Positions 1 to 64,000 of a stretch of DNA of 64,000 bases are shown one piece after another. Within the stretch, counting starts at the first letter, position 1, and each line of letters begins with the position of its first letter. Location of the stretch: IMG/VR virus record IMGVR_UViG_3300029362_000002. One strand, written 5' to 3'. The stretch comes from a virus. Made by a program: the position numbers and the translations under genes. Below the pieces are notes generated by a model that ran no database searches, was not told where the DNA came from, and worked only from the letters and a program-made list of their open reading frames with translations.

Positions 1-11
1 AAGTTCTGGAA

Positions 12-245
12 GTGAACGTGCTTCCGGAAAAGCCGCAGCTTCCGTCCGATGAATGGTGTGGAGCAGTGCGAGCAAAACTGTATGTAAAAAAAATGAACAT
101 CAGCGAGCTGAGCAAGTCCATCGGATTCAATCGAGACAAGGTATCGTTGGTGCTGAACGGCCATGCACTTGATTGGCCAGTGATCGAGAAGATCAATGAA
201 CAGTTAAAAGTGGAAGTACCGGCTGTTCCTGTAGGCACTGATTAA
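12..245 (+). CDS. Small HTH DNA-binding protein (5' end may lie outside the window)
   Basis: MNISELSKSIGFNRDKVSLVLNG resembles an XRE-type helix-turn-helix. The frame is open to the window edge. Confidence 0.5.
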   Translation: MNVLPEKPQLPSDEWCGAVRAKLYVKKMNISELSKSIGFNRDKVSLVLNGHALDWPVIEKINEQLKVEVPAVPVGTD

Positions 246-267
246 ATTATAAGTGAAAGTAAGGTAA

Positions 268-768
268 ATGAGAATGGGACGGAACCCTATAAAAGAAAAC
301 CAGAATCCGTATTTTAGAGCCAGAAAACAGGCGGCAGAATGGGATGCAAGGCTGGAAAGCAGAGAAAGAGCATCGGAGCTTATAGGAATTGCGGCATATA
401 CGCTGGCAGACTACGAGCTGGGAAATGTTAAAAGAGTGCCAGCCGACAAGGTTTTGATAATGGCGGATCTGTACAACGCACCTTGGCTCCTGAGCAATTA
501 TTGCAAGAATGAATGTCCGATCTGCGGATTCCTTCCACTTGCAACGGAAGAGAAAAATATATGCAGCGTGACCGTGAGATTATTAAAAGCTTTGAGAGAA
601 GATGAGCTGGAGAATATGAAAAATCAGCTGCTTGAAATATCCCAGGACGGAAAGATAAGGGACGACGAGGTAGAAGCGGTGAGAAAGATATCTGAATATC
701 TTGACGGCATCGCAGAGGTAATAAGTGAATTTAAAATAATGAGCGATAAAGCTCTGAAAGGCAAATAG
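268..768 (+). CDS. XRE-like transcriptional regulator
   Basis: 166-aa ORF. ELIGIAAYTLADYELGNVKRVPADKV is HTH-like and is followed by a C..CPIC cluster. Confidence 0.55.
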   Translation: MRMGRNPIKENQNPYFRARKQAAEWDARLESRERASELIGIAAYTLADYELGNVKRVPADKVLIMADLYNAPWLLSNYCKNECPICGFLPLATEEKNICSVTVRLLKALREDELENMKNQLLEISQDGKIRDDEVEAVRKISEYLDGIAEVISEFKIMSDKALKGK

Positions 769-777
769 GAGGATACG

Positions 778-975
778 ATGAGAAAGGTTAGACGGTTACT
801 GAAGGAAAATTGGATACCGATTGTAGTTGGTATTCTTCTCACGAAGTGGGCCGTAGATTATGCATATCGAGTGCGGGGTTATGACGCAATAGGGAGTGAA
901 TGGTTAGTATTACCGTTCACCATTTTTATTTTTAACTGGGGAAAAGCTGCGTGGGAAGATTTAAGAGGTGAATAG
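778..975 (+). CDS. Small membrane protein
   Basis: 65 aa with hydrophobic segments IPIVVGILLTKW and LVLPFTIFIF. Tightly packed in the operon. Confidence 0.5.
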   Translation: MRKVRRLLKENWIPIVVGILLTKWAVDYAYRVRGYDAIGSEWLVLPFTIFIFNWGKAAWEDLRGE

Positions 976-977
976 GT

Positions 978-1208
978 ATGTGTGCAGTATGTAGAAAAAA
1001 TCCATGTGACAGCAGATGTCCGAACGCTGAAGAGCCGAAATCTATATATACCTGCGAATGGTGCGAGGAGCCAATTTATGAAGGTGACAAGTATATGGAT
1101 ACTCCAGAAGGCCCGGTTTGTAAAGAATGTATAGAAGGCATGAGTGCAACAGAATTTTGCGAGTTGATTGGAGAATCATTCAAAACAGCAGAGAAGGAGG
1201 AAGAATAG
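978..1208 (+). CDS. Cys-rich zinc-finger-like small protein
   Basis: CAVC..C..C and CEWC..CKEC pairs in 76 aa. Confidence 0.5.
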   Translation: MCAVCRKNPCDSRCPNAEEPKSIYTCEWCEEPIYEGDKYMDTPEGPVCKECIEGMSATEFCELIGESFKTAEKEEE

Positions 1209-1209
1209 A

Positions 1210-2118
1210 ATGGAAGATCAGACAGGAATGCAGCCGGCAGCACCACAAGCGGCACCAGCTGTTCCGGTAGTAAAACAGGTAAAGGAGTTGCTTTCCCAGG
1301 ACAAAATCAAAGAAAAATTCGGAGAAGTATTAGGGCAGAAAGCTCCTCAGTTTATGGCATCGATCACTAATACAGTATCAGGAAGCGCACAGTTGAAGAA
1401 ATGCCCTGCAAATTCAATTATCGGAGCTGCGTTTGTAGCGGCAACATATGACCTTCCGATAGACAGCAACCTTGGATTTGCGGCAATCGTTCCGTATAAC
1501 GAGAGTGTTTGGAACCCCAGGAAGAAGGACTGGGAGAAGGTTCCAAAGGCTCAGTTCCAGATGATGTATAAAGGTTTCATTCAGCTGGCAATCCGGTCGG
1601 GATATTACGAGCGAATGAATTATGCAGTTGTATACAAGGACGAGCTGGAATCATATAACCCAATAACAGGCGAGATTAAGTTTGTGGAAGATTTCAGTAA
1701 TTGCAAGCAGAGAGATGCTGGAGACGAAGCAAATGTGGCCGGATATTATGCCTGGTTTAGATTAAAGACTGGTTACAGCCAGGAGCTGTATATGTCGAAG
1801 AAAGCAGTGGATAATCATGCAAGAAAGTATTCCCAGGCGTACAGATATGATTTGAACAAAGGCAAGAAATCAAGTAAGTGGACCACAGATTTCGAGGCAA
1901 TGGCACTGAAAACAGTCATTAAGCTGCTTCTTAGCAAGTGGGGAATTTTATCGGTGGATATGCAGAGAGCCATACAGGACGATCAGAAGACGTATGACGA
2001 AGAAGGAAATGGAACCTACGGCGATAACAAGCCGGATTCAGTTCCGGAATTGGAAGCGCAAGATCCGTTCGAGGTAGTAGAGGAAGAGCCAGAAGATGTA
2101 GATATCGATGCAATGTAG
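1210..2118 (+). CDS. recT: RecT-family single-strand annealing protein
   Basis: ATG at 1210 follows GGAGG. RecT-like core (QFMASITN, GFAAIVPY, YMSKKAVDNHARKYS). A nuclease partner gene follows directly. Confidence 0.8.
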   Translation: MEDQTGMQPAAPQAAPAVPVVKQVKELLSQDKIKEKFGEVLGQKAPQFMASITNTVSGSAQLKKCPANSIIGAAFVAATYDLPIDSNLGFAAIVPYNESVWNPRKKDWEKVPKAQFQMMYKGFIQLAIRSGYYERMNYAVVYKDELESYNPITGEIKFVEDFSNCKQRDAGDEANVAGYYAWFRLKTGYSQELYMSKKAVDNHARKYSQAYRYDLNKGKKSSKWTTDFEAMALKTVIKLLLSKWGILSVDMQRAIQDDQKTYDEEGNGTYGDNKPDSVPELEAQDPFEVVEEEPEDVDIDAM

Positions 2119-2130
2119 GAGGGATGACAC

Positions 2131-2928
2131 ATGGTTTTGACGGCAGAGAATTATTATAGCCAGGAAGCGAATGAAGAATATATGAGCGTGTCGCAGTTCA
2201 AGGATTTCTGCGGTACATATGGTAAAATGCCTTGCGAATTTACTGCAATGGAAAAGCTGAAGGGAAGATGGGAAGAACCGAAATCGAAGGCCCTCATGGT
2301 TGGAAGCTATGTAGATTCCTACTTTGAGGGAACACTTGATAAATTCAAGGCAGAGAATCCGGATCTTTTCAAGAGAGACGGAACGCTGAAAGCTGAGTTT
2401 GTGAAGGCAGATGAAATTATCCAGAGAATCGAGAGAGACGATTATTTTATGAAATTCATGTCCGGCAAGAAGCAGGTAATTATGACGGGAGAGCTGTTCG
2501 GAACAAAGTGGAAGGTTAAGATGGACAGCTACATCCCGGACATTGCGATTGTTGATTTAAAGGTTATGGCATCGATCACAAAGCTGGAATGGGTAAGAGA
2601 TATTGGGTATCTGGATTTTGTGCGGTACTGGGGATATGACATACAGGGTGCAATTTACCAGGAAATCGTCCGCCAGAACACCGGAAAGAAGTTACCGTTT
2701 TATATTGCTGGAGCCACTAAGGAAAGCGAACCGGATATTCGAATCATTCATATCACAGACAATTATCTGGCCGAGGCACTGAATCTGGTAGAAATGAATA
2801 TGGCAAGAGTCCTGGCAGTGAAGTCAGGGGATGCAGAGCCGGATCGGTGCGAATTGTGTGATTGCTGCAGGAAGACGAGAGTTCTGAAAGCCCCTATCTC
2901 TATTACGGATTTGACGGCAGGTATCTGA
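2131..2928 (+). CDS. PD-(D/E)XK exonuclease, Cas4/RecB-like with Cys cluster
   Basis: IAIVDLKV (D-x-K) and QGAIYQ motifs. N-terminal Cys residues plus C-terminal CELCDCC fit a 4Fe-4S Cas4-type nuclease. Confidence 0.75.
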   Translation: MVLTAENYYSQEANEEYMSVSQFKDFCGTYGKMPCEFTAMEKLKGRWEEPKSKALMVGSYVDSYFEGTLDKFKAENPDLFKRDGTLKAEFVKADEIIQRIERDDYFMKFMSGKKQVIMTGELFGTKWKVKMDSYIPDIAIVDLKVMASITKLEWVRDIGYLDFVRYWGYDIQGAIYQEIVRQNTGKKLPFYIAGATKESEPDIRIIHITDNYLAEALNLVEMNMARVLAVKSGDAEPDRCELCDCCRKTRVLKAPISITDLTAGI

Positions 2929-2929
2929 T

Positions 2930-3709
2930 ATGGCCGAAAAGAAGTATTATTGGCTGAAAATGACGGATCAGTTCTTCGAGGATAAGGCAATAAAGAAGCT
3001 GAGAAAGATAGCAGGGGGCGATACCTACACAATCATCTATCTGAAAATGCTGCTGACGGCAATTAAACAGGGAAACAAAATGTATTTTGAAGGAATCGAA
3101 GATGATTTCATGGAAGAGTTGGCGTTGGAACTGGATGAAGATACAGATAACGTGAAGGTAACAGTAAGCTATCTGAAAAGTAAGGGCCTGATAGAAGTTC
3201 TTGGAGCAGACGAAATATTGCTGACGCAATGCGCTGAGATGGTTGGATCAGAAACGGATGCTGCAAGGAGAAAAAGATTGCAGAGAGACCGGGAACGGAA
3301 TCGAGCAATAGGATCAGATCCGGTGCCTGCCTTGGAAGAAAAGTCAGAGGTTGTGGTAGAAGAAAAACCGGCCAAGAAAAAAGCAGAGAATACGATCCAA
3401 TTATTTCATCGTTTAGTTGAAGATTACAATATTTCTGAGCCTGTCCGAGAAAAGATGGAAGTTTGGTTCCGATACAAGATGGAGCGAAAGGAATCATACA
3501 AGGAGCAGGGAATGAAATCATTGCTCAAGAAGACCGAGAACAATGAAGGAAGCTATGGAGCAAATGAAATCTGCAATCTGATCGAAGACTGCATGGCGAA
3601 TAACTGGAAAGGAATTATCTGGAAAATCCTAGAGGAAAGAAAGCAGCAGCGACCGGCAACAAGAACTGAGCAGATACAACAGAGGGTTAGCGAGGTAGAT
3701 AGCTGGTAA
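2930..3709 (+). CDS. Phage replisome organizer / replication initiation protein
   Basis: The N-terminus KKYYWLKMTDQFFEDKAIKKLRK..GDTYTIIYLKMLL matches the remembered replisome-organizer N-domain pattern. Confidence 0.6.
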   Translation: MAEKKYYWLKMTDQFFEDKAIKKLRKIAGGDTYTIIYLKMLLTAIKQGNKMYFEGIEDDFMEELALELDEDTDNVKVTVSYLKSKGLIEVLGADEILLTQCAEMVGSETDAARRKRLQRDRERNRAIGSDPVPALEEKSEVVVEEKPAKKKAENTIQLFHRLVEDYNISEPVREKMEVWFRYKMERKESYKEQGMKSLLKKTENNEGSYGANEICNLIEDCMANNWKGIIWKILEERKQQRPATRTEQIQQRVSEVDSW

Positions 3710-4362
3710 TGGAAAGAGAACAGTTCAAAGTTTTGGTGAAGGCCATGAAGGCTGTATACGCCCAGCCAACCTTCATTCCGGATCAGGATGCGTTCAATGT
3801 ATGGTTCGCATTGTTGGGAGATCTGCCATATAAACAGGCAGAGCTGGCAGTTCAAAAGCATATGGCAACTGAGAAATTCCCACCGACAATAGCAGATATA
3901 AGGGAAAAGGCAGAGCAGATCACCTCTGTAAAAGAAACGGAAATGAGTGAGCTGGAAGCCTGGGCGATTGTGCGAAAAGCAATCGGAAGATCAAATTATT
4001 ATGCAGAAGAGGAATTTGAGAAATTGCCAGAAGCCTGCAAGATGGCAGTAGGAAATCCAAGCAACTTAAGAGAATGGGCGATGATGGATTCAGACCAGGT
4101 CGGAACCGTAGAGCAATCTCATTTTGTGAGAAATTATCGGACTGCAATGCAGAGAATCAAAGAAGACCGAAGAATGCCAGAAAAGGTCAGGACAGCAATA
4201 GAAGAGGTCAAAAAACAGCAGATGCAGATTGAAGACAGACAGGAGAAACCTAAGTTGCCAGTCCAGGAAGAAAAAGAGGACGAGACACAAGGCGAAATGT
4301 CAGAAGAAACCAGGAGAAAACTGGAGGAATTGCGAGGAAAGATAGGAAGTAGAAGGAGGTAG
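3709..4362 (+). CDS. G39P-like helicase loader/inhibitor
   Basis: N-terminus FKVLVKAMKAVYAQPTFIPDQDAFNVWFALLGDLPY..FPPTIADIRE resembles SPP1 G39P-type loaders. No phage helicase gene is seen. Confidence 0.5.
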   Translation: MEREQFKVLVKAMKAVYAQPTFIPDQDAFNVWFALLGDLPYKQAELAVQKHMATEKFPPTIADIREKAEQITSVKETEMSELEAWAIVRKAIGRSNYYAEEEFEKLPEACKMAVGNPSNLREWAMMDSDQVGTVEQSHFVRNYRTAMQRIKEDRRMPEKVRTAIEEVKKQQMQIEDRQEKPKLPVQEEKEDETQGEMSEETRRKLEELRGKIGSRRR

Positions 4363-4366
4363 GACA

Positions 4367-4555
4367 ATGGCTTTTAAGAAAGTGGCAGAAATCAGCATTG
4401 ATAAATTAGAGGACAGAAAAACTGTAACAGCGATCTTACACGCAAACGGATATACAGTTGGGCCAGGAAAGCGAAAGAAGACACCTACAGGGAAACAGCT
4501 GGACTATTATCTGAAAGTTTACAAGGAAGTTGAGGAGGACGGAAAGGATGAATAA
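4367..4555 (+). CDS. Hypothetical protein
   Basis: 62-aa ORF in the operon, overlapping the next start. Confidence 0.45.
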   Translation: MAFKKVAEISIDKLEDRKTVTAILHANGYTVGPGKRKKTPTGKQLDYYLKVYKEVEEDGKDE

Positions 4556-5036
4556 TCCAGAGGCGTTCAAGGAGGATGAAGTGCGAAGCATAAAATTCGT
4601 TGTTCCAGGCCTGCCGTTTGGTAAGCAGAGGCCAAAAGTGACAGTCAGGAAGTTTACTGGCAGTGACGGCAAGGAAAAGAAATTTGCAAAGGCTTATACG
4701 CCGGAAAAAACAGTAAACTATGAAAATCTGGTTAAGATGGCATACCAGGAGAAGGCAAAAGGAAAAAAGTTCAAGGACGGTGATATGCTGGATGTTCGTA
4801 TTATTGCTTATTACAATATCCCACCGTCTACCAGTAAGAAAAGAAGAACGATGATGCTGGAGCATAAGATCCGGCCAACTAAGAAGCCAGACTGGGATAA
4901 CATCGGAAAGATTGTCTGCGATAGCTTAAATAATATTGCGTATCACGATGATAACCAGGTTGTAGATGCACAGGTAAGAAAGTTCTTCTCGGAGAATCCA
5001 AGAGTAGAAGTGACAATAAGAAAGGTGGAAGGGTAA
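4548..5036 (+). CDS. rusA: RusA-family Holliday junction resolvase
   Basis: ATG at 4548 follows GGAGG. Contains VPGLPFGKQRPK and DWDNIGKIVCDSLNNIAYHDDNQV. Confidence 0.8.
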   Translation: MNNPEAFKEDEVRSIKFVVPGLPFGKQRPKVTVRKFTGSDGKEKKFAKAYTPEKTVNYENLVKMAYQEKAKGKKFKDGDMLDVRIIAYYNIPPSTSKKRRTMMLEHKIRPTKKPDWDNIGKIVCDSLNNIAYHDDNQVVDAQVRKFFSENPRVEVTIRKVEG

Positions 5037-6127
5037 TGGCAGGAGAAGAAAAACAGATAGTAGTAGAGGAAACCACAGTAGTTCCGGGCAAAATGGAGTT
5101 TAGATTGATTAGCCCGACAGAGAGCAATTTTTTGAAACATATCGAATGGAACAAAGAAGAGCTGCTGGCAGCGGTCAGAAGCAAGGTTGCATTGTATGAA
5201 GGAATTGTATATACCGAAGAAACGGTTAAAACAGCTAAGAATGATCGAGCAGAGCTGAACAACCTTGTTAAGGCTATTGATGAGCGCAGAAAAAAGGTGA
5301 AAGAGGTTATCAACCAGCCATACGCAGAATTTGAGAAAGAGCTGAAGGAAATCACCGATCTTATCAAGAAGCAGTCGGCAGAGATTGATGAACAGGTAAA
5401 AGCCTTTGAGACTGCGGAGAAGGAAGAAAAGAGAGCAAAGATTATGGAGGCTTACGAAAAAGCCGTTGGAAATCTTGCAGAAATCTTGCCATTTAGTAAA
5501 GTGTTCGATCAGCGGTATCTGAATAAGACTTGCAAGCTGGAATCCGCTATCGCAGATGTGCAGAAGAAAATCGAGCAGGTAAAGACTGATCTTGAAACCA
5601 TTGAAAGCGTATGCGGAAAGTATAAGCTGAATGCTAAGGATATATATGTCCGTACCATGGATTTATCAAAAGCTATGGCAGAAGAAAAACGTCTGAAAGA
5701 TCTGGAAGAAAAGCTGGAAGCAGAACGTATCCAGAAAGAAAAAGCCGCAGAAGAAAGAAGAAAGGCAGAGGAAGCCAGAAAAGCAGAGGCAGAGCGCATC
5801 CGTAAGGAAGAAGAGCAGAAGGAAATCGAGAGACAGAAAAAAGCAGAGGAGGAGCGTATCGCCGCAGAGAAAGCTGAAGCAGAGAAAAAGCAGAGCGTTC
5901 CGGAAATGTCGCAGGATGTTCCGACAGAGCAGGTTACTGTTCCGGAAAAAGAGGAAAATGTTCCGACACAGGAAACAGAACCAGCAGTTGATCCGTTTGC
6001 TCAGGCACGGCCTGTTCCGGAAAAGAAGTGCAGAACTAAGTTCTTCGCAATTGGAACTAGAGATCAGCTGAAGGCATTGGTTGCATACATGAAGGAAAGC
6101 GGAATTAAATACGGAAAGGTGGAGTAA
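5036..6127 (+). CDS. DUF1351-like phage protein with Glu/Lys-rich coiled coil
   Basis: 363 aa. N-terminal TVKTAKNDRAELNNLVKAIDERRKKVKE pattern. Central EEKLEAERIQKEKAAEERRKAEE low-complexity segment. Confidence 0.5.
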   Translation: MAGEEKQIVVEETTVVPGKMEFRLISPTESNFLKHIEWNKEELLAAVRSKVALYEGIVYTEETVKTAKNDRAELNNLVKAIDERRKKVKEVINQPYAEFEKELKEITDLIKKQSAEIDEQVKAFETAEKEEKRAKIMEAYEKAVGNLAEILPFSKVFDQRYLNKTCKLESAIADVQKKIEQVKTDLETIESVCGKYKLNAKDIYVRTMDLSKAMAEEKRLKDLEEKLEAERIQKEKAAEERRKAEEARKAEAERIRKEEEQKEIERQKKAEEERIAAEKAEAEKKQSVPEMSQDVPTEQVTVPEKEENVPTQETEPAVDPFAQARPVPEKKCRTKFFAIGTRDQLKALVAYMKESGIKYGKVE

Positions 6128-6130
6128 GGA

Positions 6131-6757
6131 ATGGATAAATTTATGAAAGCACTGGATTTTGACAGCGATACACTGGGAAATGTAAAGCGAGATATGAACT
6201 TTGTTCTGCAGAGATTGATCGGAAACATGATGGAGAAAGGGAGTACGAATGGAAGTTTGACATTGAAAATTGATGTCAGTTTCACTCAGGAATATATTCC
6301 AAATTATGATCCTAAAGTAGAAGGCGAGAGCAGGAAAATCAATAAGCCAAGTTTCAAGCATAAAGTTACATCTACCGTGCAGATCACGGACAAAAAGGAC
6401 GGCAATATGGATACAGAAATGGAGCTGGCATTTGATGAAGATAGTGGTGAGTATGTTTTACAGCCGGTAGCCAATACAACGCAGAAGAGTATTTTTGACA
6501 GTGATTATAAAGAAAATCTGAAGCCAGAGAATGAAGAGGAGTCAGAAAAAGAAGAACCGAAGGGAATCCCTCAGTTACCTGGTCCGTCAGAAGTGGAAGA
6601 CGAAGACGTAATCGATGCGGAATATACAGAGACAGAGATCGACCAGGAAACAGATGAAGAACCGGAAGAGGATATTACGGACGAAATATTGGGAGATGCA
6701 GAAGAACCGGACGATATGGATGGCTATGATTATGAAGACCCGGAGGATGAAGTATGA
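6131..6757 (+). CDS. Hypothetical protein with strongly acidic C-terminal tail
   Basis: 208 aa. The last ~80 aa are D/E-rich (EVEDEDVIDAEYTETEIDQETDEEPEED). Confidence 0.55.
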   Translation: MDKFMKALDFDSDTLGNVKRDMNFVLQRLIGNMMEKGSTNGSLTLKIDVSFTQEYIPNYDPKVEGESRKINKPSFKHKVTSTVQITDKKDGNMDTEMELAFDEDSGEYVLQPVANTTQKSIFDSDYKENLKPENEEESEKEEPKGIPQLPGPSEVEDEDVIDAEYTETEIDQETDEEPEEDITDEILGDAEEPDDMDGYDYEDPEDEV

Positions 6758-7065
6758 GAATTAAAGAGAAGAGGATGAAAAGTTTTGTCAGCAGAGCAAA
6801 CGTCCTTACACAGGCCAAAAAGCAGGCAGAAGCTGCCAAAGTAGTGAACGATGGCCTACAGTATTATTCAAACAATGTGATCAAAGCGATTTCTCCGTAT
6901 GCTGCAGCTGATGCAGGGATGATCGTTGTGGTTCTTCGACATCTGGCCGATGAAATGGAATCAAAGAACGTAGGAGCAAAAGAATTTGCCGAGTGGCTGG
7001 ATGAGCATACTAAGAAGCCGCCCCTTACAGAAACACAGGTAGTCAAGAAGCCAAATATGCAGTAG
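6754..7065 (+). CDS. Hypothetical protein
   Basis: 103-aa ORF with ATGA-type overlap to the upstream gene. Confidence 0.5.
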   Translation: MRIKEKRMKSFVSRANVLTQAKKQAEAAKVVNDGLQYYSNNVIKAISPYAAADAGMIVVVLRHLADEMESKNVGAKEFAEWLDEHTKKPPLTETQVVKKPNMQ

Positions 7066-7074
7066 GAGGTCAAC

Positions 7075-7362
7075 ATGGAAATAAATGTAATTAGCGGAGC
7101 GTTGTATACGCAGGACGGCAAGAAAATAGCTGACGTTAAAGATTCTTCTATAATGCTGGTAGATGAGCTATATAAACAGAGAACAATGGAAGTTGCGGAG
7201 AATATAGGAAAAACTCATAGTATCACTTGCCAGTTAGCTCCGTATGATATGCGGATGGTATACAGCCTCATGTACGGAATGAAGATCACAAATAATTTCT
7301 TAAAGATGCACGGAGGAATTATGGTAAGAAATGCTGCCAGGAGAAAATATAGAAGGAAGTGA
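7075..7362 (+). CDS. Hypothetical protein
   Basis: 95-aa ORF after a GGAGG RBS. Confidence 0.5.
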   Translation: MEINVISGALYTQDGKKIADVKDSSIMLVDELYKQRTMEVAENIGKTHSITCQLAPYDMRMVYSLMYGMKITNNFLKMHGGIMVRNAARRKYRRK

Positions 7363-7367
7363 GATGA

Positions 7368-7658
7368 ATGTTTTGTGATTTTAGGAAAGCTTTTGGTTTA
7401 GATCCTGAGTACAATAAACAGCTTGAAGAAAGTATGCAGGAAGCGGAGAAGAAAGCATTAAAAGAAAAGTGGTGCTGCACCTGCGAGTATTACATACCGG
7501 TTGATCCTAACCTTCCTGGATTTGTGGTCGCATATCCAGAGTGCGAAAAAGGCAGAGATCCAATGCAAAGCTGCGAAGAGTACAGAAGGAAAGGGTACGC
7601 AATCCGCAATAGTTCATGGGCTGATCGGATACGAGAGAGATTTATGAGAAAGGAGTAG
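7368..7658 (+). CDS. Hypothetical Cys-containing protein
   Basis: 96-aa ORF with WCCTCEY..C..C. Confidence 0.5.
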   Translation: MFCDFRKAFGLDPEYNKQLEESMQEAEKKALKEKWCCTCEYYIPVDPNLPGFVVAYPECEKGRDPMQSCEEYRRKGYAIRNSSWADRIRERFMRKE

Positions 7659-7660
7659 AG

Positions 7661-7900
7661 ATGGCATTGGTTACTATATGCGTTACGGCGATAGGAACGC
7701 TTATAATTGAGCGTGTTGCCAGAAAAATTTATTCGGAGATCAAGGAAAGATACGAAGCCAGAATAGAAGACCGAAAAAATGGGTTTGCATATGGAAAATA
7801 TCTGGACAATATAGCTTATGCGTATGGAATGAAACGCAAATTTTTTGAGTCAGACAAAGAATTTAGAGCGAGGATCTTGGAACAGATAAGGGGAATATAG
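7661..7900 (+). CDS. Hypothetical protein with N-terminal hydrophobic helix
   Basis: 79 aa, starting MALVTICVTAIGTLII. Confidence 0.5.
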   Translation: MALVTICVTAIGTLIIERVARKIYSEIKERYEARIEDRKNGFAYGKYLDNIAYAYGMKRKFFESDKEFRARILEQIRGI

Positions 7901-7901
7901 G

Positions 7902-8213
7902 ATGGCAACGAGATATATTATGACGCATGAAGTGATCCGGCGGGAAGAGGCTAGATTACTGAGAATACTTGAAGAATATCCGGTGAATGGAAGGAAGACC
8001 AACACAGGAACAATAAAGATGATCCGGAAAGAAATTGGAAATATGACATTCAGAATTGCCAGAAAATGCAATGTGAGTGTGAATTATCCTAAATGGAGCA
8101 TCCAAGGAAAGAAAGTGGTGCTGGGAGAACCTTCGATCCTGCTTCCGACATTGAGATATGTGAGCTTTGAGGAACTGAAGGCAATAGAATTAGGCTACGA
8201 AGGAGGTGCGTAA
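7902..8213 (+). CDS. Hypothetical protein
   Basis: 103-aa ORF, tightly packed. Confidence 0.5.
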   Translation: MATRYIMTHEVIRREEARLLRILEEYPVNGRKTNTGTIKMIRKEIGNMTFRIARKCNVSVNYPKWSIQGKKVVLGEPSILLPTLRYVSFEELKAIELGYEGGA

Positions 8214-8461
8214 TGATACCGAGATGCAAGGAGTGCCAACATTGCGAGTTGCGCAATCGGGCAGAGAGCAAGTTTACTGGCGGATATGGATACGGAAGAG
8301 GATATTTCTTCTGCGAAAATCAAGAAACAAAGAGGTTGCCGAGAGAAGCTTTTGGAAATCAGATGCCGAGTTTTATAGGATTCGGCACACCAGAATACGA
8401 AACGAAGCTGACGGTGAAGACAAGCCCAAGATGGTGTCCAAGGAGGAAGAAAAAAGAATGA
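8213..8461 (+). CDS. Cys-rich hypothetical protein
   Basis: 82 aa with CKECQHC..C..C. Its stop overlaps the next ATG (ATGA). Confidence 0.5.
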   Translation: MIPRCKECQHCELRNRAESKFTGGYGYGRGYFFCENQETKRLPREAFGNQMPSFIGFGTPEYETKLTVKTSPRWCPRRKKKE

Positions 8462-8712
8462 AGCAGGATAGTGCAGGACAATTCAGCCAATGCAATAGAT
8501 GCGGGGCAAGAATTATGTGGGTGAAAACAAAGGCAGGAAAGAATATGCCGGTAGATCCCCAGTTTGTAGATTTCAAGAAGATTAAGGGCGGTAAGGAAAG
8601 ATTGGTACTTCCTAATGGAGAAGTTGTGGCCGGAGAAAGATGCAAGGCGAAAGAAGCGGATGGCTACGGTTACATTTCTCATTTTGCGACCTGCCCTGGT
8701 TACAGGAGGTAG
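8458..8712 (+). CDS. Zinc-ribbon hypothetical protein
   Basis: Internal ATG at 8458 with an upstream GGAGGAAG RBS. Contains CNRC...C..C. The longer 8206 ORF overlaps 8213..8461 and is rejected. Confidence 0.5.
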   Translation: MKQDSAGQFSQCNRCGARIMWVKTKAGKNMPVDPQFVDFKKIKGGKERLVLPNGEVVAGERCKAKEADGYGYISHFATCPGYRR

Positions 8713-8715
8713 AGG

Positions 8716-8958
8716 ATGTTACATGAGCTGAAGACATATCCAAAATATTTCCAGGAAACAATCGAAGGCAATAAGCCATTTGAAATCCGGAAGAATGATC
8801 GCAATTTCCAGGTTGGAGATGTGCTGCTTCTGAAAGAGTGGGACAACATCAAATATACTGGAAGAGAAGTCGGTGCGATGGTCAGATATATTTTGGATGA
8901 TAAGTTCATAGGGTTGGCAGAAGGTTATGTTGCCTTGGGACTGCAGATCCTGACATAA
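8716..8958 (+). CDS. ASCH/DUF3850-like small protein
   Basis: HELKTYPKYFQETIEGNKPFEIRKNDRNFQVGDVLLLKE matches the remembered DUF3850 pattern. Confidence 0.5.
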   Translation: MLHELKTYPKYFQETIEGNKPFEIRKNDRNFQVGDVLLLKEWDNIKYTGREVGAMVRYILDDKFIGLAEGYVALGLQILT

Positions 8959-9048
8959 AAGAAAAGGCCGCCTCCCTGACGAAAGACGACCACACACGAT
9001 ACCGGAATTATAACCCGGAAAGATGGAAAAAGTCAAGGAGGTGGCAGC

Positions 9049-9765
9049 ATGACTGTAGAAGAAAATGTAAAAGAAAATACGCCGAAGGCTGAGGGTGAAG
9101 CACAGGGAGTGAAATACATTTCCCTGACTGAAGAAGAATTGGAAAGGCTCATAAAGGCCGCAGGCCGGGAGGGAGCCAAGAAAGGAGTAGAAGCCTACGA
9201 GAGAAGAAAAGAGAAAGACAAAGAGGAACTGGCAGATAAGGTAAAGAACAGTGCCAAAACGATCATCATTCATTACCGGCAGCTAAAGAAAATGAAGAAT
9301 ACATCGGTAACAGGGACAGACACGGTGACAGATCCTACGCTAAAAGAAATCCTGGACGGAATCCTGGAGCAGGTAAGGAAAGAGGAATTTAATCTTACCA
9401 GCACGAATAAGAACCGGATAGTGACCGGAATGCTTCTGAACCATGTAGATGTGCAGCTGGAGAATTACAAGAAGGAATGTAGAAAGTCAAAGATCCAGGA
9501 TATTCAGCGGAGATACCGGGTAGTGGAAAGAATGTTCCTGCAGGCGGAGCCGGTGCGGGCAGAAGATGTGGCCGAAGAGGAGCAGATTGATAAAAGTACA
9601 GTGTACCGCACGTTGGAAAAGGCATACGATGATCTGGCAGTTTTATTCTTTGGGATAGAAGGAGTAAAAAGTATAGAGGTGAACCGGAAACCAAAGAAAT
9701 CCGGTAAGAAGACTATGCGAAATGCAGATACGAGAAATCTCGCAAATGCGAAAAAGGCGCACTAG
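9049..9765 (+). CDS. Putative transcription regulator (sigma-70 region-4-like HTH)
   Basis: 238 aa. C-terminal EEEQIDKSTVYRTLEKAYDDLAVLFFG looks like a region-4 HTH. It is the last gene of the early block. Confidence 0.4.
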   Translation: MTVEENVKENTPKAEGEAQGVKYISLTEEELERLIKAAGREGAKKGVEAYERRKEKDKEELADKVKNSAKTIIIHYRQLKKMKNTSVTGTDTVTDPTLKEILDGILEQVRKEEFNLTSTNKNRIVTGMLLNHVDVQLENYKKECRKSKIQDIQRRYRVVERMFLQAEPVRAEDVAEEEQIDKSTVYRTLEKAYDDLAVLFFGIEGVKSIEVNRKPKKSGKKTMRNADTRNLANAKKAH

Positions 9766-10006
9766 ACAAGCGAAGGGCAAAGTGGTATTCTGATAAAAGC
9801 CCGATAAGCTATGTGTCACCCCTAAAAAAGGCATTGTTTTTCTTCTGTGAAGGCAGAGTGGGTAGGCAGAAATGCCGCCCACTCAAAACTCCAGAATTAT
9901 GAAAAATCGGTTAAAAAAGGGTAATAAAGTGTACTTAGATCAGCTCGCATAGTATAATTAAATTGTAGATAATACGCATTAGCGAGAATAAAGGAGTGAC
10001 AAAGCT

Positions 10007-10546
10007 ATGGCAATTTGGACAAGCAGATACAGCAATAAAGAGCTGGTAGAGAACAAAGACAAGTATTATTGTGTCGGAATCAGTTTGGGAACGCCGAAAT
10101 TTCCACTGGGATACACCGTAGAACAGCAGTGCTATTCGCTGGCACCGAAAGGATATATGCTGAGAATGGAACTGGAGAAGTTCACCGAGGAGTATTACCG
10201 GAAGCTGGAAGGCATTGGCAATGACAAGATTATCAACATGGTAATGCGATTCGAGGCAATGGCGGCGGCCAAAGGCAAAGAATTGGTTTTCCTGTGTTAC
10301 GAGGATGTAAGAATACCGGAAGACTGGTGCCACAGAACAGTATTCGCTCAGTGGTATTGCGAACAGACAGGAGAAATCATCAAGGAACTGCCGGACCCAA
10401 ATCCGCCAAAAGTAAAGAAACCGCCTGTACAGAAGCAGGCAAAGAAAGAAGAAAGCAAGCGCACAGCCGCTCAGAAGGAAGCCAAGACGGAAACGGAAGG
10501 CTATGAACAGATGAGTTTGTTTGGTATGGCTGGTGCGATGATATAA
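10007..10546 (+). CDS. DUF488-like protein
   Basis: IWTSRYSN ... VFLCYED ... CHRTVFAQW resembles the DUF488 signature. Has its own terminator. Confidence 0.45.
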   Translation: MAIWTSRYSNKELVENKDKYYCVGISLGTPKFPLGYTVEQQCYSLAPKGYMLRMELEKFTEEYYRKLEGIGNDKIINMVMRFEAMAAAKGKELVFLCYEDVRIPEDWCHRTVFAQWYCEQTGEIIKELPDPNPPKVKKPPVQKQAKKEESKRTAAQKEAKTETEGYEQMSLFGMAGAMI

Positions 10547-10627
10547 TATCCGGAACTGGTGAAAGAATCACATTTCTCTTCCAGAGGAAAGTTCCTGTTC
10601 ATTGCAGGGTTCCGGTCCAAAAGAAAC

Positions 10628-10660
10628 GGCATCGTATCTTCGGGTACGGTGCCTTAATTT
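10628..10660 (+). terminator. Intrinsic terminator after the DUF488-like gene
   Basis: ggcatcgtatc-ttcg-ggtacggtgcc: 11-bp stem, TTCG loop, then ttaattt. Confidence 0.5.
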
Positions 10661-10757
10661 GTGCAATTTGCCAGAACAGTCTCTGAAAATCCCGGCGTGG
10701 TATCAGAGATTGATCTGGCTTTTTGTATAAAGTGAACAAAAAAGGAGGGAAATTAGA

Positions 10758-10970
10758 ATGGAGAGAGGCGTTGTATCAGCTACCTGCATAGCACAACACA
10801 TTGAGACATTCAGAAAACAGGCTGCGGGTGATGCAAAAGCGGATTTCGGAGAGCCATGCCAGAACTGCCCGATGAATAAGGAGTGCAATTTTGACTGGCT
10901 CTCGAACATGGCACCGCTGTTGAAAGATTCAATGGTGAAGATCAGAATGGTTCTTCCGGCGCAGTGTTGA
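10758..10970 (+). CDS. Hypothetical Cys-containing protein
   Basis: 70-aa ORF after an AAAGGAGGG RBS. Converges on and overlaps the minus-strand gene by 29 nt. Confidence 0.45.
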   Translation: MERGVVSATCIAQHIETFRKQAAGDAKADFGEPCQNCPMNKECNFDWLSNMAPLLKDSMVKIRMVLPAQC

Positions 10971-11166
10971 ATACAGGACAAGCCCCACGCACATCTCGGC
11001 GAGGATAAGGGCAATCATCCGAACAGTCACAGGAATAGCCCAATATCTTATAGCCAGGAGCTGCGGCACCGAGCATAGAAAACTCGGCGTAATCAACACG
11101 AACACCATGCCGTTCTTCCAGGTAAGGGCAGTAATCATGGTGTATGAGAGAAATCCGTCTCGACAA
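10942..11166 (-). CDS. Cys-rich hypothetical protein (only minus-strand gene inside the + strand blocks)
   Basis: TTG start 7 nt after GGAGGTG on the minus strand. Contains CPY..C.C..DCPY..ACP. Confidence 0.5.
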   Translation of the reverse strand: MSRRISLIHHDYCPYLEERHGVRVDYAEFSMLGAAAPGYKILGYSCDCSDDCPYPRRDVRGACPVFNTAPEEPF

Positions 11167-11261
11167 TATAATTCACCTCCGGTTTATTACTCGGCTCGTA
11201 TGAGCCTGTAAAGACAGTATAGTACAGTTTTAGAAAAACGGAAAGAAAGGAGAAGAAAGCA

Positions 11262-12680
11262 ATGGCGTTTTTTATGGACCCAGGGGCAATGTTCTTGGGG
11301 TGTTTAGGTCCATCGGAGCAGAAGTTTCTGGTCACTCTGATAGAAACGGCAGCAAAGTCCGGGTACACGAGATTTGTTGAGCCATGTGCCGGCACCTTCG
11401 CAATGGCAAATCTGGCAGTGCAGAATGGATTCAAGCCGGAGCAGATTGAAACCAGCGATGTCAATATGATGTCAACAGTCCTTGGGTATGCGATAACCGG
11501 GCAGTCATTAGAGCCACTGGAAATCCATGCACAAGGATTCAGCGATGAGGAGCTTCTTGATCCTGCAACAGCGTTGTACGCACAGTTGTATCTCAGAACA
11601 TCGAAGAACGCAGGGAATGATTATTTCTACCAGATACTCACGGACCTACGGCTTAGGAGAGAAGAACACATAGAGAGCATCAACCGGCAGATAGAAGTCA
11701 TTCGGAATCTGCTTGGTGGCATGAGCTACAGACCACTGGATATGTGGGAACATCTGAAAGAGGTGCTGGACGATCCGCACGCTTTGGTGATTGCAAATCC
11801 ACCGACCTATTTTTCGGGCTATGAGAAGTTCTATGATACGCAGGGCAAGATGACCTGGAAGGAACCACCGTATGAACTGTTTGACCCGGAGACCGGGCAC
11901 CAGCAGTTCTATGATCTCTGTATGAACGCAAAAGCATTGGTCATTTGCTACCAGGAGAAAAGAGTAGGAGAGGCAGTTGGTTATACGATATATGCCCGAT
12001 CTGGCACAAGGGCAGACCTGAACGCCTACATAACCACGAACCGAGAGGAAGAGGCAACAGCCCTGGCAAATGGTAAGAAGATTAAACGGCCGGCAGAGAG
12101 TAAGCTACAGCCGCTAGACTGCAGTATGCTTCCAAGGGACTACGAGATCAAGGAAGACAGCAAAGTGCAGGTTATTCCGGTCAAGGCGGCAGAGGCTCAG
12201 TATTACAGAGAGTTGTGGACACATAATTTTGTTGGTTCATCGGCCACATTCAACAGGGCATTGCTGATTGATGGGTATGTAGCTGGCGTGTTTGGCATCT
12301 CAAAGATGGCATCTGACAGCGTATTTGTATGGTACGTGATGAAAGTGCCACACAAGGTATACCGCCTCGGTAGACTGTGCTATATGCTGGCACAGAACAG
12401 AGAGTTTGTGGATACGCTCCTGGACAATATCGAGCAGGAGAAAGTCACGAAGATGCGGACTGCAATGCTTACCAGGTATCCGGAAAACAAGGAAGTCAGG
12501 GGCATCATGAAACTGGTAAACAGGGTGGAAGACAAGAAGAATGGATACAAGCTCACATATGAGGCAGAACTGGTTGAAGGCAGGAGTGAGCAGCAGACAC
12601 TTCAAGAATGGCTAAGGAGGGAGAATGAATGGCAGAAGAACAGGGCAAAGGCATCCAGCAAATCGAAGGGTGCGAAGTAA
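11262..12680 (+). CDS. N6-adenine DNA methyltransferase (Dam-like) with long C-terminal extension
   Basis: Motif I-like VEPCAGTFA and motif IV IANPPTY (D/N-PP-Y). No cognate endonuclease nearby. Confidence 0.7.
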   Translation: MAFFMDPGAMFLGCLGPSEQKFLVTLIETAAKSGYTRFVEPCAGTFAMANLAVQNGFKPEQIETSDVNMMSTVLGYAITGQSLEPLEIHAQGFSDEELLDPATALYAQLYLRTSKNAGNDYFYQILTDLRLRREEHIESINRQIEVIRNLLGGMSYRPLDMWEHLKEVLDDPHALVIANPPTYFSGYEKFYDTQGKMTWKEPPYELFDPETGHQQFYDLCMNAKALVICYQEKRVGEAVGYTIYARSGTRADLNAYITTNREEEATALANGKKIKRPAESKLQPLDCSMLPRDYEIKEDSKVQVIPVKAAEAQYYRELWTHNFVGSSATFNRALLIDGYVAGVFGISKMASDSVFVWYVMKVPHKVYRLGRLCYMLAQNREFVDTLLDNIEQEKVTKMRTAMLTRYPENKEVRGIMKLVNRVEDKKNGYKLTYEAELVEGRSEQQTLQEWLRRENEWQKNRAKASSKSKGAK

Positions 12681-13549
12681 TCTACGATATGGGTTCGGGT
12701 TTGGTGATCGCCAAAGTTCCGCTGGATAAAGTCAAGGAACAGGACATCAATGCCAGAATTATGAAGAATGAGATGCAGGACCAGCTGACCGCTAACATCA
12801 AGAAACGAGGACAGTTGGAGAGCCTGCCTCTTTTCGTTTTGGTAGACGGAAAGTTGGAAATCATCAGCGGCCACCACAGAGTAAAGAGCGCAAGAGCTGC
12901 AGAGATGAAGGAGATCATCGCTATTGTTGATGTGTCCGGACTCTCACGCAGCAAGATAGCGGCGAAGCAGCTGGCCCACAATGCAATTTCCGGTTTCGAT
13001 GATGATAGCACATTGAGAGAAATCGTGAAGATGATTGATGATGTGGACGATATGATTGAGTCATTCGTAGGAAAAGAAATCATGGAAGAACCGTTGGAAC
13101 AGTATGACAAGATGCTGAGTCCTGCGGTTCAGTTTGATTTTAAGAACGTCACTTTCACATTCCTGCCGCATCAGGTGAATGATATGGACATACTGGTGAA
13201 GGATCTGGAATCTAAAGCTCCGGAAATCGTTGGAGTTGCTTCATACGAGCAGTGCAAGGCATTTGTGGAGACATTAAGCAAATACCAGAAGTTTACGGAC
13301 ATCAGAAACGTAGGAGCAGCTATCCATTCAATGATCGAGAATGCCAACGAGAAAATGGATGCAGTTGGGTTTAATGCAGAAGAGGAATGGACATATCTGG
13401 CGAAGGTGTTTGGCAGCAATGCGATTCCTGCGGATGCCGCCGAAGTAATCAAACAGGCCATCAAGAAGGCTGAGAAAGAGGGAACCATCACCAGCAAGAA
13501 CCGGTGGCAACTGATTGAATACCTTTGCGCTGACTATCTAGGTAAATAG
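12629..13549 (+). CDS. ParB-like nuclease-domain protein
   Basis: ATG follows GGAGGG. IISGHHRVKSARAAEMKEIIAIV resembles the ParB/Srx N-domain. Overlaps the methyltransferase 3' end by 52 nt. Confidence 0.6.
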   Translation: MAEEQGKGIQQIEGCEVIYDMGSGLVIAKVPLDKVKEQDINARIMKNEMQDQLTANIKKRGQLESLPLFVLVDGKLEIISGHHRVKSARAAEMKEIIAIVDVSGLSRSKIAAKQLAHNAISGFDDDSTLREIVKMIDDVDDMIESFVGKEIMEEPLEQYDKMLSPAVQFDFKNVTFTFLPHQVNDMDILVKDLESKAPEIVGVASYEQCKAFVETLSKYQKFTDIRNVGAAIHSMIENANEKMDAVGFNAEEEWTYLAKVFGSNAIPADAAEVIKQAIKKAEKEGTITSKNRWQLIEYLCADYLGK

Positions 13550-13556
13550 ATAAGGC

Positions 13557-14018
13557 ATGGCAGCTAAGGTCAAATACAATCCAGATTATCACGATAACTG
13601 GGCGTGGTCTTTGGCTGCTATGGGAGCTACCAATGAAGAAATCGCAAAGGCAATGGGAGTTTCCAAGCGGACAATCATCCGCTGGAGCCAGGATCACGAA
13701 AGTTTCGGTAGCGCATTGGCCCAGGGAAAGGGAGTTTCCGATGCGAAGGTAATCAGGAGCCTGTATCAGAGAGCGGTCGGCTATGAGTACGAGGAAGAGA
13801 AAAAAATCATTGAGTATGATAAAGACGGAAACGTGAAACCGATCAAAATTGAGAAGACCAAAAAGCAAGTTCCACCGGATGTAGGAGCGCAGTGCTTCTG
13901 GCTGAAGAATCGTCAGAGAGATAAATGGCAAGACCGGCCAGAAGTTATACCAGACACAGGAGCAGACGATGGAGACCAGGTTCAGTTTTATCTTCCGGAT
14001 AATGGGAGGGACGGCTGA
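13557..14018 (+). CDS. terS: Terminase small subunit
   Basis: HTH NEEIAKAMGVSKRTIIRWSQ. Lies directly upstream of the large subunit with a coupled stop/start. Confidence 0.7.
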   Translation: MAAKVKYNPDYHDNWAWSLAAMGATNEEIAKAMGVSKRTIIRWSQDHESFGSALAQGKGVSDAKVIRSLYQRAVGYEYEEEKKIIEYDKDGNVKPIKIEKTKKQVPPDVGAQCFWLKNRQRDKWQDRPEVIPDTGADDGDQVQFYLPDNGRDG

Positions 14019-15424
14019 TGGGGAAAATAATCAGGATTGGACCGCAGAAAGGACCACAGGAAAGATTCCTTGCAACCTCTGCGGATATTTGTATTTATGG
14101 TGGAGCAGCGGGAGGCGGCAAGACCTTTGGATTGCTTTTGGAGCCGATCCGGCACATGAACAACAAAAATTACAATGCGGTTATCTTCCGAAGCAATTAC
14201 ACACAGGTCACATCTCCTGGTGGCTTGTGGGATAGTTCAGGTAAGATTTATAGCCTCGTAAAGGGAGCTTATCCATTAAAGACACCTAAACTACACTGGA
14301 CGTTCAAAAGTGGTGCTACGGTCAATTTTGCCCACTTAGGTAGTGATTCTGATTGCCAGAACTGGCAAGGTTCGCAGATCGCAATGATAGGATTCGATGA
14401 GCTGACGCATTTCTCAAAGCATCAGTTTTTTTATATGCTGTCACGAAACCGTACTGATTCTGGAGTAGCACCGTATGTTCGGGCAACGTGCAACCCTGAT
14501 GCCGATAGTTGGGTAGCTGATTTCATTAAGTGGTGGATCACACCAGAAACCGGTTATCCGATACCGGAGAGAAGCGGCGTAATCCGATACATGGTAAGAC
14601 TGAATGATGAAATCATTTGGGGAGACAGCAAGGAAGAACTGGCAGCACAGGGATATGATGCACAGGATGTAAAAAGCGTGACATTCATAGCCAGCACATT
14701 GCAGGATAATCAGATCTTGATGAAGATGGACCCTGGATACCTGGCGAACTTAAAAGCTCTACCTACGGTAGAGAGGGAACGTCTTCTACTTGGAAACTGG
14801 AAGATTAAAGCGGCGGCCGGCCTGTTCTTCCGCAGAACCCAGGTCGGAGAAATGCTGGAGGAATTGCCGAAAGATGTTATTTCCTGGTGCAGAGGTTGGG
14901 ACCTTGCAGCAACCAGCGAAGATGAAGACGGTGATCCGGCATATACCGCAGGCGTTCTGATCGGAAAAAGAAAGAGCGGTAGATACATCGTGGCAGACGT
15001 AATTAACAAGCGTTTGGCTGCTTCTGATGTAAGAACAATCATTAAAATGACAGCGCAGGCAGATAAGGCAAAATACAAGCGAGTGATTGAAAGACTTCCA
15101 CAGGACCCAGGGCAGGCCGGAAAAGAACAGGCTCAATCCTACGTGAAGTTCCTGGCAGGCTTTCTGGTAAAGACCATTGGTGAGTCTGGAAGCAAGGAAT
15201 CCAGAGCAGAGCCGTTTGCAGCGCAGTGGCAGGCTGGAAATGTAGATGTGCTGATTGGAGAGTGGAATGAAATGTACTTCAATCAGCTGGAATCATTCCC
15301 GGAATCAAAATTTAAGGACATGGTGGACGCCAGCAGTTCAGCTTTCAATGAAGTTGAGAGCGGAGCTACATTCTCGGCACCGCCAAAAGACACGCTCAGC
15401 AAGAGCAGTTATTGGAGAGGATGA
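14018..15424 (+). CDS. terL: Terminase large subunit
   Basis: Walker A YGGAAGGGKTF, Walker B-like MIGFDELTH, C-terminal nuclease-like region. 468 aa. Confidence 0.85.
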   Translation: MGKIIRIGPQKGPQERFLATSADICIYGGAAGGGKTFGLLLEPIRHMNNKNYNAVIFRSNYTQVTSPGGLWDSSGKIYSLVKGAYPLKTPKLHWTFKSGATVNFAHLGSDSDCQNWQGSQIAMIGFDELTHFSKHQFFYMLSRNRTDSGVAPYVRATCNPDADSWVADFIKWWITPETGYPIPERSGVIRYMVRLNDEIIWGDSKEELAAQGYDAQDVKSVTFIASTLQDNQILMKMDPGYLANLKALPTVERERLLLGNWKIKAAAGLFFRRTQVGEMLEELPKDVISWCRGWDLAATSEDEDGDPAYTAGVLIGKRKSGRYIVADVINKRLAASDVRTIIKMTAQADKAKYKRVIERLPQDPGQAGKEQAQSYVKFLAGFLVKTIGESGSKESRAEPFAAQWQAGNVDVLIGEWNEMYFNQLESFPESKFKDMVDASSSAFNEVESGATFSAPPKDTLSKSSYWRG

Positions 15425-15744
15425 GATTAAGCATGAATGGAATAAGAGTAAACAATACTGCAGCATCTGCCAGTGCGATCGCAAGCATGGGCGGTTATGG
15501 TTGCAAAAAATACAATGTTCCCGGAGGAGATGCAGAAGAGTTCAAGGCAGACGGTGTAGGAACTTTTGTTTCCGTGATCCAGGCATTTGAAGATACGGAA
15601 ATTCTGACCGTAAAGGCTTGTTGGGACGCACCAACAGATGTAGACGGCATTATTATTCCTGCCGGTATGTGCCTGTATGTGAAGGCAGAAAGTGTAACCA
15701 TATCAAGCGGATGCGGCGTGATCTATTACGAGATGGCTTCATAA
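15412..15744 (+). CDS. Hypothetical protein
   Basis: 110-aa ORF between terminase and portal. The start could be an internal Met. Confidence 0.45.
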   Translation: MERMRLSMNGIRVNNTAASASAIASMGGYGCKKYNVPGGDAEEFKADGVGTFVSVIQAFEDTEILTVKACWDAPTDVDGIIIPAGMCLYVKAESVTISSGCGVIYYEMAS

Positions 15745-15758
15745 AGGAGGCGGTGAGT

Positions 15759-16013
15759 ATGATGTTATCATTGCAGAATAGCATAAACAGTAGGAACGGA
15801 CCGGGAGCAAATAAGAACCGATCCGTTTGGTTGCGTGTAGGAGTAACTGGCGTAGCATTCCAAGCAGTAAATCAGCCATGTGGAACGCAAGGGCCATTGG
15901 CTAAGTCGGCGGTTGCTGGCTACATCGTCAGAGAAACAGTTCAGATTGCTGACTCTGGATACGGAGTGAGCTTCAGAATAAAAGCCTGCGGGCAGAAAAG
16001 GAGGCTGATGTAA
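15759..16013 (+). CDS. Hypothetical protein
   Basis: ATG at 15759 lies 7 nt after AAGGAGG. It is the C-terminal part of track ORF 15618..16013. Confidence 0.45.
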   Translation: MMLSLQNSINSRNGPGANKNRSVWLRVGVTGVAFQAVNQPCGTQGPLAKSAVAGYIVRETVQIADSGYGVSFRIKACGQKRRLM

Positions 16014-16014
16014 A

Positions 16015-17406
16015 GTGAGTAAAGAAATAGGACGCATCGGCCAGAGACGTTACGGTGGAGTTATCTATGAAGAGTTTCTTCCGGAACTGAGAGGAAGCAG
16101 AGGAGTAGAGATTTACCGAGAAATGTCAGAGAATGATGATGTAGTCGGTGCGATCCTTTATGCGATAGAAATGCTGGTTCGGCAGACCGATTGGATTGTA
16201 GAACCGGGAGGTGGCACAGCAAAAGACCGGGAAGCAGCTGAGTTTGTACAATCATGTATGGATGATATGCAAAGTACATGGGTTGATACAGTCTCAGAGA
16301 TCCTGTCATTCCTTACTTATGGCTGGAGCCTACATGAAATTGTGTACAAGCGTAGAATGGGAAATACAAGAGATACCAGAACCAGAAGCAAATACAGCGA
16401 TGGTTTGATCGGATGGGCGAAGCTCCCTATTCGATCTCAGGAAACTCTGTACCAGTGGGAATACGATGAAGCAGATAATCTGGTAGGTATGACGCAGATG
16501 CCACCGCCGGACTTTGGGCTGCTGACAATCCCGATGAGTAAGGCACTGCTATTTAGAACCAAGGTACGAAAGGACAATCCAGAGGGTAGAAGCATTTTGA
16601 GAAATGCGTACCGGTCATGGCATTTCAAGAGAAGAATCCAGGAGATTGAAGGCATTGGCATTGAACGTGATCTTGCCGGGCTGCCGGTGATTTACACTCC
16701 GGAAGACATGGATATATGGAACTCTGAAGACGAAACCATATCAAGGATTAGAGCAGAGCTGGAAAATATGGTTCGAGGTGTCCGTAGAGATGAAAGAGAA
16801 GGCCTCGTTCTTCCCGGGGGCTTCAAGATGGAACTTTTAAGCACTGGCGGTTCCAGACAGTTTGACACCAATGCGATTATTGACCGCTACGATACTAGAA
16901 TTGCTATGACAGTTCTGGCAGACTTTATTTTCTTAGGGCATCAGCAAAATGGTTCATGGGCTTTAAGCTCAGACAAGACAGAATTGTTTGCGATGGCTTG
17001 CGGTGCGTATCTGGATATTATTGCAGAGACGTTCAATAGCCAGGGAATACCGAATCTGATTGATATTAACGGAGACCATTTTGCTGGAATTACAGATTAT
17101 CCAAAGCTGACACATGGAGACATTGAAGATGCCGACATTGCGAAGGTATCTGCGTTTGTTAAGGATATGGTTGGAATTGGAGTTTTGGTACCGGATGATG
17201 GTCTGGAAGATTATATCAGGCAGATCGGGAAGCTTCCGGAAAGAACGGATGATACTAGAGAGTTAAGCCAGACAAGGGAAGAACAGCAGGGACAGAATGA
17301 ACCACCAGAACCCGAAACAGCTGCAGGCAAGGAACCGAAAGAAGATGATGAGGAAATCTCCGAGGAAGTGGTAGAAGCGGCCAAAAAACGCTTGGGAAGA
17401 GTGTAG
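16015..17406 (+). CDS. Portal protein (Mu gp29/DUF935-like)
   Basis: 463 aa, positioned after the terminase. N-terminal YREMSENDDVVGAILYAIEMLVRQTDW pattern. Acidic C-terminus. Confidence 0.75.
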   Translation: MSKEIGRIGQRRYGGVIYEEFLPELRGSRGVEIYREMSENDDVVGAILYAIEMLVRQTDWIVEPGGGTAKDREAAEFVQSCMDDMQSTWVDTVSEILSFLTYGWSLHEIVYKRRMGNTRDTRTRSKYSDGLIGWAKLPIRSQETLYQWEYDEADNLVGMTQMPPPDFGLLTIPMSKALLFRTKVRKDNPEGRSILRNAYRSWHFKRRIQEIEGIGIERDLAGLPVIYTPEDMDIWNSEDETISRIRAELENMVRGVRRDEREGLVLPGGFKMELLSTGGSRQFDTNAIIDRYDTRIAMTVLADFIFLGHQQNGSWALSSDKTELFAMACGAYLDIIAETFNSQGIPNLIDINGDHFAGITDYPKLTHGDIEDADIAKVSAFVKDMVGIGVLVPDDGLEDYIRQIGKLPERTDDTRELSQTREEQQGQNEPPEPETAAGKEPKEDDEEISEEVVEAAKKRLGRV

Positions 17407-17408
17407 AT

Positions 17409-19154
17409 ATGGCATTTTTGATAAGACCGCCAGGTCAAGTGAAAAAGGCGAAAGCAAAGCTGAAACCAAAGTCAAAGAATGCTCAGGAGATTCTAAACAG
17501 GCTGCAGGGTTTCTTGAACCAGAATACCAGCGAACCAGTAGAAATCCTCTGCAGCTTTTGGGAAGACCAAAGAAATGCCATCACCTATAAAGAACTGAGG
17601 GAAGTAGTGCAAAGCGGTATGCTCACACAGAAGCAGTTCGAGGATTGGCAGCAAGATTATTCAGTCCTGGTTGAGAAAAAGATGGCAGGTGTATGGATGT
17701 CTGCAATGGCGGCAGGCGTTGCCGGTCAGCCGATGTTTGATAGCTTATCATTCAGCATCAATACGCAGGACCCTGGAATTGTATCGTGGATCAAAGACAG
17801 GGGAGCTGAATTTGTGACATCGTGTACAGCAGAGCAGAAAAAGGCCATCCAGTCGTTGTTGGTAAAGAAGATCACAGATCAGCACACGGTTGACGAACTG
17901 GCAAGATTCATTCGCCCATGTATAGGCCTTACAGACGGTGACACAAAAGCGGCATTGAAGCTGTACGATACCGTAAAGGCCACATTGCAAACTAATCATC
18001 CACGAATGAAGCCGGAAAACATCCGGAAGAAGGCACTGGATGCGGCACAGAAGTACGCAGAGCAGAAACATCGGCAGAGAGCTTTCACTATAGCTCAGAC
18101 AGAACTGGAATTTGCGTACAACCGAGGAGCCGACCAAGGAGTAAGACAGGCACAGTCCCAAGGCCTTATAGGAAAGACAATCAAGAGATGGATCACATCC
18201 GGAGATGATTCGGTATGTTCCATTTGCGCTGCATTAGACGGTACCGAAATCGAGATGGATGATAATTTCGATTTTAAGGGCCGTCTTTTGTTTGCCGGTC
18301 AGAAAATGCTACCGCCGGCACATCCACGTTGTGCTTGTGCTGTTGAGTACATTGAGGTTGAGCCACCTGTATTTCGACCGGAAAACATGACGGAGATCGA
18401 AACAGAAGCAGGTTTGGAAGAGTTGAAGGAACTTTCGTCTGGAGAAGCGGCTGAGGAGTATTTTGGAAAGCGGCCAGACAGATCGTTGCGGAGAAGTAAC
18501 CGGGAAGAATATGACAGGCAACTGGATTATTTCAAAACTCAGTCACCGTATGGAAAGTGGAGCCAGCAGACAACATCACAGGAAGAGGCATCAATTACAA
18601 ATTACTGCGGACCAGATTACAGTGCGATTAATGGACTGCTGAGAAGAGAAATGACAGAAAACCAGGTTAAGTTGTGGGATGATCTCGGCAACCGTAAAAT
18701 TTCAGAGATGATTTCGGATATCAGTTCTGCCATATCAAAGTTTGATCTTCCAGAGGACATTAAAGTATTCAGAACTTGTGAGAATGATGTTCTGGAGAAA
18801 CTGCAGACAAAGATCGGTAGCACATTCCATGACGATGGTTTTGTCAGCACATCTGTTGTCCGGGAGAAGCAGGCAAGCGGAAATATCTTCATGGAGATAA
18901 GCGTTCCTAAAGGGCAAGGTGTAGGAGCCTGGGTAAATCCATTGTCCGGGAAACCAGAAGAGTATGAATTTCTGCTGAACAGAGGGACTGATTTTCTGGT
19001 GACTGACATAGGCCAGGACGGAGCGGACACAATAATCCGAATGAAAGTTACTGGCAGAACAGAAACGGAATGGTCGTATGCAACGAAGGAAGAGGTGATA
19101 GAGCAATGGAAACGAAGAGGAGTTTACAGCGAAGAAAGCGCAAAACTTCTATGA
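17409..19154 (+). CDS. Minor head protein (SPP1 gp7/Mu F-like) fused to a C-terminal ADP-ribosyltransferase domain
   Basis: Position after the portal. CSICAAL..HPRCAC motif of gp7-like proteins. C-terminal YSAINGLLRR, VFRTC, FVSTSV (STS) and EEYEFLLNRG (ExE). Confidence 0.75.
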   Translation: MAFLIRPPGQVKKAKAKLKPKSKNAQEILNRLQGFLNQNTSEPVEILCSFWEDQRNAITYKELREVVQSGMLTQKQFEDWQQDYSVLVEKKMAGVWMSAMAAGVAGQPMFDSLSFSINTQDPGIVSWIKDRGAEFVTSCTAEQKKAIQSLLVKKITDQHTVDELARFIRPCIGLTDGDTKAALKLYDTVKATLQTNHPRMKPENIRKKALDAAQKYAEQKHRQRAFTIAQTELEFAYNRGADQGVRQAQSQGLIGKTIKRWITSGDDSVCSICAALDGTEIEMDDNFDFKGRLLFAGQKMLPPAHPRCACAVEYIEVEPPVFRPENMTEIETEAGLEELKELSSGEAAEEYFGKRPDRSLRRSNREEYDRQLDYFKTQSPYGKWSQQTTSQEEASITNYCGPDYSAINGLLRREMTENQVKLWDDLGNRKISEMISDISSAISKFDLPEDIKVFRTCENDVLEKLQTKIGSTFHDDGFVSTSVVREKQASGNIFMEISVPKGQGVGAWVNPLSGKPEEYEFLLNRGTDFLVTDIGQDGADTIIRMKVTGRTETEWSYATKEEVIEQWKRRGVYSEESAKLL

Positions 19155-19735
19155 CGAAAGAGGAATTAGCCAGCGCCTTTGGTTTAGGGACGAGCAAGTT
19201 TCAATGTACAGCAGATCAGCTGACAGAAAATGAGGTTGAAAAGAGGAGAAAAGTGAAAATGAAGAAATTTTCAGATATGATCCAGAAATCCGGCAATCAG
19301 GAAAAACCGAAAGCCAGGGAATCTCCGGTAAAAAAGAGAATGTTTAAGATTACAAAGCGTGATGATGAGCAGATGCTTGCCTTCGGGTGGGCGAATGTAT
19401 CCATTCGATCAGATGGAGAACTGATTGAAGACTGGCAGGAAGATATTGTAGAGCCGGAAGATCTAGAGCAGGCAGCGTATGAATTTGTGCAGCTATACCG
19501 AGAAGGTGGAGAGATGCACGAAAGAGGCGGTGTTGCTACTTTGGTTGAGAGCGTAGTATTTACCGAAGAAAAACAGCGGGCCATGGGTATTCCGGAAGGA
19601 ACGCTTCCTGTCGGCTGGTGGATTGGCTTCAAAGTGCTTGATGCAGATGTATGGGAAAAGGTCAAAGATGGCACATATTCTATGTTCAGTATTGAAGGAG
19701 AAGCAGAAAGGGTAGAAGTGAAAGATGAAAATTAA
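19151..19735 (+). CDS. XkdF-like putative prohead protease/scaffold-associated protein
   Basis: FKITKRDDEQMLAFGWANVS..GEMHERGG..GTYSMFSIEGEA resembles PBSX XkdF. Start uncertain: ATGA-coupled 19151 or ATG 19259. Confidence 0.55.
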   Translation: MTKEELASAFGLGTSKFQCTADQLTENEVEKRRKVKMKKFSDMIQKSGNQEKPKARESPVKKRMFKITKRDDEQMLAFGWANVSIRSDGELIEDWQEDIVEPEDLEQAAYEFVQLYREGGEMHERGGVATLVESVVFTEEKQRAMGIPEGTLPVGWWIGFKVLDADVWEKVKDGTYSMFSIEGEAERVEVKDEN

Positions 19736-19844
19736 ATTTGTCGTTTGCAGAAGCGGGAAATGCCCTATATGCGGAAGAAACTGGGCTTGGCTGATTAAGG
19801 AATGCATTTGCGGGTATGGAGGACCGCTGATACCAGACGAATAA
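19725..19844 (+). CDS. 39-aa zinc-ribbon peptide (tentative)
   Basis: MKIKFVVCRSGKCPICGRNWAWLIKECICGYGGPLIPDE. Below the ORF-track cutoff, with a weak RBS. Confidence 0.3.
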   Translation: MKIKFVVCRSGKCPICGRNWAWLIKECICGYGGPLIPDE

Positions 19845-19952
19845 AGAGGCGTATAGCGATTTTCAGCACGCCAAACCTATCAATCCTACCCTAGAGATTG
19901 TAAAAATGGCTCTGGTAGGGATTTTTGAACTGAATATTGTGATAATTCAGAG

Positions 19953-19977
19953 AGGCATCCTTGGCGGGTGCCTTTTT
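19953..19977 (+). terminator. Intrinsic terminator-like hairpin upstream of the scaffold gene
   Basis: aggcatcc-ttggc-gggtgcct followed by tttt. Confidence 0.45.
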
Positions 19978-20009
19978 GCATTATAAATCCAGAAGAAAGG
20001 AGGAACAGC

Positions 20010-21311
20010 ATGGCAACAAAGTTAAAAAACCTCAAAGTTAAGAAAGTTGACTTTGTGGACGAGGGAGCCAATCCGGATGCACATATTGAGCTGTTCAAAC
20101 GCAAAGATGGAAAACCGGAGGAAGATCCTAAGAAACCAAAAGAAGACGATGAAGAGGAAGAGAAGCAAAATGAAGGTGGCGTAATGAAACGCCTTTTATC
20201 AGCTATCGCAAAGATGGTCGGAATAAATCCGGGCGAGCTGAACAGTGCGATAGAAGAGATCGAGAAAGGTAATTCAGAGTCCTTCAAGGAAAAGATGGCA
20301 CAACGAAAGGCTCAGAAAATCGCAGATGAAATATGGGACTTTTGTTATGCACTGCAGTCTTCCTTATGCTCTGTTTTATGGGATGAAGACCTGGACGGAG
20401 CAGGAGCCACAGCAGCTATGATTGAGAACCTGGACGAATTCTATTCCGTAGTGAAAGATGCAATCAGCCAGTGGTCCGATGGCAAGGTATCAAATATAGC
20501 AAAGAACGATCAGAAAATTTCCGAAGAGGAACTGGCAGTTATGAAATCTGCGCAGGTAAGGCTGAACGAGGCAATTCAGAAAGCTTCCGAGAAAAAAGAA
20601 GACGGACCAGAAGACGATGAACCGAAAGGAGACGGAGAAGAAATGAAAATTGACAAGAGCAAACTGACAGAATCTGAGAGAGCGTTTCTTGAAAGCATTG
20701 AAAAACGCTACGGCACAGAGGAAGGGGCTGGCAAACCGGAAACACCACCAGTAGGAACTGCAGCGCAGGGGACTTCTCAGTCCTCAGAAGAGGCAGTAGC
20801 AAAAGCCCTTCAGACCCTTGGACTTACAGGTGCTGCGAATACCGGAGACGCTGGAACTGCTGATACCGGAGATGATATTTTTAAGGGCTTAAACCCTGGC
20901 TTAAATGCACAGGTTGAAGCACTTATGAAATTTAAGGCTGATGCAGAAGAAAAGGAAATGAAAGAGATTTGCAAACAGTATGCAATTCTCGGAAAGACAG
21001 AGGAAGAACTTCTGCCGGTACTCAAGAGTACAAAAGCAGTAAGCAAGGAAGCATACGATCAGGTAATCAAAACTCTGAACGATGCGAAAGCTGCTGTTGA
21101 AAATTCTGGCACATTTTCTGAAATCGGAAAATCCGGACACGCTGGTGCTTCAAAGGGACCAGATGCGAACTCTGCTGAAGGGAAAATTGACAGCATCGCA
21201 AAGAGCTATATTGAGAAAAATCCAACAATGAGCTATGTGGACGCATTAGCAAAGGCGTGGGAAGACAATCCGCAGCTGGTGCTTCAGTACGAAGAGGAAG
21301 CAGGAATTTAA
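20010..21311 (+). CDS. Scaffolding protein
   Basis: ATG at 20010 follows AGGAGG. Helical, D/E/K-rich, Ala-rich 433-aa protein just upstream of the capsid genes. Confidence 0.6.
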   Translation: MATKLKNLKVKKVDFVDEGANPDAHIELFKRKDGKPEEDPKKPKEDDEEEEKQNEGGVMKRLLSAIAKMVGINPGELNSAIEEIEKGNSESFKEKMAQRKAQKIADEIWDFCYALQSSLCSVLWDEDLDGAGATAAMIENLDEFYSVVKDAISQWSDGKVSNIAKNDQKISEEELAVMKSAQVRLNEAIQKASEKKEDGPEDDEPKGDGEEMKIDKSKLTESERAFLESIEKRYGTEEGAGKPETPPVGTAAQGTSQSSEEAVAKALQTLGLTGAANTGDAGTADTGDDIFKGLNPGLNAQVEALMKFKADAEEKEMKEICKQYAILGKTEEELLPVLKSTKAVSKEAYDQVIKTLNDAKAAVENSGTFSEIGKSGHAGASKGPDANSAEGKIDSIAKSYIEKNPTMSYVDALAKAWEDNPQLVLQYEEEAGI

Positions 21312-21328
21312 GAAGGAGGTAAAAAACA

Positions 21329-21754
21329 ATGGGTAAGAACTACAACGGAACACAGATCAGTCAGAGCGTAACAGTTTCCGAGGTGGCCGGAGCTACCGTT
21401 GAAGACTGCAGAAATAAGATTTTTGTGTATGACGAAAACGGAAAAGCAATCCTGGCTACTGGAGGAACAAAGCCGTTCATCGGTGTGGCTCTGATCGAAG
21501 CAGGTATCAATGATATGTTCGGAGAAGTATCTGGAAAGGTGGAGGCAGGAGACGACATCGACATTCAGATTAAAGACATCGGATCAGTGATTGCAGGAGA
21601 GGCCATTTCCAAAGGAGATGAAATCACAGCCGGAGCAGATGGAACTGCAGCAAAGGCAAAGGCCGGGGACTATGTTCTTGGTATTGCACTTAGCAAAGTT
21701 GCCAAAGACGGATATGCCAGAGTGCAGATTAGCAAATATCAGAAAAATGCGTAA
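21329..21754 (+). CDS. DUF2190-like head decoration/cement protein
   Basis: 141 aa, Gly/Ala-rich beta pattern (GDYVLGIALSKVAKDGYARVQI), directly before the major capsid gene. Confidence 0.5.
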   Translation: MGKNYNGTQISQSVTVSEVAGATVEDCRNKIFVYDENGKAILATGGTKPFIGVALIEAGINDMFGEVSGKVEAGDDIDIQIKDIGSVIAGEAISKGDEITAGADGTAAKAKAGDYVLGIALSKVAKDGYARVQISKYQKNA

Positions 21755-21771
21755 GCAGGAGGTAAGAAAGA

Positions 21772-22803
21772 ATGGGTAGAAAAGTAACAGCAGCCGATAT
21801 TCAGGTGGAAATTGCAAAAGGAGCCTTTAGACCGCACACAGCACTGTCTAATATGGCTCTTTCTTATTTCCAGAGTGACAAAAATTATTTTGCCAGAACA
21901 ATCTTCCCGATGTGCCCGGTAAGTCTGTCAGCTGACAATTACTATATTTTCAGCAAGGAAGATTTACTGAGAGACAGCTGGAAGAGAAAACCGGCATATG
22001 GAAAGGTTGAGCCAGCAGTTCTCGGTGAGAACGGACAGACTTACGCCTGCCAGGTAGATCAGATGATCGTAGGCATCGACCAGATTCGTCAGACAGACCT
22101 CATCAGAAGACAGGGCCCGTCTATCAGAGATCCGAGACAGCAGAGAACCAGAATGATCGCAACCCAGGCAAACATCCACCAGGATGTGCTGTTTGCAAAG
22201 AATTTCTTTAAAGCTGGCGTGTGGGAAAACGAGTTTGCTGGTGTAGACAGCACATCCGTAACAGGAAAGCAGTTTATCAAGTTCACAAATGGCAACTCCG
22301 ACCCAATTTCCTTTATCGAGGAAAGAGCAACTGAGATGGAAGAATTTACAGGACGCAGACCGAACCGTATGGCTCTCGGCGTGAATGTTTACAATGCACT
22401 GAAAAAACATCCGGCAATTCTGGAAAGAGTAAAATACAGCGGATCAACAGCTAATCCGGCCATGGTCAATGCAAATGTTCTGTCTCAGCTGTTCGAGATG
22501 GAACGTCTTTCTGTGCAGCGTTCTATCATGAATAACGCAGCGCTTGGGGAAGAGGCAAAAATGCAGTATATCGGCGATCCGAACGCATTCCTGTTGGCAT
22601 ACGCTACAGATTCACCGGCAGTAGATGAGCCGAGTGCAGGATATATCTTTACTTGGGATATGTTAGGAAACGGAAATGTGCTTCCAATTCGTCAGTTTGA
22701 GGGCGAACAGGGAACTCACAGTGAGTTTATCGAAGGTCTCATGGCAACCGACATGAAAAAGACCGGAGATGATCTGGCAATGTTCTTCAAGGACGCTGTC
22801 TAA
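21772..22803 (+). CDS. Major capsid protein (protein E-like)
   Basis: 343 aa, position after scaffold/decoration genes, strong RBS. Confidence 0.7.
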   Translation: MGRKVTAADIQVEIAKGAFRPHTALSNMALSYFQSDKNYFARTIFPMCPVSLSADNYYIFSKEDLLRDSWKRKPAYGKVEPAVLGENGQTYACQVDQMIVGIDQIRQTDLIRRQGPSIRDPRQQRTRMIATQANIHQDVLFAKNFFKAGVWENEFAGVDSTSVTGKQFIKFTNGNSDPISFIEERATEMEEFTGRRPNRMALGVNVYNALKKHPAILERVKYSGSTANPAMVNANVLSQLFEMERLSVQRSIMNNAALGEEAKMQYIGDPNAFLLAYATDSPAVDEPSAGYIFTWDMLGNGNVLPIRQFEGEQGTHSEFIEGLMATDMKKTGDDLAMFFKDAV

Positions 22804-22814
22804 GGAGGGCAATT

Positions 22815-23312
22815 ATGAAACTGATTGCAAAGAAACCTTGTAGCTTTGGTGGCAAGGATTTTTTTATCAATGACGAGATCCCGGTCAATGCCGTTCTGAA
22901 TCCAAAACAGCAGGAAGAACTTGGAGTGCTGTCTATTGTTTCTGATGGAGAAGCCGCAACAGGTATTCTGGAAACAGGCTTCCAGGAAACAGATATTGCA
23001 ATTCCGGTCTTCAAAAGCTATGACGGAGATACTGCACAGGTAATGGGAGTTCCGCTGAATATCGGGGAAATACAGGAAGTTTTCTCTATCATGCAGATGA
23101 ACGTAGAAGAGGCCACAAAGGCAATCGAAGCTGCAAAATCTGAAAATATGCTGATCGTCATTCATGCCTGTGATTCACGTGCTGGAGTAAAGAAAGCGGC
23201 TCAAAAGAAAGCAGGCAACTTATCCTCCACCAATGGGAGTACAAACGATCCTGCAGGCGGTAACGAGTTCGTAGACCATAGTACGCAAGACGAAACACCG
23301 TCTGAAAAATAA
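22815..23312 (+). CDS. Hypothetical head-associated protein
   Basis: 165-aa ORF after the capsid gene. Confidence 0.5.
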   Translation: MKLIAKKPCSFGGKDFFINDEIPVNAVLNPKQQEELGVLSIVSDGEAATGILETGFQETDIAIPVFKSYDGDTAQVMGVPLNIGEIQEVFSIMQMNVEEATKAIEAAKSENMLIVIHACDSRAGVKKAAQKKAGNLSSTNGSTNDPAGGNEFVDHSTQDETPSEK

Positions 23313-23329
23313 TTCGGAGGTGAACCCTT

Positions 23330-23749
23330 ATGGCAAAAGGCACATACACCTATGAACCAGGGAATATCACAACTGCAGGACTTGATCTGATGAGGTTTGA
23401 ACTGGGAGATACGATGGTAGAAGGTGGGGCAGATACCTGTGCATTGACAGACGAAGAAATTTCAGCGGCTCTGAAAAAATATCCGAAGAAGTGGAAAAGA
23501 GCAAAACTCATGTTGCTGGAAAGCATCTGCAGAAGGTTTGCGTTTGAAGTGGACACGAAAGAAGGTCCACTTTCTTTTTCACTGTCTGACCGGGCAAAAG
23601 TCTGGAAAGAAGATTACCTAAGTCTGAAAAAGGAAGTAAGCCTGGAATCAATGGCAGTTCCATCACCGCCGACCGGAAACAGCTATAAAGAACCGTATTT
23701 CTATACAGGTATGCTGCGGAATCCAAGAACAGGAAGGCTGGATGAATGA
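23330..23749 (+). CDS. Head-tail connector protein (gp6-like)
   Basis: Position and size; GLDLMRFELGDT..LTDEEISAAL pattern. Confidence 0.45.
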   Translation: MAKGTYTYEPGNITTAGLDLMRFELGDTMVEGGADTCALTDEEISAALKKYPKKWKRAKLMLLESICRRFAFEVDTKEGPLSFSLSDRAKVWKEDYLSLKKEVSLESMAVPSPPTGNSYKEPYFYTGMLRNPRTGRLDE

Positions 23750-24102
23750 TGAGAAGAGCAATGATGTATCTGCGGCCAGGAAATCTATATAAAGAGTTTG
23801 TGATCGAAGATAACAAAGCTGATATTGGTAAAACAGGGAGGGCCACAGCTTCGTTTTCTGGTGATGGAAGCCGGACGCTAAAGGGAGCACTTGCGGAAGC
23901 AACACCGAAGCAAAAGGTTGAGTGGCAACAGCTTCAGCATCCGATTTCCCACACGATCATACAGGATGGGCGGCCGAAGGCAAAGGCAGAAGACAAGCTG
24001 ATACTGGGAGAAAGAATATTCTTGATTCAGGGCATAGATGATCCGGGAAGTATCGGAGTCTGCACCATTTACTATGTCGAGGAAAGGATGGATGTGAAGT
24101 GA
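23746..24102 (+). CDS. Head closure/adaptor protein
   Basis: 118 aa, ATGA-coupled, in the connector block. Confidence 0.45.
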   Translation: MMRRAMMYLRPGNLYKEFVIEDNKADIGKTGRATASFSGDGSRTLKGALAEATPKQKVEWQQLQHPISHTIIQDGRPKAKAEDKLILGERIFLIQGIDDPGSIGVCTIYYVEERMDVK

Positions 24103-24542
24103 GGTTGTGGATAGATACGGCAGCACTTGGAACAGCAGGCCAAGCAGTACAGGCAAAGGTTGGCGAAATGAAAGCCAGAGTAAATCAACAGGTGTTGTCA
24201 AGAGGAACAAGAGCGATCAACCAGCTCAGAAACGCCGAATTGGAAGTCCTCAGAGGAAAAGGAAGCGGAAGAACTTACAGGAAATATCCATATAAGTCAA
24301 CCTACCAGGCATCCGCTCCTGGAGAACCTCCGGCAAGGCGTACAGGCAATTTAAGGTTGCATTGGACAGGAAATGTAAAAGGCGGTGGAGGCAATATCAC
24401 TCTGGAGCTTGAAAGTGCAGAGTTTTATGCCGGTTATTTGGAAAACGGTACAAGAAAGATGGCACGAAGACCATTCAAGGACCGGATCACACAGAAAGCA
24501 TTGCCACCGATTAAAGCAATCTTTAATGAACCATATTTGTAG
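24099..24542 (+). CDS. HK97 gp10-family tail-completion protein
   Basis: AEFYAGYLENGTRKMARRPF is the typical gp10-family C-terminal motif. Confidence 0.6.
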   Translation: MRLWIDTAALGTAGQAVQAKVGEMKARVNQQVLSRGTRAINQLRNAELEVLRGKGSGRTYRKYPYKSTYQASAPGEPPARRTGNLRLHWTGNVKGGGGNITLELESAEFYAGYLENGTRKMARRPFKDRITQKALPPIKAIFNEPYL

Positions 24543-24558
24543 GAGGTGATGCGCAGAA

Positions 24559-24858
24559 ATGAGTCTGATTATGGACAAACAGGAAAAAGTGTTTGATTGC
24601 AGCACAATTAAAAGGGGCGATCTGATAAGCGCACAGCATTCCTGTTGGAAAGAACCGAAATCTGGAATTGTATCTGCAGTTACGCCGGAGGAAATCAAGA
24701 TATTATATCAGCCGGCTATTGCGAATGTTACCAATTTTCTCACAATCCAGGCAGATGATGTTGTGACAGGCCAGTGGAAAATCCGCTGGTCTGAAAATTT
24801 GGAGAGCATTGAAGAATATGATCCGGAGAAAACGGAGGTAAAAGCGAGTGATTCTTGA
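24559..24858 (+). CDS. Hypothetical protein
   Basis: 99-aa ORF in the connector block. Confidence 0.5.
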   Translation: MSLIMDKQEKVFDCSTIKRGDLISAQHSCWKEPKSGIVSAVTPEEIKILYQPAIANVTNFLTIQADDVVTGQWKIRWSENLESIEEYDPEKTEVKASDS

Positions 24859-25741
24859 AGAGTTGATGCATGAACGATTTGCCACGTATTCGTTTTTTAA
24901 AGATCAAATGGCGGTATACGCTGGACTGCCTGCAGTTTTTTACCAGGGAGCACCGGACGATAGGCAAAAAGGTTGGGAAGGAGAACAGTACCCGAGAATC
25001 GTATATACGATTGATATGCAGGCAGATGAAGAGAGGAAAAGCGCAGGTGTTATGCAGGTAGATCTCTACTGCGATGAGAGAAAAACTCTTCCGGAAGATA
25101 TCGAGCCATACATCAGAAAGTGCCTGGTAAATCTCATCGTGAAGCCGGAAGGAAATTCACACTATGCGTTTGCTTGGGCGAGAACAGAAATGTTTTCCCT
25201 GGAACGGAGTGCGAGAGATAGAGGCGTTGACACAATGATAGTTGGAGCCTCTGTCCGGTTTGATATTCTGGAGTACAGCCGGCAGGAAACAGCGAATCCA
25301 GACCCAGTACAGGCATTGAGCAGATGGTTGAAGGACCTGGAAAAAGAAAGCCTGGTTATAGGAAAAGATCATATTGAAAAATTCTTTGAGCCGAGTGGAG
25401 AAAGCCCGGCTTTTTACGTTCGTGTGCAGTCGTACAAAACGAACAGAGCGACCTATGCGCTTACATGGGTGGATTGCAATTTGGCAATTCATATCATCGT
25501 GCCGGAGCCAGAAAACCGTAGCCTATGGGCGAGATACATTGCGGATAGACTGAATATGGCTGGGGAAGTAATCATGTTGGATGATAGCCCGATGCTAATA
25601 TTTGAGGTGTCCGTGGAAAACAACGCCGATTATTTGACAAGAGGACAGGTTATGGTGAAGGCACAATATTCTATTCCAAGGATCGGTGAGGTTGAACACC
25701 CACTGAGCAAGATTAAAGTAAGCCAGAAGGAGGAAAAGTGA
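24848..25741 (+). CDS. Hypothetical structural protein (possibly tail terminator/sheath-associated)
   Basis: 297-aa ORF with GTG start, immediately upstream of the sheath block. Confidence 0.45.
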   Translation: MILEELMHERFATYSFFKDQMAVYAGLPAVFYQGAPDDRQKGWEGEQYPRIVYTIDMQADEERKSAGVMQVDLYCDERKTLPEDIEPYIRKCLVNLIVKPEGNSHYAFAWARTEMFSLERSARDRGVDTMIVGASVRFDILEYSRQETANPDPVQALSRWLKDLEKESLVIGKDHIEKFFEPSGESPAFYVRVQSYKTNRATYALTWVDCNLAIHIIVPEPENRSLWARYIADRLNMAGEVIMLDDSPMLIFEVSVENNADYLTRGQVMVKAQYSIPRIGEVEHPLSKIKVSQKEEK

Positions 25742-26041
25742 ATGGCGACAAAAAAAGCCGTAGAAGCTGCGAATACAGCTGAAAACAACGAACCCTTAAA
25801 TTCCATTGCTGAGAAAGAAAAAAACGAAGCCAGACCCGGTAACGAATCCACAGCAGTATCAGAAGGGGAATCTATCTACACAATCAATGAGTTTGCAAAA
25901 GCAGCGGCAACAGCGTTTGAAAGGCCTTACAGTCCGGATATCGTTCGTGCCGCTTTTCTTTTGGCAGGAGCAAAAGAGGCAACTAAGAAGGAAGCCTCAG
26001 TTATTATCAAAAAATTCTTAGGCGAGGAGGTAAAAGAGTAA
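25742..26041 (+). CDS. Hypothetical protein
   Basis: 99-aa ORF coupled to the sheath gene. Confidence 0.5.
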   Translation: MATKKAVEAANTAENNEPLNSIAEKEKNEARPGNESTAVSEGESIYTINEFAKAAATAFERPYSPDIVRAAFLLAGAKEATKKEASVIIKKFLGEEVKE

Positions 26042-27456
26042 TGAGCGGATCTTTTAGAGCAGGAGAAGAAAAGGAACGTCCTGGCGTATACAGACGCCAT
26101 ACTAATGCTGGAGGGTCAGATGTTGCTGGTGCTGCGGAGAATGTGGGACTGGCAGTAGTAAGCGGAACATGGGGACCGCTGAACAAACCGGTTATTACCG
26201 AGGGCTCCGATGATGTAGTTTCAATTATTGGAGGTGGCAAGGGAGCAAACGTAATTACCCAGATGAGAATTGGTGGTGCAAACACCATTGTAGTAGTCAG
26301 AGTTGGCTCAGGTGGAACACAGGCATCAATTACCCTGAAGGATGATAAAGATGAAGATGTTGTTACTCTGACAACTTTATATCCGACCAGTAGAGCGTTT
26401 ACAGTAACCATCAAAGAATCCCTGGAGGATGATACACAGAAAATGGCAATCATCCAGGAGGGAACAAAGGATCTGGAAACAGTAACTTTTGCTGCAGGTT
26501 CTGCAGAGGTGGCTGGGATTATCGCTGCTTTCACAAATAGTGCATATGTAAAAGCGGTTAAAAAGGCAGACGGAAGCGGAAAACTGAAAACAATTTCTCA
26601 GTCAAAATTCACCGGAGGAACAGATCCTACAGTGACCACAGAAGCGTATGATGCAGGATTTGAGGCGAGTGAGGAAGAGACTTGGGATGGCGTTGCTGTT
26701 GATTCCGAGGAGCCGGCAGTACATATGCTTCTGTATACTTTCATCAACAGAAAGTTTGAGGAAGGAATGTATCCGTATGCCTGCGTTGGCGAGCCTAAGA
26801 GTGTTGCAATCGACACAAGAATCCAGCACGCCGCAGCTTTTAACGATTACAAAATGCACTATGTACTTAATAGCTGGGTTGGCACAGACGGAGTTGTGTA
26901 TGAGGGATACTTAGCGGCCGCAAGAATTATGGGAATGATTATTGCAGTTGCATCTAACTCTACCCTTACTCATGCCGTAATCACAGGCGCAGCAAGTCTG
27001 AATGAGTCACTGAAAAATGCAGTTATCAAGAAGGCCCTTAAAGCTGGTTGCCTGGTTCTTTCACTTAGCAAAAGCCGCCAGGTATGGATTGAGAAAGCAA
27101 TCAATACCCTTACCGTTTTGTCAGCAGATCAGGACAAAGGCTGGAAGAAAATTCGCCGTATGAAAACCAGATTTGAGCTGGAGGATCGTGTAGACGCTAC
27201 AATCGAAAATCTGGGAACTTCACTTGATAACGACGATGATGGACGAGCAACCGTAATCTCAGCAATTACTGATGTTATGGACGCAATGGTAGGAGAGAAA
27301 AAGATTTCACCTGGTGGAACCGTAGAACTGGATGCTTCAAACCCACCAAAGGGAGACAGCGCATGGTTCCATATTTCCCCGGACGATATCGACAGCATGG
27401 AGATCTTTTATCTGACCTATCGTTACAGATTTGCTCCAGAAGAAGAGGAAGAATAA
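26041..27456 (+). CDS. Tail sheath protein (XkdK-like)
   Basis: 471 aa, followed by a ~150-aa tube gene, chaperone and TMP: the PBSX-type contractile tail order. Confidence 0.75.
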   Translation: MSGSFRAGEEKERPGVYRRHTNAGGSDVAGAAENVGLAVVSGTWGPLNKPVITEGSDDVVSIIGGGKGANVITQMRIGGANTIVVVRVGSGGTQASITLKDDKDEDVVTLTTLYPTSRAFTVTIKESLEDDTQKMAIIQEGTKDLETVTFAAGSAEVAGIIAAFTNSAYVKAVKKADGSGKLKTISQSKFTGGTDPTVTTEAYDAGFEASEEETWDGVAVDSEEPAVHMLLYTFINRKFEEGMYPYACVGEPKSVAIDTRIQHAAAFNDYKMHYVLNSWVGTDGVVYEGYLAAARIMGMIIAVASNSTLTHAVITGAASLNESLKNAVIKKALKAGCLVLSLSKSRQVWIEKAINTLTVLSADQDKGWKKIRRMKTRFELEDRVDATIENLGTSLDNDDDGRATVISAITDVMDAMVGEKKISPGGTVELDASNPPKGDSAWFHISPDDIDSMEIFYLTYRYRFAPEEEEE

Positions 27457-27474
27457 GAAAGGAGATAAAACATT

Positions 27475-27936
27475 ATGGGTATTATCAATACACAGGCAGT
27501 AGCAGATGGAAGAAAAGTTCGCACCGGAAAAGATGGCGCATTGTATAACGGAAAAGGAAAACTTCTTGCTACTGTAGAAGTGTTTCAGGCACAAATGGGA
27601 GTCGCCAATCAGAAATATCATCCGCTGGGAACACCACTGGAACAGGAAATCCTGGATTCTATTGGCACAACTTTAACCTTTACCGAATGTGTGGTAGAAG
27701 ACGGGGAATTTATTACTGATCTCTTAAAAATGCAGAATACCGGCATTCAGCCGAACTGGAAGTTACAGGGCGTGGTAAAAGGAATTAATGGAAGCGAAGA
27801 ACGCCTTATCTACCCGAACTGCGTACCTTCTGGAAATATTGATTTACAGAATGTATCGGTCGGAAGCATTGTAAAACGTCAGTGGTCCCTGTTCGTGAAT
27901 GGCGCAGTAAAACAGCAGGGAAAATTAAAGGCCTGA
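27475..27936 (+). CDS. Tail tube protein (XkdM-like)
   Basis: 153 aa directly after the sheath gene, followed by a strong terminator. Confidence 0.7.
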   Translation: MGIINTQAVADGRKVRTGKDGALYNGKGKLLATVEVFQAQMGVANQKYHPLGTPLEQEILDSIGTTLTFTECVVEDGEFITDLLKMQNTGIQPNWKLQGVVKGINGSEERLIYPNCVPSGNIDLQNVSVGSIVKRQWSLFVNGAVKQQGKLKA

Positions 27937-27962
27937 GAAAAATTGAATAGAGAATAGCACAT

Positions 27963-28000
27963 AGGCCGCAGCGTTAAGTTTGCGGCCTTTATTTTGTTTT
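27963..28000 (+). terminator. Intrinsic terminator after sheath-tube genes
   Basis: aggccgca-gcgttaagtt-tgcggcct: perfect 8-bp stem, then tttattttgtttt. Confidence 0.7.
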
Positions 28001-28015
28001 AGGAGGAAAAATCAA

Positions 28016-28522
28016 ATGGCAAAGAATACAGAAAACGTAACAGAAGTTCAGATGTCACCGGAAGAGACAAAGGCAAATGTAAGAATGTATGAAGACGACA
28101 TTTTGGGAGGTCTGATGGCCGCAGCTGCTTACAAGACAGATATGGACGAGGTCGCAAAGATCCAGATCATCAGACACAAGGCGGTTGTCCTGGAGTTCAG
28201 AATCCGTCCGCTGTCCGAAGATGAATACGTCAAAATCAAAAAGAGAAATACCAACTACAAGAAAAATAAAGCGAACGGCCTGAGAATTGCAGAAAGTATA
28301 GACTCCGCAGATTACCGTTCTGAGCTGATTTATGAAGCAACTATCGAGGAGGATAGAACAAAGATCTGGGATAGAACAGATGCGTGGGAGAAATGCAATG
28401 TGGTTAATGGAATCGGCCTGATCGATGTCGTTCTGAAAGCAGGAGAGAAAGATGCAATTCTGGAAAAGCTGGATGAGATTTCTGGCTTCACACCGTCCAT
28501 GGAGGATGTAGCAAAAAACTGA
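28016..28522 (+). CDS. Tail assembly chaperone (XkdN/gpG-like), zero-frame product
   Basis: ATG at 28016 follows AGGAGG. Located between the tube and tape-measure genes. Ends with ..GCA AAA AAC TGA. Confidence 0.7.
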   Translation: MAKNTENVTEVQMSPEETKANVRMYEDDILGGLMAAAAYKTDMDEVAKIQIIRHKAVVLEFRIRPLSEDEYVKIKKRNTNYKKNKANGLRIAESIDSADYRSELIYEATIEEDRTKIWDRTDAWEKCNVVNGIGLIDVVLKAGEKDAILEKLDEISGFTPSMEDVAKN

Positions 28523-28716
28523 TAACTGCCGGCGGCAAGACAACCCTGCTTCATATCATCTTCCAAAGGCATCATATTCCGTTTGACGAGGTATTGAGCA
28601 AGCCAAAATGGGCGCAAGTTTTAATGCTGGAGTCAATGCAGATTCAACTGAAGGAAGAAGAGAAGCAAAGGAAAAAGAAGCAAGGAATCATAGAAGACGA
28701 GGAAGGAGGTGAATGA
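28016..28716 (+). CDS. Tail assembly chaperone, -1 frameshift-extended product (gpGT-like)
   Basis: Slippery heptamer A AAA AAC at 28513-28519. The -1 frame is open for 65 codons (LITAGGKTTLLHIIFQRHHIPFDEVLSKPKWAQVLMLESMQIQLKEEEKQRKKKQGIIEDEEGGE) and stops at 28714-28716, at the TMP start. Confidence 0.6.
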
Positions 28717-28717
28717 T

Positions 28718-31700
28718 TTGGCAGAAACCGTAAGAATTGAGATTCCGGTGAGCGTGAAAGACAACACATCAGCAGGTGTGCAGTCAGCAACCAGAAATAT
28801 GTCCAATTTCGAGAGAAGCATGAAAAGGACCGAACAGCAGTTAAACAGACTGGATCGGGCACATCATGTAAGAGTCGATGCTGACGATCAGGCATCTGGA
28901 ACAATCAACAGATTGTCGAGTGCTACCGAAAGCCTGGACGGAACAGCAGCAGATGTGGAGATTTCAGCCAATGATACGGCAAGTCAGATTGTCGATCAGG
29001 TTGAAGACCAGGTTAGCGCATTGGACGGTTCGGCGGCAGATGTGGATGTAGGAGCCAACGACACTGCCACCCAAGTAGTAAATGCGGCCAGTGATGCTGT
29101 TGAGAATTTTGACGGACAATCTGGTGACGCAGAGATTGGGGCTGATGATGGAGCTACTCCTGTTATACGAGCGGCAGAGGACGCAGTAGAAAACTTCGAT
29201 GGAAGCTCTGGAGATGCTGAAATTGGTGCAGACGATGGCGCAACACCGGTGGTGCGAGCGGCACAAGATGCTGTCGAAAATTTCGATGGCATGTCCGGTG
29301 ACGCAGAAATCGGAGCTGACGATCAGGCATCTCCAGTCATTGATTCGGCCAGGGACAAAGCAGAGTCTTGGGCCGGTTCTGTTTTTAATGCCACCATAGG
29401 AATCATTGATAATGTTACCGCACCAATACAGAGCGTGCTTAGAGCAGTAAGCAACCCTGTTGTTCAAGGGGCGTCATTACTGGGAGTTTCGCTAGGGGTA
29501 GCAGATACTGTAAACACATTCAAGGATTTTGAATCCATGATGTCTCAGGTGAAAGCCATATCAGGAGCCACAGGACAGGACTTTGAGGATTTGACTGCAA
29601 AGGCGAAGGAGATGGGAGCAACCACAAAATTCACCGCTACGCAGAGCGCAGAGGCGTTCAATTACATGGCGATGGCCGGTTGGCAGCCTACTCAGATGAT
29701 AGACGGTATTTCTGGTGTAATGAATTTGGCGGCGGCTTCTGGCGAAGACCTGGGAACCACCAGTGACATTGTAACCGATGCCATCACAGCTTTTGGACTA
29801 CAAGCAGGAGACGCAGGGCATTTTGCGGATGTGCTGGCCCAGGCAAGCGCAAATGCCAACACAAATGTAGGTATGCTCGGTGAGAGTTTTAAGTATGTTG
29901 CACCTGTGGCCGGAGCGATGAATTATACAGTAGAAGACACATCCTTGGCTCTCGGTCTCATGGCTAACGCAAGTGTGAAGGGAAGCATGGCCGGTACTTC
30001 TTTGAAAACAGCTATCGCAAATATGGCAGCACCTACGAGCAGTATGGCGGCAGCTATGGAAAAGTACGGAATCAGCATAACGGACAGCGAAGGAAACATG
30101 AAAAGCCTTAAAGGGGTCATGGACAATATCAGAAGTAGCCTCGGCGGTCTTGCAGAAGATGAGCAGACTGCGGCAGCTTCCACCATTTTCGGGAAGGAAG
30201 CCATGGCTGGTATGTTAGCTATCGTCAATGCGTCTGAAGATGATTACAACAAGCTGAGTACGGCTATTTACAACTCCAAAGATGCAGCTCAGGACATGGC
30301 AGATACGATGATGGATAATCTGGCCGGTTCAATGACCTTGATGCAGAGCGCAGTAGAAGGAGTACAGAACTCTTTCGGAAAAAGGCTTTCTCCATATCTG
30401 AAAACTGCGGTTGAAGGAATTACTGCAGAAATGCCGGCAGTAGAAGAAGCACTGAACAATATCATGGATGTTGTGGACGGAAAAGCTACGTCACTTAAAC
30501 GAAGCATTAAGAGCATGACAGGCTCCCAGGAGTGGAAAGATGCAGATTTCTTTGGGAAAGTTGATATTGCCTGGGACAAGATCATTGCAGAACCGTTTAT
30601 GAGCTGGGCCGGATCAGAAGGTAAATCGATGCTGTCACAGGGAATCGGGAAATTGTTTTCCAGTGCATCAGCAATTCTACCTGGCGGTGAAAAAGCAGGT
30701 CTGACAAGCTGGTTAAGTGCCGGATTAATTGGAGTTGGAGCATCAAAGCTAATCAGCGGAGGAAAGAATGTCGCAAGTGCATTAACACCTATCGGATCAG
30801 CAATAAAAAATATCGCATCAGCAGCCTCCGAAGCAGATACAGTCGGAGGATTTTTTACGTCCTTAACAGGAATGACTTCTAAAGCAGGAATGATCGGACT
30901 TGGAGCAGCAGCTATTGTTGCGGCTATTGCCGGTATCGCAGTGGCGGTAGACAATTACAATTCCAAAGTTCTGAATGATAATTTGGAAGAACATTTCGGA
31001 AAGATCAAATTGTCTGCAAAAGAAGCGGAAGAAATTGCTTCCGGCATTCTTAATCAAAAGTACCTTACGAATGTAGAACTTGCTCTAAATGAGGTAAAAA
31101 ACGCAGACAGCCTGAGAGAGGCAGCACAAAAAGCCCTGGAGTCTAACGATGTGCTGGAGTTCAAGAGTAGGGTAGGAATCACTCTCACTCCGGAAGAGAG
31201 AGAGGATTATACGAGCAATATTAAAACGTTTGTGGATTCCAAAATCGAAGAGCTGCAGAGCAGGACGTTTGCTGCACATATTCATGTTCAGACCTACATT
31301 GGTGGAACAAAAGAAGGTGATACCCTCGCAAAGAATATCGAAGACTGGGCGAGAGCAGACAACTTGGAACTTACTAATCTGTCGAATGATCTGCAGACTG
31401 CTGTAGAAAAAGCCTTGACTGATGGCATCATCGATGTTGATGAAGAACAGGCAATCAGTGCTTTGCAGGAAAAAATGAACAATATTACTGCCCGTTGGAA
31501 AGAATCAGAAGCTCAGGCAAAGTGGGACTGGATCAACCAGGAGTACGGAAATCTGAACGCAGCCGATCTGGAAAGCGGGTCTTTTACTGAGCTACTAGAA
31601 GCTATGAGAGGTCAAAGGCAGTCAGCAAAAGAAAGCGTACAGGCAGATGTTGAACAGTGGTACTCAGAGCTTAATTCAATGGAATCGGCCGGCAGGATTA

Positions 31701-34003
31701 CAGATGCTCAGAATAAGCAGTACAAAGAAATGACCGGCTGGTATGTGAAAGGACAGGAAGGAAGTGAGCTGACTAAGAGCTTGCAGCTGGGAGCAAACAC
31801 ACTGAACTCTGCATATGCAGAAAAAATTCAGAGTAATAGACAGAGCCTTGCAGAAAATGCACAGTATTCTTTGGAATCAGCACAGAATATGCTGGCAAGC
31901 GGAGATACTTTCTCTGCGTCAAATGCACTGATGTATGGCTTCAATGAGCTTGGCAATGGAAAAACACTTGGATTCACTACAGACGCTACACAAAATGCTT
32001 TGAGTACGATGTATGAAAGCATGAAACCAGACGTAACGCAGATGCAGGGATTGATTGATGATTATAGGGAAGCCGGAAAAGCGGTTCCACAGAGCTTGAT
32101 GGATTCTTTCAACGAAGCCGTTGAAGTCGGAGCGGCGGCAGGTGATACTGCGGCTACATGGCAGAATTACGCTAATCAGATTTGGCAGAATGGAAGCGAT
32201 GAATTAAAGGCATCACTTACAGACCCAAGCAATCCTATGTACGAGACTATCCGTTCTCAGCTTCCACCGGAATTGACAGAGGCAATAGATCGAGCGGCGG
32301 CAGAGACAACTACAGAGGACGTAACCCTGGAAGGCTTAAAGGCATCGGTTGACGGTGACGTAGATATAGACAAGGACAAATGGGTGTCTGCTTTAAATGA
32401 AAAGTTGGGAGATTTGGCAACAACAGAGGAAGTTACCGCAGAGGGTGCGACTATCAAAGTTGAAGCTGGGGACTGCTTATGGGATATTGGCAATGCCCTT
32501 GGTGTTGACTGGCGGACTATAGCAGAAGAGAACGGCATCGAAAGCCCATACGTTATTCATCCTGGAGATGAAATCAAGATTTCCATGGACACATTAACTG
32601 CCGAAGTAGATGGAGATGCAGCACAATCAGCAATCGATCAGGCAATGTCTGCGTTGACAACTGAGGGCGCTGAATTTTCTGTTACTGCAGAAGGCGTTCA
32701 AGTGGATTTGTCCGATGTTCAAGTAGATTCAGAATCAGCAGCCGCTCAGATTGAAGCGGCACTTGGCATGGAATCCGGAACACTTGCGGCGAATGGAATC
32801 GAGGTGCAGACAGGAGCAACGGTAACTGTGCCATCAGAATTGGTGCAGGTAGATGCATCTGGTCTGCAGGGAGCAACTCAGGAGGCGGTAAATCAGACAG
32901 ATACAGAACCAGTCGAAAAGGATACGTCCGCAAATGTTAATGTTACGGATACAACAACAAATGCTGAAGATGTACAGGGAAAAGTGGAAGAGGATCTGCA
33001 AGGAGCTGTCGGGGATGCTTCGGTCGAAGGAAGTGCGAATGTTACATTCTCTGATGTAACGGCTGATACGTCTGGAGTCTTGGAACAGGTAACAGCAGAA
33101 CTTGAAAACGCAGTAAGCAACGTGCCAGCCAATGGTCATGCCGAAATTACCCTGGATCAGACCAATAATTCATCAGAAATCTATTCTCTTGCGACAGGAG
33201 ATGTAGAGTCTGCATTTTCGCAAACAATTCCAACAGATGGTCATGCAGATGTTACGCTTGATCAGACAAACAATGCAGACGCCATTTATTCAGAATGCGC
33301 CGGACAGGTACAGAGTACATTTTCTCAGGGATTCTCAGCCTCAGCAGATGTCGCAGTTACACTGAACTGGCATATTACGAATCCATCAGCCAGCATATCC
33401 ACATCAAGTAGCGGATCATCTGTATCAGCTACTATTGCAGGTCATGCAAATGGAGGCGAAGTTGGATTAAGCGGACCAGAATTGTCATGGGTGGGCGAGG
33501 AAGGCTTAGAGTATATCATTCCTACAGTGCCAGGACGCAGACAAAGAGGAATCAGTTTGTGGATGCAGGCAGGAAAAACTCTCGGCATGTTTGGCCCTGA
33601 CGGAGAAATCTCAGCTCATGCCAATGGTGGAGCGGTAGGTGCCGGAAGCAGTATTATTCCGGAGGATTCCATACAGTTGGCACAGGTTCCAGAAAAGTCA
33701 GACAACACAGTCTGGAGCATTATGGGACAAGCGGTGTCCAACGAGAGCAGTAAGGATGCGTCAGAAGGAGACGGAACGACCTTCACTGTGAATAATGCGC
33801 AGCAGAATGATGGTGGAGGAAAAGTTGAAGTCAATGTAAATATGAATCCGGTCATTAAGATTGAAGGAAGTAACATGGATGAAGAAAAGATTTTCCAGGT
33901 TCTGCAGAATAGAATCCGAGAGATGGCAGATGATCTTGGCGATGAGATTGCAGAACGCATGGGTAAAATCTTCAACAATATGCCGGCAGTACAGGAGGCG
34001 TAA
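28718..34003 (+). CDS. Tape measure protein with tandem N-terminal repeats and an embedded LysM domain
   Basis: ~1760 aa. Probable TTG start at 28718, 8 nt after GGAGG (the track start GTG 28709 overlaps the RBS). Contains TMP core (TTKFTATQSAEAFNYMAMAGW), hydrophobic segments, and LysM at ~32449-32590. Confidence 0.85.
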   Translation: MAETVRIEIPVSVKDNTSAGVQSATRNMSNFERSMKRTEQQLNRLDRAHHVRVDADDQASGTINRLSSATESLDGTAADVEISANDTASQIVDQVEDQVSALDGSAADVDVGANDTATQVVNAASDAVENFDGQSGDAEIGADDGATPVIRAAEDAVENFDGSSGDAEIGADDGATPVVRAAQDAVENFDGMSGDAEIGADDQASPVIDSARDKAESWAGSVFNATIGIIDNVTAPIQSVLRAVSNPVVQGASLLGVSLGVADTVNTFKDFESMMSQVKAISGATGQDFEDLTAKAKEMGATTKFTATQSAEAFNYMAMAGWQPTQMIDGISGVMNLAAASGEDLGTTSDIVTDAITAFGLQAGDAGHFADVLAQASANANTNVGMLGESFKYVAPVAGAMNYTVEDTSLALGLMANASVKGSMAGTSLKTAIANMAAPTSSMAAAMEKYGISITDSEGNMKSLKGVMDNIRSSLGGLAEDEQTAAASTIFGKEAMAGMLAIVNASEDDYNKLSTAIYNSKDAAQDMADTMMDNLAGSMTLMQSAVEGVQNSFGKRLSPYLKTAVEGITAEMPAVEEALNNIMDVVDGKATSLKRSIKSMTGSQEWKDADFFGKVDIAWDKIIAEPFMSWAGSEGKSMLSQGIGKLFSSASAILPGGEKAGLTSWLSAGLIGVGASKLISGGKNVASALTPIGSAIKNIASAASEADTVGGFFTSLTGMTSKAGMIGLGAAAIVAAIAGIAVAVDNYNSKVLNDNLEEHFGKIKLSAKEAEEIASGILNQKYLTNVELALNEVKNADSLREAAQKALESNDVLEFKSRVGITLTPEEREDYTSNIKTFVDSKIEELQSRTFAAHIHVQTYIGGTKEGDTLAKNIEDWARADNLELTNLSNDLQTAVEKALTDGIIDVDEEQAISALQEKMNNITARWKESEAQAKWDWINQEYGNLNAADLESGSFTELLEAMRGQRQSAKESVQADVEQWYSELNSMESAGRITDAQNKQYKEMTGWYVKGQEGSELTKSLQLGANTLNSAYAEKIQSNRQSLAENAQYSLESAQNMLASGDTFSASNALMYGFNELGNGKTLGFTTDATQNALSTMYESMKPDVTQMQGLIDDYREAGKAVPQSLMDSFNEAVEVGAAAGDTAATWQNYANQIWQNGSDELKASLTDPSNPMYETIRSQLPPELTEAIDRAAAETTTEDVTLEGLKASVDGDVDIDKDKWVSALNEKLGDLATTEEVTAEGATIKVEAGDCLWDIGNALGVDWRTIAEENGIESPYVIHPGDEIKISMDTLTAEVDGDAAQSAIDQAMSALTTEGAEFSVTAEGVQVDLSDVQVDSESAAAQIEAALGMESGTLAANGIEVQTGATVTVPSELVQVDASGLQGATQEAVNQTDTEPVEKDTSANVNVTDTTTNAEDVQGKVEEDLQGAVGDASVEGSANVTFSDVTADTSGVLEQVTAELENAVSNVPANGHAEITLDQTNNSSEIYSLATGDVESAFSQTIPTDGHADVTLDQTNNADAIYSECAGQVQSTFSQGFSASADVAVTLNWHITNPSASISTSSSGSSVSATIAGHANGGEVGLSGPELSWVGEEGLEYIIPTVPGRRQRGISLWMQAGKTLGMFGPDGEISAHANGGAVGAGSSIIPEDSIQLAQVPEKSDNTVWSIMGQAVSNESSKDASEGDGTTFTVNNAQQNDGGGKVEVNVNMNPVIKIEGSNMDEEKIFQVLQNRIREMADDLGDEIAERMGKIFNNMPAVQEA
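28850..29368 (+). repeat. Six tandem ~87-bp (29-aa) coding repeats in the TMP N-terminus
   Basis: Units such as FDGQSGDAEIGADDGATPVIRAAEDAVEN, FDGSSGDAEIGADDGATPVVRAAQDAVEN and LDGSAADVDVGANDTATQVVNAASDAVEN. Confidence 0.8.
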
Positions 34004-34006
34004 GAG

Positions 34007-34705
34007 ATGAATGCATCGATCAGACCTTCCGGCGGGGCTGTTACTCAGTTTCCAATGATGCCGGAAAAAATTACTCTTGGGGCAGATGCAAAGTTCATGA
34101 CCTATTCTATTATATCCCTGGGGGACGTAAAAATCCCCAGGGGACAGGGAATCAAGGAAATATCATGGTCCGGAATCTTCCCGGGGAAAGCGAGAAAAAA
34201 TTATCCATTTGTATCATCGTGGGTTGATCCCAATACGCTGATTAAACGAATGGAGCAGTACCGAGACAATGGAACCATTTGTAAATTGTTGGTAACAGGA
34301 ACCTGTATAAACTACAGCGTTTACATTTCCAGCTTCAAAGGCAAATATTCCGGTGGCCTCGGTGATTTTTATTATGATATCAAATTCATTATTGCAAGGG
34401 AGATTAAGATTTACACAACGAAAGAGCTGAAAATCGGAACATCTTCCAAAACTCAACGGCCGGCATCGAAGAAAAGCAACAAGAAGTCCACGACCGGAAG
34501 TAAGACAACAACCTACACGATCAAATCCGGAGACACGTTAAGCAGAATCGCTCAGAAGAAACTCGGCAAAGCTTCACGATACCCGGAAATCTATAAGCTG
34601 AATAAAAGCAAAATCGAAGCAGCTGCAAAGAAACATGGCAGGAAATCATCCAATAACGGACATTGGATTTATCCAGGAACGAAGCTAACTATTCCAAAGA
34701 AGTAG
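34007..34705 (+). CDS. LysM-domain tail protein (XkdP-like)
   Basis: C-terminal YTIKSGDTLSRIAQKKLGKASRYPEIYKLN...PGTKLTIP is a LysM motif. Position after the TMP. Confidence 0.7.
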   Translation: MNASIRPSGGAVTQFPMMPEKITLGADAKFMTYSIISLGDVKIPRGQGIKEISWSGIFPGKARKNYPFVSSWVDPNTLIKRMEQYRDNGTICKLLVTGTCINYSVYISSFKGKYSGGLGDFYYDIKFIIAREIKIYTTKELKIGTSSKTQRPASKKSNKKSTTGSKTTTYTIKSGDTLSRIAQKKLGKASRYPEIYKLNKSKIEAAAKKHGRKSSNNGHWIYPGTKLTIPKK

Positions 34706-34716
34706 GAGGTGGTTTC

Positions 34717-35979
34717 TTGATAAATGTAAATAATGTTTCGTATACGGTAATTGTTATCACTGAAAAGAAGTTGCAGCTGAATATTACTCAGGCGGTTGAG
34801 GAGCTTGGCTGGGAAGAAAACGAAGATGAGCTGGCAATGAAGATACATTTCAATATGTATAATGCGTTGTACAACAAAGAACGTCTTTCTTCTCTTGTAA
34901 AAATTAACTCTGTTGTGGTAGTGAAGGCCTACTGGGGGAGCGGAAAGGGCATTGTTGCCATGGGAAATATCGTGGAATGTGAAAGAAAGGTTTCAAAAAG
35001 TGATGATGTTTTTAATGTCGTTGCCTATGACAACCTTTTTAATTTGCAGAAAAGCAGCGACAATGTTTATTTTGCTTCCGGAAAAAAGACAAAAAGTATT
35101 CTGACAGCAATTTTCAAATCATGGGGCATTACCATTTCAAAGTACACCGGTCCGAATGTAGCACACAAGAAGATACTACTGAAGAACAAAAAACTGGGAG
35201 ACATTATCCGGGAAGTACTGGATGAAGCCAAGAAAAAAGGCGGAGGAGCTGCAATAGTGCGGAGCACAGAATCAAAGGTTCAGGTTATCGCAAAGGGCAG
35301 CAACACAGACATTTATCATTTTTCTGGTGATGTTTCCTCTCAGGTAAGCCACAAGATTAGTATTGCAAACCTGGTTACAAGGGTAAAAATTGTTTCTTCC
35401 GGAAAATCTGATGAAGCAGCAAAGGTAGAAGCAACCGTTAATGGAAAGACGCAGTACGGAGTGTTTCAGACGATTATCACTCATTCAAAGAGCGATAAGC
35501 TGGATGATGCCAAGAAGGAAGCAAAAGAAATCCTGGAAGAAAAGGGAAGCCCGAAAGTTACCAGTAAACTTATTGCACCAGATATTCCATGCGTCCGGAA
35601 AGGAGATATAATCCATGCAAAAGTCGGTTCTCTGAACGGATATTATCTGATAAATAGCATTCAGCATAATGCTAAAAATGGTCAGATGACTATGGATGTT
35701 AAAAAGACAGCCGATCCTACCGCAGCACCAAAGAAGAAAACGCCAGGCACTACGAAAAAGAAGACATACAAAGTAGGAGATGTCGTGAATTTCAAAGGTG
35801 GTACACATTACGATAGCAGTTGGTCAGATGCAAGAGGCTATAGAGCAACTGCAGGAAAGGCAAAGATTACGTTAGGACCGAACTGCGCAGGCAACGGAAA
35901 AGCTCATCCATGGCATTTAGTACACATGGATAGCAAGAGCAATGTTTACGGATGGGTTGATGAAGGCACATTTGAGTAG
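34717..35979 (+). CDS. Baseplate hub/late-control-D-like protein (XkdQ-like) with C-terminal extension
   Basis: TTG at 34717 lies 7 nt after AGGAGG. Position in the PBSX-type order. Confidence 0.55.
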   Translation: MINVNNVSYTVIVITEKKLQLNITQAVEELGWEENEDELAMKIHFNMYNALYNKERLSSLVKINSVVVVKAYWGSGKGIVAMGNIVECERKVSKSDDVFNVVAYDNLFNLQKSSDNVYFASGKKTKSILTAIFKSWGITISKYTGPNVAHKKILLKNKKLGDIIREVLDEAKKKGGGAAIVRSTESKVQVIAKGSNTDIYHFSGDVSSQVSHKISIANLVTRVKIVSSGKSDEAAKVEATVNGKTQYGVFQTIITHSKSDKLDDAKKEAKEILEEKGSPKVTSKLIAPDIPCVRKGDIIHAKVGSLNGYYLINSIQHNAKNGQMTMDVKKTADPTAAPKKKTPGTTKKKTYKVGDVVNFKGGTHYDSSWSDARGYRATAGKAKITLGPNCAGNGKAHPWHLVHMDSKSNVYGWVDEGTFE

Positions 35980-35990
35980 GAGGTGAAGCC

Positions 35991-36356
35991 GTGGCAGATA
36001 CCGCAGGAGGAAATCCTGGAATGAATAAGCTGGCAAGAGTATTGCAGCAAAGAATAAAAGAAACTATGGAAGATGGAATAGGGGACATAGAGCCAGACTT
36101 CGGTGTCATAGGAAAAGACGGAAGTTTGACAACTAATATGTTCCCTATTCCTATTCCCAAAGGAGAGTATTACCTTGGACGACTGGTTTCCGGATTAAAA
36201 ATAAATATCTCCGGAGGAAGCCACGGAGGACACAATTCCGGAAACGGAAGCCACGAACATTCAGTAACTTTGCCAAAGGTGAAAGCTGGAGATACCGTTC
36301 TTGTAACATGGGTAAAGAATACTCCTGTTGTAGTCGATGTAGTAAAGAAATCATAG
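35991..36356 (+). CDS. Baseplate spike/XkdR-like small protein
   Basis: 121 aa with GTG start after AGGAGGTG. Position. Confidence 0.45.
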   Translation: MADTAGGNPGMNKLARVLQQRIKETMEDGIGDIEPDFGVIGKDGSLTTNMFPIPIPKGEYYLGRLVSGLKINISGGSHGGHNSGNGSHEHSVTLPKVKAGDTVLVTWVKNTPVVVDVVKKS

Positions 36357-36368
36357 GAAGGAGGATTT

Positions 36369-36824
36369 ATGGCAGACCAGTTATTTCCGGTATTTGACCT
36401 GCCGGAGATACCGGACGATCCCGAATACGAAGAAAGATACCGCTCCTCGGTGGCGTTTGACTTCGACAAGGGAGATTTCGTGAGAGACGGATCAAATAAA
36501 ATGGTTCGTGCAGACGGCAGGGAAGCATTTATGCAGTGGTGCTGGAAAGTTATTCAGACAGAAAGGGAAGCATTTCTGGCGTATAGCGATGATATTGGCA
36601 CCGAGTTTGAAGATATGGAGGATTTCCCGGACAAGGATTCAAGGGAAAGCGAGATTGAGCGGACGATTACTGATGCGTTGCTGGTTCACCCGGCAACAGA
36701 GTACGTCCGCAATTTTATTTTTGATTACAGCTCTGGAGATGCGGTGGTTTCGTTCATAGTCAAAGGAGCGCAGTGGGAAGAGGAAGAAACAATATCAACT
36801 GTCTTTGAGAAAGGGGTGAGCTAA
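36369..36824 (+). CDS. Baseplate wedge protein (XkdS/gpW-like)
   Basis: 151 aa, directly upstream of the baseplate J-like gene. Confidence 0.5.
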   Translation: MADQLFPVFDLPEIPDDPEYEERYRSSVAFDFDKGDFVRDGSNKMVRADGREAFMQWCWKVIQTEREAFLAYSDDIGTEFEDMEDFPDKDSRESEIERTITDALLVHPATEYVRNFIFDYSSGDAVVSFIVKGAQWEEEETISTVFEKGVS

Positions 36825-36825
36825 G

Positions 36826-37956
36826 ATGGCAGAAGACTTTACATTGCCTGCATTTCTGCAGGATTGCGATGTAGATACAATTCATCAGAGAATGATGGAT
36901 ATGCTTCCAGATGATATTGACAAAACGGAGGCTGGTTTCCCATGGGATTTCACCAGGCCAACAGCATTGATCGCATCGGAACTGCTGGAATATTACATCC
37001 CGGAAACATTGAAGTTGATGTTCCCACAGTGGAGCAGTGGAGAATTTCTTGATTACCTTGCAAATATGGCAAGGTTAGCGAGAAAAGCACCGAACTTTGC
37101 CAGTGTTACGATTGAAATTACCGGAGAACCAGGAACTATTATAGCAACAGGAACGGTGTTTGCGACACCAGCAACAGAAGAAGTGGAGTCTATAGAATTT
37201 GCCACCGAAGAGGCGTGCGTACTGAACGAAAATGGCACTGGAACTGTAATCGCCAGAGCGATGATTGCCGGCGTTGAATCAAACGTGAATGCAAATACAA
37301 TTACGATGATGTCAGTTCCGGTAGAGGGAATTATATCAATCACCAATCCTGTAAAAGCAACCGGCGGTACAGAGGAAGAGACGGACGATGAACTGAGAGA
37401 GAGAATCATGGAGGCAAATGAGCAGATGGATGATTCTTATATCGGTAATGAGTCAGATTACAAACGCTGGGCTGAGTCGGTAGCCGGAATAGGAACAGCC
37501 ATTGTTGTACCGGAATGGAACGGACCAGAAACGGTAAAGATCATCGTGCTTGACGGAAACGGAGAAGCTGCAAACGAAACACTCCAGAAAGCAGTATATA
37601 ACTACATAATGAGTCCTGAAAGCCCGCTGGACAGGCTTGCACCGCCGAATACTATTTTGACAGTTTCCGCTCCGGAGCTGGTAGAGATAGATTATACCAT
37701 CAAGAGTATTGAACTGGAAGATGGATACGCCCAGGAAGAAGTCCTAAAAGATTTCAAAACTGGCCTTGCGAAGTATTACAAGACCGTAAATTCGGAAGGA
37801 GAAGTGAAATACAATTGGGTACATTCAGTACTTACCAATACGCCCGGTGTTGATGATTTTGAGGAGTTGCTTATGAATGGCGGCATTTCAAACATCAAAA
37901 TCAAACTGGATCAGTATCCGAACACAAAGTCTGTCATGGTGAAGGAGGGAAGCTAA
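36826..37956 (+). CDS. Baseplate J-like protein (XkdT-like)
   Basis: 376 aa. ATGGTEEETDDELRERI is the typical J-family motif. Confidence 0.7.
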   Translation: MAEDFTLPAFLQDCDVDTIHQRMMDMLPDDIDKTEAGFPWDFTRPTALIASELLEYYIPETLKLMFPQWSSGEFLDYLANMARLARKAPNFASVTIEITGEPGTIIATGTVFATPATEEVESIEFATEEACVLNENGTGTVIARAMIAGVESNVNANTITMMSVPVEGIISITNPVKATGGTEEETDDELRERIMEANEQMDDSYIGNESDYKRWAESVAGIGTAIVVPEWNGPETVKIIVLDGNGEAANETLQKAVYNYIMSPESPLDRLAPPNTILTVSAPELVEIDYTIKSIELEDGYAQEEVLKDFKTGLAKYYKTVNSEGEVKYNWVHSVLTNTPGVDDFEELLMNGGISNIKIKLDQYPNTKSVMVKEGS

Positions 37957-38838
37957 ATGTTTGATTTAGAGAACTTCCCAACCAGAGAACTTGCAAGGGA
38001 CATGATGGGTATGATTTCCCCCATTTATGACAACTCATATGTGGGAAAATGGATTTTCGAGGTTATGAGCGTACCTCTGTCATTGGCGCAGGACACAATT
38101 AACGAATTAAGGGAGCAGGCATTTCCGGAAACGGCAACCTGGTCCCTTCCCTATTGGGAGCAAAGCTATGGGCTGCCGACCAATGAAGCGTTGAGTATTG
38201 AAGAACGCCGGAGCAGAGTTATTTCAAAAAGGAACTACAGGAAGCCGATGAATCCGGCCAGAATTGAGATGCTGCTGAAAGAATTGTGTAAAAGAGATGT
38301 CAAGCTAATTGAAAACACAGCACCTCATACCTTTGAAATCAGCGTAAGCCCTGGAACTTCGGAAGCCAGTTTAGATCAGATTATAAAATTGGTGAACGAG
38401 GTGAAACAGGCACAAAAAAGTTTCCGAGTGGTTTTTGATACTCCAACAACAATCAAAATTCGGGCAGATCCTAAGCCGCAGAAATTCCCTTATCGAATGA
38501 CAGCAAGAGGAAGAAAAGCAGGTACATATCCGCAAGTTAATTGGGTAGGGATTTCGGAACATGGTTCTGTTATTGTGACTGCGAACAGAATGAGTAGGGA
38601 ATTTCCTTATGTTGTAGCTGGAACCAAACCAGATAGAGCATACGATGCCCGTCTGACTGCGTTACAGCTGCAGGCTTCGTCAGAAGGTAAAGGTGTCGAG
38701 TTTCCCTATCCTATTTCTGGCACAAAGCCAGATAGGAGCTTTCTGGCCGAGATAGAACCAGGAGCGTTGAATGTGCAGGTAGATAGCACAAATGCAGAAG
38801 TTTTGTATCGTGCTTGCGGAAGCAAAAGAAAATTGTAA
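37957..38838 (+). CDS. Tail protein (XkdU/gpI-like) with internal repeats
   Basis: Position after the J-like gene. Repeated FPY..AGTKPDRAY / FPYPISGTKPDRSF segments. Confidence 0.5.
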   Translation: MFDLENFPTRELARDMMGMISPIYDNSYVGKWIFEVMSVPLSLAQDTINELREQAFPETATWSLPYWEQSYGLPTNEALSIEERRSRVISKRNYRKPMNPARIEMLLKELCKRDVKLIENTAPHTFEISVSPGTSEASLDQIIKLVNEVKQAQKSFRVVFDTPTTIKIRADPKPQKFPYRMTARGRKAGTYPQVNWVGISEHGSVIVTANRMSREFPYVVAGTKPDRAYDARLTALQLQASSEGKGVEFPYPISGTKPDRSFLAEIEPGALNVQVDSTNAEVLYRACGSKRKL

Positions 38839-38852
38839 AAGGAGGAGTAGCA

Positions 38853-39158
38853 ATGTTATCAGCTGCGGCACTGGCTGGATTCAGAAATCATGTGAAGAAT
38901 ACGGTCGCTTATGCCAAATACAAAATCGATTCCACCTATTACCAGTCAGAGATTACAGATATCACTATTAGCAGTGATGGAAAAGTAAAGATTGAATTTA
39001 TATTAAACCCTTCGGTATCCGGCGAGGTAAAGGTAACAGAAGTACAGCTTTACAGTACAAGTGGAGAGCTTTGGTGGAGTAAAGCTGAAAATATCACCAA
39101 GAAATCCAAAAAGGAAGGTATTTATTACCGAGTAACCATCAACATTTTAGAAGAGTAG
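38853..39158 (+). CDS. Hypothetical tail-fibre-associated protein
   Basis: ATG at 38853 follows GGAGGAG. Confidence 0.45.
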   Translation: MLSAAALAGFRNHVKNTVAYAKYKIDSTYYQSEITDITISSDGKVKIEFILNPSVSGEVKVTEVQLYSTSGELWWSKAENITKKSKKEGIYYRVTINILEE

Positions 39159-39174
39159 GAAGGAGGTATGCACA

Positions 39175-39666
39175 ATGTACGAACCGACATATTGGAAAGA
39201 TGAAGTCGTAGAAAATCCGTATCGGTACAAAGAAACGCAGAACTCGGATGGAAGTATTGAACACGTCCCTGATCCGGGAGAAGTTCTGCAGGAAGGCACT
39301 GAGCAGAGCGCAACTAATTTCAATCACATGGAGCAGGGAATCCTGGAAGCACATGAAATGAGCGCAGAGGCTGTCAGGATGCTAAAAAGTGTTATGAGAA
39401 AAGTAGAGGGACTTGACGGTGAGAAAGTCACAGTCACCCTGACAAATTCCCAGACATATCCGTTTAACAACTCAGTGAAAACCATTCAGCTGAAAACTCC
39501 ACGCAATTATAAGACGTATCTTATCACCGCAGAAGTTATCAGCGTATCTGGTGGTGCTGTGGGAGATATTGAGTTTACGGACAAGCTGCTGAATGGATTC
39601 AAGGTAGCTTACACTGGATCTGCGAAATCAGTAACCATGGACCTGTATGTGAGAGGAGGAATGTAA
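39175..39666 (+). CDS. Tail fibre N-terminal-type protein (XkdV-like)
   Basis: YEPTYWKDEVVENPYRY...GEVLQEGTEQSATNFNHMEQGI is a pattern common at the N-terminus of Firmicutes phage fibre proteins. Confidence 0.5.
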   Translation: MYEPTYWKDEVVENPYRYKETQNSDGSIEHVPDPGEVLQEGTEQSATNFNHMEQGILEAHEMSAEAVRMLKSVMRKVEGLDGEKVTVTLTNSQTYPFNNSVKTIQLKTPRNYKTYLITAEVISVSGGAVGDIEFTDKLLNGFKVAYTGSAKSVTMDLYVRGGM

Positions 39667-39668
39667 TC

Positions 39669-39839
39669 ATGGCAAATGTGATTATCCAGGACGAAAGAAG
39701 ACAGGCAGACATCGAGTATGTTGCCAAGAAGTACGGAATCGACACCAACAACCCGGCAATGAGAGAAGCTGCAGAAGTAACTGCGGTCAGAAGCCGTGAA
39801 GCAATGGAAATGGGAAGAACACAGAGGAGGTATTACTGA
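39669..39839 (+). CDS. 56-aa hypothetical protein (XkdX-like position)
   Basis: MANVIIQDERRQADIEYVAKKYGIDTNNPAMREAAEV.. fills the gap exactly. Its stop overlaps the next ATG. Below the ORF-track cutoff. Confidence 0.4.
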   Translation: MANVIIQDERRQADIEYVAKKYGIDTNNPAMREAAEVTAVRSREAMEMGRTQRRYY

Positions 39840-40204
39840 TGAAGATTACACATTTACCGGAAGACGGAAAGAATTTCATTCCTTACGAGGTATCTGGAAA
39901 AACGATCGACTTTGACGATGGAGAGCTGATGTTCAATGTCTCAAAGAAAGAGCGTGACTATGAGGTTGTGATCGATATTTGCGAAGACTACACCGGTGGA
40001 CTGGTGATGGGAGCCGATGCAGGCGACAAGTATGTTGCACAGATCATTATTCCTGCAAGGGAATATACAGAAGTAGAAAAAGAAAATCCGAACTATGATC
40101 CAGAGAATGAAGAGGGAACCGAACAGCCTACTATCAAAGAGTTGAAGCCGGTTCCTTTTTCTATGGATCGTTGCGAACTGAGATTATGGGAAAGAGAGGT
40201 CTAA
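39839..40204 (+). CDS. Hypothetical tail-associated protein
   Basis: 121-aa ORF directly upstream of the DGR target. Confidence 0.5.
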   Translation: MKITHLPEDGKNFIPYEVSGKTIDFDDGELMFNVSKKERDYEVVIDICEDYTGGLVMGADAGDKYVAQIIIPAREYTEVEKENPNYDPENEEGTEQPTIKELKPVPFSMDRCELRLWEREV

Positions 40205-40207
40205 ATC

Positions 40208-41254
40208 ATGGCAAATTTTGATGATATGAAGCTGGCAGTCGAGGCACTGTCCGGAGGAAAGAACACAGTTTTACTGGATGATCGTGGGATGCCGTCCATC
40301 ATGGTTGCGTTTCCAAAATTCAAAATCTCAGATGTAATTGCCGGAGGAAGTGAGAACATCCATCCGGCATTTTCCGTAGGTGGTGCGGAAAAAGATGTTG
40401 TGTATGTCTCCAAATTCCAGAACATTGTAATGAATGACAGAGCATATTCACTTCCGTTTAAGGACCCGAAGACCGGCGTGAACTTCGACCAGTCCGTCAA
40501 CTACTGCAGAAACAAAGGAACTGGATGGGGCCTGATGCCGTATTCCTTATGGAGCGCTATCGCTCTGTGGTGTAGAAAGAACGGCACTATGCCAAGAGGT
40601 AACAATAACTACGGCAGCGATCACGGATACCCACACGAGAAAGGAACACCGACTTACTACGATAGTAATAAGATCGCTCGTGTAGCAACCGGTTCTGGTC
40701 CTGATACATGGAGCCACAACTGGATGCCGGACGGAATCTTCGATCTGAATGGAAATGTATGGGAGTGGTGCGCTGGCATGAGACTTGTTGATGGCGAAAT
40801 CCAGATTATTCCGTATGCGAACAGCATGATTTTGACAACCAGTATGGCGGCTGGCTCTACAGAATGGAAAGCAATCGCAGCTGACGGTTCGCTGGTGGCT
40901 CCTGGCACTGCTGGTACTTTGAAATGGGATGTTGTTTCTGGAAAGATTCAGCTTACCAAAGGAACTATCACGCCGAAAGACACAGGAAACTGGCTGCCAT
41001 ATAACAATATGACACTTGGCGAAGGACTTACAGCAGCTCCGGAGTTGGCAAAAGCTCTCCTCCTGTATCCGGATGAGCCAAACGGAGATTACGGTGGAGA
41101 TTACCATGGAGTAAATACTTCCGGAGAGCGTTTGCCGCGCTGCGGGGGCAGCTGGAACTACACTTCCCGTGCTGGCGTGTTCAACGTGCACCTGGTCAGC
41201 CCTCGGACTAGCGCCGACGGCTACCTCGGTTTCCGCTCCGCTTTTGTAAACTGA
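40208..41254 (+). CDS. DGR variable protein 1 (FGE-sulfatase/C-type-lectin fold, putative receptor-binding tail protein)
   Basis: DLNGNVWEWCAGMR and C-terminal CGGSWNYTSRAGVFNVHLVSPRTSADGYLGFRSA. The last 113 nt are VR1. Located after the fibre genes. Confidence 0.85.
   Translation: MANFDDMKLAVEALSGGKNTVLLDDRGMPSIMVAFPKFKISDVIAGGSENIHPAFSVGGAEKDVVYVSKFQNIVMNDRAYSLPFKDPKTGVNFDQSVNYCRNKGTGWGLMPYSLWSAIALWCRKNGTMPRGNNNYGSDHGYPHEKGTPTYYDSNKIARVATGSGPDTWSHNWMPDGIFDLNGNVWEWCAGMRLVDGEIQIIPYANSMILTTSMAAGSTEWKAIAADGSLVAPGTAGTLKWDVVSGKIQLTKGTITPKDTGNWLPYNNMTLGEGLTAAPELAKALLLYPDEPNGDYGGDYHGVNTSGERLPRCGGSWNYTSRAGVFNVHLVSPRTSADGYLGFRSAFVN
41132..41244 (+). repeat. DGR variable region VR1
   Basis: 113-nt match to TR with 14 differences. 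Of these, 13 are at TR adenines and 1 is T->G at 41139 near the 5' edge. Confidence 0.9.
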
Positions 41255-41270
41255 GGACTGTAAACTGATT

Positions 41271-41288
41271 GCCGCCTGGGAAGGCGGC
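41271..41288 (+). promoter_or_regulatory. Hairpin downstream of VR1 (DGR target-recognition-type cruciform)
   Basis: gccgcct-ggga-aggcggc: 7-bp GC-rich stem, 4-nt loop, 17 nt after the stop codon. Confidence 0.65.
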
Positions 41289-41312
41289 GTTTGTGGTGAA
41301 AGGAGAAAGAAT

Positions 41313-41744
41313 GTGGCAGAACAGAGATCCGACAATATGACAGCAGAGATGGAAGAGGAAGGACTAACGATATTACAGAAAATTGAAGATATGGAAGTGT
41401 ACGCCCTCCCTCTCATCGAAAGATGGTCCATTGCACACCAGAAATTATTAGGTGACGATATAGCTCATTGTATGAACAGAATGTCGCAGCTGGCGTCGGC
41501 ATTAACGGTTGCATACTACAAGAAAACTTCCATCAGCGAACTGGATGAAATGAACAAAGCACTCCAGTCTCACATCAGAGTAGCCTATCGCCTGGGATAT
41601 TTGAAAGGAAAATCTTCCAGGAGTGAATGGGAAGGCCGTTCTGCAGAGATCGGAAGAATGATTGGAAAATATAAAGAATGGGTATACGGCGATCAAAAAT
41701 CGTCACAACAGAATAAAAGTGCAAAATCAAGGTACAGCCGGTAA
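41313..41744 (+). CDS. avd: DGR accessory variability determinant (Avd-like)
   Basis: 143-aa helical, basic protein between target and TR. GTG start 7 nt after AGGAG (ATG 41337 is an alternative). Confidence 0.65.
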   Translation: MAEQRSDNMTAEMEEEGLTILQKIEDMEVYALPLIERWSIAHQKLLGDDIAHCMNRMSQLASALTVAYYKKTSISELDEMNKALQSHIRVAYRLGYLKGKSSRSEWEGRSAEIGRMIGKYKEWVYGDQKSSQQNKSAKSRYSR

Positions 41745-41780
41745 TGATCCGGTTGTGCCGCCGGGAATAGGCTATTTCGT

Positions 41781-41893
41781 TTGCCGATCTGCGGGGGCAA
41801 CTGGAACAACACTTCCAATGCTGGCGTGTTCAACGTGAACCTGAACAACCCTCGGACTAACGCCAACGGCAACATCGGTTTCCGCTCCGCTTT
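41781..41893 (+). repeat. DGR template repeat (TR); transcribed with the 227-nt TR-RT spacer as the template RNA
   Basis: Non-coding copy of VR1/VR2. In the VR frame it holds 9 AAC + 1 AAT codons (ICGGNWNNTSNAGVFNVNLNNPRTNANGNIGFRSA). Confidence 0.9.
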
Positions 41894-42120
41894 ACTCTCA
41901 TATGCCAGAACCGGTCAGTTCAAGGACTGCCGGCAGTGCGAGAGATTTAAAGGAGTCTATTTCCGCTCCGACCGTGTGGAAGGAGAAAAATGGTTCTACT
42001 CGTGCGTGGGTAGAGCCGTCCCTGTGGAGACACACAAAGCAGGAGACACCTATGGAGGCCGCAAGTAGCGAGAGTGAAAGCTGCCACACATAGTCAAATA
42101 CAAAGGAGCGATAACGCAAC

Positions 42121-43341
42121 ATGAAGATTAAGAATGTTTTTGATCTTATCTTCTCCATGGAAAATCTGTATGGAGCCTTAGAAGATGCTTCAGATCAAAG
42201 GAGATATAACAAGGATGTAATGCTCTTCAATTTCAACGCCTGGGATAATTTGAAAGAGATTAGAGATTCTGTTTACGATGGGACGTATACCATAGACAAA
42301 TATTATATTTTCTATGTGTATGAACCGAAGAAAAGGATGATAATGTCCATCAAATTTAAACACAGAGTTGTTCAATGGGCGATATACAGAGTTATCAATC
42401 CTATGCTGATTAAGGGATATATCAAGGATTCTTACGGATGTATCCCGGAAAGAGGACCACTGACCGCTATGTTTCGGCTTAAATACTGGTTGGAACAGGT
42501 GAACCGTAAGGATGAGCAGTGGTATTACTTAAAACTAGATATAAGCAAATATTTTTACCGGATATCGCATCGGATACTAAAGAAAATACTTGCAAAGAAA
42601 ATTAAGGACCAGCGGTTGCTGAAATTGCTGGAATCAATTATAGATTGCAAACATACACCGTTTGGATTGCCGCCAGGACGTTCACCAGGGGAAGTACCTT
42701 TGGAAGAACGTCTTTTTGATGTCGGAATGCCTATCGGAAATCTGCTATCACAGGTGTTTGCGAATGTGTATTTGGACGCACTGGATCAGTTCTGCAAGAG
42801 GGAATTGCAAATTCATTGTTATGTCCGATACATGGATGATGTGATTATTCTCAGTAGTAGCAAGGCACAGCTCCAGGAATGGAAAGTCAGAATTGCTTCT
42901 TTTCTGGAAACGGAGTTGGAACTGCAGCTAAACAATAAAACTTGTATCCGGCCAATAAATCAAGGCATTGAATTTGTCGGATACAGGGTATGGCCTGACA
43001 AAGTGGTACTCAGGAAGAAAACAACACTTCACATCAAGAGAGTTTTGAAGGCAAAGAAAGAAGCGTACAGAGTGAAGGAAATTTCTTTTAAGCAGGCAAC
43101 AGACACACTGCAGAGTTACTTGGGAATGATGAAATATTGTGACTGCGATGCATTGAAGGAGAAGATTCTGGATGATTTTGTCCTGACGCACGCAGACATG
43201 AAACAAATTTACGAGGAAGGAGGGGATCGGGATGAGAACTACTATCGCAGAGGTGATGGATGGTCAGTCGAAGATTATCCAGTTACAGACGAAACTTATA
43301 GACCGGCTGGCACTTGCATTACTGCAGCATGGAACTATTGA
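42121..43341 (+). CDS. DGR reverse transcriptase
   Basis: RT motifs EPKKR, SYGCIPERG, LKLDISKYF, MPIGNLLSQVFANVYL (DGR-type SQ), YVRYMDDVII (YMDD), GIEFVGYRV. Confidence 0.9.
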   Translation: MKIKNVFDLIFSMENLYGALEDASDQRRYNKDVMLFNFNAWDNLKEIRDSVYDGTYTIDKYYIFYVYEPKKRMIMSIKFKHRVVQWAIYRVINPMLIKGYIKDSYGCIPERGPLTAMFRLKYWLEQVNRKDEQWYYLKLDISKYFYRISHRILKKILAKKIKDQRLLKLLESIIDCKHTPFGLPPGRSPGEVPLEERLFDVGMPIGNLLSQVFANVYLDALDQFCKRELQIHCYVRYMDDVIILSSSKAQLQEWKVRIASFLETELELQLNNKTCIRPINQGIEFVGYRVWPDKVVLRKKTTLHIKRVLKAKKEAYRVKEISFKQATDTLQSYLGMMKYCDCDALKEKILDDFVLTHADMKQIYEEGGDRDENYYRRGDGWSVEDYPVTDETYRPAGTCITAAWNY

Positions 43342-43402
43342 GGATAAGGAACTGGCAATGATTAAAGAAGCAGCGGATCTGCAGAAAGGACTGGAAGAAT
43401 GA
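43232..43402 (+). CDS. 56-aa helical ORF overlapping the RT 3' end (tentative)
   Basis: ATG 8 nt after GGAGG. MRTTIAEVMDGQSKIIQLQTKLIDRLALALLQHGTIEDKELAMIKEAADLQKGLEE. Overlaps the RT by 110 nt in another frame. Confidence 0.3.
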   Translation: MRTTIAEVMDGQSKIIQLQTKLIDRLALALLQHGTIEDKELAMIKEAADLQKGLEE

Positions 43403-43482
43403 AACCTAAAAGCAGAATCAACCGGAGAGCCGGCCCGACAATACACGCACGCCATAAAAAGAAATGAGGAAGGAATACGAAA

Positions 43483-44037
43483 ATGGAGTATCTAATTAAC
43501 CTAGTAGGAAATTATAGCATTGGCTGGGGCATTACTATAATTGCGGCGTTGGTATTCCTTGTTTTGTGTTATCGGAAAGTAGAGAGTTACTTTTCTGACA
43601 AGGTAATTCACGAAAAGGAAAAAAACGAACAATTCAAAAAAGTTATGGATCAGGTAAATATGTACCCATCATGGCATCAGCAGAGCATAGAAATTCAGCA
43701 GCAGTTCAATAAAAGTATTGCAGAGCTGAAAGAAGGCATGGATCAACACCAGAAGCAGCTGGAAAAGATTGAAGAGGACATTATCAGCAGAGAACGTAGC
43801 AAACTTCGAGACAGACTTCTGCAGTCGCATCGATATTTTACAAGTCCGGAAAAAAATCCGCTTCATGCATGGAGCGAAATGGAGGCAGATGCATTTTGGT
43901 CTATGTTTAAGGAATACGAAAATGCAAAAGGGAATGGACATATGCATACGGTTGTACAGCCCGAGATGAGAGCATTGGAAGTGATTCCGATGCACGAAGA
44001 TGCCAAAATTGCTGAACTGATGGGGAGCAGAAAGTAA
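43483..44037 (+). CDS. Membrane-anchored coiled-coil protein (lysis-cassette associated)
   Basis: N-terminal TM segment IGWGITIIAALVFLVLCY followed by a helical domain. Confidence 0.5.
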   Translation: MEYLINLVGNYSIGWGITIIAALVFLVLCYRKVESYFSDKVIHEKEKNEQFKKVMDQVNMYPSWHQQSIEIQQQFNKSIAELKEGMDQHQKQLEKIEEDIISRERSKLRDRLLQSHRYFTSPEKNPLHAWSEMEADAFWSMFKEYENAKGNGHMHTVVQPEMRALEVIPMHEDAKIAELMGSRK

Positions 44038-44072
44038 CCTGTAATAAAGGCCAATGGGAGGCTGTAGGTGAA

Positions 44073-44393
44073 ATGAAAAAAATTAAAAAAGTGGTTGCGG
44101 CCGTAAAGAAGGTCGGAACCTTAAACCTGGTACTGATTCTGGTCGGTGCCTTTTTTGTTTGGTTTAACTGGCAGATGATCCTGGTTTTCCGGGAATATGG
44201 AAGTATGCCGGAAACCTATGCCTGCGCTGTTGTGGCAGCAACAATAGGTGAGTGTGGAATCTGCGGCTGGATCCGGACGAATAAAGATAAGCGGCTGGAT
44301 CGGAAATGGCAGAAAGAAGACGAAAAAGAAAGCCAAGAACAATATGTCCCCGACATAAATGTCGGTAACAAAAACGAGGAGGAAAACTTATGA
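44073..44393 (+). CDS. Small membrane protein (holin-like or holin accessory)
   Basis: Two TM segments (LNLVLILVGAFFVWF, ACAVVAATIGECGICGWI) and a charged C-terminus. Confidence 0.5.
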   Translation: MKKIKKVVAAVKKVGTLNLVLILVGAFFVWFNWQMILVFREYGSMPETYACAVVAATIGECGICGWIRTNKDKRLDRKWQKEDEKESQEQYVPDINVGNKNEEENL

Positions 44394-44701
44394 GCTTAGA
44401 GATTTTTTTACTGTTACTGCTGATCGTATCTATTTTTACAGGACTCTTCACAGAGGGAATCAAGAAATTGATGGATGAGGTAAACAAGAAATACCTCTCC
44501 AATTTCTTAGCCGGTTTCGTTGCAGTCGTACTGTCAGTTCTGGTAGATGCGGGATATATCATTCTGACGGAGGCACAGATCAATGCAAAGATGGCTGTAT
44601 ATTTAATCGCCCTGGTGTTGTTATCCTGGCTGGCATCAATGGTGGGATACGACAAGGTGATCCAGGCTATTACGCAGTGCAAGAAGTACAAAGAGGAGTA
44701 G
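44390..44701 (+). CDS. Holin
   Basis: 103 aa with three hydrophobic segments and a charged C-terminal tail (QCKKYKEE), just upstream of the endolysin. Confidence 0.65.
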   Translation: MSLEIFLLLLLIVSIFTGLFTEGIKKLMDEVNKKYLSNFLAGFVAVVLSVLVDAGYIILTEAQINAKMAVYLIALVLLSWLASMVGYDKVIQAITQCKKYKEE

Positions 44702-44703
44702 AC

Positions 44704-44856
44704 ATGGGGAATGTAGCAAAAATCGTAGTGGGGGTGCTTGCCATAGGCGGCACCTTTTTCATTCTGTTAATCAGAGAATTTGGGAAATTTATTGACGAAG
44801 TTTCACCCTACAACTGGGGAGAAAGCGAGGTGCTGAAAGATGAGTATAAACGTTGA
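44704..44856 (+). CDS. 50-aa single-TM peptide overlapping the endolysin start (tentative)
   Basis: ATG follows AGAGGAG. MGNVAKIVVGVLAIGGTFFILLIREFGKFIDEV... Below the ORF-track cutoff. Confidence 0.4.
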   Translation: MGNVAKIVVGVLAIGGTFFILLIREFGKFIDEVSPYNWGESEVLKDEYKR

Positions 44857-46495
44857 GGCGGAGAAAAGAGCCTATAAGAAATTCAGACAGGCCGGCATGA
44901 CTGCAGCTGGGGCTTGCGGCCTGATCGGAAACCTGGAAGCGGAGAGTGATGGTTTCTACACAAACCGGGTTGAATACCTGTGCCTTAAACGGCTGAAAGA
45001 AAAGGGAAAAGTCTATACCCATGCCACCTATACTGCAGCGATCGACAGCGGAAAGATCTCCTGCGAGGAGTTCTTACATCCGCTTTCCGGAAAACAGTAC
45101 GGGTACGGATTGGCCCAGTGGACAAGCCCTGGCAGAAAATCTGGTCTTTGGAATTTTGCCAAGCAGAGAGGCGTGTCCATTGCGGACGAAGATATGCAGC
45201 TGGATTTCTTACTGAAGGAACTGAGAGAAAGCTACAGCCCGGTTTTGGCTATTCTCAAATCAGCAACAACAATCCGGCAGGCATCCGATGTTGTTTTAAA
45301 GAAGTTTGAAATTCCGGCCAACACAGGGGAAAGCGTATGCGAAAGTAGAGCGGCAAGAGGCCAGAAATTCTATAACGATTATGCAAAGGAGGAAAAAATT
45401 GTGAGCGTGAAAATTAGTAATTGTGGACATGATGAAAATGGACGTTATGCAGGAGGCCAGGCGGGCGATCAGACTGGTACAGAGTATCAGATCATCAACT
45501 GGTACAACAGACCTTGGCTCTGTGTTTTACGATTTGAGGACCAGGAAGTAGCGGCACTGATTGCAGAGATGGCAACACAGGCCGCAAACAATAATATGAT
45601 CGGCTATGACCAGGGAACTGCAGGGAATAGTAATGATCGCTATACCTTCTGGGAGCAGCTGGCCGCAAATGGTTATGATCCATCAAAAATCAAAAAGCCA
45701 TGCGAAACAGACTGCAGCCAGAGTACCGCAAGCATCGTGAAAGCAGTCGGATACCGTCTGAATAAGCCGAAGATGAAAGCAGTTAGCGTTTACTTGACTA
45801 CATATAACATGAGAAGCGCATTCAAGACAGCGGGAGCAAAGGTTCTCACCGATCAGAAATATCTGACAAGCGGTACATGCTTAAAGCCTGGAGATATCCT
45901 GCTGAATGACAATCATCATGTGGCTATCGCAGTGAGTGGAGATGCCAGTTCCAATGCAACTCCGGCAAAGAAGAATTATTTGGAAAAGGGAGATACCGGA
46001 TCAGAAGTAACCGCGATGCAGAAAATGCTTATCAAAGTTGGATATTCTTGCGGAGCCGCAGGAGCTGACGGAGATTTCGGCTCTGACACTGATTCAGCTC
46101 TTCGCAAATTTCAGAAAGACAATGGGCTGACGGTTGATGGACAGTATGGAACTAATTCCAAAGCCAAGCTGACCGCTCTGTACAACAAAAAGGTTGGAAC
46201 CACCACATCCAACAAGAAAGACGTAACGACAGTAGCCAAAGAGGTGATTGCCGGTAAATGGGGTAGCGGAGATGAGCGGAAAAAGAAGCTGACTGCGGCC
46301 GGCTATAATTATGACACTGTTCAGAAGAAGGTGAATGAGCTGCTGAAGACAAGAACAAAGAAATCCGTAGCTGAAGTTGCAAAGGAAGTCGTTTCCGGAA
46401 AATGGGGGAACGGAGCCGATCGGAAGAAAAAACTGGAAGCAGCCGGTTACAATTATGCCGAAGTCCAGAAAGAAGTAAACAAGCTACTGAAATAA
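44840..46495 (+). CDS. Multidomain endolysin
   Basis: N-terminal lysozyme-like domain (GACGLIGNLEAESDGF..YGLAQWT). Central Cys/His amidase-peptidase-like domain (CETDCSQST..NHHVAIAV). PG_binding_1-like repeat (GDTGSEVTAMQKML..DGDFGSDT). Two Cpl-7-like repeats (GKWGSGDERKKKLTAAGYNYDTVQKKVNELL). Confidence 0.8.
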   Translation: MSINVEAEKRAYKKFRQAGMTAAGACGLIGNLEAESDGFYTNRVEYLCLKRLKEKGKVYTHATYTAAIDSGKISCEEFLHPLSGKQYGYGLAQWTSPGRKSGLWNFAKQRGVSIADEDMQLDFLLKELRESYSPVLAILKSATTIRQASDVVLKKFEIPANTGESVCESRAARGQKFYNDYAKEEKIVSVKISNCGHDENGRYAGGQAGDQTGTEYQIINWYNRPWLCVLRFEDQEVAALIAEMATQAANNNMIGYDQGTAGNSNDRYTFWEQLAANGYDPSKIKKPCETDCSQSTASIVKAVGYRLNKPKMKAVSVYLTTYNMRSAFKTAGAKVLTDQKYLTSGTCLKPGDILLNDNHHVAIAVSGDASSNATPAKKNYLEKGDTGSEVTAMQKMLIKVGYSCGAAGADGDFGSDTDSALRKFQKDNGLTVDGQYGTNSKAKLTALYNKKVGTTTSNKKDVTTVAKEVIAGKWGSGDERKKKLTAAGYNYDTVQKKVNELLKTRTKKSVAEVAKEVVSGKWGNGADRKKKLEAAGYNYAEVQKEVNKLLK

Positions 46496-46556
46496 CAGCG
46501 GAGAAATGGTGCTTTTGAAGAGAGTCTGCACCTCTGAGAAAAATATATCACACACG

Positions 46557-46590
46557 CCCTGGTCCTTCGGGACTGGGGCATTTTTTATTG
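46557..46590 (+). terminator. Intrinsic terminator after the lysis cassette
   Basis: ccctggtcc-ttcg-ggactgggg, then cattttttatt. Confidence 0.65.
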
Positions 46591-46859
46591 CAAAATGCGG
46601 AACAAGTTAGAGGTAAAAATCAATATACAAAATAACTAAAATTTCAATGCTATTTTTGACGAAATGTGCCTGAGCAACGATAGAGATTTTTTCAATACCT
46701 AATATACCTAAAGGCAAAAATTCGGTATAGGGGCGTGTACGAGCGTATAGCCCTATATGCTTTTTTCGGGGAAATGCTTGTGGTTCCGGTAGATAATTTG
46801 TGAAAAATATGATATTCTTAAAGAGCTGCCGAACCTCCAGCAGAAAGGAGGTGAAATCA

Positions 46860-46952
46860 TTGGATAAAATAATCGCCATTATTCTTGTCCCTGTCGCAGT
46901 AAATGTAATTAGCTACTACATTTGCAAATGGCTGGACAGAAAAGACAAATAG
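46860..46952 (+). CDS. Fst-like type I toxin candidate (30 aa)
   Basis: TTG 7 nt after AAAGGAGGTG. MDKIIAIILVPVAVNVISYYICKWLDRKDK has a hydrophobic helix with a central Pro plus a charged tail. Confidence 0.55.
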   Translation: MDKIIAIILVPVAVNVISYYICKWLDRKDK

Positions 46953-46994
46953 GCAGCATAGCAGCCTAAGGCATAAGCCACCTACATAACGGAA

Positions 46995-47070
46995 TAGAAA
47001 ACCCCAGAGATCTGATCCATCTCCGGGGTTTTCGTTTTGCTCATTGGATAATCGCCATTACCCTTAGCTG
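46995..47070 (-). ncRNA. Candidate antitoxin sRNA (RNA II-like)
   Basis: Runs from the minus-strand promoter at 47076-47104 to the shared terminator. Contains UAAUGGCGAUUAUCCAAUGA, complementary to the toxin start region 46857-46881. Confidence 0.45.
46996..47037. terminator. Bidirectional intrinsic terminator shared by convergent toxin mRNA and antisense RNA
   Basis: A-tract, ccccagagat-ctgatcc-atctccgggg (10-bp stem with 1 mismatch), then ttttcgtttt. Confidence 0.6.
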
Positions 47071-47075
47071 TTTTC

Positions 47076-47104
47076 AGTATATGCGTATCAGACAAAAAAG
47101 TCAA
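47076..47104 (-). promoter_or_regulatory. Minus-strand sigma-A-type promoter for the antisense RNA
   Basis: On the minus strand: TTGACT, 17 nt, TATACT. Confidence 0.55.
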
Positions 47105-47368
47105 CCAGTAATTCCAATGTTCGTAAAATCGAGTTTTCCACATTATCCACACTCAGTTGAGGATAAGATACAAATGCGCAAAGCCTTATAAATAAAGGAA
47201 AATCTTCATATTATAATAAAAAACGTGTGACATTGTCCCATCAATGTCACGAAACCGTCACGTCACTATTACTCTATATCTATTTCTGTATCTAAATCTT
47301 TTTCTATCTTTTTCTTTTATTCTCACTATTAGTTATTGAATGTTGCAGTTGCGAAAATAATTTGCATA

Positions 47369-47430
47369 AATAGAGCAAAACTATTGACAAATACGCAAGT
47401 GCGAGTTATAATATATACATAATCAAACAA
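47369..47430 (+). repeat. 62-bp exact direct repeat, copy 1 (contains promoter P1)
   Basis: Identical to 53384-53445. Confidence 0.95.
47384..47412 (+). promoter_or_regulatory. Consensus promoter P1 with operator-like motifs
   Basis: TTGACA, 17 nt, TATAAT. GCAAGTGCGA in the spacer (47395-47404), GCAGTTGCGA exactly 50 bp upstream (47345-47354), and TCGCAAATGCGA palindrome at 47477-47488. Confidence 0.75.
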
Positions 47431-47521
47431 AACACAAGAACCAAACAGGTGGGTGTTATTTTTTTACCCAAATGGTTCGCAAATGCGAGATTGATTAAAT
47501 AATCTGAAAGGAGAACACCAG

Positions 47522-47677
47522 TTGGCAAAAAGAAAGAAACCGGAAGACAAAGAAAAAGAACTGCTTGAGAAACGACTTCTTAAAATCCAGTTTTACGAGA
47601 GCCTGACCAGCATCGTAGTTGCCATAGTAACAATGCTCTTAGCAGTTGTTACGGCGATCTTAAATTGGATTAAGTAA
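47522..47677 (+). CDS. 51-aa tail-anchored membrane peptide (tentative)
   Basis: TTG 8 nt after GGAG. MAKRKKPEDKEKELLEKRLLKIQFYESLTSIVVAIVTMLLAVVTAILNWIK. Confidence 0.4.
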   Translation: MAKRKKPEDKEKELLEKRLLKIQFYESLTSIVVAIVTMLLAVVTAILNWIK

Positions 47678-47760
47678 ATCGAACCAAACAGTTCCTTGGT
47701 AGCAGGGGAGCGGTAACTCCCCTTGGCTATCAAGTCTACCATATAGGAGGACAGAAAGCA

Positions 47761-47925
47761 ATGAAAAAGCTGAGAAGATTTTTGACAGTGTTGCTGTTTA
47801 TCAATTTTTCATGGGGAATGGCAACCGGGATGGAGCCGTTAAACTTCTGGTTGGTAATGGCAAATGGTACAGCAGTGATCGGCCTGGCAGTAGATGAGAT
47901 GGAGGAAAGAAGATGGAAACACTGA
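47761..47925 (+). CDS. 54-aa membrane peptide (tentative)
   Basis: ATG follows TAGGAGG. MKKLRRFLTVLLFINFSWG... with a second hydrophobic segment. Confidence 0.4.
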   Translation: MKKLRRFLTVLLFINFSWGMATGMEPLNFWLVMANGTAVIGLAVDEMEERRWKH

Positions 47926-48074
47926 TGAAGAAAGCAAAAGATATGATCGAGAAATTGGATTTTAATGGCTGCATAGAATTGTTCAATCAGCTTCCAAGTG
48001 GTCATCCGATGATCGACCTGGTATTTGACAGAATGGAAAGCCTTGATCCAGAAAGATTTGAAGAGTGGCTGTGA
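47913..48074 (+). CDS. 53-aa hypothetical protein (tentative)
   Basis: ATG 7 nt after GGAGG. METLMKKAKDMIEKLDFNGCIELFNQL... Confidence 0.4.
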   Translation: METLMKKAKDMIEKLDFNGCIELFNQLPSGHPMIDLVFDRMESLDPERFEEWL

Positions 48075-48092
48075 GAGAGTGAGGGAGGAAAA

Positions 48093-48290
48093 ATGAAGTT
48101 AAATGACATTGTAATGGCATCTACGCAAGATACAAAAATCAGAGTGGTTGTAAAACTGTACGGAACGAGCTTCCGCACAGAACATTTTCCAGAATACTTC
48201 TTAGAAAGTGAAGAGATGGATGAACTGATGGACAGAGAGGTTGTGGATATCAGAGTAGTTGATAATCTTTTGGAAGCCACATTGAGATAG
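48093..48290 (+). CDS. Hypothetical small acidic protein
   Basis: 65-aa ORF after GGGAGG. Confidence 0.5.
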   Translation: MKLNDIVMASTQDTKIRVVVKLYGTSFRTEHFPEYFLESEEMDELMDREVVDIRVVDNLLEATLR

Positions 48291-48311
48291 GCAAGCAGGA
48301 GGACATAAACA

Positions 48312-48509
48312 TTGGCAGTGCGAAGAACTTACTACAGGGATCGATGGAATGAAAAGAAGGTATGGGAAGTTGTAAAACTGGTTGGTGGCTATTATCTCCG
48401 GCAGTATATCAGCGGTCAGCAGGTAGGAAGAGGGATGAAGACATCGAAGAAATTTATCAAGAGCATAGGCGTTTTTGAATTTGAAGAAGTAGGAGGAATT
48501 ACAGGATGA
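48312..48509 (+). CDS. Hypothetical protein
   Basis: 65 aa, TTG start after GGAGG. Confidence 0.45.
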   Translation: MAVRRTYYRDRWNEKKVWEVVKLVGGYYLRQYISGQQVGRGMKTSKKFIKSIGVFEFEEVGGITG

Positions 48510-48886
48510 AATGGGATGTTAAACACGACAGAGCAAAGAAAGTAATTGATCGTTTCCTGGATAACGCAGGATACTGGCAGGAGTCAGAAGACCTGGTTAC
48601 AGGCCTGACGGATGAAGAGAAGGAACTGGTAAATGCGGAAGTTGAGCTGATGATCGCATCCATCAGAAAGCGTTACAAATTGCAGGAGCGCTTGCCAGAG
48701 CAGGTAGCTGAAGCAGAAAAGCCAGCAGAGAAAGCAGTAGAGGAACCGATAGAAGAACCGGTTAAAAAGCCAAGAGCAAGAAAGCCGAAGACAGAGAATG
48801 CGACAGAAGAGAAGCCGGCAGCAAAGAGAACAAGAACCAAGAAAGCGGAAAAGGAGAAAGCTAAAGACCATGGGGAAAATGATTAA
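48506..48886 (+). CDS. Hypothetical protein with Lys/Glu/Pro-rich tail
   Basis: 126 aa, ATGA-coupled. Confidence 0.5.
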   Translation: MKWDVKHDRAKKVIDRFLDNAGYWQESEDLVTGLTDEEKELVNAEVELMIASIRKRYKLQERLPEQVAEAEKPAEKAVEEPIEEPVKKPRARKPKTENATEEKPAAKRTRTKKAEKEKAKDHGEND

Positions 48887-49175
48887 TTGGAGCATGAAGG
48901 ACACTAATGGTTGCGTACAGAGAGGGCAGATGTTCCTCTCTCAGCTTCCGAAAATTCTTCTGAGTTTTGAGAATAGCGCAGCGGAAACACTGAGAAGAAC
49001 CGGAGCCGACCACGTACTTTATGCGGTTAAAATTTACAATACAGCAGACGAATTGACAGCAGTGCAGTTCTATATGAATCCGATGTCAGATGAGGAATTT
49101 TCCAAAGTGGCCGGAAAAGGACGAGGAACTATGATATATGCGTTGCATAGCAGAAAGGTAAAGGTGGCGGGATGA
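48870..49175 (+). CDS. Hypothetical protein
   Basis: Internal ATG of track ORF 48798..49175. Start uncertain. Confidence 0.45.
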   Translation: MGKMINWSMKDTNGCVQRGQMFLSQLPKILLSFENSAAETLRRTGADHVLYAVKIYNTADELTAVQFYMNPMSDEEFSKVAGKGRGTMIYALHSRKVKVAG

Positions 49176-49438
49176 AAAAGAAAATCGAAGAGCTGTTTCG
49201 ACTGGCAATGAAAGCCCAGGAGAAAACAAGCGCATACGTGTCATTCGAGACATCAAATCACGGATGGGGATGTGTGGTAATGATTATGGATGATGGCTTC
49301 GAGGTAAAACATGGGTATGATGGTTGGTACGAAATGGATATGTTTTATTCGGATGAAAGATCAGAGGAACAGTATCAGAAAGCAAAAGAACATTTAATCA
49401 GATTACTCAGAAAAAAGAGAAAGGTGGCAACAGCATGA
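49172..49438 (+). CDS. Hypothetical protein
   Basis: 88 aa, ATGA-coupled. Confidence 0.5.
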   Translation: MKKKIEELFRLAMKAQEKTSAYVSFETSNHGWGCVVMIMDDGFEVKHGYDGWYEMDMFYSDERSEEQYQKAKEHLIRLLRKKRKVATA

Positions 49439-49827
49439 ATACGGTAGCAAAGCTGACACAGAAGCAGATTGAAAAACTTGCAGTGGAGATCCGGACGTTT
49501 CTCCTGGAACACGATATGTGGGTGGACACTCAGATTTATTTCAACGGAAAATGCTTTGACACACACGACAAGGAGACAGGCGAGTTCTATTACAATGATC
49601 CGGAACATCTGGTTGTGAGAGAAAACGAGGACCCAAGAAGATATTTTGAGAATGTGGCAGAAGACCATATCCTCAGTATGGCTTTTGAAGGCAGTGTGTG
49701 CCATATGCTTTGGTATGGGACCAATCCTGGAATCAAGAAAAAATTTGATAGAATTTTTGAAAAAAGAGGAATTTATTACGAGTTTGGAGACCACTGGAAC
49801 TTCACCTGTTATTACATAGGAGAGTGA
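49435..49827 (+). CDS. Hypothetical protein
   Basis: 130 aa, ATGA-coupled. Confidence 0.5.
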   Translation: MNTVAKLTQKQIEKLAVEIRTFLLEHDMWVDTQIYFNGKCFDTHDKETGEFYYNDPEHLVVRENEDPRRYFENVAEDHILSMAFEGSVCHMLWYGTNPGIKKKFDRIFEKRGIYYEFGDHWNFTCYYIGE

Positions 49828-49834
49828 GCAAAAT

Positions 49835-50029
49835 ATGGGACACAGAAAAATGTCAGCCTACGGAGAAAGAGAACACAATGGCAGATATGTATTGGATGAT
49901 TATGAATTTTCACGGAATCATACCAAGGCAGAGACAATCAGAAGATGGAGAAGAGACTTAAAAAAGAAAGCAAGATCCCGCAGGAGAAAAGAAATCTACA
50001 AAGCGATGCAGAATTGCAGAGAGGAGTAA
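49835..50029 (+). CDS. Small basic hypothetical protein
   Basis: 64 aa, Arg/Lys-rich. Confidence 0.45.
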   Translation: MGHRKMSAYGEREHNGRYVLDDYEFSRNHTKAETIRRWRRDLKKKARSRRRKEIYKAMQNCREE

Positions 50030-50030
50030 A

Positions 50031-50483
50031 ATGGCATATTTGAATATTCAGAAGGCAGAGTTTAACAGAGCAACGGAGAATTTAATCGAGATCGCTTGGA
50101 AGTACGAAAGCCTGAAGGTAGAGTATGATTTCTTAACAAATACAGATAGCATGAGCTGGAAGCATCTTTTCGTTGCATGGGCGAATGAGTTCGAGGAATT
50201 GCACGGCTCAAAGAATTGGAATGAAATCGACGAGGACTATTACGAAACCATTGAAAGATTCGCAGAAGAAAAGATCATGGGTTGGGCTGGAAAGAAAAAG
50301 AGAATAGTAGTAGGCCGACACATGGAAGGAATCACGCTGAATCCGCTGGAATGGCTGTTGAGCAATGATGGAGCGGAAATAATGACATTTAATAGCGTTG
50401 ACGAGGCAAAAGGTTTTCTCAAAGGAAAAGGATACCAGGAAGAGGACATGGAGTTTCTTCGATTTGTAGAGGAGTGGATGTGA
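50031..50483 (+). CDS. Hypothetical acidic protein
   Basis: 150-aa ORF. Confidence 0.5.
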   Translation: MAYLNIQKAEFNRATENLIEIAWKYESLKVEYDFLTNTDSMSWKHLFVAWANEFEELHGSKNWNEIDEDYYETIERFAEEKIMGWAGKKKRIVVGRHMEGITLNPLEWLLSNDGAEIMTFNSVDEAKGFLKGKGYQEEDMEFLRFVEEWM

Positions 50484-50484
50484 C

Positions 50485-50721
50485 ATGGTTGGATTACTGA
50501 ACGATAGATGTATCCGGGTTTATTCAGAAATGAATGAGTGGATGGACTGTATTTTTATTGTAAGTGCAGAAGATGCGGAAAGGGCTGAAAAGGTTCTGCA
50601 GGAAGCATGGGACAGCTACTGGGAAGATGGAGATGGCTGGTGCTACGGAAATTATCTGTCGGACAAGATGATTAAAGCCGGTATTTCATTTGACGTATAT
50701 TATGCGGATTCGGAGGAATAA
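50485..50721 (+). CDS. Hypothetical acidic protein
   Basis: 78-aa ORF, Trp/Asp/Glu-rich. Confidence 0.5.
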   Translation: MVGLLNDRCIRVYSEMNEWMDCIFIVSAEDAERAEKVLQEAWDSYWEDGDGWCYGNYLSDKMIKAGISFDVYYADSEE

Positions 50722-50725
50722 AGGT

Positions 50726-51112
50726 ATGCAGAGTAAGAAAGTGCTTCTGATCGGAAGTTACTCACCGGAAAATGAAGGCAAGCCAGAGATAATCGACCGA
50801 GATTATTACCGGCAAGGATGGATTTTCAAGGATGAAGATGCTTTTCAGAACAGGCCAGACGATGTTTGCTATATTCCGGAATTGTCGGACGAAAAGTATA
50901 CGAGGAACGACATACTGAAAATACTTGCCGGAGACGAAGAACTGGCGAAGACAATGTTCGAGGAACTGGATTGGCAGCATCCAGAAAGTCTGTTGGAAGA
51001 CTGGAAAGCAAATGGCGAAATTGCTTGGTGCCCGCATTGTGTAGGATATGTTCAGACCTATGGTGAGGAGATTGAAAAGTGCCCGGTATGTGGCACAGAA
51101 TTGGAGGATTGA
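50726..51112 (+). CDS. Hypothetical protein with C-terminal zinc ribbon
   Basis: ATG at 50726 follows GGAGG. Contains CPHC...CPVC. Confidence 0.5.
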   Translation: MQSKKVLLIGSYSPENEGKPEIIDRDYYRQGWIFKDEDAFQNRPDDVCYIPELSDEKYTRNDILKILAGDEELAKTMFEELDWQHPESLLEDWKANGEIAWCPHCVGYVQTYGEEIEKCPVCGTELED

Positions 51113-51113
51113 G

Positions 51114-51518
51114 ATGGAAGAAAAGAAAATTGTTGAGACGTTGTTTGTGAGAAGATCCGTCAACGTGTCGGAACAGGATATAGACGATATTCTTTGCACT
51201 GCATTTGAAGGAGGAATCACTTATTGGTGCGACAGCGTAAGAGTCGTTGGAAATTACCTTGGAAAATATGCAAGCGATCAAATCAGCAGAGGCGGAAAAC
51301 TGAAATTTCATGTGGAAGAACCGTTCGACAATGAAGAAACAGAATGGTACGAAATGGATCAGGAAAAGTTTCTGCACGGATTACAGGAGTGGCTGAACTG
51401 TTCAAGAAACAGCAGCTCTTGTTTATACGAGAACAAGATTGACTGCAGTCAGATTGACGCACCGATGGCGGACGAAATCATCCAGTACACTTTGTTTGAT
51501 GAAATTATCTTTGACTAA
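51114..51518 (+). CDS. Hypothetical protein
   Basis: ATG at 51114. Contains a CTAFEGGITYWCD motif. Confidence 0.5.
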   Translation: MEEKKIVETLFVRRSVNVSEQDIDDILCTAFEGGITYWCDSVRVVGNYLGKYASDQISRGGKLKFHVEEPFDNEETEWYEMDQEKFLHGLQEWLNCSRNSSSCLYENKIDCSQIDAPMADEIIQYTLFDEIIFD

Positions 51519-51532
51519 AGAAAGGAGAAAAA

Positions 51533-51883
51533 ATGAGCAAAGGAATTGTTACACAGCATGAAACGATCTGTTTCATTTGTGGCCGGCGGGCAGAAGCAGA
51601 ACATCACTTGATTTTCGGAACAGCAGGAAGAGAACTGTCAGAGAAAGACGGATTGAAAGTTCCGGTATGTAACAACTGTCATAATATGGGCCAGAAGCTG
51701 TGCCGGATTCACGAAAATCCTATGGCAGAGAGAATGTCAAAGATGATCGGGCAGCTGGCCTGGGAAAGAGAGTGGCTGTTAAAAAATACGGTAACTATCA
51801 ACAGCAAGGGACAGATGGCGAAGGTAGAAGGAAATGTAGTCAGATCACAATTCATGAAAAGATATGGCAGATCATATTTGTAG
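51533..51883 (+). CDS. HNH-like zinc-binding nuclease-fold protein
   Basis: CFICGRRAEAEHHLIFG...VPVCNNCHN has CxxC..HH..CxxCH spacing, as in HNH motifs. Confidence 0.45.
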   Translation: MSKGIVTQHETICFICGRRAEAEHHLIFGTAGRELSEKDGLKVPVCNNCHNMGQKLCRIHENPMAERMSKMIGQLAWEREWLLKNTVTINSKGQMAKVEGNVVRSQFMKRYGRSYL

Positions 51884-51944
51884 GAGGCGAGAGTATGGGA
51901 GCTATACTAATGTTACTGTTTTTGTTATACGTTGGGTACAGAAA

Positions 51945-52487
51945 GTGAGGAAAAGAACTGTGAACAATCAGGAAATTTTGGAAGCATTAAAAAAATCAGT
52001 AGCAATGCCGCCGGTCCTTTGCATGAACGAAAGAAGTGTGATATTCGTTGATTATGCGGATGGACATGGCGAGGCAAAAACCCAGGTAAATAATTGGTTC
52101 CGTTGTCCTTGCTGCAGCAGCATTGTGGGAGAGAGAAGAATTGTGGCTAAAAGAGCAGTCGATCAGAGGAAGAAGCCCTACTGTGAGAAATGTGGCCAGA
52201 AGATAAAATGGACTGTAGGAGATGAAGAACAGAGCAGACTTATTACTGTAAATACTCCAGACACAGAGTACACAGTGCTGGCAAAGCGGATTGACGATGG
52301 AAGATATGTACAGCTTGGAGGAGTATTCGGAAACGAGCTGCTTTGTAGAAAACGCTTCGAGGAGAAGGTGAGAAACCAGGAAATTTTTTACGGAATTGAT
52401 TTAAGCACCGCAGTATTTGCAAAGAGAGAGACAGTGACACTGACAGAAGAATGGGAGGCAATGGGAAATGTTGATCTGGAGATGTAA
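51945..52487 (+). CDS. Zinc-ribbon hypothetical protein
   Basis: CPCC...CEKC. Start uncertain (GTG 51945, GTG 51960 or ATG 51864). Confidence 0.45.
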   Translation: MRKRTVNNQEILEALKKSVAMPPVLCMNERSVIFVDYADGHGEAKTQVNNWFRCPCCSSIVGERRIVAKRAVDQRKKPYCEKCGQKIKWTVGDEEQSRLITVNTPDTEYTVLAKRIDDGRYVQLGGVFGNELLCRKRFEEKVRNQEIFYGIDLSTAVFAKRETVTLTEEWEAMGNVDLEM

Positions 52488-52797
52488 GAAGTGTGGGTGG
52501 ATAGGAAGGGACTCCGACCTGGGCCTGCATTATGGAAATGATGAGGAATATTGTCCTCGGTGCAAGGAAGTAGATAGCATTGCAACAGTTGATTTTTCTG
52601 ACCGCTTCAACAGCCAGGAAGTTGAAAAGCTGTGGCAGTTTTTTGGAGAAATCCCCATTGATGATGAAGATGCTATTTTGGAAGAGTTCCTGGGATTTTC
52701 GGAAGGAACGGACAGAATAGAAATCTGGCACTGGTTTGATGAGAATTATCCGGAAGGAGTGACCGAACTGGTAAACGGAGGAAGACATGGTAATTGA
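52468..52797 (+). CDS. Zinc-ribbon acidic hypothetical protein
   Basis: CKKC...CPRC at the N-terminus with an acidic remainder. Confidence 0.5.
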   Translation: MLIWRCKKCGWIGRDSDLGLHYGNDEEYCPRCKEVDSIATVDFSDRFNSQEVEKLWQFFGEIPIDDEDAILEEFLGFSEGTDRIEIWHWFDENYPEGVTELVNGGRHGN

Positions 52798-53131
52798 GAG
52801 AACTATATTAAGCAAAGTGGCAGAACTTAATGGGATTTCTATCTGTGATGAGAGAACAGTGAAAATCGAGTTGACAGAGGCAGAAATCGAAGAAGCGTAC
52901 CGGATCAGGGAAAGAGAATATCTGGAAGAGGATATAAAGAATGCTGTTGAAGAGTTCTGCGATTATTGGGGGATTCCTAAAGGTATTGCCGGAGGCTTAA
53001 ATGACAATCCGGATATCATCTGCAAGATTGCGAGCTTGTACGAAAAGAATCAGGACACAAATGTAGCATCTGCTGATACGATGAAAGAGGCGGTAAAACA
53101 GGTTTTGAAAAAGGAAGGAGTTTGGAAATGA
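52787..53131 (+). CDS. Hypothetical acidic protein
   Basis: 114-aa ORF. Confidence 0.5.
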   Translation: MVIERTILSKVAELNGISICDERTVKIELTEAEIEEAYRIREREYLEEDIKNAVEEFCDYWGIPKGIAGGLNDNPDIICKIASLYEKNQDTNVASADTMKEAVKQVLKKEGVWK

Positions 53132-53385
53132 GCAGGGTAGTTTATCCGGCAAGGGAAACCGTAACGGAGATCAGAGGCGAAGATGCGGCAGAGATCATCA
53201 ATAAAATGATGGAGAAGGAAGGAATGACGCAGATCCAGCTGGCTCAGAAAATGGGAATCACCAGACAGAGAGTGAGCAGATTGATTTCTGGGAATATGAG
53301 ATATGAGAATTTCGTGAGGATTATCAATGCTGCTGGGTATGATGTGAAAATTGAAAAACGCAAGTGCGAGAAAAACTCGAAATAA
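53122..53385 (+). CDS. XRE-family HTH regulator, last gene of operon 1
   Basis: MTQIQLAQKMGITRQRVSRLISGN. Its 3' coding end contains an operator-like GCAAGTGCGA (53360-53369). Confidence 0.65.
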   Translation: MEMSRVVYPARETVTEIRGEDAAEIINKMMEKEGMTQIQLAQKMGITRQRVSRLISGNMRYENFVRIINAAGYDVKIEKRKCEKNSK

Positions 53386-53445
53386 TAGAGCAAAACTATT
53401 GACAAATACGCAAGTGCGAGTTATAATATATACATAATCAAACAA
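53384..53445 (+). repeat. 62-bp exact direct repeat, copy 2 (contains promoter P2)
   Basis: Identical to 47369-47430. Confidence 0.95.
53399..53427 (+). promoter_or_regulatory. Consensus promoter P2 with operator-like motifs
   Basis: TTGACA, 17 nt, TATAAT. GCAAGTGCGA in the spacer (53410-53419) and again exactly 50 bp upstream (53360-53369). TCGCAAATACGA at 53675-53686 and TCGCACTTGCA at 53694-53704. Confidence 0.75.
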
Positions 53446-53473
53446 TAAATAAAACATTTGGGAGGTATATATT

Positions 53474-53656
53474 ATGGCAACATTAGAAAATGATATCAAG
53501 GTAGCAGAAGAAAGAATCAGAGAAATGGAGAAAAGAAGAAGCTATTTTGCTGAAAAATATGCAGAAACAGGAGAATCATTTTACAAGAAGATGGCAGAGA
53601 GCGAAACAGATATGATAGCAGAAGTAAGACAGGCAATTATAGAGGCATTGGTGTAA
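53474..53656 (+). CDS. Small coiled-coil hypothetical protein
   Basis: 60-aa ORF after GGGAGG. Confidence 0.45.
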   Translation: MATLENDIKVAEERIREMEKRRSYFAEKYAETGESFYKKMAESETDMIAEVRQAIIEALV

Positions 53657-53717
53657 TTTTTTTACCTACATAGCTCGCAAATACGAGACAGAATCGCACT
53701 TGCAGAAAGGAGTACGA

Positions 53718-53903
53718 ATGAGCCATCAGAGAAAGACAAAGGATCGGTGGGACATAATGACAAACTGAGGATATGGCTGGGAGTGTGAGAACAGCGAATA
53801 CACCAGTGCAGATGCAAAGAGAAGCCTCAGAGAGTACCGAGAGAATCTTGCAGGAAGAGCAGAGGTGAGAATGGAAAAGCACAGAGAGCCGATCACAGCA
53901 TAA
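53718..53903 (+). pseudogene. 61-codon ORF interrupted by an in-frame TGA (codon 17)
   Basis: ATG follows AAAGGAG. MSHQRKTKDRWDIMTN*GYGWECENSEYTSADAKRSLREYRENLAGRAEVRMEKHREPITA, with TGA at 53766-53768. Confidence 0.4.
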
Positions 53904-53921
53904 TTTTAGGAGGAATATAGC

Positions 53922-54251
53922 ATGGCATTATTAGAGGTTAAGACAAGTTACGCAACATATACAGATTGCACATTAAGAGTAGGACAGTATCAGATGGATG
54001 GCAGTATTGCAGTTGAAATCTTCAGTAGAAGAGAGGGGCCAGTTGCAAGGATTACCGTTTGTCTGTGCGATTCAGCATTAGCAGAAAATGAAGCGTATGT
54101 GGATACAAATAATTGCCCTTGGGTAGTGGATTTCTTGGAGGCGAAAGGGCTGGCAAAATCGACTGGAAGAACGAGACGTAGCGGATATTGTATTTATCCA
54201 TCAATGAAATTCAACAGAGAGAAAATGGCAGAGTTTGAGGGAGGGTACTGA
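53922..54251 (+). CDS. DUF4313-like protein
   Basis: AVEIFSRREGPVARITVCL...AYVDTNNCPWVVDFLEAKGLAKSTG...SGYCIYP matches the remembered DUF4313 pattern from Firmicutes mobile elements. Confidence 0.45.
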   Translation: MALLEVKTSYATYTDCTLRVGQYQMDGSIAVEIFSRREGPVARITVCLCDSALAENEAYVDTNNCPWVVDFLEAKGLAKSTGRTRRSGYCIYPSMKFNREKMAEFEGGY

Positions 54252-54252
54252 A

Positions 54253-55164
54253 ATGGAAAGATTATATTGCACAATCAACGAAGAACAGGCCAGAATCGCA
54301 CACGATATGATGTCTATGAGCGACTACAAGGTAGGCAGTAAGACAGAAGAATACAGAGGATATGTCGATAAAGCCTATGACTTGGCCGAGAAAGTTGCAG
54401 AAGCAAGGCCGAGGGAAACGGATAGAGTTGAAGCATTGGCAAAGAGATATTCAAAGAGAATGGCCGAGTACATGAACCGGGAGAGCAATATCGGTTGCAG
54501 ATGTCCTTCGGTTATGATTTCGGGTGCTGGCAATTTTCCAGTGAAGAAAAAAGAGAAACAAGTGCAGGCTTGGGAGAAGAACCATCAGTTTTATACTGAG
54601 ACGCAGAAAATCCTGGATAAGATCAAGGGGATTTTGAGAGGAAAGGATATCATCAAGTCCTCAGATGAGGACGCTATAGAACGTCTGGAAGAGAAGCTGG
54701 ATGCTTTAAAAGAAAACCAGGAAAGAATGAGAGCTGTCAATAAAGCCATCCGCTTGAAGAATACCAAAAAGGGAGATGAGGAGCTTAAAATCCTGGGGTA
54801 TTCCGATGAGCAGATCCAGGAACTGAGAACTCCGGATTTCATGGGAAGAGTTGGATTTCCAGCATACGCCCTGCAGAACAACAACGCAAATATCCATAGA
54901 GTAGAGGAAAGGGTGAAAAGCTTGAAAGCAGTCAAGGAAAAGGGAACAAAAGAAACGGAATTTGAGCTGTTTAAGGTTGTTGAGAATGTGGAAGCTATGA
55001 GGTTACAGATTATTTTTGATGAAAAGCCGGAGGCAGATGTTAGAGCCGTTTTGAAAAAGAACGGTTTTAAATGGGCACCATCCCAGGGGGCATGGCAGAG
55101 AATGTTGAATCCGGCCGGCAAATACGCATTGAACCGAGTGAAAGAAGAACTGGAGGCTGTATAA
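54253..55164 (+). CDS. DUF3560-like protein
   Basis: ATG at 54253 follows GGAGGG. C-terminal LKKNGFKWAPSQGAWQR resembles the F-K/R-W...W motif of DUF3560 proteins of plasmids/ICEs. Confidence 0.45.
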   Translation: MERLYCTINEEQARIAHDMMSMSDYKVGSKTEEYRGYVDKAYDLAEKVAEARPRETDRVEALAKRYSKRMAEYMNRESNIGCRCPSVMISGAGNFPVKKKEKQVQAWEKNHQFYTETQKILDKIKGILRGKDIIKSSDEDAIERLEEKLDALKENQERMRAVNKAIRLKNTKKGDEELKILGYSDEQIQELRTPDFMGRVGFPAYALQNNNANIHRVEERVKSLKAVKEKGTKETEFELFKVVENVEAMRLQIIFDEKPEADVRAVLKKNGFKWAPSQGAWQRMLNPAGKYALNRVKEELEAV

Positions 55165-55415
55165 TGCCAGAACTTCTCACAGCAGAAATAGCCAATGAAT
55201 ACAGAATATTGGCAGAAAATCTTCCGGAAAATGGTAGGCAAGATACAGGCGAGAGAAGAGAACTGCGGCAGGAACTTCAAAGGAGATGCGGACTATCGGA
55301 ACTGCAGGCAATTAACATTTTGAATGGGTTTCATGTCAAAGACTACATAGCAATAAAAGAAAGGGAGTATGCAGAGAATGAGCGAAGAAAAGCAGAAAGA
55401 GATCAAGACACTTAA
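55164..55415 (+). CDS. Hypothetical protein
   Basis: TAATG-coupled start. 83 aa. Confidence 0.45.
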   Translation: MPELLTAEIANEYRILAENLPENGRQDTGERRELRQELQRRCGLSELQAINILNGFHVKDYIAIKEREYAENERRKAERDQDT

Positions 55416-55698
55416 AGGATGGGAAGAAAGCGGGAAAAACTGGGATGATTTTTGCAAGCCTGGAGAGCTGGTGGACGAAGATATCTACTGGTACTTCTTG
55501 AATATTTTGCCACCGAGAAATATGGGAGCAGGATATCTGCAGGTAGGAGAACCTTACGACAGTAGATTAAACCCGAAGACAGGAAAATATATGGCAACCT
55601 ATTCTACATTCGTGAAAGTAGGGGATAAGGTATGGAAATATTGCGGAAATTGTTTCCCAGGAGAAAGCGTTGATATTGAAAGCGAGGACAAGAGATGA
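55369..55698 (+). CDS. Hypothetical protein
   Basis: 109-aa ORF. The start may be ATG 55378. Confidence 0.5.
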   Translation: MQRMSEEKQKEIKTLKGWEESGKNWDDFCKPGELVDEDIYWYFLNILPPRNMGAGYLQVGEPYDSRLNPKTGKYMATYSTFVKVGDKVWKYCGNCFPGESVDIESEDKR

Positions 55699-55946
55699 TT
55701 GTTGGTTATTGCATCCTTAATGGAAAAAAGTGGGTCATGTTCGAGGACAAACAGTGTGCAGCTGGAGAAGTAAAGTTGACCGATGGATTCAAGGATAAGC
55801 TGATCCGTTGGAACAGCGATAAGCTGATCGGAATGGAAAGCATCAGCAAGGAAGAGATTGATCTGAGAAAAGTCGTGAAGCGCATGAGAGGAGCTAGGCC
55901 TTGGCATCCTCTTCTGCAGGCTTTGAGAAAGGAGCTGGAAGGATGA
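55695..55946 (+). CDS. Hypothetical protein
   Basis: 83 aa, ATGA-coupled. Confidence 0.5.
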   Translation: MIVGYCILNGKKWVMFEDKQCAAGEVKLTDGFKDKLIRWNSDKLIGMESISKEEIDLRKVVKRMRGARPWHPLLQALRKELEG

Positions 55947-56617
55947 ACGAAATTAAGATCACGCCGGAAGAAATCGGAAAGGCCGCAGAGCTTATCCGAA
56001 AAGTAGCAGAGGGAACAACGCAACCTGCAGAGCCGCTTACCAGTTGGGAAATCGCAAAAATTTTCCAGAGTACGCACACGAGAATTTTCAATCGGATTTC
56101 TCGGTTTTACAATGCAGAAGCGTCCGAAGACGAAAAGAAGGAGTTCGAGATTGCGTACAGACCGTATAGAAACCAGAGAAAACATCCAATCTGGAAACTG
56201 AGTGAAAAAGGCTGCCAGCTTTACATTGAAAAGATATGTGCCGAGGAAAAACGTAGTAAGGCTTTCGTGGAAGGACTTGGGAAATTTAATGATTTAATCG
56301 CACAGCATTTCCATGGAGTAAAAACGCAGGAAAATATCCTGATGAAGGGAAGATCCAGAACAGAGTGCAGTTACATAAAGAATCTGTTCGACCAGTTTAT
56401 CGAAGGCCCGGCAATCGAGAATAGAGAAATCGAAGAGCTTGGGGCAAAATACGAAGAGTTTTATAAGGCAATGGGCGGGCTGAATGATGATGTAGCAGCC
56501 AAAAGAAAAGTAGAGGACTCGGTAATGGGAGTTGCAATCGAGGCAGAAATGCAGGGATTTATCTATGGATTCAAAGTATTTGAGATACTTTTGAATAGAG
56601 AATTAGCCACAGCATAG
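55943..56617 (+). CDS. Putative Rha-like regulatory protein
   Basis: ATGA-coupled ATG at 55943. LTSWEIAKIFQSTHTRIFNRISRF resembles the Rha-type DNA-binding N-domain. Confidence 0.4.
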   Translation: MNEIKITPEEIGKAAELIRKVAEGTTQPAEPLTSWEIAKIFQSTHTRIFNRISRFYNAEASEDEKKEFEIAYRPYRNQRKHPIWKLSEKGCQLYIEKICAEEKRSKAFVEGLGKFNDLIAQHFHGVKTQENILMKGRSRTECSYIKNLFDQFIEGPAIENREIEELGAKYEEFYKAMGGLNDDVAAKRKVEDSVMGVAIEAEMQGFIYGFKVFEILLNRELATA

Positions 56618-56629
56618 GAGGAAAAGAAC

Positions 56630-57772
56630 ATGGCAAAAGCAAAGTTTATGAATGGTGAGTTTTCAGCAAAGTTTAAAGGAAAGAGAAGATTCGTTGCAGA
56701 GCAGATGGAAGCAATTAAGGATTATGCGGCAAGAGATGATATGCAGATCAATATTTGTCCGGTAATCCAGGAGAGACCTTCTGGAAAAAAGAATACTGAG
56801 GAGCAGATCACACCAACCCATTTCATCAGCGGAAACCTGGAACACGCAGTAGTGGCAATTTACGACAATGCCGGCATCCCGTCATTCATGCACAGATTCC
56901 GCAAGGTGACAAATAAGGAGCTGTTCGGTGGAAGCGATAAAACAAATGCAGCGTTTATCATTGGAGATGAAGAATACGATGAAATTTACATTTCTGTCTA
57001 TGAGAACTGCGAAATTAACGGAAAGCCTTATAGCCTGCCAATGCAGAAGCCATGGACAGGAATTACCAATGATGAGGCGGCGAGAGCTTGTTTTTCAAAG
57101 GGAGAGGGATGGCATCTTATGACAAGAGCTGAATGGGGATTACTTGCGAACCTCAGCTTGAAAAATGGTACTTTGCCACATGGCAACACGAACTATGGAA
57201 AGTACCATGCAAACCCGGAAGAACATGGAGAGTCAGCAGGAGAATCCGGAAAGACCAAAACCGGATCAGGACCGGCAACATGGACCCACGATCATACATT
57301 GGAAGGCGTTCACGATCTGTCCGGAAACGTATGGGAAATGGTAAGAGGCCTGAGAATAAAAGACGGACAGCTGGAGATGGTAAAGAATAACGATGCAGCA
57401 TTGGATATTGATCTTACCCTTGAAGGAGATAACTGGGAACCGGTAAGAGATGATTCCGGAAAGTCTATTAGAGTAAGCGTTTCCGATGGCGGTATCAAAT
57501 TCCTTGCTGAAAGTGATCACGAAGAGGGATACGATGGATGTAGATGGGAAGATGTTAATATTGATTGCGAGAGCGAAACACTGAAAGAGCTGGCTCTGTA
57601 TCCTGGAGAGCCGGAAGCCTACTGCTATATTGATAGCACTGAGGGAGAATATTTGCCGATCTGCGGGGGCAGCTGGTACAGCGCTTCCAGTGCTGGCGTG
57701 TTCCGCGTGCACCTGAGCAACCCTCGGACTAACGCCCGCTGGCTACCTCGGTTTCCGCTCCGCTTATTTTAG
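56630..57772 (+). CDS. DGR variable protein 2 (paralog of target 1), C-terminus frameshifted by a 1-nt insertion in VR2
   Basis: GIPSFMHRF, DLSGNVWEMVRGLR, ICGGSWYSASSAGVFRVHLSNPRTNAR then WLPRFPLRLF* instead of G-Y-L-G-F-R-S-A. Confidence 0.8.
   Translation: MAKAKFMNGEFSAKFKGKRRFVAEQMEAIKDYAARDDMQINICPVIQERPSGKKNTEEQITPTHFISGNLEHAVVAIYDNAGIPSFMHRFRKVTNKELFGGSDKTNAAFIIGDEEYDEIYISVYENCEINGKPYSLPMQKPWTGITNDEAARACFSKGEGWHLMTRAEWGLLANLSLKNGTLPHGNTNYGKYHANPEEHGESAGESGKTKTGSGPATWTHDHTLEGVHDLSGNVWEMVRGLRIKDGQLEMVKNNDAALDIDLTLEGDNWEPVRDDSGKSIRVSVSDGGIKFLAESDHEEGYDGCRWEDVNIDCESETLKELALYPGEPEAYCYIDSTEGEYLPICGGSWYSASSAGVFRVHLSNPRTNARWLPRFPLRLF
57653..57765 (+). repeat. DGR variable region VR2 (remote)
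   Basis: Matches TR with 13 substitutions, all at TR adenines, plus one inserted T at 57740. Confidence 0.9.
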
Positions 57773-57798
57773 AAAACTGAAAACTGAGTAACTGATAT

Positions 57799-57816
57799 GG
57801 CGGCTGGAAAGCCGCC
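57799..57816 (+). promoter_or_regulatory. Hairpin downstream of VR2
   Basis: ggcggct-ggaa-agccgcc: 7-bp stem and 4-nt loop. The stem arms are swapped relative to the VR1 hairpin. Confidence 0.65.
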
Positions 57817-57845
57817 GTTCATATATGAGAATGAGGAGAAAAGCC

Positions 57846-59201
57846 ATGGAAGAAAGAAGAGATATAGTTTATATCGGAATAGATCACATCCATACGCACC
57901 CGGAGAATCCAAGAAAGGATCTCGGAGATTTGACGGAGCTGGCAGAATCGATGAAAAAACAGGGGTGTTTACAGAATTTAACGGTTGTTCCGGTAGAAGA
58001 ACAGCCTGGAGAGTATTATGCGTTGATTGGGAACCGCCGGCATGGAGCATCAAAGTTAGCAGGCCTGGAAGAATTGCCATGCAGGATCGCTGAAGGATTA
58101 AGCCGAAAAGAACAGTTGTCAATCATGCTGGAAGAAAATATGCAGCGCAGCGATTTGACAATTTATGAGCAGGCCCAGGGATTTCAGCTTATGCTTGATT
58201 TGGGAGATACCGAGGAACAAATTGCTGAGAAAACTGGATTCAGCAAGACTACCATTCGCCGTAGGTTAAATATTGCGAAGCTAAACCAGGATGAACTTAA
58301 AAAGAAGGAGCAGGATGAAAATTTTCAGTTAACGCTGAAGGATTTATACGAACTGGAAAAAGTGAAAGATATTAAGACGAGGGATAAAATTCTCAGAGAA
58401 GCAACCAGTTCAAGAGACTTGGTGAGCAGAGCGCAAGCAGCTGCAGCAGAAGCTAAACGAAATGAAAATGCAAAAAAACTGAAAGAGATGTTGAAGAAGA
58501 AAGGCATTAAGGCTGCCCCGAAGTCAGCAGAAAATGAAATTTGGAGCGGAAAATGGAATACTATTAAGGAGTATGAGTTAGACAAAGACGTTCCGGAGCA
58601 GATCAAACTTCCAAAGACAGAAGAAGAAAAATTTTTCTTAGTATATTATCGTAGCTTGAGAATTATTACAAAAATTCCAAAAGGAAAGAAAGAACTTTCA
58701 CCTTGGGAAAAAGAGCAAAAGGAAAAGGATCAGGCAAAAAGGAAAATCAAAGCGATATTAAAAGAAAGCAGTGCCAGAAGAAAAGAATTTCTGGAGAATA
58801 TTATTTCGGGGAAAATCAGCCCGGTTAAAGATGAATCTGAAGTAAAAGAAAAGATATGGGAAGCTATGATGGCACTTGGCAGTTACATTTATGCAAGCAC
58901 AGTGCGAGATTTCTATTTGAAAAAGAGCTACTATGAATCTTCACCAGAAGAGAAAAAAGCAGCAGATGAGTCAGCGGGAAAACTTAGTTCCTTACATCAG
59001 ATGATGATTATTTTGCACAATTCAATGAAAATTTGCAACGAACCGTATGATTACAACTTGGTCTTTAATAAAAACAAAGGAGACGCACTCTTGAAAGGAT
59101 ATGAGGTGTTTGAGCCGTATGGTTGGTATTTTGAAGATGAAAAGGAACGTCAGGTGCTGGATGGAACATCTGAACTGTACAGAAAGGAGAAGAAAGAGTG
59201 A
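57846..59201 (+). CDS. ParB/Spo0J-like DNA-binding protein with long C-terminal extension
   Basis: ATG at 57846 follows GAGGAG. ParB N-domain (IDHIHTHPENPRK, LIGNRRHGASKLAG) and HTH (EEQIAEKTGFSKTTIRRRLNIAKL). Confidence 0.7.
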   Translation: MEERRDIVYIGIDHIHTHPENPRKDLGDLTELAESMKKQGCLQNLTVVPVEEQPGEYYALIGNRRHGASKLAGLEELPCRIAEGLSRKEQLSIMLEENMQRSDLTIYEQAQGFQLMLDLGDTEEQIAEKTGFSKTTIRRRLNIAKLNQDELKKKEQDENFQLTLKDLYELEKVKDIKTRDKILREATSSRDLVSRAQAAAAEAKRNENAKKLKEMLKKKGIKAAPKSAENEIWSGKWNTIKEYELDKDVPEQIKLPKTEEEKFFLVYYRSLRIITKIPKGKKELSPWEKEQKEKDQAKRKIKAILKESSARRKEFLENIISGKISPVKDESEVKEKIWEAMMALGSYIYASTVRDFYLKKSYYESSPEEKKAADESAGKLSSLHQMMIILHNSMKICNEPYDYNLVFNKNKGDALLKGYEVFEPYGWYFEDEKERQVLDGTSELYRKEKKE

Positions 59202-59680
59202 GCAGAAGACCAGAGATAACAGCTACGTTGTCTCTGGCACTTGAAAAGAAAATCAATCCGTACAATGATCCACGGATATACTGGGCTAAGGAAGTGACAT
59301 TTGATTACTCCACAAACCATGCAGTCAGAGTTGATTATATGAGATATAAGCCGGTTAATAATACTGTGTCCGGAATAGAAAAAGGAGACTTTTACTGTTA
59401 TGAAGTGAAATCATCTGTAGAGGATTTTCGCTCGGGGCATGGCTTGAATTTCCTCGGAGATTATAATTACCTGGTAATGCCGGAGAAGATTTACGCAACG
59501 ATTTCATTGGAGGTCCCACACTACGTTGGTGTATATGTTTTGGATGGAACAGAATTAACCTGCATAAAGAAAGCCAAGAGACATGATCGGAGCAGACCAG
59601 TATCAGAAATGCTGCTTATGATGTTTAGATCAGCAGCAAGAGACAGGAGGCGGATATGCAGTGAAATTACGCAGGAATAA
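59198..59680 (+). CDS. MmcB-like PD-(D/E)XK-fold protein
   Basis: VDYMRY...GDFYCYEVKSSVEDF gives D..E-x-K spacing. ATGA-type coupling to the ParB-like gene. Confidence 0.45.
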   Translation: MSRRPEITATLSLALEKKINPYNDPRIYWAKEVTFDYSTNHAVRVDYMRYKPVNNTVSGIEKGDFYCYEVKSSVEDFRSGHGLNFLGDYNYLVMPEKIYATISLEVPHYVGVYVLDGTELTCIKKAKRHDRSRPVSEMLLMMFRSAARDRRRICSEITQE

Positions 59681-60101
59681 TGAATATATGTTTCAAGTTG
59701 TAGAGTGCAATACTTATATGAAAAGAATTAAGGACGGAAAATATATCCGGCACTCTGAACAATACTCCGATGTTTATTACTATGTTGACGAAAATGCTGA
59801 AGAAAAGGAAAGAAAAGTAGAACCGGAAGAATGGGGCGGTAGCGATTTCGTAAAAACATATTACGAGGCAGTGGAGAAGAGATTTGTAGGCGTTGTCATA
59901 GGTATGAAGCTTATTACGCTGAAAGCAGAATTGTTTTGTGATAGTGCTTGCAGGCCAGATGGAGTAGAAGTTGATTTTGTAAACCGAAATGATATAGAGC
60001 AGAAAAAGGTTGCCATTGTAGCATATGGGTGCAATAAAACAAGGCTTGTTCCGTTGGAACAGTTAAAGATCATAAGGAAAGTAGAGGAAGGCGAGACATG
60101 A
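59661..60101 (+). CDS. Hypothetical protein
   Basis: GTG 10 nt after AGGAGG. 146 aa. Confidence 0.45.
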   Translation: MKLRRNNEYMFQVVECNTYMKRIKDGKYIRHSEQYSDVYYYVDENAEEKERKVEPEEWGGSDFVKTYYEAVEKRFVGVVIGMKLITLKAELFCDSACRPDGVEVDFVNRNDIEQKKVAIVAYGCNKTRLVPLEQLKIIRKVEEGET

Positions 60102-60337
60102 AAACAGGTAAATATACGAAAGATGGAAGAGAGATGCAGGTGGGCGATGTTGTACACTTCAGATGCAAAAATCATCCGCTGAGCGGAAAAGGTGTAGTAT
60201 TCATGGGAAAGGAAGTAGATGGCTTAGGAGAAGATCCGTTCCGCATCAGAGATACAAGAACCGGAAGAAATAATGGACGGATATACCCTTATTACGATGA
60301 TGCAGTATATCGAATTGACGGAAGAGAGGGTGAGTAG
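60098..60337 (+). CDS. Hypothetical protein
   Basis: 79 aa, ATGA-coupled. Confidence 0.5.
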   Translation: MKTGKYTKDGREMQVGDVVHFRCKNHPLSGKGVVFMGKEVDGLGEDPFRIRDTRTGRNNGRIYPYYDDAVYRIDGREGE

Positions 60338-60339
60338 TC

Positions 60340-60582
60340 ATGGCAAAGCAGATGGTTTTGAACCGAAAGATGTACAAGGAAATTAAGAAAATGGACCACC
60401 AGGATATGTCCAACTACTTGTCGCGGTATTACATGAACGCATATAACCAGGGCAAGGAAGACTCCGAAGGATTGAAGGCAGATGAGCTAAGAGAAATCCT
60501 TTTGACAGTAAAGGGAATCGGACCAGCAAAGGCAGAGAACATTATGGAAGCAGTTGGAAAAGCCCTTGCAGAAAAGGGGTGA
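60340..60582 (+). CDS. Small helix-hairpin-helix-like protein
   Basis: LTVKGIGPAKAENIMEAVG is HhH-like. Confidence 0.45.
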   Translation: MAKQMVLNRKMYKEIKKMDHQDMSNYLSRYYMNAYNQGKEDSEGLKADELREILLTVKGIGPAKAENIMEAVGKALAEKG

Positions 60583-60806
60583 GGGAGATGTGGCAGCGAG
60601 GAGTCGAATGCGATGGCAAGTGCTATACTGATGAAGGAATATGTCCGAGAGCTGAGTGGTGCGATAAAACCAGGAAAGGTGAGTTTGCGGCAACAGCGCT
60701 GGCCGGATTTTTCTTTTTGGTGGTGCTGGTAATGTTTGTACCAGGAATGATCGCATTAAAATTGCTGGACTGGGTATATGGAAAATTATATTGGAGGGAG
60801 AGTTGA
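60579..60806 (+). CDS. Cys-rich membrane-anchored small protein
   Basis: C..C..C..C N-terminus followed by TM segment LAGFFFLVVLVMFVPGMIAL. Confidence 0.5.
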   Translation: MREMWQRGVECDGKCYTDEGICPRAEWCDKTRKGEFAATALAGFFFLVVLVMFVPGMIALKLLDWVYGKLYWRES

Positions 60807-60809
60807 CAA

Positions 60810-61049
60810 ATGGAAGAAAAGAAGGTATGGTTAGAAGTGCCAAGATTTACTGGCGAAAATGTACCGGTGAATGTAGCTGCAAGAGTAATGAAGAAAGATC
60901 CTCAGTTTGTGAGACAGGGAATCATCCAGGGATTACTCACATTTGGAGTAGCTTTCAAGAAAGACGGAAGTAGCCAGTATGATTATTACATATCACCTAT
61001 GAAATTCTGGCAGGAAACGGGTTATGTTTATGACGGAATTGAGGTGTAA
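60810..61049 (+). CDS. Putative excisionase/DNA-binding protein
   Basis: 79 aa, the last gene before the attP-like region. VNVAARVMKKDPQFVRQGIIQGLLTFGVA is HTH-like. The functional call rests mostly on position. Confidence 0.35.
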   Translation: MEEKKVWLEVPRFTGENVPVNVAARVMKKDPQFVRQGIIQGLLTFGVAFKKDGSSQYDYYISPMKFWQETGYVYDGIEV

Positions 61050-61089
61050 AATCGGTCTGAGAAGTGCTGAAAAAGTACCAAAATTGGTG

Positions 61090-61111
61090 AATAGGAAACA
61101 GGTAGGCAACA
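61090..61111 (+). repeat. Arm-type repeat pair (left arm of attP-like region)
   Basis: aataggaaaca ggtaggcaaca: two tandem 11-bp units. Confidence 0.6.
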
Positions 61112-61221
61112 AAAATGGCGATATGTATTGATTTTGCAGGCATTACTGTTTAGATCGAGGAAGCTGCAGACGCAGGAAAGTTCTAATCAAACCTTTTTAA
61201 TCAAAGAGTCAACAAACCTAG

Positions 61222-61254
61222 AAAGTACCGTAGTTCCAAGGGCTGCGGTACTTT
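61222..61254 (+). terminator. Long hairpin in the centre of the attP-like region (terminator-like)
   Basis: aaagtaccgtagttc-caa-gggctgcggtacttt, then ttcttagttt. About 15 bp including G-U pairs. Confidence 0.4.
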
Positions 61255-61320
61255 TCTTAGTTTAGATCAAAAAAATGAGAAAGTAATTTGAGACACGGTG
61301 AGAAGCCTTGAAAATGGCAA

Positions 61321-61353
61321 GATAGGCAACAGGTAGGCAACAAGTAGGCAACA
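61321..61353 (+). repeat. Three tandem 11-bp arm-type repeats (right arm of attP-like region)
   Basis: gataggcaaca ggtaggcaaca agtaggcaaca, in the same orientation as the left pair. Confidence 0.7.
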
Positions 61354-61383
61354 GAGCGAAGGAAACAAAAAGAAGAACCGTTC

Positions 61384-61420
61384 ACAGGAAAAGAAAAGCC
61401 GCAACCACAAGGGTTACGGC
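61384..61420 (-). terminator. Terminator of the integrase gene
   Basis: On the minus strand: gccgtaaccc-ttgt-ggttgcggc followed by ttttcttttcc. The int stop codon lies in the stem. Confidence 0.55.
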
Positions 61421-62562
61421 ATTTTTTCTATCTCGGCTCTGAGCCATTCAATATCACGGATTGTATAGACCGCCTCGGTTACGTCTGTGATCTTGTGACC
61501 GGCAAGACGTTTCACAACGTACTCATCTACGCCCGCCTTTTTCGCCATCGTAATGAATGTTGTTCGGGGATCATGCGGCCGATGTTCGGAACGAAGGTGC
61601 AGTGCGGCAACGACCTTGTTAAAGCGCCCAGCGTATTTGTCATAGGTTATTCTCATACCGCCCTTGGCAGCCTCCGGATCATTAAAGAGGCGGTCACTTC
61701 CAAGAGAAACTGCTTCGTCATAATTTCTTTTTACCAGGTCCCGAATACGAGTGTGGATCGGGACGGTACGGTGCTTGCCAGCCTCGGTCTTCATACCGCC
61801 GGTAATACACCACTTTTCCAAGTCAACGTCTTTTAATTCCAAGAGCCCCATTTCTTGGGGACGCCATCCCATATAACACTGTATAAGCAACCAGTCGGCG
61901 AATTTAATGTTGCCAACAGTATTCCAAAGGGCTTCCATCTCAGAATCATTGAAGTTAATATGGCCACGCTTTGCATCTTCCTTTTCTTTGATGATGTCAT
62001 TTGAAAGCTCAAAGGTACGAGCATAGTTTTTCGAGACAAGATCATATTCCATGGCATAGTCCAGCATTAGGTTGAACATGGATTTTATTCTGGATTTCGT
62101 TCCCGGAGATGCAGGCACTTTAGCCCCGGCGTCCTTGCCCCGGTTTTGAATTACATATCCGTCTTCCATGATTCCTTTTATGTGTCGAGCACGCAGATCC
62201 TTTACACGCATCCCCTGTATGGCGTGGCAATATCTCCAGGCAGCAATGATTGTCCTGGAAGAAGAATCACTTTCGAGGGTAGGAAAGTAAGCTGCCGTCC
62301 ATCTTTCGTAAAGCTCGGCCAAGGTCATGTTATCGTTCTGAATGTCGTAGGGATTAGCTCCGTACTCAGCTAAAGCCTGCAGAGCATCTTTTTTAGTCTT
62401 AAAGGTTCCGATAGGAACTCTGTTCTGTACTGCTTTTCCGGTTTCTTCATTTATGACCCAGCCGAGGGTTACTCTGGCCAGATATGGCTTACGCCGGTTT
62501 CCGGATAATTTAGTTACGCTTCCATAACCGTTCGGTAATTTCAATAGATCATCTCCTGTCAC
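61414..62562 (-). CDS. int: Tyrosine integrase
   Basis: 382 aa. C-terminal catalytic pattern GWRPQE, HRPHDPRTTF, LAGHKITDVTEAVYTIRD (R..H-x-x-R..H..Y). Confidence 0.85.
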   Translation of the reverse strand: MTGDDLLKLPNGYGSVTKLSGNRRKPYLARVTLGWVINEETGKAVQNRVPIGTFKTKKDALQALAEYGANPYDIQNDNMTLAELYERWTAAYFPTLESDSSSRTIIAAWRYCHAIQGMRVKDLRARHIKGIMEDGYVIQNRGKDAGAKVPASPGTKSRIKSMFNLMLDYAMEYDLVSKNYARTFELSNDIIKEKEDAKRGHINFNDSEMEALWNTVGNIKFADWLLIQCYMGWRPQEMGLLELKDVDLEKWCITGGMKTEAGKHRTVPIHTRIRDLVKRNYDEAVSLGSDRLFNDPEAAKGGMRITYDKYAGRFNKVVAALHLRSEHRPHDPRTTFITMAKKAGVDEYVVKRLAGHKITDVTEAVYTIRDIEWLRAEIEKMP

Positions 62563-63131
62563 AATGAAATGGTTTCGATAATGCTTCCGAGATTCTGGAA
62601 ATTTGTTCTTATCGGCTCCAGAGAAAGGAGAGAGCTTAAAGCTATACTTTTCTGGTTAGGTTTTTGCTGATCCAGAACAGAAGTAGGCAATACATAAAAT
62701 TCCCAGAGATCAAGATTTCTTATGGATTGCTCGCGACTTCTGGCAGTATACAGGCAAAAGACATACAGGTCAGAATGGCGGCTCCGCTCAGGAGAATAAC
62801 CTGTCTGCGGATTCCATGCTCGCTTTGGTGCGATGTCAAAAATAATGTGTGAAAAGTAGTCCTCGGTCCAAGATTGAAGGTAAGCGGCAGATTTTACTTC
62901 AATCCTTCGCCCGGAAGGGCTGGTTAGATCATAAGGTGTCCAGTCAGTCCTCAAAATTTCTCGGGGGGGGGGTAAAAATGAGAATGATTTTTTTACGAGA
63001 AATTCTGCCAACACCCCTCGAAGCGTATTGTTAAGCAGATCAGAATAGGCCCAGCTCCAAAATTCAGAGACAGATATTCCAGTATCATTTCCATCGAGAG
63101 TAAATTTCTCATTTCCGTTTAGTAGTTCCAT
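62559..63131 (-). CDS. PD-(D/E)XK-fold nuclease-like protein containing a C10 coding homopolymer
   Basis: ATG at 63131 follows GGAGGAAACA. PYDLTSPSGRRIEVKS gives D...E-x-K. G10 run on the + strand at 62963-62972 encodes PPP. Confidence 0.55.
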   Translation of the reverse strand: MELLNGNEKFTLDGNDTGISVSEFWSWAYSDLLNNTLRGVLAEFLVKKSFSFLPPPREILRTDWTPYDLTSPSGRRIEVKSAAYLQSWTEDYFSHIIFDIAPKRAWNPQTGYSPERSRHSDLYVFCLYTARSREQSIRNLDLWEFYVLPTSVLDQQKPNQKSIALSSLLSLEPIRTNFQNLGSIIETISL

Positions 63132-63144
63132 TGTTTCCTCCTCA

Positions 63145-63438
63145 TTAGGTAAGGACAGCCGGCAACTCTCCACTCAGAGATTGAAGCAGAGAGAGTTGAC
63201 ACACTTCATCCGAGAGAGGACCGTAAGAGTGAACCATGACAATTAGGGATTCATCAGGTAAAGAGATACGAGCCTGTAACCTTTGAATTTTGGCGGTTGT
63301 CCTGTACAAAGTTTGGGTATCATAGCAATTAAGACTTGCGCAGAATGAAGCAAGGTAAAAAAGAATGGCCGGTGCGTCATGCCCGGCCATCTCTTCTGTT
63401 CTTGCAAGTGCGAAATACTTGGTTGCGTTGTGTTGCAT
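63145..63438 (-). CDS. Hypothetical protein of the lysogeny module
   Basis: ATG at 63438, 7 nt after AGGAGG on the minus strand. 97 aa. Confidence 0.45.
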   Translation of the reverse strand: MQHNATKYFALARTEEMAGHDAPAILFYLASFCASLNCYDTQTLYRTTAKIQRLQARISLPDESLIVMVHSYGPLSDEVCQLSLLQSLSGELPAVLT

Positions 63439-63478
63439 AAAGCATCCTCCTGTCAGTACCGAGTTTTGCGATACCAGC

Positions 63479-63868
63479 TCAGCCGGATAATCTTTTCCCT
63501 TCGTCAACGTATTTCTTTGAGTCCTCGACAGCACGCAAGAAGCCCTTAATTTCTCCCATAAATTCATATTGTTTGCTCATGGGAAGTTCATGGAATAAAT
63601 CCAAAAGTTCTTCGTCCATTGCGGAAAGCTTCGGCTCTTGAACCTCTGGCTGTTCTATGACAGCAGGACGCTCTTGACCGGTCAGGAGATAATCCAGCGA
63701 AACGCAAAGAAAATTTGCAATGGCCGGCATATAGCGAGCCGGAGGATCTTTCTTCCTGGTTTTCCATGTAGACATAGTAGATGTTTGGATATCGAGAACC
63801 TTGCACAATTCTATGGCCGTTTTATCACGCTCTGCGAGTAAATCGGATATGCGTTCAATGATTTCCAT
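63479..63868 (-). CDS. CI-like XRE-family repressor
   Basis: ATG at 63868 follows GGAGGTG. HTH TAIELCKVLDIQTSTMSTWKTRKKDP. Divergent from a rightward promoter. Confidence 0.75.
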   Translation of the reverse strand: MEIIERISDLLAERDKTAIELCKVLDIQTSTMSTWKTRKKDPPARYMPAIANFLCVSLDYLLTGQERPAVIEQPEVQEPKLSAMDEELLDLFHELPMSKQYEFMGEIKGFLRAVEDSKKYVDEGKRLSG

Positions 63869-63914
63869 TAGACACCTCCAAGTGTAAAAATATACGCAAA
63901 TACGAGGTAAAATC

Positions 63915-63943
63915 TTTACAAATACGCAGATTCGTACTATAAT
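63915..63943 (+). promoter_or_regulatory. Rightward early promoter (P_R-like), homologous to P1/P2
   Basis: TTTACA, 17 nt, TATAAT. 28/37 identity to P1/P2 over TTGACAAATACGCA...TATAATATA..CAT. ACGCAGATTCGT in the spacer (63924-63935) and ACGCAAATACGA at 63894-63905. Confidence 0.65.
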
Positions 63944-64000
63944 ATAACCATGAAACAAATTATTATTCGTGGTTGCGAGCCTATGATTTAAAATCTGTTT

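Follow-up and report, generated by a model that had tools for sequence, protein, structure and literature searches.

The window, that is, the whole 64,000-nucleotide stretch of DNA analysed, very probably carries a complete diversity-generating retroelement (DGR) of the Bordetella phage type within a temperate, contractile-tailed prophage of Blautia. Target gene 1, avd, the template repeat (TR) and the reverse transcriptase (RT) gene follow one another in that order at 40208-43341, and a second variable repeat (VR) lies about 16 kb downstream (Table 1). Substitutions between the repeats are adenine-specific, hypervariability is confined to the VRs, and the pairings of the associated RNA are conserved among relatives. 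DGRs of this kind are already known; the element is a further example and changes nothing in the knowledge of DGRs. The first-pass annotation had given the same order of target, Avd, TR and RT, and its coordinates for the three open reading frames are right, including the GTG start of avd. It had also called the element complete: all parts that it named are present, and the second VR of the same element had been left out. The element is thus larger than first described and has a second, non-adjacent target.

Table 1. Coordinates of the DGR features in the window
Feature	Position	Strand	Description
Target gene 1	40208..41254	+	348-aa DGR variable protein, C-type-lectin/FGE-like fold
VR1	41132..41244	+	Mutagenised span 41138-41225; last 19 nt as in TR
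(A)ACTG repeats	41249..41267	+	Three copies at 7-nt spacing, between VR1 and hairpin
VR1 hairpin	41271..41288	+	7-bp stem GCCGCCT/AGGCGGC, loop GGGA (fits GRNA)
avd (accessory variability determinant)	41313..41744	+	143 aa
Stop-duplex 5' strand	41762..41772	+	CGGGAAUAGGC; long-range RNA duplex closing off TR, pairs with 41955-41965
TR	41781..41893	+	113 nt, 26 adenines
Spacer (Sp) RNA	41894..42017	+	Structured, from TR towards the RT gene
Sp outer stem	41895-41899:41940-41944	+	
Sp stem-loop	41911-41933	+	9 bp, flipped-out U, CAAG tetraloop, Avd-binding-like
Sp candidate primer strand	41948-41955	+	Conserved UAAAGGAG; AAAG:CUUU with 41890-41893
Stop-duplex 3' strand	41955-41965	+	
Sp short hairpin and A-run	41966-41990	+	
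Sp long hairpin	41992-42017	+	
DGR RT	42121..43341	+	406 aa
Target gene 2	56630..57772	+	Target 1 paralogue (35% identity) in replication/early module; frameshifted near 3' end
VR2	57653..57766	+	Second variable repeat; 1-nt insertion, T at 57740
ACTG repeats after VR2	57776-57794	+	Three copies
VR2 hairpin	57799-57816	+	GC hairpin GGCGGCT-GGAA-AGCCGCC, z -4.2, GRNA-type loop

A hallmark of DGRs is that TR and VR differ at adenines of TR and in one direction only. Aligned without gaps at an offset of 649, VR1 and TR show exactly 14 mismatches, 13 of them at TR adenines (binomial P 5.6e-8 for 13 or more of 14 at adenines, given 26 A in 113 nt), and this recount agrees with the earlier count by eye. 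The lone exception, previously reported as T to G at 41139 on the 5' edge, stands as reported and adjoins an A to C change at 41138. Read in the VR frame, TR contains the 1 AAT codon that had been listed, 10 AAC codons instead of the 9 listed, and also 2 ATC and 2 ACT codons.

Eight metagenome contigs were picked for an identical encoded RT, regardless of their VR sequence. Compared with the window they hold 130 differing sites in VR1 (113 nt), 36 in the other ~6.0-6.2 kb and 0 in TR; per contig, 13-19 differences fall in VR1 and 2-7 in the remaining ~6.1 kb. The density of differences is approximately 14% per site in VR1 versus 0.07% elsewhere, about 200 times denser in VR1. Over the nine VR1 alleles, 106 of the 109 differences between VR1 and TR are at adenines, and the other 3 lie within the first 8 nt. 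TR is identical in all eight of these contigs and in six of seven IMG/VR relatives, among which all 26 TR adenines vary across 15 further VR copies. A VR/TR pair is kept at 24 of 27 genome loci whose RTs are 30-98% identical, usually with the VR ~600-720 nt upstream of TR and with mismatches mostly or all at adenines. The adenine bias is real and is reproduced over many independent public contigs, and hypervariability is confined to the VRs among otherwise near-identical genomes. From these comparisons of sequence the element was apparently active in recent time. Decay of the DGR was also observed in relatives, with TRs overwritten by VR sequence and, in one contig, avd deleted via VR/TR recombination; in relative L015 the 3' half of TR is converted to VR1 sequence, and avd is lost in relative L050.

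The RTs of DGRs carry YxDD and, where group II intron RTs have QGxxxSP, the motif [I/V/L]GxxxSQ. Both motifs attributed to the RT earlier, YMDD (codons at 42829-42840) and IGNLLSQ (within PIGNLLSQ), are present, and the catalytic motifs are undisrupted. The protein matches Pfam RVT_1 with 74.5 bits. Its best match in the PDB is 8ub7_A, the 328-aa bRT of the Bordetella phage DGR (136.7 bits), and the best group II intron RT scores 57.2 bits. In the 8ub7_A alignment the equivalents of bRT F66, R74, I76, D138, I181, G182, Q187, D215 and D216 are all conserved; the conserved residues include the catalytic Asp and the template and dNTP contacts. The alternative considered was an RT that belongs to a different retroelement, be it a group II intron, a retron or a defence system, next to repeats that are an ordinary duplication under diversifying selection. 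The best NCBIfam match is indeed a group II intron RT/maturase model, TIGR04416, at 111.6 bits versus a cut-off of 300, in a library that holds no DGR RT model. However, this score and those for Drt3a (59.4, cut-off 200), Drt2 (42.3, cut-off 390), retron St85 (41.9, cut-off 235) and AbiA (22.5, cut-off 250) are all far under the cut-offs, and the three identities were rejected. The lead of bRT by 80 bits among solved relatives, the IGxxxSQ motif, mismatches that are adenine-specific and one-directional beside an invariant TR, and an Rfam search without any match to intron RNA likewise stand against another retroelement, which has next to no probability and is effectively refuted. The RT is assigned to a DGR.

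The accessory protein adjoining the TR of a DGR is Avd or HRDC. The gene previously called Avd-like deserves the name, since Avd profiles match it in PHROGs (phrog_3206, 'Avd protein of DGR', E 1.9e-19), Pfam (bAvd, 37.6 bits, below the gathering score of 40) and NCBIfam (DivGenRetAVD, 44.4 bits, below the cut-off of 80). Avd is the only or top match in the three libraries, and in two of them the score is under the curated cut-off. The AlphaFold model (pLDDT 68.6) consists of four long helices in a four-helix bundle, and Foldseek places BPP-1 Avd, 4dwl, second and weakly (E 0.1).

Targets of DGRs have their VR at the 3' end of an open reading frame with a C-type-lectin/FGE-sulfatase-like (or Ig) fold. 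The GNVWEW and CGGSW motifs on which such a fold had been proposed for target 1 were both found. In a phmmer search against the PDB the protein matched the Thermus aquaticus DGR variable protein TaqVP (PDB 5VF4, chain 5vf4_A) with E 4.6e-62 over nearly its full length, including the C-terminal variable region, which bears out the C-type-lectin-type fold; the same search did not retrieve Mtd. Target 1 also matches phrog_2889 (E 3e-132) and, at 22.5 bits, falls just below the gathering score of 23.3 for Pfam FGE-sulfatase. The identity given earlier to the neighbouring genes, that of tail-fibre genes, had been drawn from synteny and is not backed by annotation: upstream lie baseplate J-like and Mu gp48/P2 I-like genes and then four small open reading frames, and none of them carries a fibre annotation. 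A scan of three of the four gave matches solely to PHROGs without an assigned function. Position after the baseplate genes, homology, and synteny with Faecalibacterium phage Lagaffe together suggest a tail protein with receptor-binding function as the product of target 1.

Target 2 is paralogous to target 1 over about 320 residues (BLASTP E 1e-59), has 70 N-terminal residues absent from target 1, and matches phrog_2889 (E 5e-96) and Pfam FGE-sulfatase (25.5 bits, above the gathering score). With the inserted T set aside, VR2 departs from TR at 14 sites, 13 of which are adenines while the fourteenth lies at the 3' edge, and the protein would be 386 aa, ending at 57791. The insertion is missing from seven other VR2 copies. 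In a contig with an identical ParB, which also has no T57740, 12 differences fall in VR2 and 2 outside it over 1.6 kb. Fresh homing would erase the frameshifting insertion, so no rewriting of VR2 has taken place after the insertion arose.

The insertion truncates the conserved GFRSA C-terminus, and the same allele stands unchanged in two other public assemblies. Together with the decay of the close relatives L015 (3' half of TR) and L050 (avd), and with Lagaffe_CP, in which VR variation was not seen at read level in culture (PMC11792537), this would fit a cassette that is intact here and now silent or recently disabled, its VR differences recording past activity of the lineage and not ongoing diversification. 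This is unlikely: in the window the RT, Avd and TR are intact, as are the elements of the spacer RNA and the two hairpins, TR retains 26 of 26 adenines, and the in-frame VR1 is unlike each of the other VR1 copies compared. A recently active element remains the preferred reading.

The neighbours of target 2 are primase-like, Rha-like and ParB-like genes, away from the tail module. The second targets of Lagaffe and, judged by VR position, of Clostridium phage Saumur are likewise outside the structural module, and the role of paired targets is described as unclear (PMC11792537). With the extra N-terminal 70 residues, these points leave some room, on the low side, for a DGR of which at least target 2 is an early-expressed, non-structural binder (of host defence or surface factors, for example, or with a lysogeny function) and not a virion receptor-binding protein; the DGR would then serve more than tropism switching. 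Against this, the two targets are paralogous, gene position does not prove expression time, and a scan of target 2 found no signal peptide and no domain beyond the FGE-sulfatase/C-type-lectin-like region. It is improbable that the lineage as a whole (the Blautia phage, Lagaffe and Saumur) keeps the second target outside the structural module as a diversified non-virion binder, which would mean a phage DGR put to a purpose other than receptor tropism.

Both VRs are followed by AACTG-type repeats and a GC hairpin. Homing in BPP-1 requires a 7-10 bp stem with a GRNA loop located 4-34 bp after the VR (PMC3240598); the VR1 hairpin has a stem, loop and distance within these limits and folds as DNA at -9.7 kcal/mol (z -4.6). 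The stem after VR2 is the inverse of that after VR1 in sequence, so structure is kept and sequence is not; in relatives the stem is kept through compensatory changes. The GRNA-loop hairpin is absent from TR. Repeats of the AACTG type also follow the VRs of most relatives, and the background of AACTG in the window is 0.0017 per nt. A DGR is expected to have an IMH at the VR 3' end that differs from the IMH* of TR. In the window VR and TR share an identical last 19 nt and diverge completely beyond, and an IMH was not delimited from sequence. The VR-specific repeats and hairpin may together have an IMH-like role. There is a minor chance that the AACTG repeats ahead of the hairpins serve in place of the IMH as a signal, peculiar to the lineage, for the recipient site.

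The RNA between TR and the RT gene is structured, and the covariation score of the whole structure is 0.41 versus 0.18 in shuffles, a value reached by 0 of 500 shuffles. Over 18 relatives, 97.5% of cells in the 11-bp duplex that closes off TR (41762-41772:41955-41965) are paired, and 7 of its 11 pairs change on both sides; this duplex corresponds to the 'cPRT Stop' duplex that avd and Sp form in BPP-1. All nine pairs of the stem-loop after TR change on both sides. For the 4-bp primer helix, 86% of cells are paired and a single compensatory change was seen, which weakly supports its proposed register. A search of Rfam at the gathering threshold gave no match; below it, RF02921 (RT-14) matches 41895-42017 over the full model length with 46.0 bits (gathering score 48.1, E 3e-5).

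The order of events and the priming site can be proposed from work on BPP-1. A single transcript would contain the segment after avd, TR and the spacer, and on folding the 11-bp duplex would close off TR. The stem-loop after TR would dock on an Avd pentamer, and the distal hairpins would wrap the RT. Using the spacer in cis, the RT-Avd complex would prime cDNA, probably on the conserved UAAAGGAG or beside it, and the cDNA would begin near G41889 in the 3' end of TR. TR would be copied faithfully except at its 26 adenines, where any base could be inserted, until synthesis halts at the closing duplex. The mutagenised cDNA would then replace its homologue, VR1 or VR2. VR1 sits at the 3' end of target 1, next to the baseplate genes, and VR2 at that of target 2 in the replication module, 16 kb further on. 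The GC hairpin with GRNA loop at each VR would mark the recipients, TR being without such a hairpin. Up to about 2e15 protein variants could result on the ligand-binding face of the C-type-lectin-fold domain.

The index of a public collection lists the identical RT protein in 3264 blocks, and the prophage is extremely common in human gut metagenomes. It is also found in cultured Blautia strains: Blautia fusiformis CLA-AA-H217 has an intact TR/VR pair, and in Blautia sp. Sow4_E7 TR is partly overwritten by VR1 sequence. A prophage in cultured strains provides a Gram-positive model in which three questions from the Bordetella system become tractable: whether the RNA-protein architecture seen by cryo-EM extends to distant DGRs (to which the covarying duplex across TR answers yes), how a choice is made between two recipient sites, and what job the second, early-region target performs.

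Several known systems resemble the element. Lagaffe and Lagaffe_CP share the order baseplate J, baseplate I, small open reading frames, Mtd-like target, Avd, TR, RT, two small open reading frames and endolysin, and the early region of Lagaffe encodes another Mtd-like target (TR 23032-23146, VR1 22449-22563, VR2 32602-32706). Both Lagaffe VRs, and how they vary between cognate genomes, have already been published (PMC11792537). The host family differs, identity is only 44% for the RT and 44% for the target, and VR2 of Lagaffe is internal to its gene whereas that of the Blautia phage is C-terminal. The nearest named phages are Saumur (host Enterocloster clostridioformis) and Dulem virus 37, with identities of 51% and 46% for the RT and 48% and 46% for the target; megablast found no nucleotide-level similarity to either. 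In tblastn target 1 matches two places in each, and Saumur has two VRs. Among solved structures TaqVP is nearest to target 1. The spacer aligns to the full RT-14 model, including its nested stems and the conserved CAGUGC and UAAAGG segments; the model does not extend to the spacer's pairing partner upstream of TR. RT-14 was described merely as RT-associated with role unknown, and RT-10 alone was tied to DGRs (Weinberg et al. 2017).

The BPP-1 DGR (mtd-avd-TR-brt) differs in several respects. The Blautia phage has a Firmicute host, a contractile tail, two targets of which one is 16 kb off, a target closer in sequence to TaqVP than to Mtd, AACTG repeats before the hairpin, and a stop-duplex 5' strand just after avd and not within it. 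Its TR-specific 3' segment is short, and for this reason no 34-bp IMH was delimited. The likeness to BPP-1 drawn at first reading is nevertheless borne out, down to the RNA architecture with its spacer element order and covarying duplex. The two share the gene order, the Avd accessory protein, and the catalytic and template-contact residues of the RT. In both, the VR occupies the 3' end of the gene for a C-type-lectin-fold protein, and a GC hairpin with a GRNA tetraloop comes after it. The element order of the BPP-1 RNP determined by cryo-EM is also alike: Avd-binding stem-loop, primer strand, TR-spanning duplex, short hairpin with adenosines, and long hairpin.

The element in the window is best supported as a complete DGR of the type known from Bordetella phage BPP-1; all parts named in the first-pass annotation, which had proposed a complete phage DGR, are present. 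Set against each other without gaps (offset 649 nt), VR1 and TR differ at 14 positions, 13 of which are TR adenines (P = 5.6e-8 for at least 13 of 14, with 26 A in the 113 nt of TR). The recount thus reproduced the 14 differences, the 13 at adenines and the T->G exception at 41139. The coordinates of target 1, the 143-aa ORF and the RT were borne out, and the four peptide motifs quoted from these proteins were all found in the ORFs. For the codons of TR in the VR frame, the single AAT stood and the count of AAC was corrected from nine to ten; two ATC and two ACT codons are also carried. The upstream genes, taken earlier for fibre genes, comprise a baseplate J-like gene, a Mu gp48/P2 I-like gene and, after these, four small ORFs, none annotated as fibre; three of these four ORFs were scanned and no known function was assigned. 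The DGR has one target more than was first described. The coordinates of the features are listed in the table.

Features of the DGR and its two targets in the window
Feature	Position	Description
Target 1	40208-41254	
VR1	41132-41244	113 nt
(A)ACTG repeats after VR1	41249-41267	three repeats, 7-8 nt spacing, between VR1 and hairpin
VR1 hairpin	41271-41288	7-bp GC stem, GCCGCCT-GGGA-AGGCGGC
avd	41313-41744	143 aa
Stop duplex, upstream strand	41762-41772	CGGGAAUAGGC, just upstream of TR
TR	41781-41893	113 nt
Avd-binding-like stem-loop	41911-41933	9 bp, flipped-out U, tetraloop; directly after TR
Conserved UAAAGGAG	41948-41955	its AAAG able to pair with CUUU at TR 3' end
Linker		2 nt, precedes the 41955-41965 strand
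Stop duplex, spacer strand	41955-41965	GUCUAUUUCCG, pairs with 41762-41772
Short hairpin, then AAAAA	41966-41990	
Long hairpin	41992-42017	
RT gene	42121-43341	
Target 2	56630-57772	
VR2	57653-57766	3' end of target 2 ORF
(A)ACTG repeats after VR2	57776-57794	three repeats, 7-8 nt spacing, between VR2 and hairpin
VR2 hairpin	57799-57816	7-bp GC stem, GGCGGCT-GGAA-AGCCGCC

The RT matches Pfam RVT_1 with 74.5 bits. Its best solved relative is 8ub7_A, the 328-aa BPP-1 DGR reverse transcriptase (bRT) of the cryo-EM work (136.7 bits, whereas the top-scoring group II intron RT in PDB reaches 57.2 bits). In the alignment with 8ub7_A the equivalents of bRT F66, R74, I76, I181, G182 and Q187, which are template/dNTP contacts in the BPP-1 cryo-EM description, and of the catalytic D138, D215 and D216 are conserved, in agreement with the DGR type first assigned to this RT. 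It scores far under every cut-off of the NCBIfam models of group II intron, retron, Drt and AbiA RTs, and cannot be placed with NCBIfam because that collection has no DGR RT model. A 56-aa ORF (43232-43402) that has a Shine-Dalgarno-like sequence of its own overlaps the final 110 nt of the RT ORF, and in several relatives the RT residues past about 350-365 are unaligned. Avd matches the PHROGs family 'Avd protein of DGR' (E 1.9e-19) and scores 37.6 bits with Pfam bAvd (gathering score 40) and 44.4 bits with NCBIfam DivGenRetAVD (cut-off 80); a phmmer search against PDB gave no match. Its single-sequence AlphaFold model, of moderate confidence, has four long helices, and Foldseek found with this model a weak match to Avd (E 0.1), not separated from other four-helix bundles. 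Target 1 matches PDB 5VF4, the Thermus aquaticus DGR variable protein with the C-type-lectin fold, over nearly its entire length (E 4.6e-62). We infer a place in the virion and receptor binding for target 1, as well as a role for target 2.

The spacer that separates TR from the RT gene (227 nt) matches the full Rfam model RT-14 with 46.0 bits (gathering score 48.1, E 3e-5), a family published solely as RT-associated. RT-14 was seen only in E-value mode; at gathering thresholds Rfam gave no match in the whole window. The RNA structure was drawn with the BPP-1 cryo-EM description as a guide and with 18 relatives aligned, the phages Lagaffe and Saumur among them. The spacer RNA elements stand in the identical order to those of BPP-1, and the duplex formed across TR has its counterpart there in the 11-bp avd:Sp 'cPRT Stop' duplex (Sp, spacer RNA). 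Over the 18 relatives 97.5% of the cells of this duplex are paired, with changes on both sides in 7 of the 11 pairs; the covariation score of the whole structure is 0.41, versus 0.18 for shuffles and at most 0.19 for slid controls. A primer:template register and an exact priming site are tentatively suggested by pairing of AAAG (41949-41952) with CUUU (41890-41893), which agrees with the geometry in BPP-1, 2 nt ahead of the stop duplex. The first base to be copied is predicted to lie near G41889. The AAAG:CUUU pairing is not kept in one group of related loci (L019, L025 and L027), where GGAGC:GCUCC is better. A near-copy of the TR 3' end (41879-41889), UUUCCGCUCCG, occurs in the spacer at 41959-41969. 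Its strict co-variation with TR was rejected, as it holds only by lineage, and the repeat is in part due to the stop duplex (5' half) and the short hairpin (3' half). A further small hairpin (41738-41752, CCGG-TAATGAT-CCGG) spans the avd stop codon; at this position, just before the spacer-pairing strand, distant relatives have a terminator-like hairpin with a T-run. The hairpin may have a bearing on where the TR transcript starts.

Homing in BPP-1 needs, 4-34 bp downstream of VR, a GC stem of 7-10 bp that carries a GRNA loop (PMC3240598), and the hairpins after VR1 and VR2 are this same feature. The hairpin is kept in relatives with differing stem sequences and with GGTA, GGCA, GAAA or GAGA loops; TR lacks a hairpin of this type. 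The (A)ACTG repeats are kept in most relatives, distant ones included, and are absent after TR. No description of them was found in the DGR literature searched.

IMG/VR was scanned with an adenine-masked pattern, which yielded 12 loci on eight contigs, 75-99% identical to the window across aligned segments. In the 15 VR copies, counting the two of the window, 203 of 217 differences from TR fall at adenines, every one of the 26 TR adenines varies, and non-A differences occur only at both edges. Because this pattern allowed no variation outside adenines in the first 49 nt, an unbiased count was made on contigs chosen solely by an identical RT protein (n=8), with 6,221 nt aligned to the window without indels. 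Summed over these eight contigs, 130 sites differ from the window in VR1 (113 nt), none in TR (113 nt) and 36 in the remaining ~6.0 kb, a per-site divergence of ~14% in VR1 and 0.07% elsewhere. Among nine VR1 alleles, 106 of 109 VR1/TR differences are at adenines and the remaining three lie within the first 8 nt. A VR/TR pair with mostly or wholly adenine mismatches was found in 24 of 27 genome loci (RTs 30-98% identical), with VR ~600-720 nt upstream of TR in most of the 24. These comparisons provide strong indirect evidence of recent activity of the DGR. The public collection has the exact RT protein in 3264 indexed blocks, and the prophage is therefore very common.

The sole non-adenine difference of VR1, T->G at 41139, lies beside A->C at 41138. 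It was seen solely paired with that change, giving the codon CGC, in several independent alleles of VR1 and VR2 alike (6 of the 15 VR copies of the IMG/VR scan, the VR1 of the window counted, and one of the eight identical-RT contigs). The CGC could have escaped conversion at a variable 5' integration boundary, in cases where the cDNA's 5' end integrates farther downstream, or it could be a rare non-adenine error maintained through selection for Arg. A simple integration boundary is disfavoured because in one relative (L010) the flank upstream of VR matches TR, yet CGC is present.

Three other relatives show routes of DGR decay. In Blautia sp. Sow4_E7 (L015, 5669-5790) the 3' half of TR bears substitutions of its own VR1, so that many adenines are lost. 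The TR of L006 (2604-2716) has two VR1-like changes, and L050, whose RT is identical, carries a recombinant of VR1 and TR (~2160-2300) from which avd is deleted.

A search of the window with the TR sequence, adenines masked, found a third copy at 57661-57709, within VR2. The ORF that carries it is 35% identical to target 1 across ~320 residues, belongs to the same PHROG and lies 16 kb downstream of TR, amid primase-like, Rha-like and ParB-like genes. Relative to TR, VR2 has an extra T at 57740. The resulting frameshift turns the conserved ...GYLGFRSAYFRKLKTE end (GFRSA... C-terminus) of target 2 into ...WLPRFPLRLF. The insertion is absent from seven other VR2 copies on related contigs. The same allele is found in two other public assemblies, with zero differences across 2.5 kb, and is therefore not a one-off assembly error; run SRR5056673 and assembly ERZ28634741 have this VR2 allele. 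Fresh homing would erase T57740, so VR2 of this lineage has not been rewritten since the insertion arose. In a contig whose ParB is identical, VR2 behaves as VR1 does: of 15 differences over the 1.6 kb compared, 12 are VR2 substitutions and one is the missing T57740. In this lineage target 2 is a further diversified paralogue that stands apart from the structural module.

Nearly the whole window belongs to a single temperate phage with a contractile tail. Among the genes identified are those for portal, head morphogenesis, major head, sheath, tape measure (1764 aa) and baseplate, the DGR, and also holin-like ORFs, an endolysin, an integrase and genes of accessory and replication functions. The C-terminal region of the head-morphogenesis (SPP1 gp7-like) protein (17409-19154) matches ADP-ribosyltransferase toxin and Alt-like PHROGs, and a tRNA-Gly gene (anticodon TCC, 10549-10618) lies within the phage region. 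A stretch of ~7 kb with small genes (48200-55400), flanked by the lysis module and the primase-like gene, is absent or divergent in close relatives (e.g. L007) and appears to be a variable accessory region.

RTs 98% identical occur in prophages of Blautia sp. Sow4_E7 and of Blautia fusiformis CLA-AA-H217, the latter with its TR/VR pair intact. The cassette gave no match by megablast to 50,697 phage records, and relatives were therefore sought by protein and pattern searches. The nearest named phages by RT are Clostridium phage Saumur (51%), Dulem virus 37 and Faecalibacterium phage Lagaffe (44%); TR and both VRs were located in Lagaffe and likewise in Saumur. The survey by Wu et al. (PMC5758913) describes non-adjacent targets inside the same prophage, and for Lagaffe_CP both VRs and how they vary between cognate genomes have been published (PMC11792537). 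The layout of the DGR is closest to that of Lagaffe, in which the synteny is identical and a second FGE-like target also lies in the early region.

What the first reader, a model, noticed from the sequence alone, without database searches (positions are those of the whole stretch)
46840..47104. Fst/par-like type I toxin-antitoxin candidate after the lysis cassette
A 30-codon ORF (46860-46952, TTG 7 nt after AAAGGAGGTG) encodes MDKIIAIILVPVAVNVISYYICKWLDRKDK. It has one hydrophobic helix with a central Pro and a charged tail, like Fst-family toxins. It ends at a bidirectional terminator (A-tract, 10-bp stem, T-tract, 46996-47037). On the opposite strand a near-consensus promoter (TTGACT-17-TATACT, 47076-47104) would drive a ~75-nt convergent RNA ending at the same terminator. 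That RNA contains the reverse complement of 47041-47060. This segment is a direct repeat of the toxin start region 46857-46881, matching 11 + 9 nt around a 5-nt bulge and covering the TTG start and codons 2-7. Convergent RNAs, a shared terminator and 5' direct repeats that give complementarity at the initiation region are the architecture of the Enterococcus pAD1 par locus.
Basis: partly seen in the sequence, partly recalled or inferred. Interest (0 to 1): 0.65.

Follow-up and report, generated by a model that had tools for sequence, protein, structure and literature searches.

The report
Phage-borne Fst/par-like toxin-antitoxin locus
Just after the lysis genes of this gut-bacterial phage lies a small killer-peptide gene held in check by an antisense RNA; it is an unannotated but ordinary member of the known Fst/par family, which helps mobile DNA stay in its host.

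Summary
Window 46790-47104 has every sequence feature of a par(pAD1)-type type I toxin-antitoxin locus:
- a promoter with an extended -10;
- a roughly 215-nt toxin mRNA with its Shine-Dalgarno sequence buried in a 5' hairpin and its 5' end paired just after the stop codon;
- a 30-codon ORF, a shared bidirectional terminator and a convergent near-consensus promoter for a roughly 75-nt antisense RNA;
- a split direct repeat that makes this RNA complementary to the TTG start and codons 2-9 (predicted duplex -33.6 kcal/mol, z = -6.5).

The same layout recurs in 111 distinct loci from at least 120 species genomes (mostly gut Clostridia), 25 viral contigs and small plasmids. The repeats co-vary within each locus. 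The antisense promoter is present in 82% of loci. The mRNA helices show compensatory changes.

The RNA matches Rfam SpF66, which maps to the intergenic region of the validated Streptococcus pneumoniae Fst-A/B locus. The peptide profile matches the SpF66-encoded peptide (hhalign 97.6%). Curated Fst protein models miss the clade.

Expression and toxicity are untested. Verdict: a new member of a known kind, of moderate-to-low interest, and an annotation gap.

The parts
46790..46818 (+). Toxin (RNA I-like) promoter: TAGATA, 17-nt spacer, TATTCT, with an extended -10 TG at 46810-46811. Predicted transcription start is about 46824.
   Evidence: Read from the sequence and scanned. An equivalent promoter is found in homologues (score at least 9.5 in 78%; TG extension in 76%). 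Predicted 5' UTR is a median of 37 nt, 35 nt in the window.
46825..46830 (+). 5' end segment GCUGCC. It pairs with GGCAGC at 46952-46957, a long-range helix equivalent to the par 5' upstream helix. It can alternatively pair locally with CAGC at 46838-46841.
   Evidence: The pairing is in the MFE fold of the window mRNA. Covariation at alignment columns 22-30 with 170-175, for example UA:41/CG:34 and CG:50/UA:18.
46833..46852 (+). 5' stem-loop: anti-SD ACCUCC (46833-38) pairs with GGAGGU (46847-52) and hides the ribosome-binding site.
   Evidence: MFE fold. The SD pairs with upstream UTR bases in 62% of 88 homologous mRNAs, against 15% when the UTR is shuffled. CCUCC/GGAGG changes to CCCC/GGGG between subgroups.
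46860..46952 (+). Toxin ORF, 30 aa: MDKIIAIILVPVAVNVISYYICKWLDRKDK. TTG start; SD at 46844-46853.
   Evidence: 95 distinct homologous peptides with Y19, I21, C22, W24, L25 and D26 invariant. 5 synonymous and 0 non-synonymous differences between L151 and L152 in codons 2-8. hhalign 97.6% to the SpF66-encoded peptide.
46857..46886 (+). Toxin-side copy of the split direct repeat (equivalent to DRa/DRb). It covers the TTG start and codons 2-9.
   Evidence: The predicted duplex with the antisense RNA spans 46856-46888.
46930..46966 (+). Helix between the W-L-D codons (GGCUG, 46930-34) and the 3' UTR (CAGCC, 46962-66).
   Evidence: Covariation at columns 144-149 with 180-185: GC:58/AU:28 and CG:53/UA:12/UG:23. 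The same helix appears in the Rfam SpF66 model alignment.
46997..47039 (.). Shared bidirectional intrinsic terminator: A-tract, 10-bp G+C stem, 7-nt loop CUGAUCC (contains a YUNR, CUGA), T-tract.
   Evidence: Inverted repeat I2. 13 pairs all show changes on both sides across 89 sequences. Found in 111 of 114 loci.
47041..47065 (+). Antitoxin-side copy of the direct repeat. Its reverse complement lies in the 5' part of the antisense RNA.
   Evidence: Own-locus repeat score averages 15.8 against 6.9 between loci.
46992..47069 (-). Predicted antitoxin sRNA (RNA II-like), about 75-78 nt, from about 47069 to the terminator.
   Evidence: Promoter position. Predicted length across loci has a median of 74 nt, IQR 70.5-76. 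Fold. No conserved minus-strand ORF. Not shown experimentally.
47076..47104 (-). Antitoxin promoter TTGACT, 17-nt spacer, TATACT.
   Evidence: 10 of 12. A minus-strand promoter with at least 10 of 12 matches is present at this place in 82% of 111 loci, against 3.6% on the + strand and 0.9% in shuffles.

Best explanation
Window 46790-47104 is a par(pAD1)/Fst-type type I toxin-antitoxin module carried by a temperate phage of a gut Firmicute.

Inferred mechanism:
1. A promoter with an extended -10 makes a roughly 215-nt toxin mRNA.
2. A 5' hairpin in this mRNA hides the Shine-Dalgarno sequence, and the mRNA's extreme 5' end pairs just after the stop codon.
3. A stronger convergent promoter makes a roughly 75-nt antisense RNA that ends at the same bidirectional terminator.
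4. The two RNAs are complementary at the terminator stem-loop and, through a split direct repeat, across the TTG start and codons 2-9. The complex therefore blocks translation of the 30-aa membrane peptide.
5. If the element is lost, or host transcription stops, the less stable antisense RNA decays and the peptide is made. It inserts into the membrane and stops growth.

The most likely role is stabilising the prophage or mobile element. Abortive-infection or exclusion activity is an alternative use of the same mechanism.

Shown here: the sequence elements, their conservation and their co-variation. Inferred: transcription, relative RNA stability, toxicity and biological role.
For: - Elements are at the stated coordinates and are non-random.
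- Predicted duplex is -33.6 kcal/mol over 46856-46888, z = -6.5 against shuffles. The MFE fold shows a hidden SD and a 5'-3' helix.
- In 111 distinct loci the repeat pair matches within a locus but not between loci (15.8 against 6.9; 91% exceed the 95th percentile of cross-locus scores). It spans the start codon in 92 of 101 loci.
- The antisense promoter is conserved in 82% of loci, and the predicted RNA is 74 nt.
- mRNA helices are 92% paired, against 79% in shuffles and 38-56% when slid. 404 cells changed on both sides, against 133 expected.
- The peptide is under purifying selection.
- Rfam SpF66 hits: 34 bits, E = 7e-6 for the window; 65 bits, above the gathering score, for the Aerococcus plasmid homologue. 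SpF66 lies in the fcsR-adcA region, where Fozo 2010 placed Fst-A/B and showed toxicity and a 65-75-nt antisense RNA for Fst-B (PMC3395615, PMC2887945).
- hhalign to the SpF66-encoded peptide gives 97.6%.
- The module is kept at the same place in related phages and occurs on small plasmids.
- Type I TAs stabilise C. difficile prophages (PMC7699646).
Against:
- Toxicity is untested.
- The window peptide and all 95 relatives fail the curated Fst models (PF13955, NF033608) even at E <= 10, and there is no PDB hit to Fst or PepA1.
- The window peptide has PxxxN rather than PxxxG(C).
- A U-turn motif in the terminator loop is not conserved (39 of 111 loci).
- The near-identical phage contig L152 carries an antitoxin repeat that matches its own toxin 5' end poorly, so tight repeat matching may not be strictly required.
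Confidence: 0.82

Rival explanations
1. The module has the same type I TA mechanism, but its selected role is phage defence (abortive infection or superinfection exclusion) for the lysogen rather than retention of the prophage. Shut-off of host transcription by an incoming phage would deplete the antisense RNA and release the toxin.
For: It sits at the usual 'moron' position after the lysis cassette, with its own promoter and terminators. It is kept there in related phages even where the endolysin differs. From general knowledge: hok/sok has been reported to exclude T4.
Against: The same module is frequent on small plasmids and on short contigs (25 of the 80 genome contigs listed are under 10 kb), which fits stabilisation. 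No defence genes were seen next to it. PADLOC was not run.
Confidence: 0.25
2. The conserved element is only a structured non-coding RNA pair, as its Rfam relative SpF66 is filed ('sRNA'). On this reading the 30-codon ORF is not translated.
For: Rfam files SpF66 as an sRNA gene. RNA structure alone constrains part of the coding sequence: the KWLD codons form a helix.
Against: - The SD and start codon are conserved at a fixed distance.
- 95 distinct peptides keep six invariant residues and a hydrophobic-helix-plus-charged-tail design.
- Codons 2-8 differ only synonymously between L151 and L152.
- The N-terminal codons are not in conserved helices, yet they keep hydrophobic character.
- Fozo 2010 tested pneumococcal Fst-B, which lies in the same intergenic region as SpF66, and found it toxic (PMC2887945).
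Confidence: 0.05
3. The peptide is an accessory lysis protein (a holin, antiholin or spanin-like small membrane protein) belonging to the lysis cassette, and the antisense RNA only times its expression.
For: It lies directly after the holin-like ORFs and the endolysin (44073-46495) and has a single transmembrane helix.
Against: - It is separated from the endolysin by a strong terminator (46556-46579) and about 260 nt, and it has its own promoter.
- In L151 and L153, two minus-strand genes lie between the lysin and the module.
- Homologues sit on plasmids with no lysis genes.
Confidence: 0.04

Closest known systems
par locus of Enterococcus faecalis plasmid pAD1 (Fst toxin, RNA I, RNA II)
   Same: Shared features (PMC7472228 compared):
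- convergent promoters and a shared bidirectional terminator;
- two-part direct repeats that make the sRNA complementary to the initiation region;
- a 5' stem-loop hiding the SD and a helix hiding the 5' end;
- a toxin mRNA of 210-230 nt;
- a peptide of about 30 aa with a single transmembrane helix and a charged tail.

hhalign places Pro11 on Fst Pro11 and Trp24 on the Val that replaces Trp in Fst.
   Different: Peptide similarity is not significant (hhalign probability 12.7%) and there is no hit to the curated Fst models. The host element is a phage rather than a conjugative plasmid. The clade normally has Ser, not Pro, in the motif. The start codon is TTG rather than GUG. The predicted sRNA is about 75 nt, whereas the review gives about 40 nt for RNA II.
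Streptococcus pneumoniae Fst-A/Fst-B locus (sRNA F66/srn502, Rfam RF02442 SpF66)
   Same: This is the best RNA-family match, full length 1-239, and includes the KWLD-codon helix. The encoded peptide ends in ...CKWLDG and matches the clade profile at 97.6%. The pneumococcal antisense RNA of 65-75 nt (PMC2887945) agrees with the 74 nt predicted here.
   Different: The window scores 34 bits, below the gathering score of 42. Only the Aerococcus plasmid homologue passes, at 65 bits. The pneumococcal locus is chromosomal, between fcsR and adcA, and has a DxxxG motif.
Staphylococcus aureus SprA1/SprA1AS (PepA1)
   Same: A 30-aa peptide with identical Pro-to-Trp spacing. hhalign aligns it in register (probability 44%, pairwise E = 2e-4). 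The transcripts are convergent.
   Different: From general knowledge: SprA1AS acts through a non-overlapping 5' domain in trans. PepA1 passes NF033608 at 58 bits, whereas the window peptide does not.
Clostridioides difficile prophage type I TAs (e.g. CD0977.1-RCd11 in phiCD630-1)
   Same: A prophage-borne small membrane toxin with an antisense RNA in Clostridia. These systems have been shown to help maintain the prophage (PMC7699646).
   Different: A different toxin family. Two homologues match NF047374 only weakly (21 bits against a cut-off of 60) and the window peptide has no hit. Differences in layout were not compared here.
hok/sok of plasmid R1
   Same: Long-range pairing of the 5' end with the 3' region keeps the toxin mRNA inactive (from general knowledge). 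This is analogous to the 46825-30 / 46952-57 helix.
   Different: The peptide is unrelated. There is no leader ORF (mok) and no evidence here of 3' processing. The hosts are Gram-negative.

Membership tests
par/Fst-like type I TA (features as listed in Weaver 2020, PMC7472228) | Convergent promoters for the toxin mRNA and the antitoxin sRNA | tested here: met
   The minus-strand promoter scores 10 of 12 and is conserved in 82% of 111 loci. The plus-strand extended -10 promoter is conserved. These are sequence predictions only.
par/Fst-like type I TA (features as listed in Weaver 2020, PMC7472228) | Shared bidirectional intrinsic terminator | tested here: met
   Inverted repeat 46997-47033 with flanking A and T tracts. 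13 pairs with compensatory changes.
par/Fst-like type I TA (features as listed in Weaver 2020, PMC7472228) | Pair of direct repeats transcribed in both directions, giving complementarity that covers the toxin's translation initiation site | tested here: met
   for the window. Co-variation within loci. The repeat spans the start codon in 92 of 101 loci. Duplex of -33.6 kcal/mol.
par/Fst-like type I TA (features as listed in Weaver 2020, PMC7472228) | Intramolecular 5' stem-loop hiding the SD | tested here: met
   ACCUCC/GGAGGU pair in the MFE fold. 62% against 15% in the shuffled control across 88 mRNAs. This is a predicted structure.
par/Fst-like type I TA (features as listed in Weaver 2020, PMC7472228) | Upstream helix hiding the extreme 5' end of the toxin mRNA | tested here: met
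   46825-30 pairs with 46952-57. Covariation at columns 22-30 with 170-175.
Fst/Ldr toxin superfamily | Conserved Trp between a hydrophobic transmembrane helix and a charged C-terminus | tested here: met
   W24 is invariant in 95 peptides and is followed by L-D-[RG]-charged.
Fst/Ldr toxin superfamily | P/D/S/T-xxx-G(C) motif in the transmembrane helix (present in most members) | tested here: inconclusive
   The window has P11-xxx-N15. In the clade, position 11 is S in 90, A in 4 and P in 1; position 15 is S in 57, G in 24 and N in 8. The first residue fits the motif; the Gly/Cys is present in only about a quarter.
Fst/Ldr toxin superfamily | Match to the curated profiles Pfam PF13955 Fst_toxin or NCBIfam NF033608 | tested here: not met
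   No hit at E <= 10 for the window peptide or any of the 95 relatives. Controls: Fst scores 34.7 bits and PepA1 58.3 bits, both passing NF033608. The SpF66-encoded (pneumococcal Fst-type) peptide also falls below the cut-off (18.3 bits against 26). The models are therefore narrower than the family as defined in the literature.
Fst/Ldr toxin superfamily | Peptide toxic when over-produced; antisense RNA expressed and protective | not testable with these tools
   This needs experiments.
Rfam RF02442 SpF66_sRNA | Covariance-model score at or above the gathering score (42 bits) | tested here: not met
   The window scores 34.0 bits, E = 7e-6, full-length match. Homologues score 32-39 bits. Only L004 (Aerococcus plasmid) passes, at 65.1 bits.
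C. difficile type I toxins (NCBIfam NF047374) | Profile score at or above 60 bits | tested here: not met
   No hit for the window peptide. 21 and 17 bits for two homologues.

The most novel reading that the evidence does not exclude
The 'YYICKWLD' peptides and their RNAs form a large subfamily of Fst/par-like modules that no protein model covers and no record examined annotates. It is one of the commonest addiction or exclusion modules on phages and small plasmids of human-gut Lachnospiraceae.

Its variable 5' 'specificity' segment (promoter, UTR, first 9 codons and the matching antitoxin repeat) may be exchanged by recombination between related phages, as in the hybrid L152. That would create mismatched toxin-antitoxin pairs that could mediate competition between related elements.
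Probability: 0.3. Interest if true: 0.5.

Novelty: new member of a known kind. Interest (0 to 1): 0.35.

Why it matters
The locus is a textbook-style type I toxin-antitoxin module that gene callers and curated protein models miss entirely. No feature was annotated under the match in any of the public plasmid or phage records examined. Only three homologous ORFs were found, all unnamed, among 5.8 billion protein clusters.

Recognising the clade would add an RNA-regulated killer module to the annotation of many gut Clostridia phages and plasmids. It would also explain a block of highly conserved 'intergenic' DNA. The 111 natural variants show co-varying toxin and antitoxin repeats, so they form a ready data set for studying antisense specificity.

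It does not change what is known about how such systems work.

Tried and rejected
The 50-aa upstream-extended ORF gave only 3 unnamed hits.
- The GTG at 46800 is not the real start. It lies upstream of the predicted transcription start, and homologues start at the SD-proximal codon.
- Literature searches for 'SpF66' and 'CKWLD' returned only malaria-vaccine and unrelated papers.
- Megablast of 20 kb against GenBank phages found no match.
- PDB sequence searches found nothing.
- RNAalifold on the MAFFT alignment recovered only the terminator and one coding-region helix. The other helices were tested with a structure I specified.
- The local 5' hairpin could not be counted column-wise because the subgroups align inconsistently there. 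It was tested sequence by sequence instead.
- The U-turn (YUNR) motif is present in the window loop but is found in only 39 of 111 loops, so it is not a conserved feature.
- A minus-strand ORF (46982-47152, 56 aa) overlaps the sRNA region but is not conserved. The longest open stretch has a median of 40 codons and reaches 50 or more in 28% of loci.
- Supplementary tables of Fozo 2010 are not held, so I could not check whether their C. bolteae 'Fst-like' peptide belongs to this clade.

Full report
**What is in the window**

Bases 46500-47500 show the following, in order.
- The endolysin gene ends at 46495. Pfam finds ELLD, CW_7, Phage_lysozyme2 and PG_binding_1 domains.
- A strong terminator follows at 46556-46579.
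- After about 200 nt with no conserved ORF, the candidate locus begins.

The 30-codon ORF (46860-46952, TTG start) encodes MDKIIAIILVPVAVNVISYYICKWLDRKDK. AAAGGAGGTG lies at 46844-46853, 6 nt before the TTG rather than the 7 nt reported.

The repeat finder reports three relevant features:
- the inverted repeat 46997-47011 / 47019-47033 (15-nt arms, 93% complementary);
- the direct repeat 46857-67 = 47041-51 (11 of 11);
- the direct repeat 46869-86 ~ 47048-65 (16 of 18).

Each exact repeat block occurs only at these two places in 64 kb. Chance expects 0.08 and 0.00 occurrences. The promoter scan lists TTGACT-17-TATACT on the minus strand at 47104-47076.

**Predicted RNAs**

- Toxin mRNA: a plus-strand promoter (TAGATA-17-TATTCT, with a TG extension at 46810-11) would start transcription near 46824, giving an RNA of about 215 nt.
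- Antitoxin RNA: the minus-strand promoter would start near 47069, giving an RNA of about 75-78 nt.

The MFE fold of the toxin RNA has two notable features. It pairs ACCUCC (46833-38) with the SD GGAGGU (46847-52). It also pairs the 5' end GCUGCC (46825-30) with GGCAGC (46952-57), which overlaps the stop codon.

The 5' part of the antisense RNA forms a duplex of -33.6 kcal/mol with 46856-46888. This covers the start codon and codons 2-9, with a 5-nt bulge. The duplex is 6.5 sd stronger than shuffled controls.

**Relatives**

blastn against plasmids found unannotated matches on plasmids of Waltera, Clostridium perfringens, Butyricicoccus and Aerococcus (most of them small; the C. perfringens plasmid is 225 kb). 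blastn against GenBank phages found one faecal phage contig. By eye, all five fetched loci have the same layout.

A degenerate pattern for the YYICKWLD codons hit 25 IMG/VR viral contigs. The genomes are mostly Lachnospiraceae and other gut Clostridia. 25 of the 80 genome contigs listed are shorter than 10 kb.

These hits gave 114 distinct complete loci, 111 of them with a terminator, and 95 distinct peptides. The peptide consensus is MxxxxSFLxSVxASVVxYYICKWLD[RG]xx, with Y19, I21, C22, W24, L25 and D26 invariant.

The window peptide is a divergent member. It is the only one of the 95 with Pro at position 11, which is Ser in 90. Close relatives found separately share this Pro (P0001, P0002).

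**Comparative tests of the architecture**

1. Repeats. The region around the start codon and the region just beyond the terminator match within a locus (mean local score 15.8). They do not match between loci (mean 6.9). 91% of loci exceed the 95th percentile of cross-locus scores. The match spans the start codon in 92 of 101 loci. It usually carries 1-7 extra bases in the toxin copy, starting 3-10 nt into the ORF. The repeats therefore evolve together, as expected if base-pairing between the two RNAs is under selection.

2. Antisense promoter. A minus-strand promoter with at least 10 of 12 matches lies beyond the repeat in 82% of loci. The figure is 3.6% on the plus strand and 0.9% in shuffles. 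It predicts an RNA with a median length of 74 nt and an IQR of 70.5-76.

3. Toxin promoter. A plus-strand promoter, with a TG extension in 76% of loci, predicts a 5' UTR with a median of 37 nt.

4. mRNA helices. On an alignment of 89 toxin mRNAs (A2), I tested a structure made of four helices: the 5'-end/post-stop helix, a coding-region helix, the KWLD-codon/3'-UTR helix and the terminator.
   - The structure is 92% paired, against 79% in shuffles and 38-56% when slid.
   - 404 cells changed on both sides, against 133 expected.
   - The covariation score is 0.445 against 0.210, reached by 0 of 500 shuffles.

5. SD occlusion. The SD is paired with upstream UTR bases in 62% of mRNAs, against 15% when the UTR is shuffled.

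6. No minus-strand ORF. No minus-strand ORF is conserved across the sRNA region.

**Related phages**

The exact peptide P0002 (90% identical to the window's) lies on contigs with the same holin-like genes and the same downstream genes.
- In L152 the endolysin is 99.8% identical to the window's.
- In L151 and L153 the endolysin is of a different type, and two minus-strand genes lie between it and the module. The module and the block that follows it are nonetheless kept.
- L151, L153 and L154 encode the same N-terminus as L152 with 5 synonymous and 0 non-synonymous differences. Their own downstream repeat has changed to match.
- L152 is a hybrid. From about codon 10 through the antitoxin promoter it is identical to the window. 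Its promoter, UTR and first nine codons come from another allele, so its antitoxin repeat fits the window's toxin better than its own.

**Family assignment**

Protein evidence:
- Pfam and NCBIfam give no Fst hit for the window peptide or any of the 95 relatives.
- PDB searches give nothing.
- Controls: Fst(pAD1) and PepA1, both recalled from memory, pass NF033608 at 34.7 and 58.3 bits. That confirms they are Fst-family sequences.
- The SpF66-encoded (pneumococcal Fst-type) peptide is below the cut-off (18.3 bits against 26), although Fst is its top hit.

RNA evidence:
- The window's toxin RNA is a full-length match to Rfam RF02442 SpF66 (34 bits, E = 7e-6, gathering score 42).
- Homologues score 32-39 bits. 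The Aerococcus plasmid copy scores 65 bits, above the gathering score.
- F66 maps to TIGR4 2086087-2086325, between SP2168 and SP2169 (PMC3395615). This is the fcsR-adcA interval where Fozo et al. placed Fst-A and Fst-B. For Fst-B they showed a 65-75-nt antisense RNA and toxicity in E. coli (PMC2887945).
- The adjacent sRNA is annotated as Fst family in PneumoBrowse2 (PMC12323649).

Link between the two:
- Translating the SpF66 consensus gives MSLILELVLTIIADVIAGIILYFVCKWLDG.
- hhalign of the clade profile against this peptide (with an assumed final K) gives 97.6% probability and E = 3.5e-12.
- Alignments to PepA1 (probability 44%) and Fst (probability 12.7%) are weak but in register. S/P11 falls on the Pro, and W24 falls on the Trp of PepA1 or on the Val that replaces Trp in Fst.

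Weaver's review defines the family by two sets of features (PMC7472228). One is a Trp between the transmembrane helix and the charged tail, with a P/D/S/T-xxx-G(C) motif in most members. The other is the conserved RNA architecture. The window meets all of these except the Gly/Cys of the motif: it has PxxxN, and the clade has SxxxS/G. The review also notes Fst-like loci in commensal Clostridia and on phages.

I therefore place the locus as a divergent member of the Fst/par family that lies outside the present curated protein models.

**Mechanism and role**

The inferred mechanism is as follows.
1. The toxin mRNA is made in a translationally closed form, with the SD hidden and the 5' end protected.
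2. The more strongly promoted antisense RNA binds at the complementary terminator hairpins and at the split repeat, covering the start codon.
3. When the element is lost or transcription stops, the antisense RNA decays first and the 30-aa peptide is made.

The frequency of the module on small plasmids and in prophages, together with the demonstrated role of type I TAs in keeping C. difficile prophages (PMC7699646), makes stabilisation the most likely role. Defence by abortive infection is a live alternative. None of the expression, stability or toxicity steps could be tested here.

**Context of the window**

The window looks like a temperate phage.
- RecT lies at 1168-2118.
- The structural genes include a 1764-aa ORF at 28709-34003, probably the tape-measure protein judging by its length and position; it was not scanned against any protein family.
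- Lysis genes lie at 44073-46495.
- The TA locus follows, and then a perfect consensus promoter at 47384-47412 heads a block of small plus-strand genes.
- A tyrosine integrase lies at 61414-62562 on the minus strand.

**Verdict**

The finding is real and correctly interpreted. It is a new, unannotated member of a known kind. The wider clade is an annotation gap rather than a new mechanism.

Noticed in passing
window 40208-43341 (and 56630-57772): A likely diversity-generating retroelement lies just upstream of the lysis genes. It has an FGE-sulfatase/C-type-lectin-like ORF (40208-41254, 22.5 bits, just under the cut-off), a bAvd-like ORF (41313-41744, 37.6 bits against 40) and a reverse transcriptase (42121-43341, RVT_1, 74.5 bits). 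A second FGE-sulfatase-like ORF lies at 56630-57772. Template and variable repeats were not searched for.
   Followed up: partly
L152 3930-4250 (ENA ERZ505335 contig), compared with window 46790-47104: This is a hybrid allele in a near-identical phage. From about codon 10 of the toxin through the antitoxin promoter it is identical to the window. The toxin promoter, 5' UTR and codons 1-9 come from another allele. Its antitoxin repeat therefore matches its own toxin start region poorly (about 9 of 11 and 9 of 14). This suggests recombination inside the module.
   Followed up: partly
window 47384-47412 (+): A perfect sigma-70 consensus (TTGACA-17-TATAAT) heads the block of small plus-strand genes that follows the TA locus. 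In related contigs the TA stays linked to this block even when the endolysin differs.
   Followed up: partly
window 47227-47250 and 47296-47315: A 9-bp perfect hairpin with a T-run on the minus strand (terminator-like) and a tandem 10-nt repeat (ATCTTTTTCT, two copies) lie between the antitoxin promoter and the consensus promoter. Their function is unknown.
   Followed up: no
L049, L090, L110: Two copies of the toxin motif lie on one contig, in tandem in L049 and L090 and inverted in L110. This recalls the tandem Fst-A/Fst-B arrangement in S. pneumoniae.
   Followed up: no
window 46930-46966 and alignment A2 columns 144-149 / 180-185: The W-L-D codons are also one strand of a conserved mRNA helix: GGCUGG/CCAGCC changes to GGUUAG/CUAACC. 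This dual constraint explains the near-invariant nucleotide sequence that made the clade findable by blastn.
   Followed up: yes
L002 1-53 (-), Clostridium perfringens plasmid p21-D-5b: A fragment of a THF riboswitch aptamer (37.2 bits, gathering score 36), cut off by the end of the fetched stretch. It is unrelated to the finding.
   Followed up: no
window 57825-59201 and 54235-55164: A ParB_N/HTH_ParB protein and a DUF3560-like protein lie in the gene block downstream of the TA. Their role (partition-like, nuclease or anti-restriction) was not examined.
   Followed up: no

Follow-up and report, generated by a model that had tools for sequence, protein, structure and literature searches.

A probable remote second DGR target outside the virion module of a temperate Blautia phage

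What can a protein diversified by a phage DGR do when its gene lies far from the virion genes? The role of non-structural phage DGR targets has been a standing question since Quimbyvirus (2021), and it is raised again by a locus in IMG/VR record IMGVR_UViG_3300029362_000002, analysed here as one stretch of 64,000 nucleotides (hereafter, the window). The prophage is seen in the window in its excised form, across the circular junction, with an integrase gene (61414-62562, - strand) and a CI-type repressor, and the hosts of this phage lineage are Blautia species. In addition to the DGR target that adjoins the retroelement (T1), it contains a second gene (T2) that carries a copy of the same repeat. 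We examine in turn whether T2 receives sequence from the DGR, whether it is alive, and where its product might act.

The DGR cassette and a remote repeat

The window holds a single DGR, composed of T1 with its variable repeat VR1, the accessory protein Avd, the template repeat (TR) and the reverse transcriptase (RT), all on the + strand. T1 (40208-41254) is encoded 3' of Baseplate_J and Mu gp48-like genes, the baseplate and fibre proteins occupying 36826-40204, carries VR1 (41131-41243), and its exact sequence is found on 12 contigs, mostly of the VCHO16-1 and SRR5056xxx sample series. Avd (41313-41744) matches the Pfam bAvd (3.4e-9) and NCBIfam DivGenRetAVD (1.6e-11) profiles, both under their curated cut-offs. 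The RT (42121-43341, 406 aa) is a single ORF with the motifs IGNLLSQ (residue 205) and YMDD (residue 237), and RVT_1 is called on the identical RT gene of another contig (L035). The pair expected in the element of a DGR target, an RT with the I/LGxxxSQ motif and an Avd, is thus complete. The TR itself (41780-41892), delimited by repeat search and alignment, contains 26 adenines, all at codon positions 1 or 2 (11 AAY, two ACT and two ATC codons); the 15 variable codons of T2 can yield about 10^15 variants, from which stop codons are never reachable.

A repeat search of the window returned three copies of one unit of ~116 nt, corresponding to VR1 (41129-41244), the TR (41778-41893) and a repeat in T2 that we call VR2 (57650-57765). 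In gapped alignment VR2 spans 57652-57765 (+ strand) and differs from the TR by one inserted base and by 13 substitutions, every one of which, in register with TR 41780-41892, falls on a TR adenine; given 26 adenines in 114 nt of TR, this would happen by chance with a probability of ~4.5e-9. The first-pass annotation, made from the letters of the DNA, had already reported these 13 adenine-restricted substitutions, and the alignment bears it out. Its estimate that VR2 lies about 15.8 kb downstream of the TR agrees with the measured 15,872 nt, and the last two variable codons are indeed altered alike in VR1 and VR2 (AAC>TAC and ATC>CTC). The common TAC CTC led us to consider gene conversion from VR1 to VR2, which we rejected because the overlap does not exceed chance: seven adenine sites are mutated in both repeats against ~6.5 expected, and five of these co-mutated sites carry the same base, where the A>G bias leads one to expect ~3.

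The signals known to direct homing are also present at VR2. The TR, VR1 and VR2 have in common a GC-rich 3' end (GGTTTCCGCTCCGCTT), and each VR, in contrast with the TR, is followed on its 3' side by a hairpin with a 7-bp GC-rich stem and a 4-nt loop. The VR2 hairpin (57799-57816, + strand; GGCGGCT-GGAA-AGCCGCC, with the GRNA loop GGAA) begins 33 nt past the repeat, has a DNA folding energy of -11.2 kcal/mol (z = -4.2) and is conserved among relatives. The stem of the VR1 hairpin (41271-41288, + strand; loop GGGA) differs in sequence but preserves the pairing. Both conform to the rule established for such target sites, namely a GC-rich stem of 7-10 bp with a GRNA loop, located 4-34 bp after the VR (Guo 2011, PMC3240598). 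In the established DGR mechanism, RT-Avd would reverse-transcribe the TR RNA with misincorporation opposite adenines, and the cDNA would replace any VR in which the GC-rich 3' end matches and a GRNA-loop hairpin follows. Since VR1 and VR2 both have these two elements, both are predicted to act as recipients. VR2 is therefore, judging from its sequence, very probably a genuine, remote second recipient of the TR of this DGR. It shares with BPP-1 Mtd the adenine-specific homing from TR to VR, the GC-rich 3' end with its GRNA hairpin and the C-terminal position of the VR in a C-type-lectin fold.

Two-target architectures of this kind have been described before. In a survey that left aside the gene module and function of remote targets (Wu 2018, PMC5758913), many phage-associated DGRs had, besides an adjacent target, a non-adjacent one at a distance of up to 50 kb; in Roux 2021 remote targets were undetectable by design. 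The Faecalibacterium phage Lagaffe, also treated in Cornuault et al. 2018 (PMC5883640), has two VRs that both vary among cognate genomes (Gulyaeva 2024, PMC11792537). Its gene order is that of the window (baseplate, T1, Avd, TR, RT, lysis), and its FGE/CLec-type second target, gp40, aligns better with the window T2 (41%, 202 bits) than with T1 (32%, 151 bits); it differs in that identity is only about 40% and in that gp40 has extra residues after its VR. In Quimbyvirus, as in the window, one RT and one TR serve two C-type-lectin targets, one of them beside the tail-fibre genes and the other distal to the structural module. The first-pass annotation saw no obvious role for a diversified protein in an apparently non-structural phage operon; with these three precedents the architecture is already known, and the window adds an example from an abundant Firmicute phage.

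Diversification of VR2 and a frameshift in this genome

We compared VR2 with 23 other, independent copies, five from IMG/VR relatives and 18 full-length copies from human-gut metagenomes retrieved through the VR2 3' flank, all of them in Blautia prophages of the human gut. Every one of the 26 TR-adenine columns varies among these copies, as against two non-adenine columns inside the repeat, and 22 of the 23 copies are distinct, with conserved flanks. Nucleotide diversity reaches 0.08-0.10 in VR2, compared with 0.003-0.028 in the rest of the gene. The 598 codon differences inside VR2 are all non-synonymous (none is synonymous), and the T2 scaffold outside it is under purifying selection (pN/pS 0.12). 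VR1 is equally variable, at 26 of 26 adenine columns in eight genomes; the TR is unchanged in six of seven IMG/VR relatives, and contigs that hold both targets have an identical TR with different VR1 and VR2 sequences. The same pattern extends to larger sequence collections, where 90%-identity clusters contain 6730, 4071 and 2002 sequences and most differences between the members sampled fall at VR positions. This holds for 15 sampled members of the cluster of 6730 sequences to which the T2 orthologue belongs, and a cluster with a replication-module context (P0120) is likewise hypervariable at its VR. Together, the variable adenine columns, the conserved flanks, the constrained scaffold and the divergence of VR1 from VR2 lead us to conclude, from comparative sequence data, that VR2 is actively diversified in this lineage. 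Adenine-specific variation in the population had been named by the first-pass annotation as the point to check; comparing genomes supplied it, at all 26 columns in the 23 copies.

The copy in the window has nevertheless suffered an accident. The ungapped comparison of TR and VR2 breaks down after TR 41867, and the gapped alignment places one extra base, a T at 57740 (+ strand), between TR 41867 and 41868. The resulting +1 frameshift means that the reading frame through VR2 is not intact in this genome. The intact T2 gene would extend over 56630-57791 (+ strand; 386 codons and the stop TAA 57789-57791, with the ribosome-binding site AGGAGG 8 nt before the ATG) and end in ...NARGYLGFRSAYFRKLKTE, whereas the frameshifted ORF 56630-57772 ends in ...NARWLPRFPLRLF at an early TAG (57770-57772). 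The first-pass annotation took this shorter ORF for the target gene: the gene is a real target, and the ORF is its frameshifted form, the inserted base having been overlooked. In the 23 other genomes the T2 orthologues are 386 aa long (379 in one subgroup) and end in GFRSAYFRKLKTE*; T57740 is absent from all 23 of their VR2 copies, which keep the ...GFRSAYF... frame. The frameshift removes residues 370-386 and replaces the C-terminal strand GFRSA (G374-F-R-S-A378) by WLPRFPLRLF*. R376, S377 and A378 never vary among 46 homologues, G374 and F375 hardly do, and in the AlphaFold2 (AF2) model of an orthologue the strand 377-379 belongs to a block with a mean pLDDT of about 90. Because the invariant GFRSA core strand is lost, the T2 copy of this genome is, as far as sequence and model indicate, probably a non-functional null allele.

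Might the inserted base be an error that hypervariability of the region introduced during sequencing or assembly, with T2 truly intact here? VR regions are known to disturb assembly, and among the relatives we found one chimeric contig (L024) and one frameshift in a G-run (P0022). We nonetheless regard this as very improbable: the exact 380-aa frameshifted product occurs on 10 contigs from independent JGI, ENA and Logan assemblies and at least five samples, and the insertion lies outside any homopolymer (CGC-T-GGC). Among the sources of the allele are SRR5056827, SRR5056673, ENA ERZ28634859 and ERZ28634741 (biosamples SAMN05971562 and SAMN05971560) and JGI 3300029443, and the contigs with the exact T1 come mostly from this same sample series. 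The recurrence of the same product indicates a real clonal allele; the samples that bear it may share one cohort, so that the allele is clonal rather than demonstrably widespread. Programmed frameshifting was discarded as an explanation, as there is no slippery sequence and the base is missing in all relatives. A second, independent T2 lesion, the nonsense mutation W306*, is found in another contig (L012). Since the homing elements 3' of VR2 are intact, the next homing event with a 5' crossover upstream of 57740 would be expected to overwrite the lesion. The first-pass annotation had held that a clearly dead VR would speak against the target; such a state applies in part to this genome, through the frameshift, but not to the lineage. 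For annotation in general, the case is a caution that a TR/VR comparison counting substitutions only overlooks indels, which decide whether a target is alive.

A TaqVP-like protein in a non-late operon

T2 matches phrog_2889 (5e-96) and the Pfam family FGE-sulfatase (1.2e-5) and has no match among NCBIfam families. We modelled with AF2 an intact orthologue 96% identical to T2 (P0001; pLDDT 80, pTM 0.80), in which a C-type-lectin-fold domain has the VR at its C-terminal end. The best PDB match of the model is TaqVP (5VF4; TM 0.71, E 4.5e-28, 29% identity), the monomeric variable protein of a Thermus aquaticus prophage DGR (Handa 2019, PMC6328139). Like TaqVP, T2 is predicted to have a single domain of the FGE-subtype C-type-lectin fold with a C-terminal VR; the two differ in that TaqVP is a cassette-adjacent target and, by sequence, of the T1 type (4.6e-62 with T1, nearly full length, vs 3e-34 with T2). 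TvpA and BPP-1 Mtd (TM about 0.29) match the model weakly. The N-terminal trimerisation and anchor domains of Mtd-type proteins (beta-prism, beta-sandwich) have no counterpart in T2, the best match of which is the monomeric TaqVP. With high confidence, we consider T2 a single-domain TaqVP-like C-type-lectin binder.

T1 and T2 are paralogues (36% identity), as the first-pass annotation had recognised. It further described a ~70-aa N-terminal extension of T2. The N-termini do differ, but what T2 has is a replaced module: T1 aligns from its residue 5 with TaqVP (from residue 11), whereas the alignment of T2 with TaqVP starts at T2 residue 76, and the N-terminal motif common to T1 proteins and TaqVP is missing in T2. 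T2 is accordingly, by sequence comparison, the core of T1 and TaqVP with an N-terminal module of about 75 aa that has been replaced. This module varies between T2 orthologues, the core of which remains 59-74% identical. We saw no hydrophobic signal or anchor segment on reading the N-terminal sequence of T2 directly. A secreted or lysogen-surface T2 was discarded on this ground, and the earlier suggestion of a lysogen surface factor thereby becomes unlikely.

The four closest T2-type proteins (those of the window, Dulem virus 37 and contigs L033 and L034) are 59-74% identical and T1-type proteins 36-57%, compared with about 27-37% between the two types. The second target of phage Saumur is about equidistant from both groups (27-34%). 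T1 and T2 are thus almost certainly, on these identities, old and distinct paralogue lineages. In none of the eight phage contexts that we examined, the window included, is the T2-type gene part of the tail module. In Dulem virus 37 the lysis genes lie to one side of it and the integrase to the other, with a methyltransferase and Lar nearby; in Lagaffe, gp40 heads an exonuclease/Gam/ERF/SSB operon; and in Saumur the gene adjoins a PAPS reductase and a replication initiator. In the remaining contigs it follows a Mom-like gene, with SSB, RecU and ParB_N downstream (L033), precedes ParB_N and then a PAPS reductase (L034), stands between an N6_N4 methyltransferase and a PAPS reductase (L049), or has a methyltransferase upstream and is followed by a PemK-like gene (L050). 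Near T2 the relatives have N6_N4 MTase, PAPS reductase-like, Mom-like, OGG/HhH-GPD, Lar and ParB_N genes; the direct neighbours differ among phages, and there is no fixed partner gene.

In the window, a strong terminator-like hairpin with a T-run (46556-46579, + strand) directly follows the endolysin gene and closes the late operon. T2 lies about 10 kb past this site and shares the strand of the late genes. A perfect sigma-70 promoter, P2 (TTGACA-17-TATAAT; 53399-53427, + strand), heads the T2 operon, and the identical P1 (TTGACA-17-TATAAT; 47384-47412, + strand) lies upstream; together they head a stretch of about 14 kb made up of small genes on the + strand. The spacer of both promoters contains the palindrome CGCAAGTGCG. 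The operator palindrome CGCANNTGCG, sought at the CI/Cro end as a link between P2 and the immunity repressor, is absent there; besides P1 and P2, it has a single further occurrence in the window, at 9741. The early-type timing that the first-pass annotation gave to P2 is putative. No + strand terminator-like site was detected between P2 and 61221, where the next one lies. In integrated copies, similarity to the window is lost at about 61186, so that the T2 operon runs to the right prophage end. The placement of T2 outside the virion module, in an operon behind its own promoter, had been proposed from the outset and is upheld by this layout of terminator and promoter. The tail or baseplate location and the late co-transcription typical of Mtd-type targets were found neither in the window nor in the seven other phage contexts.

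The identity of the neighbours was only partly as first described. The ParB-like gene directly 3' of T2 (57825-59201, + strand) is well supported (Pfam ParB_N 2e-12, and a TIGR00180 score that exceeds the cut-off), whereas the Rha-like gene that is the other neighbour of T2 (23.8 bits vs a Pfam cut-off of 29.9) and the MmcB-like gene (19.4 vs 22) fall below the Pfam thresholds. DUF4313 and DUF3560-like genes are also found in this neighbourhood. PADLOC gave no match for T2 or for nine genes of its operon, and a megablast search of 55900-59700 against GenBank phages gave none either, relatives there being recognisable at the protein level only.

Candidate roles of T2

To our knowledge, BPP-1 Mtd, a receptor-binding protein, is the only phage DGR target whose function has been tested, which counts against a role for T2 away from the virion. 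T2 could be a second receptor-binding protein or adhesin expressed from a non-late operon, which would use its own N-terminal module to join the virion, or to coat it in trans, and would provide a second, independently diversified specificity. Homologues of T2 include T1, TaqVP and variable proteins of the Mtd type, and the matches of its model in BFVD include tail-fibre C-terminal domains. It draws on the TR of T1, hence has the same binding-site chemistry, and its turnover is as fast as that of T1, as expected of a receptor binder, with 26 adenine columns variable in both VRs. The contrast between its divergent N-terminal ~75 aa and its conserved core resembles the swappable anchor domains of receptor-binding proteins. 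A role of this kind has been proposed for Lagaffe, the paired targets of which were read as Mtd-like host-range proteins and called intriguing (Gulyaeva 2024, PMC11792537); we found no virion proteomics or transcript data for Lagaffe-type phages in the literature. Against a place in the virion stand the gene itself, never in or beside the tail module in any of the eight contexts and located instead in replication or DNA-modification operons, the missing T1/TaqVP N-terminal motif, the terminator between T2 and the late genes and, as weak evidence, the persistence of null alleles in lysogens. We consider a receptor-binding T2 possible, if on the doubtful side.

A non-virion binder is slightly favoured over this second receptor-binding protein. 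The points that favour it are the position of the gene in eight of eight contexts, its own promoter past the late-operon terminator, the loss of the N-terminal motif and the precedent of Quimbyvirus; the position of the gene counts as circumstantial. In these Bacteroides phages ('Quimbyviridae') the second target is distal, in an island of defence or counter-defence genes that includes methyltransferases and nucleases, and the authors proposed for it a non-structural role in phage-host conflict (Benler 2021, PMC8008677). The likeness to T2 is drawn from gene arrangement, as described for Quimbyvirus. The two systems also differ in host phylum and phage group, the window being that of a temperate, myovirus-like Blautia phage with an integrase; in the strand of the remote target, which in Quimbyvirus is opposite and in T2 that of the late genes; and in that the window has an RT in a single ORF and a frameshifted T2 copy. 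In the opposite sense, no PADLOC or NCBIfam family ties T2 or its operon to defence. On balance, sequence and gene context lead us to suggest, with a little less than even confidence, that T2 is not part of the baseplate or fibres and that it would be a hypervariable binder of the cytoplasm, expressed outside the late programme and engaged in phage-host conflict, where it might, for example, bind a variable host factor. The best overall explanation of the locus, at about even confidence for the whole, would then combine a second recipient of the TR, a null copy in this genome and a non-virion binder.

Two more specific versions of an intracellular T2 deserve mention. T2 could be the diversified sensor of a prophage defence or exclusion module, expressed in the lysogen from P2, with the adjacent ParB-like and MmcB-like (PD-(D/E)XK) proteins as effectors. 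The T2 operon is the last before the right prophage end when integrated, its consensus sigma-70 promoter carries an operator-like palindrome, and DGR-diversified intracellular sensors are described in bacteria (PMC10907252). This proposal is quite improbable, as the operon lacks PADLOC matches, its genes are not conserved as neighbours of T2, the MmcB match is below threshold and the T2 genes of other phages lie amid the replication module, not at a prophage end. Alternatively, T2-type proteins might be cytoplasmic antibody-like binders outside the late programme, which the DGR would diversify so that a phage population always includes variants that bind and neutralise, or sense, a strain-variable host target of defence or takeover. 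We regard this antibody-like role as rather unlikely. If true, counter-defence would join adsorption among the uses of DGRs in gut Firmicute phages, and the frameshift in VR2 would amount to a reversible OFF state, erased by the next homing.

If T2 proves to be a non-virion protein, the reach of DGR diversification would go beyond adsorption and include intracellular conflict. The question bears on a phage lineage that is very abundant in the human gut, in which single 90%-identity clusters amount to thousands of VR variants. The presence of intact T2 in cultured Blautia lysogens, such as Blautia fusiformis CLA-AA-H217 and Blautia sp. Sow4_E7, together with natural null alleles (the frameshift and W306*), makes it tractable.

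Variation at the repeat edge and a T1/T2 junction

A T/G polymorphism is found at a non-adenine site at the 5' edge of the DGR repeat, where the template repeat (TR) carries T (window position 41788, versus 41139 in VR1, the variable repeat of the tail-module target T1). It adjoins the first variable adenine, so that the codons read ATC versus CGC, CTC or GTC, and it is seen both in VR1 and in 7 of the 23 intact-frame VR2 copies of the remote target T2 retrieved from other genomes (Blautia prophages, human gut). Adenine mutagenesis gives no explanation for this polymorphism. Both targets also meet in one related contig, L024 (ENA OZCR01002455), in which the T1 5' flank (AAATACTTCCGGAGAGCG...) runs through a VR into the T2 3' flank and hairpin (positions ~1654-1800). 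Either T1 and T2 have truly recombined here, or the contig is a chimera that the assembly produced at their shared repeat.

Prophage attachment and repeated elements in the window

Similarity to the window ends at one common point, ~61186, in four integrated copies carried by bacterial contigs (L026, L038, L025 and L022). We therefore place the attachment crossover at ~61186, and the window represents the excised or circular junction. Integration parts the terminator-like hairpin at 61221-61255 from the T2 operon; in L026, the integrated operon faces host chromate-transporter and pst genes.

The promoter region is duplicated, with two copies (47335-47437 and 53350-53452) located 6 kb apart and sharing a 62-nt identical core, which holds a promoter with perfect hexamers (TTGACA-17-TATAAT), its spacer containing the palindrome CGCAAGTGCG. 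Additional copies of CGCANNTGCG occur at window positions 47478, 53359 and 9741 (five observed in the window versus 0.6 expected), and none was found at the CI/Cro end of the window. The repeated palindrome is probably an operator for some regulator. At its 3' end, the endolysin gene contains a tandem 134-nt repeat (46214-46347 and 46358-46491, 70% identity), which probably encodes duplicated cell-wall-binding repeats.

Null, possibly decaying and apparently frozen forms of T2

Contig L012 (OIDU01003908.1) has an in-frame nonsense mutation at T2 codon 306 (W306*) in a gene that is otherwise 95% alike, an independent, second natural null allele of this remote target. In Dulem virus 37 (PP511443.1, 21200-21460), the substitutions that separate VR2 from its own TR include four that do not lie on adenines (T>G, G>T, C>T and G>T), and one of these converts into C the nearly invariant G of GFRSA, the C-terminal strand of T2; this second target may be decaying, or less often rewritten. 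One T2-type sequence (protein P0039, contig L049), with 63% identity to the window T2, occurs in exactly the same form in 355 indexed blocks of the collection. The P0039 VR appears to be frozen in a very widespread prophage, whereas sister clusters hold thousands of variants.
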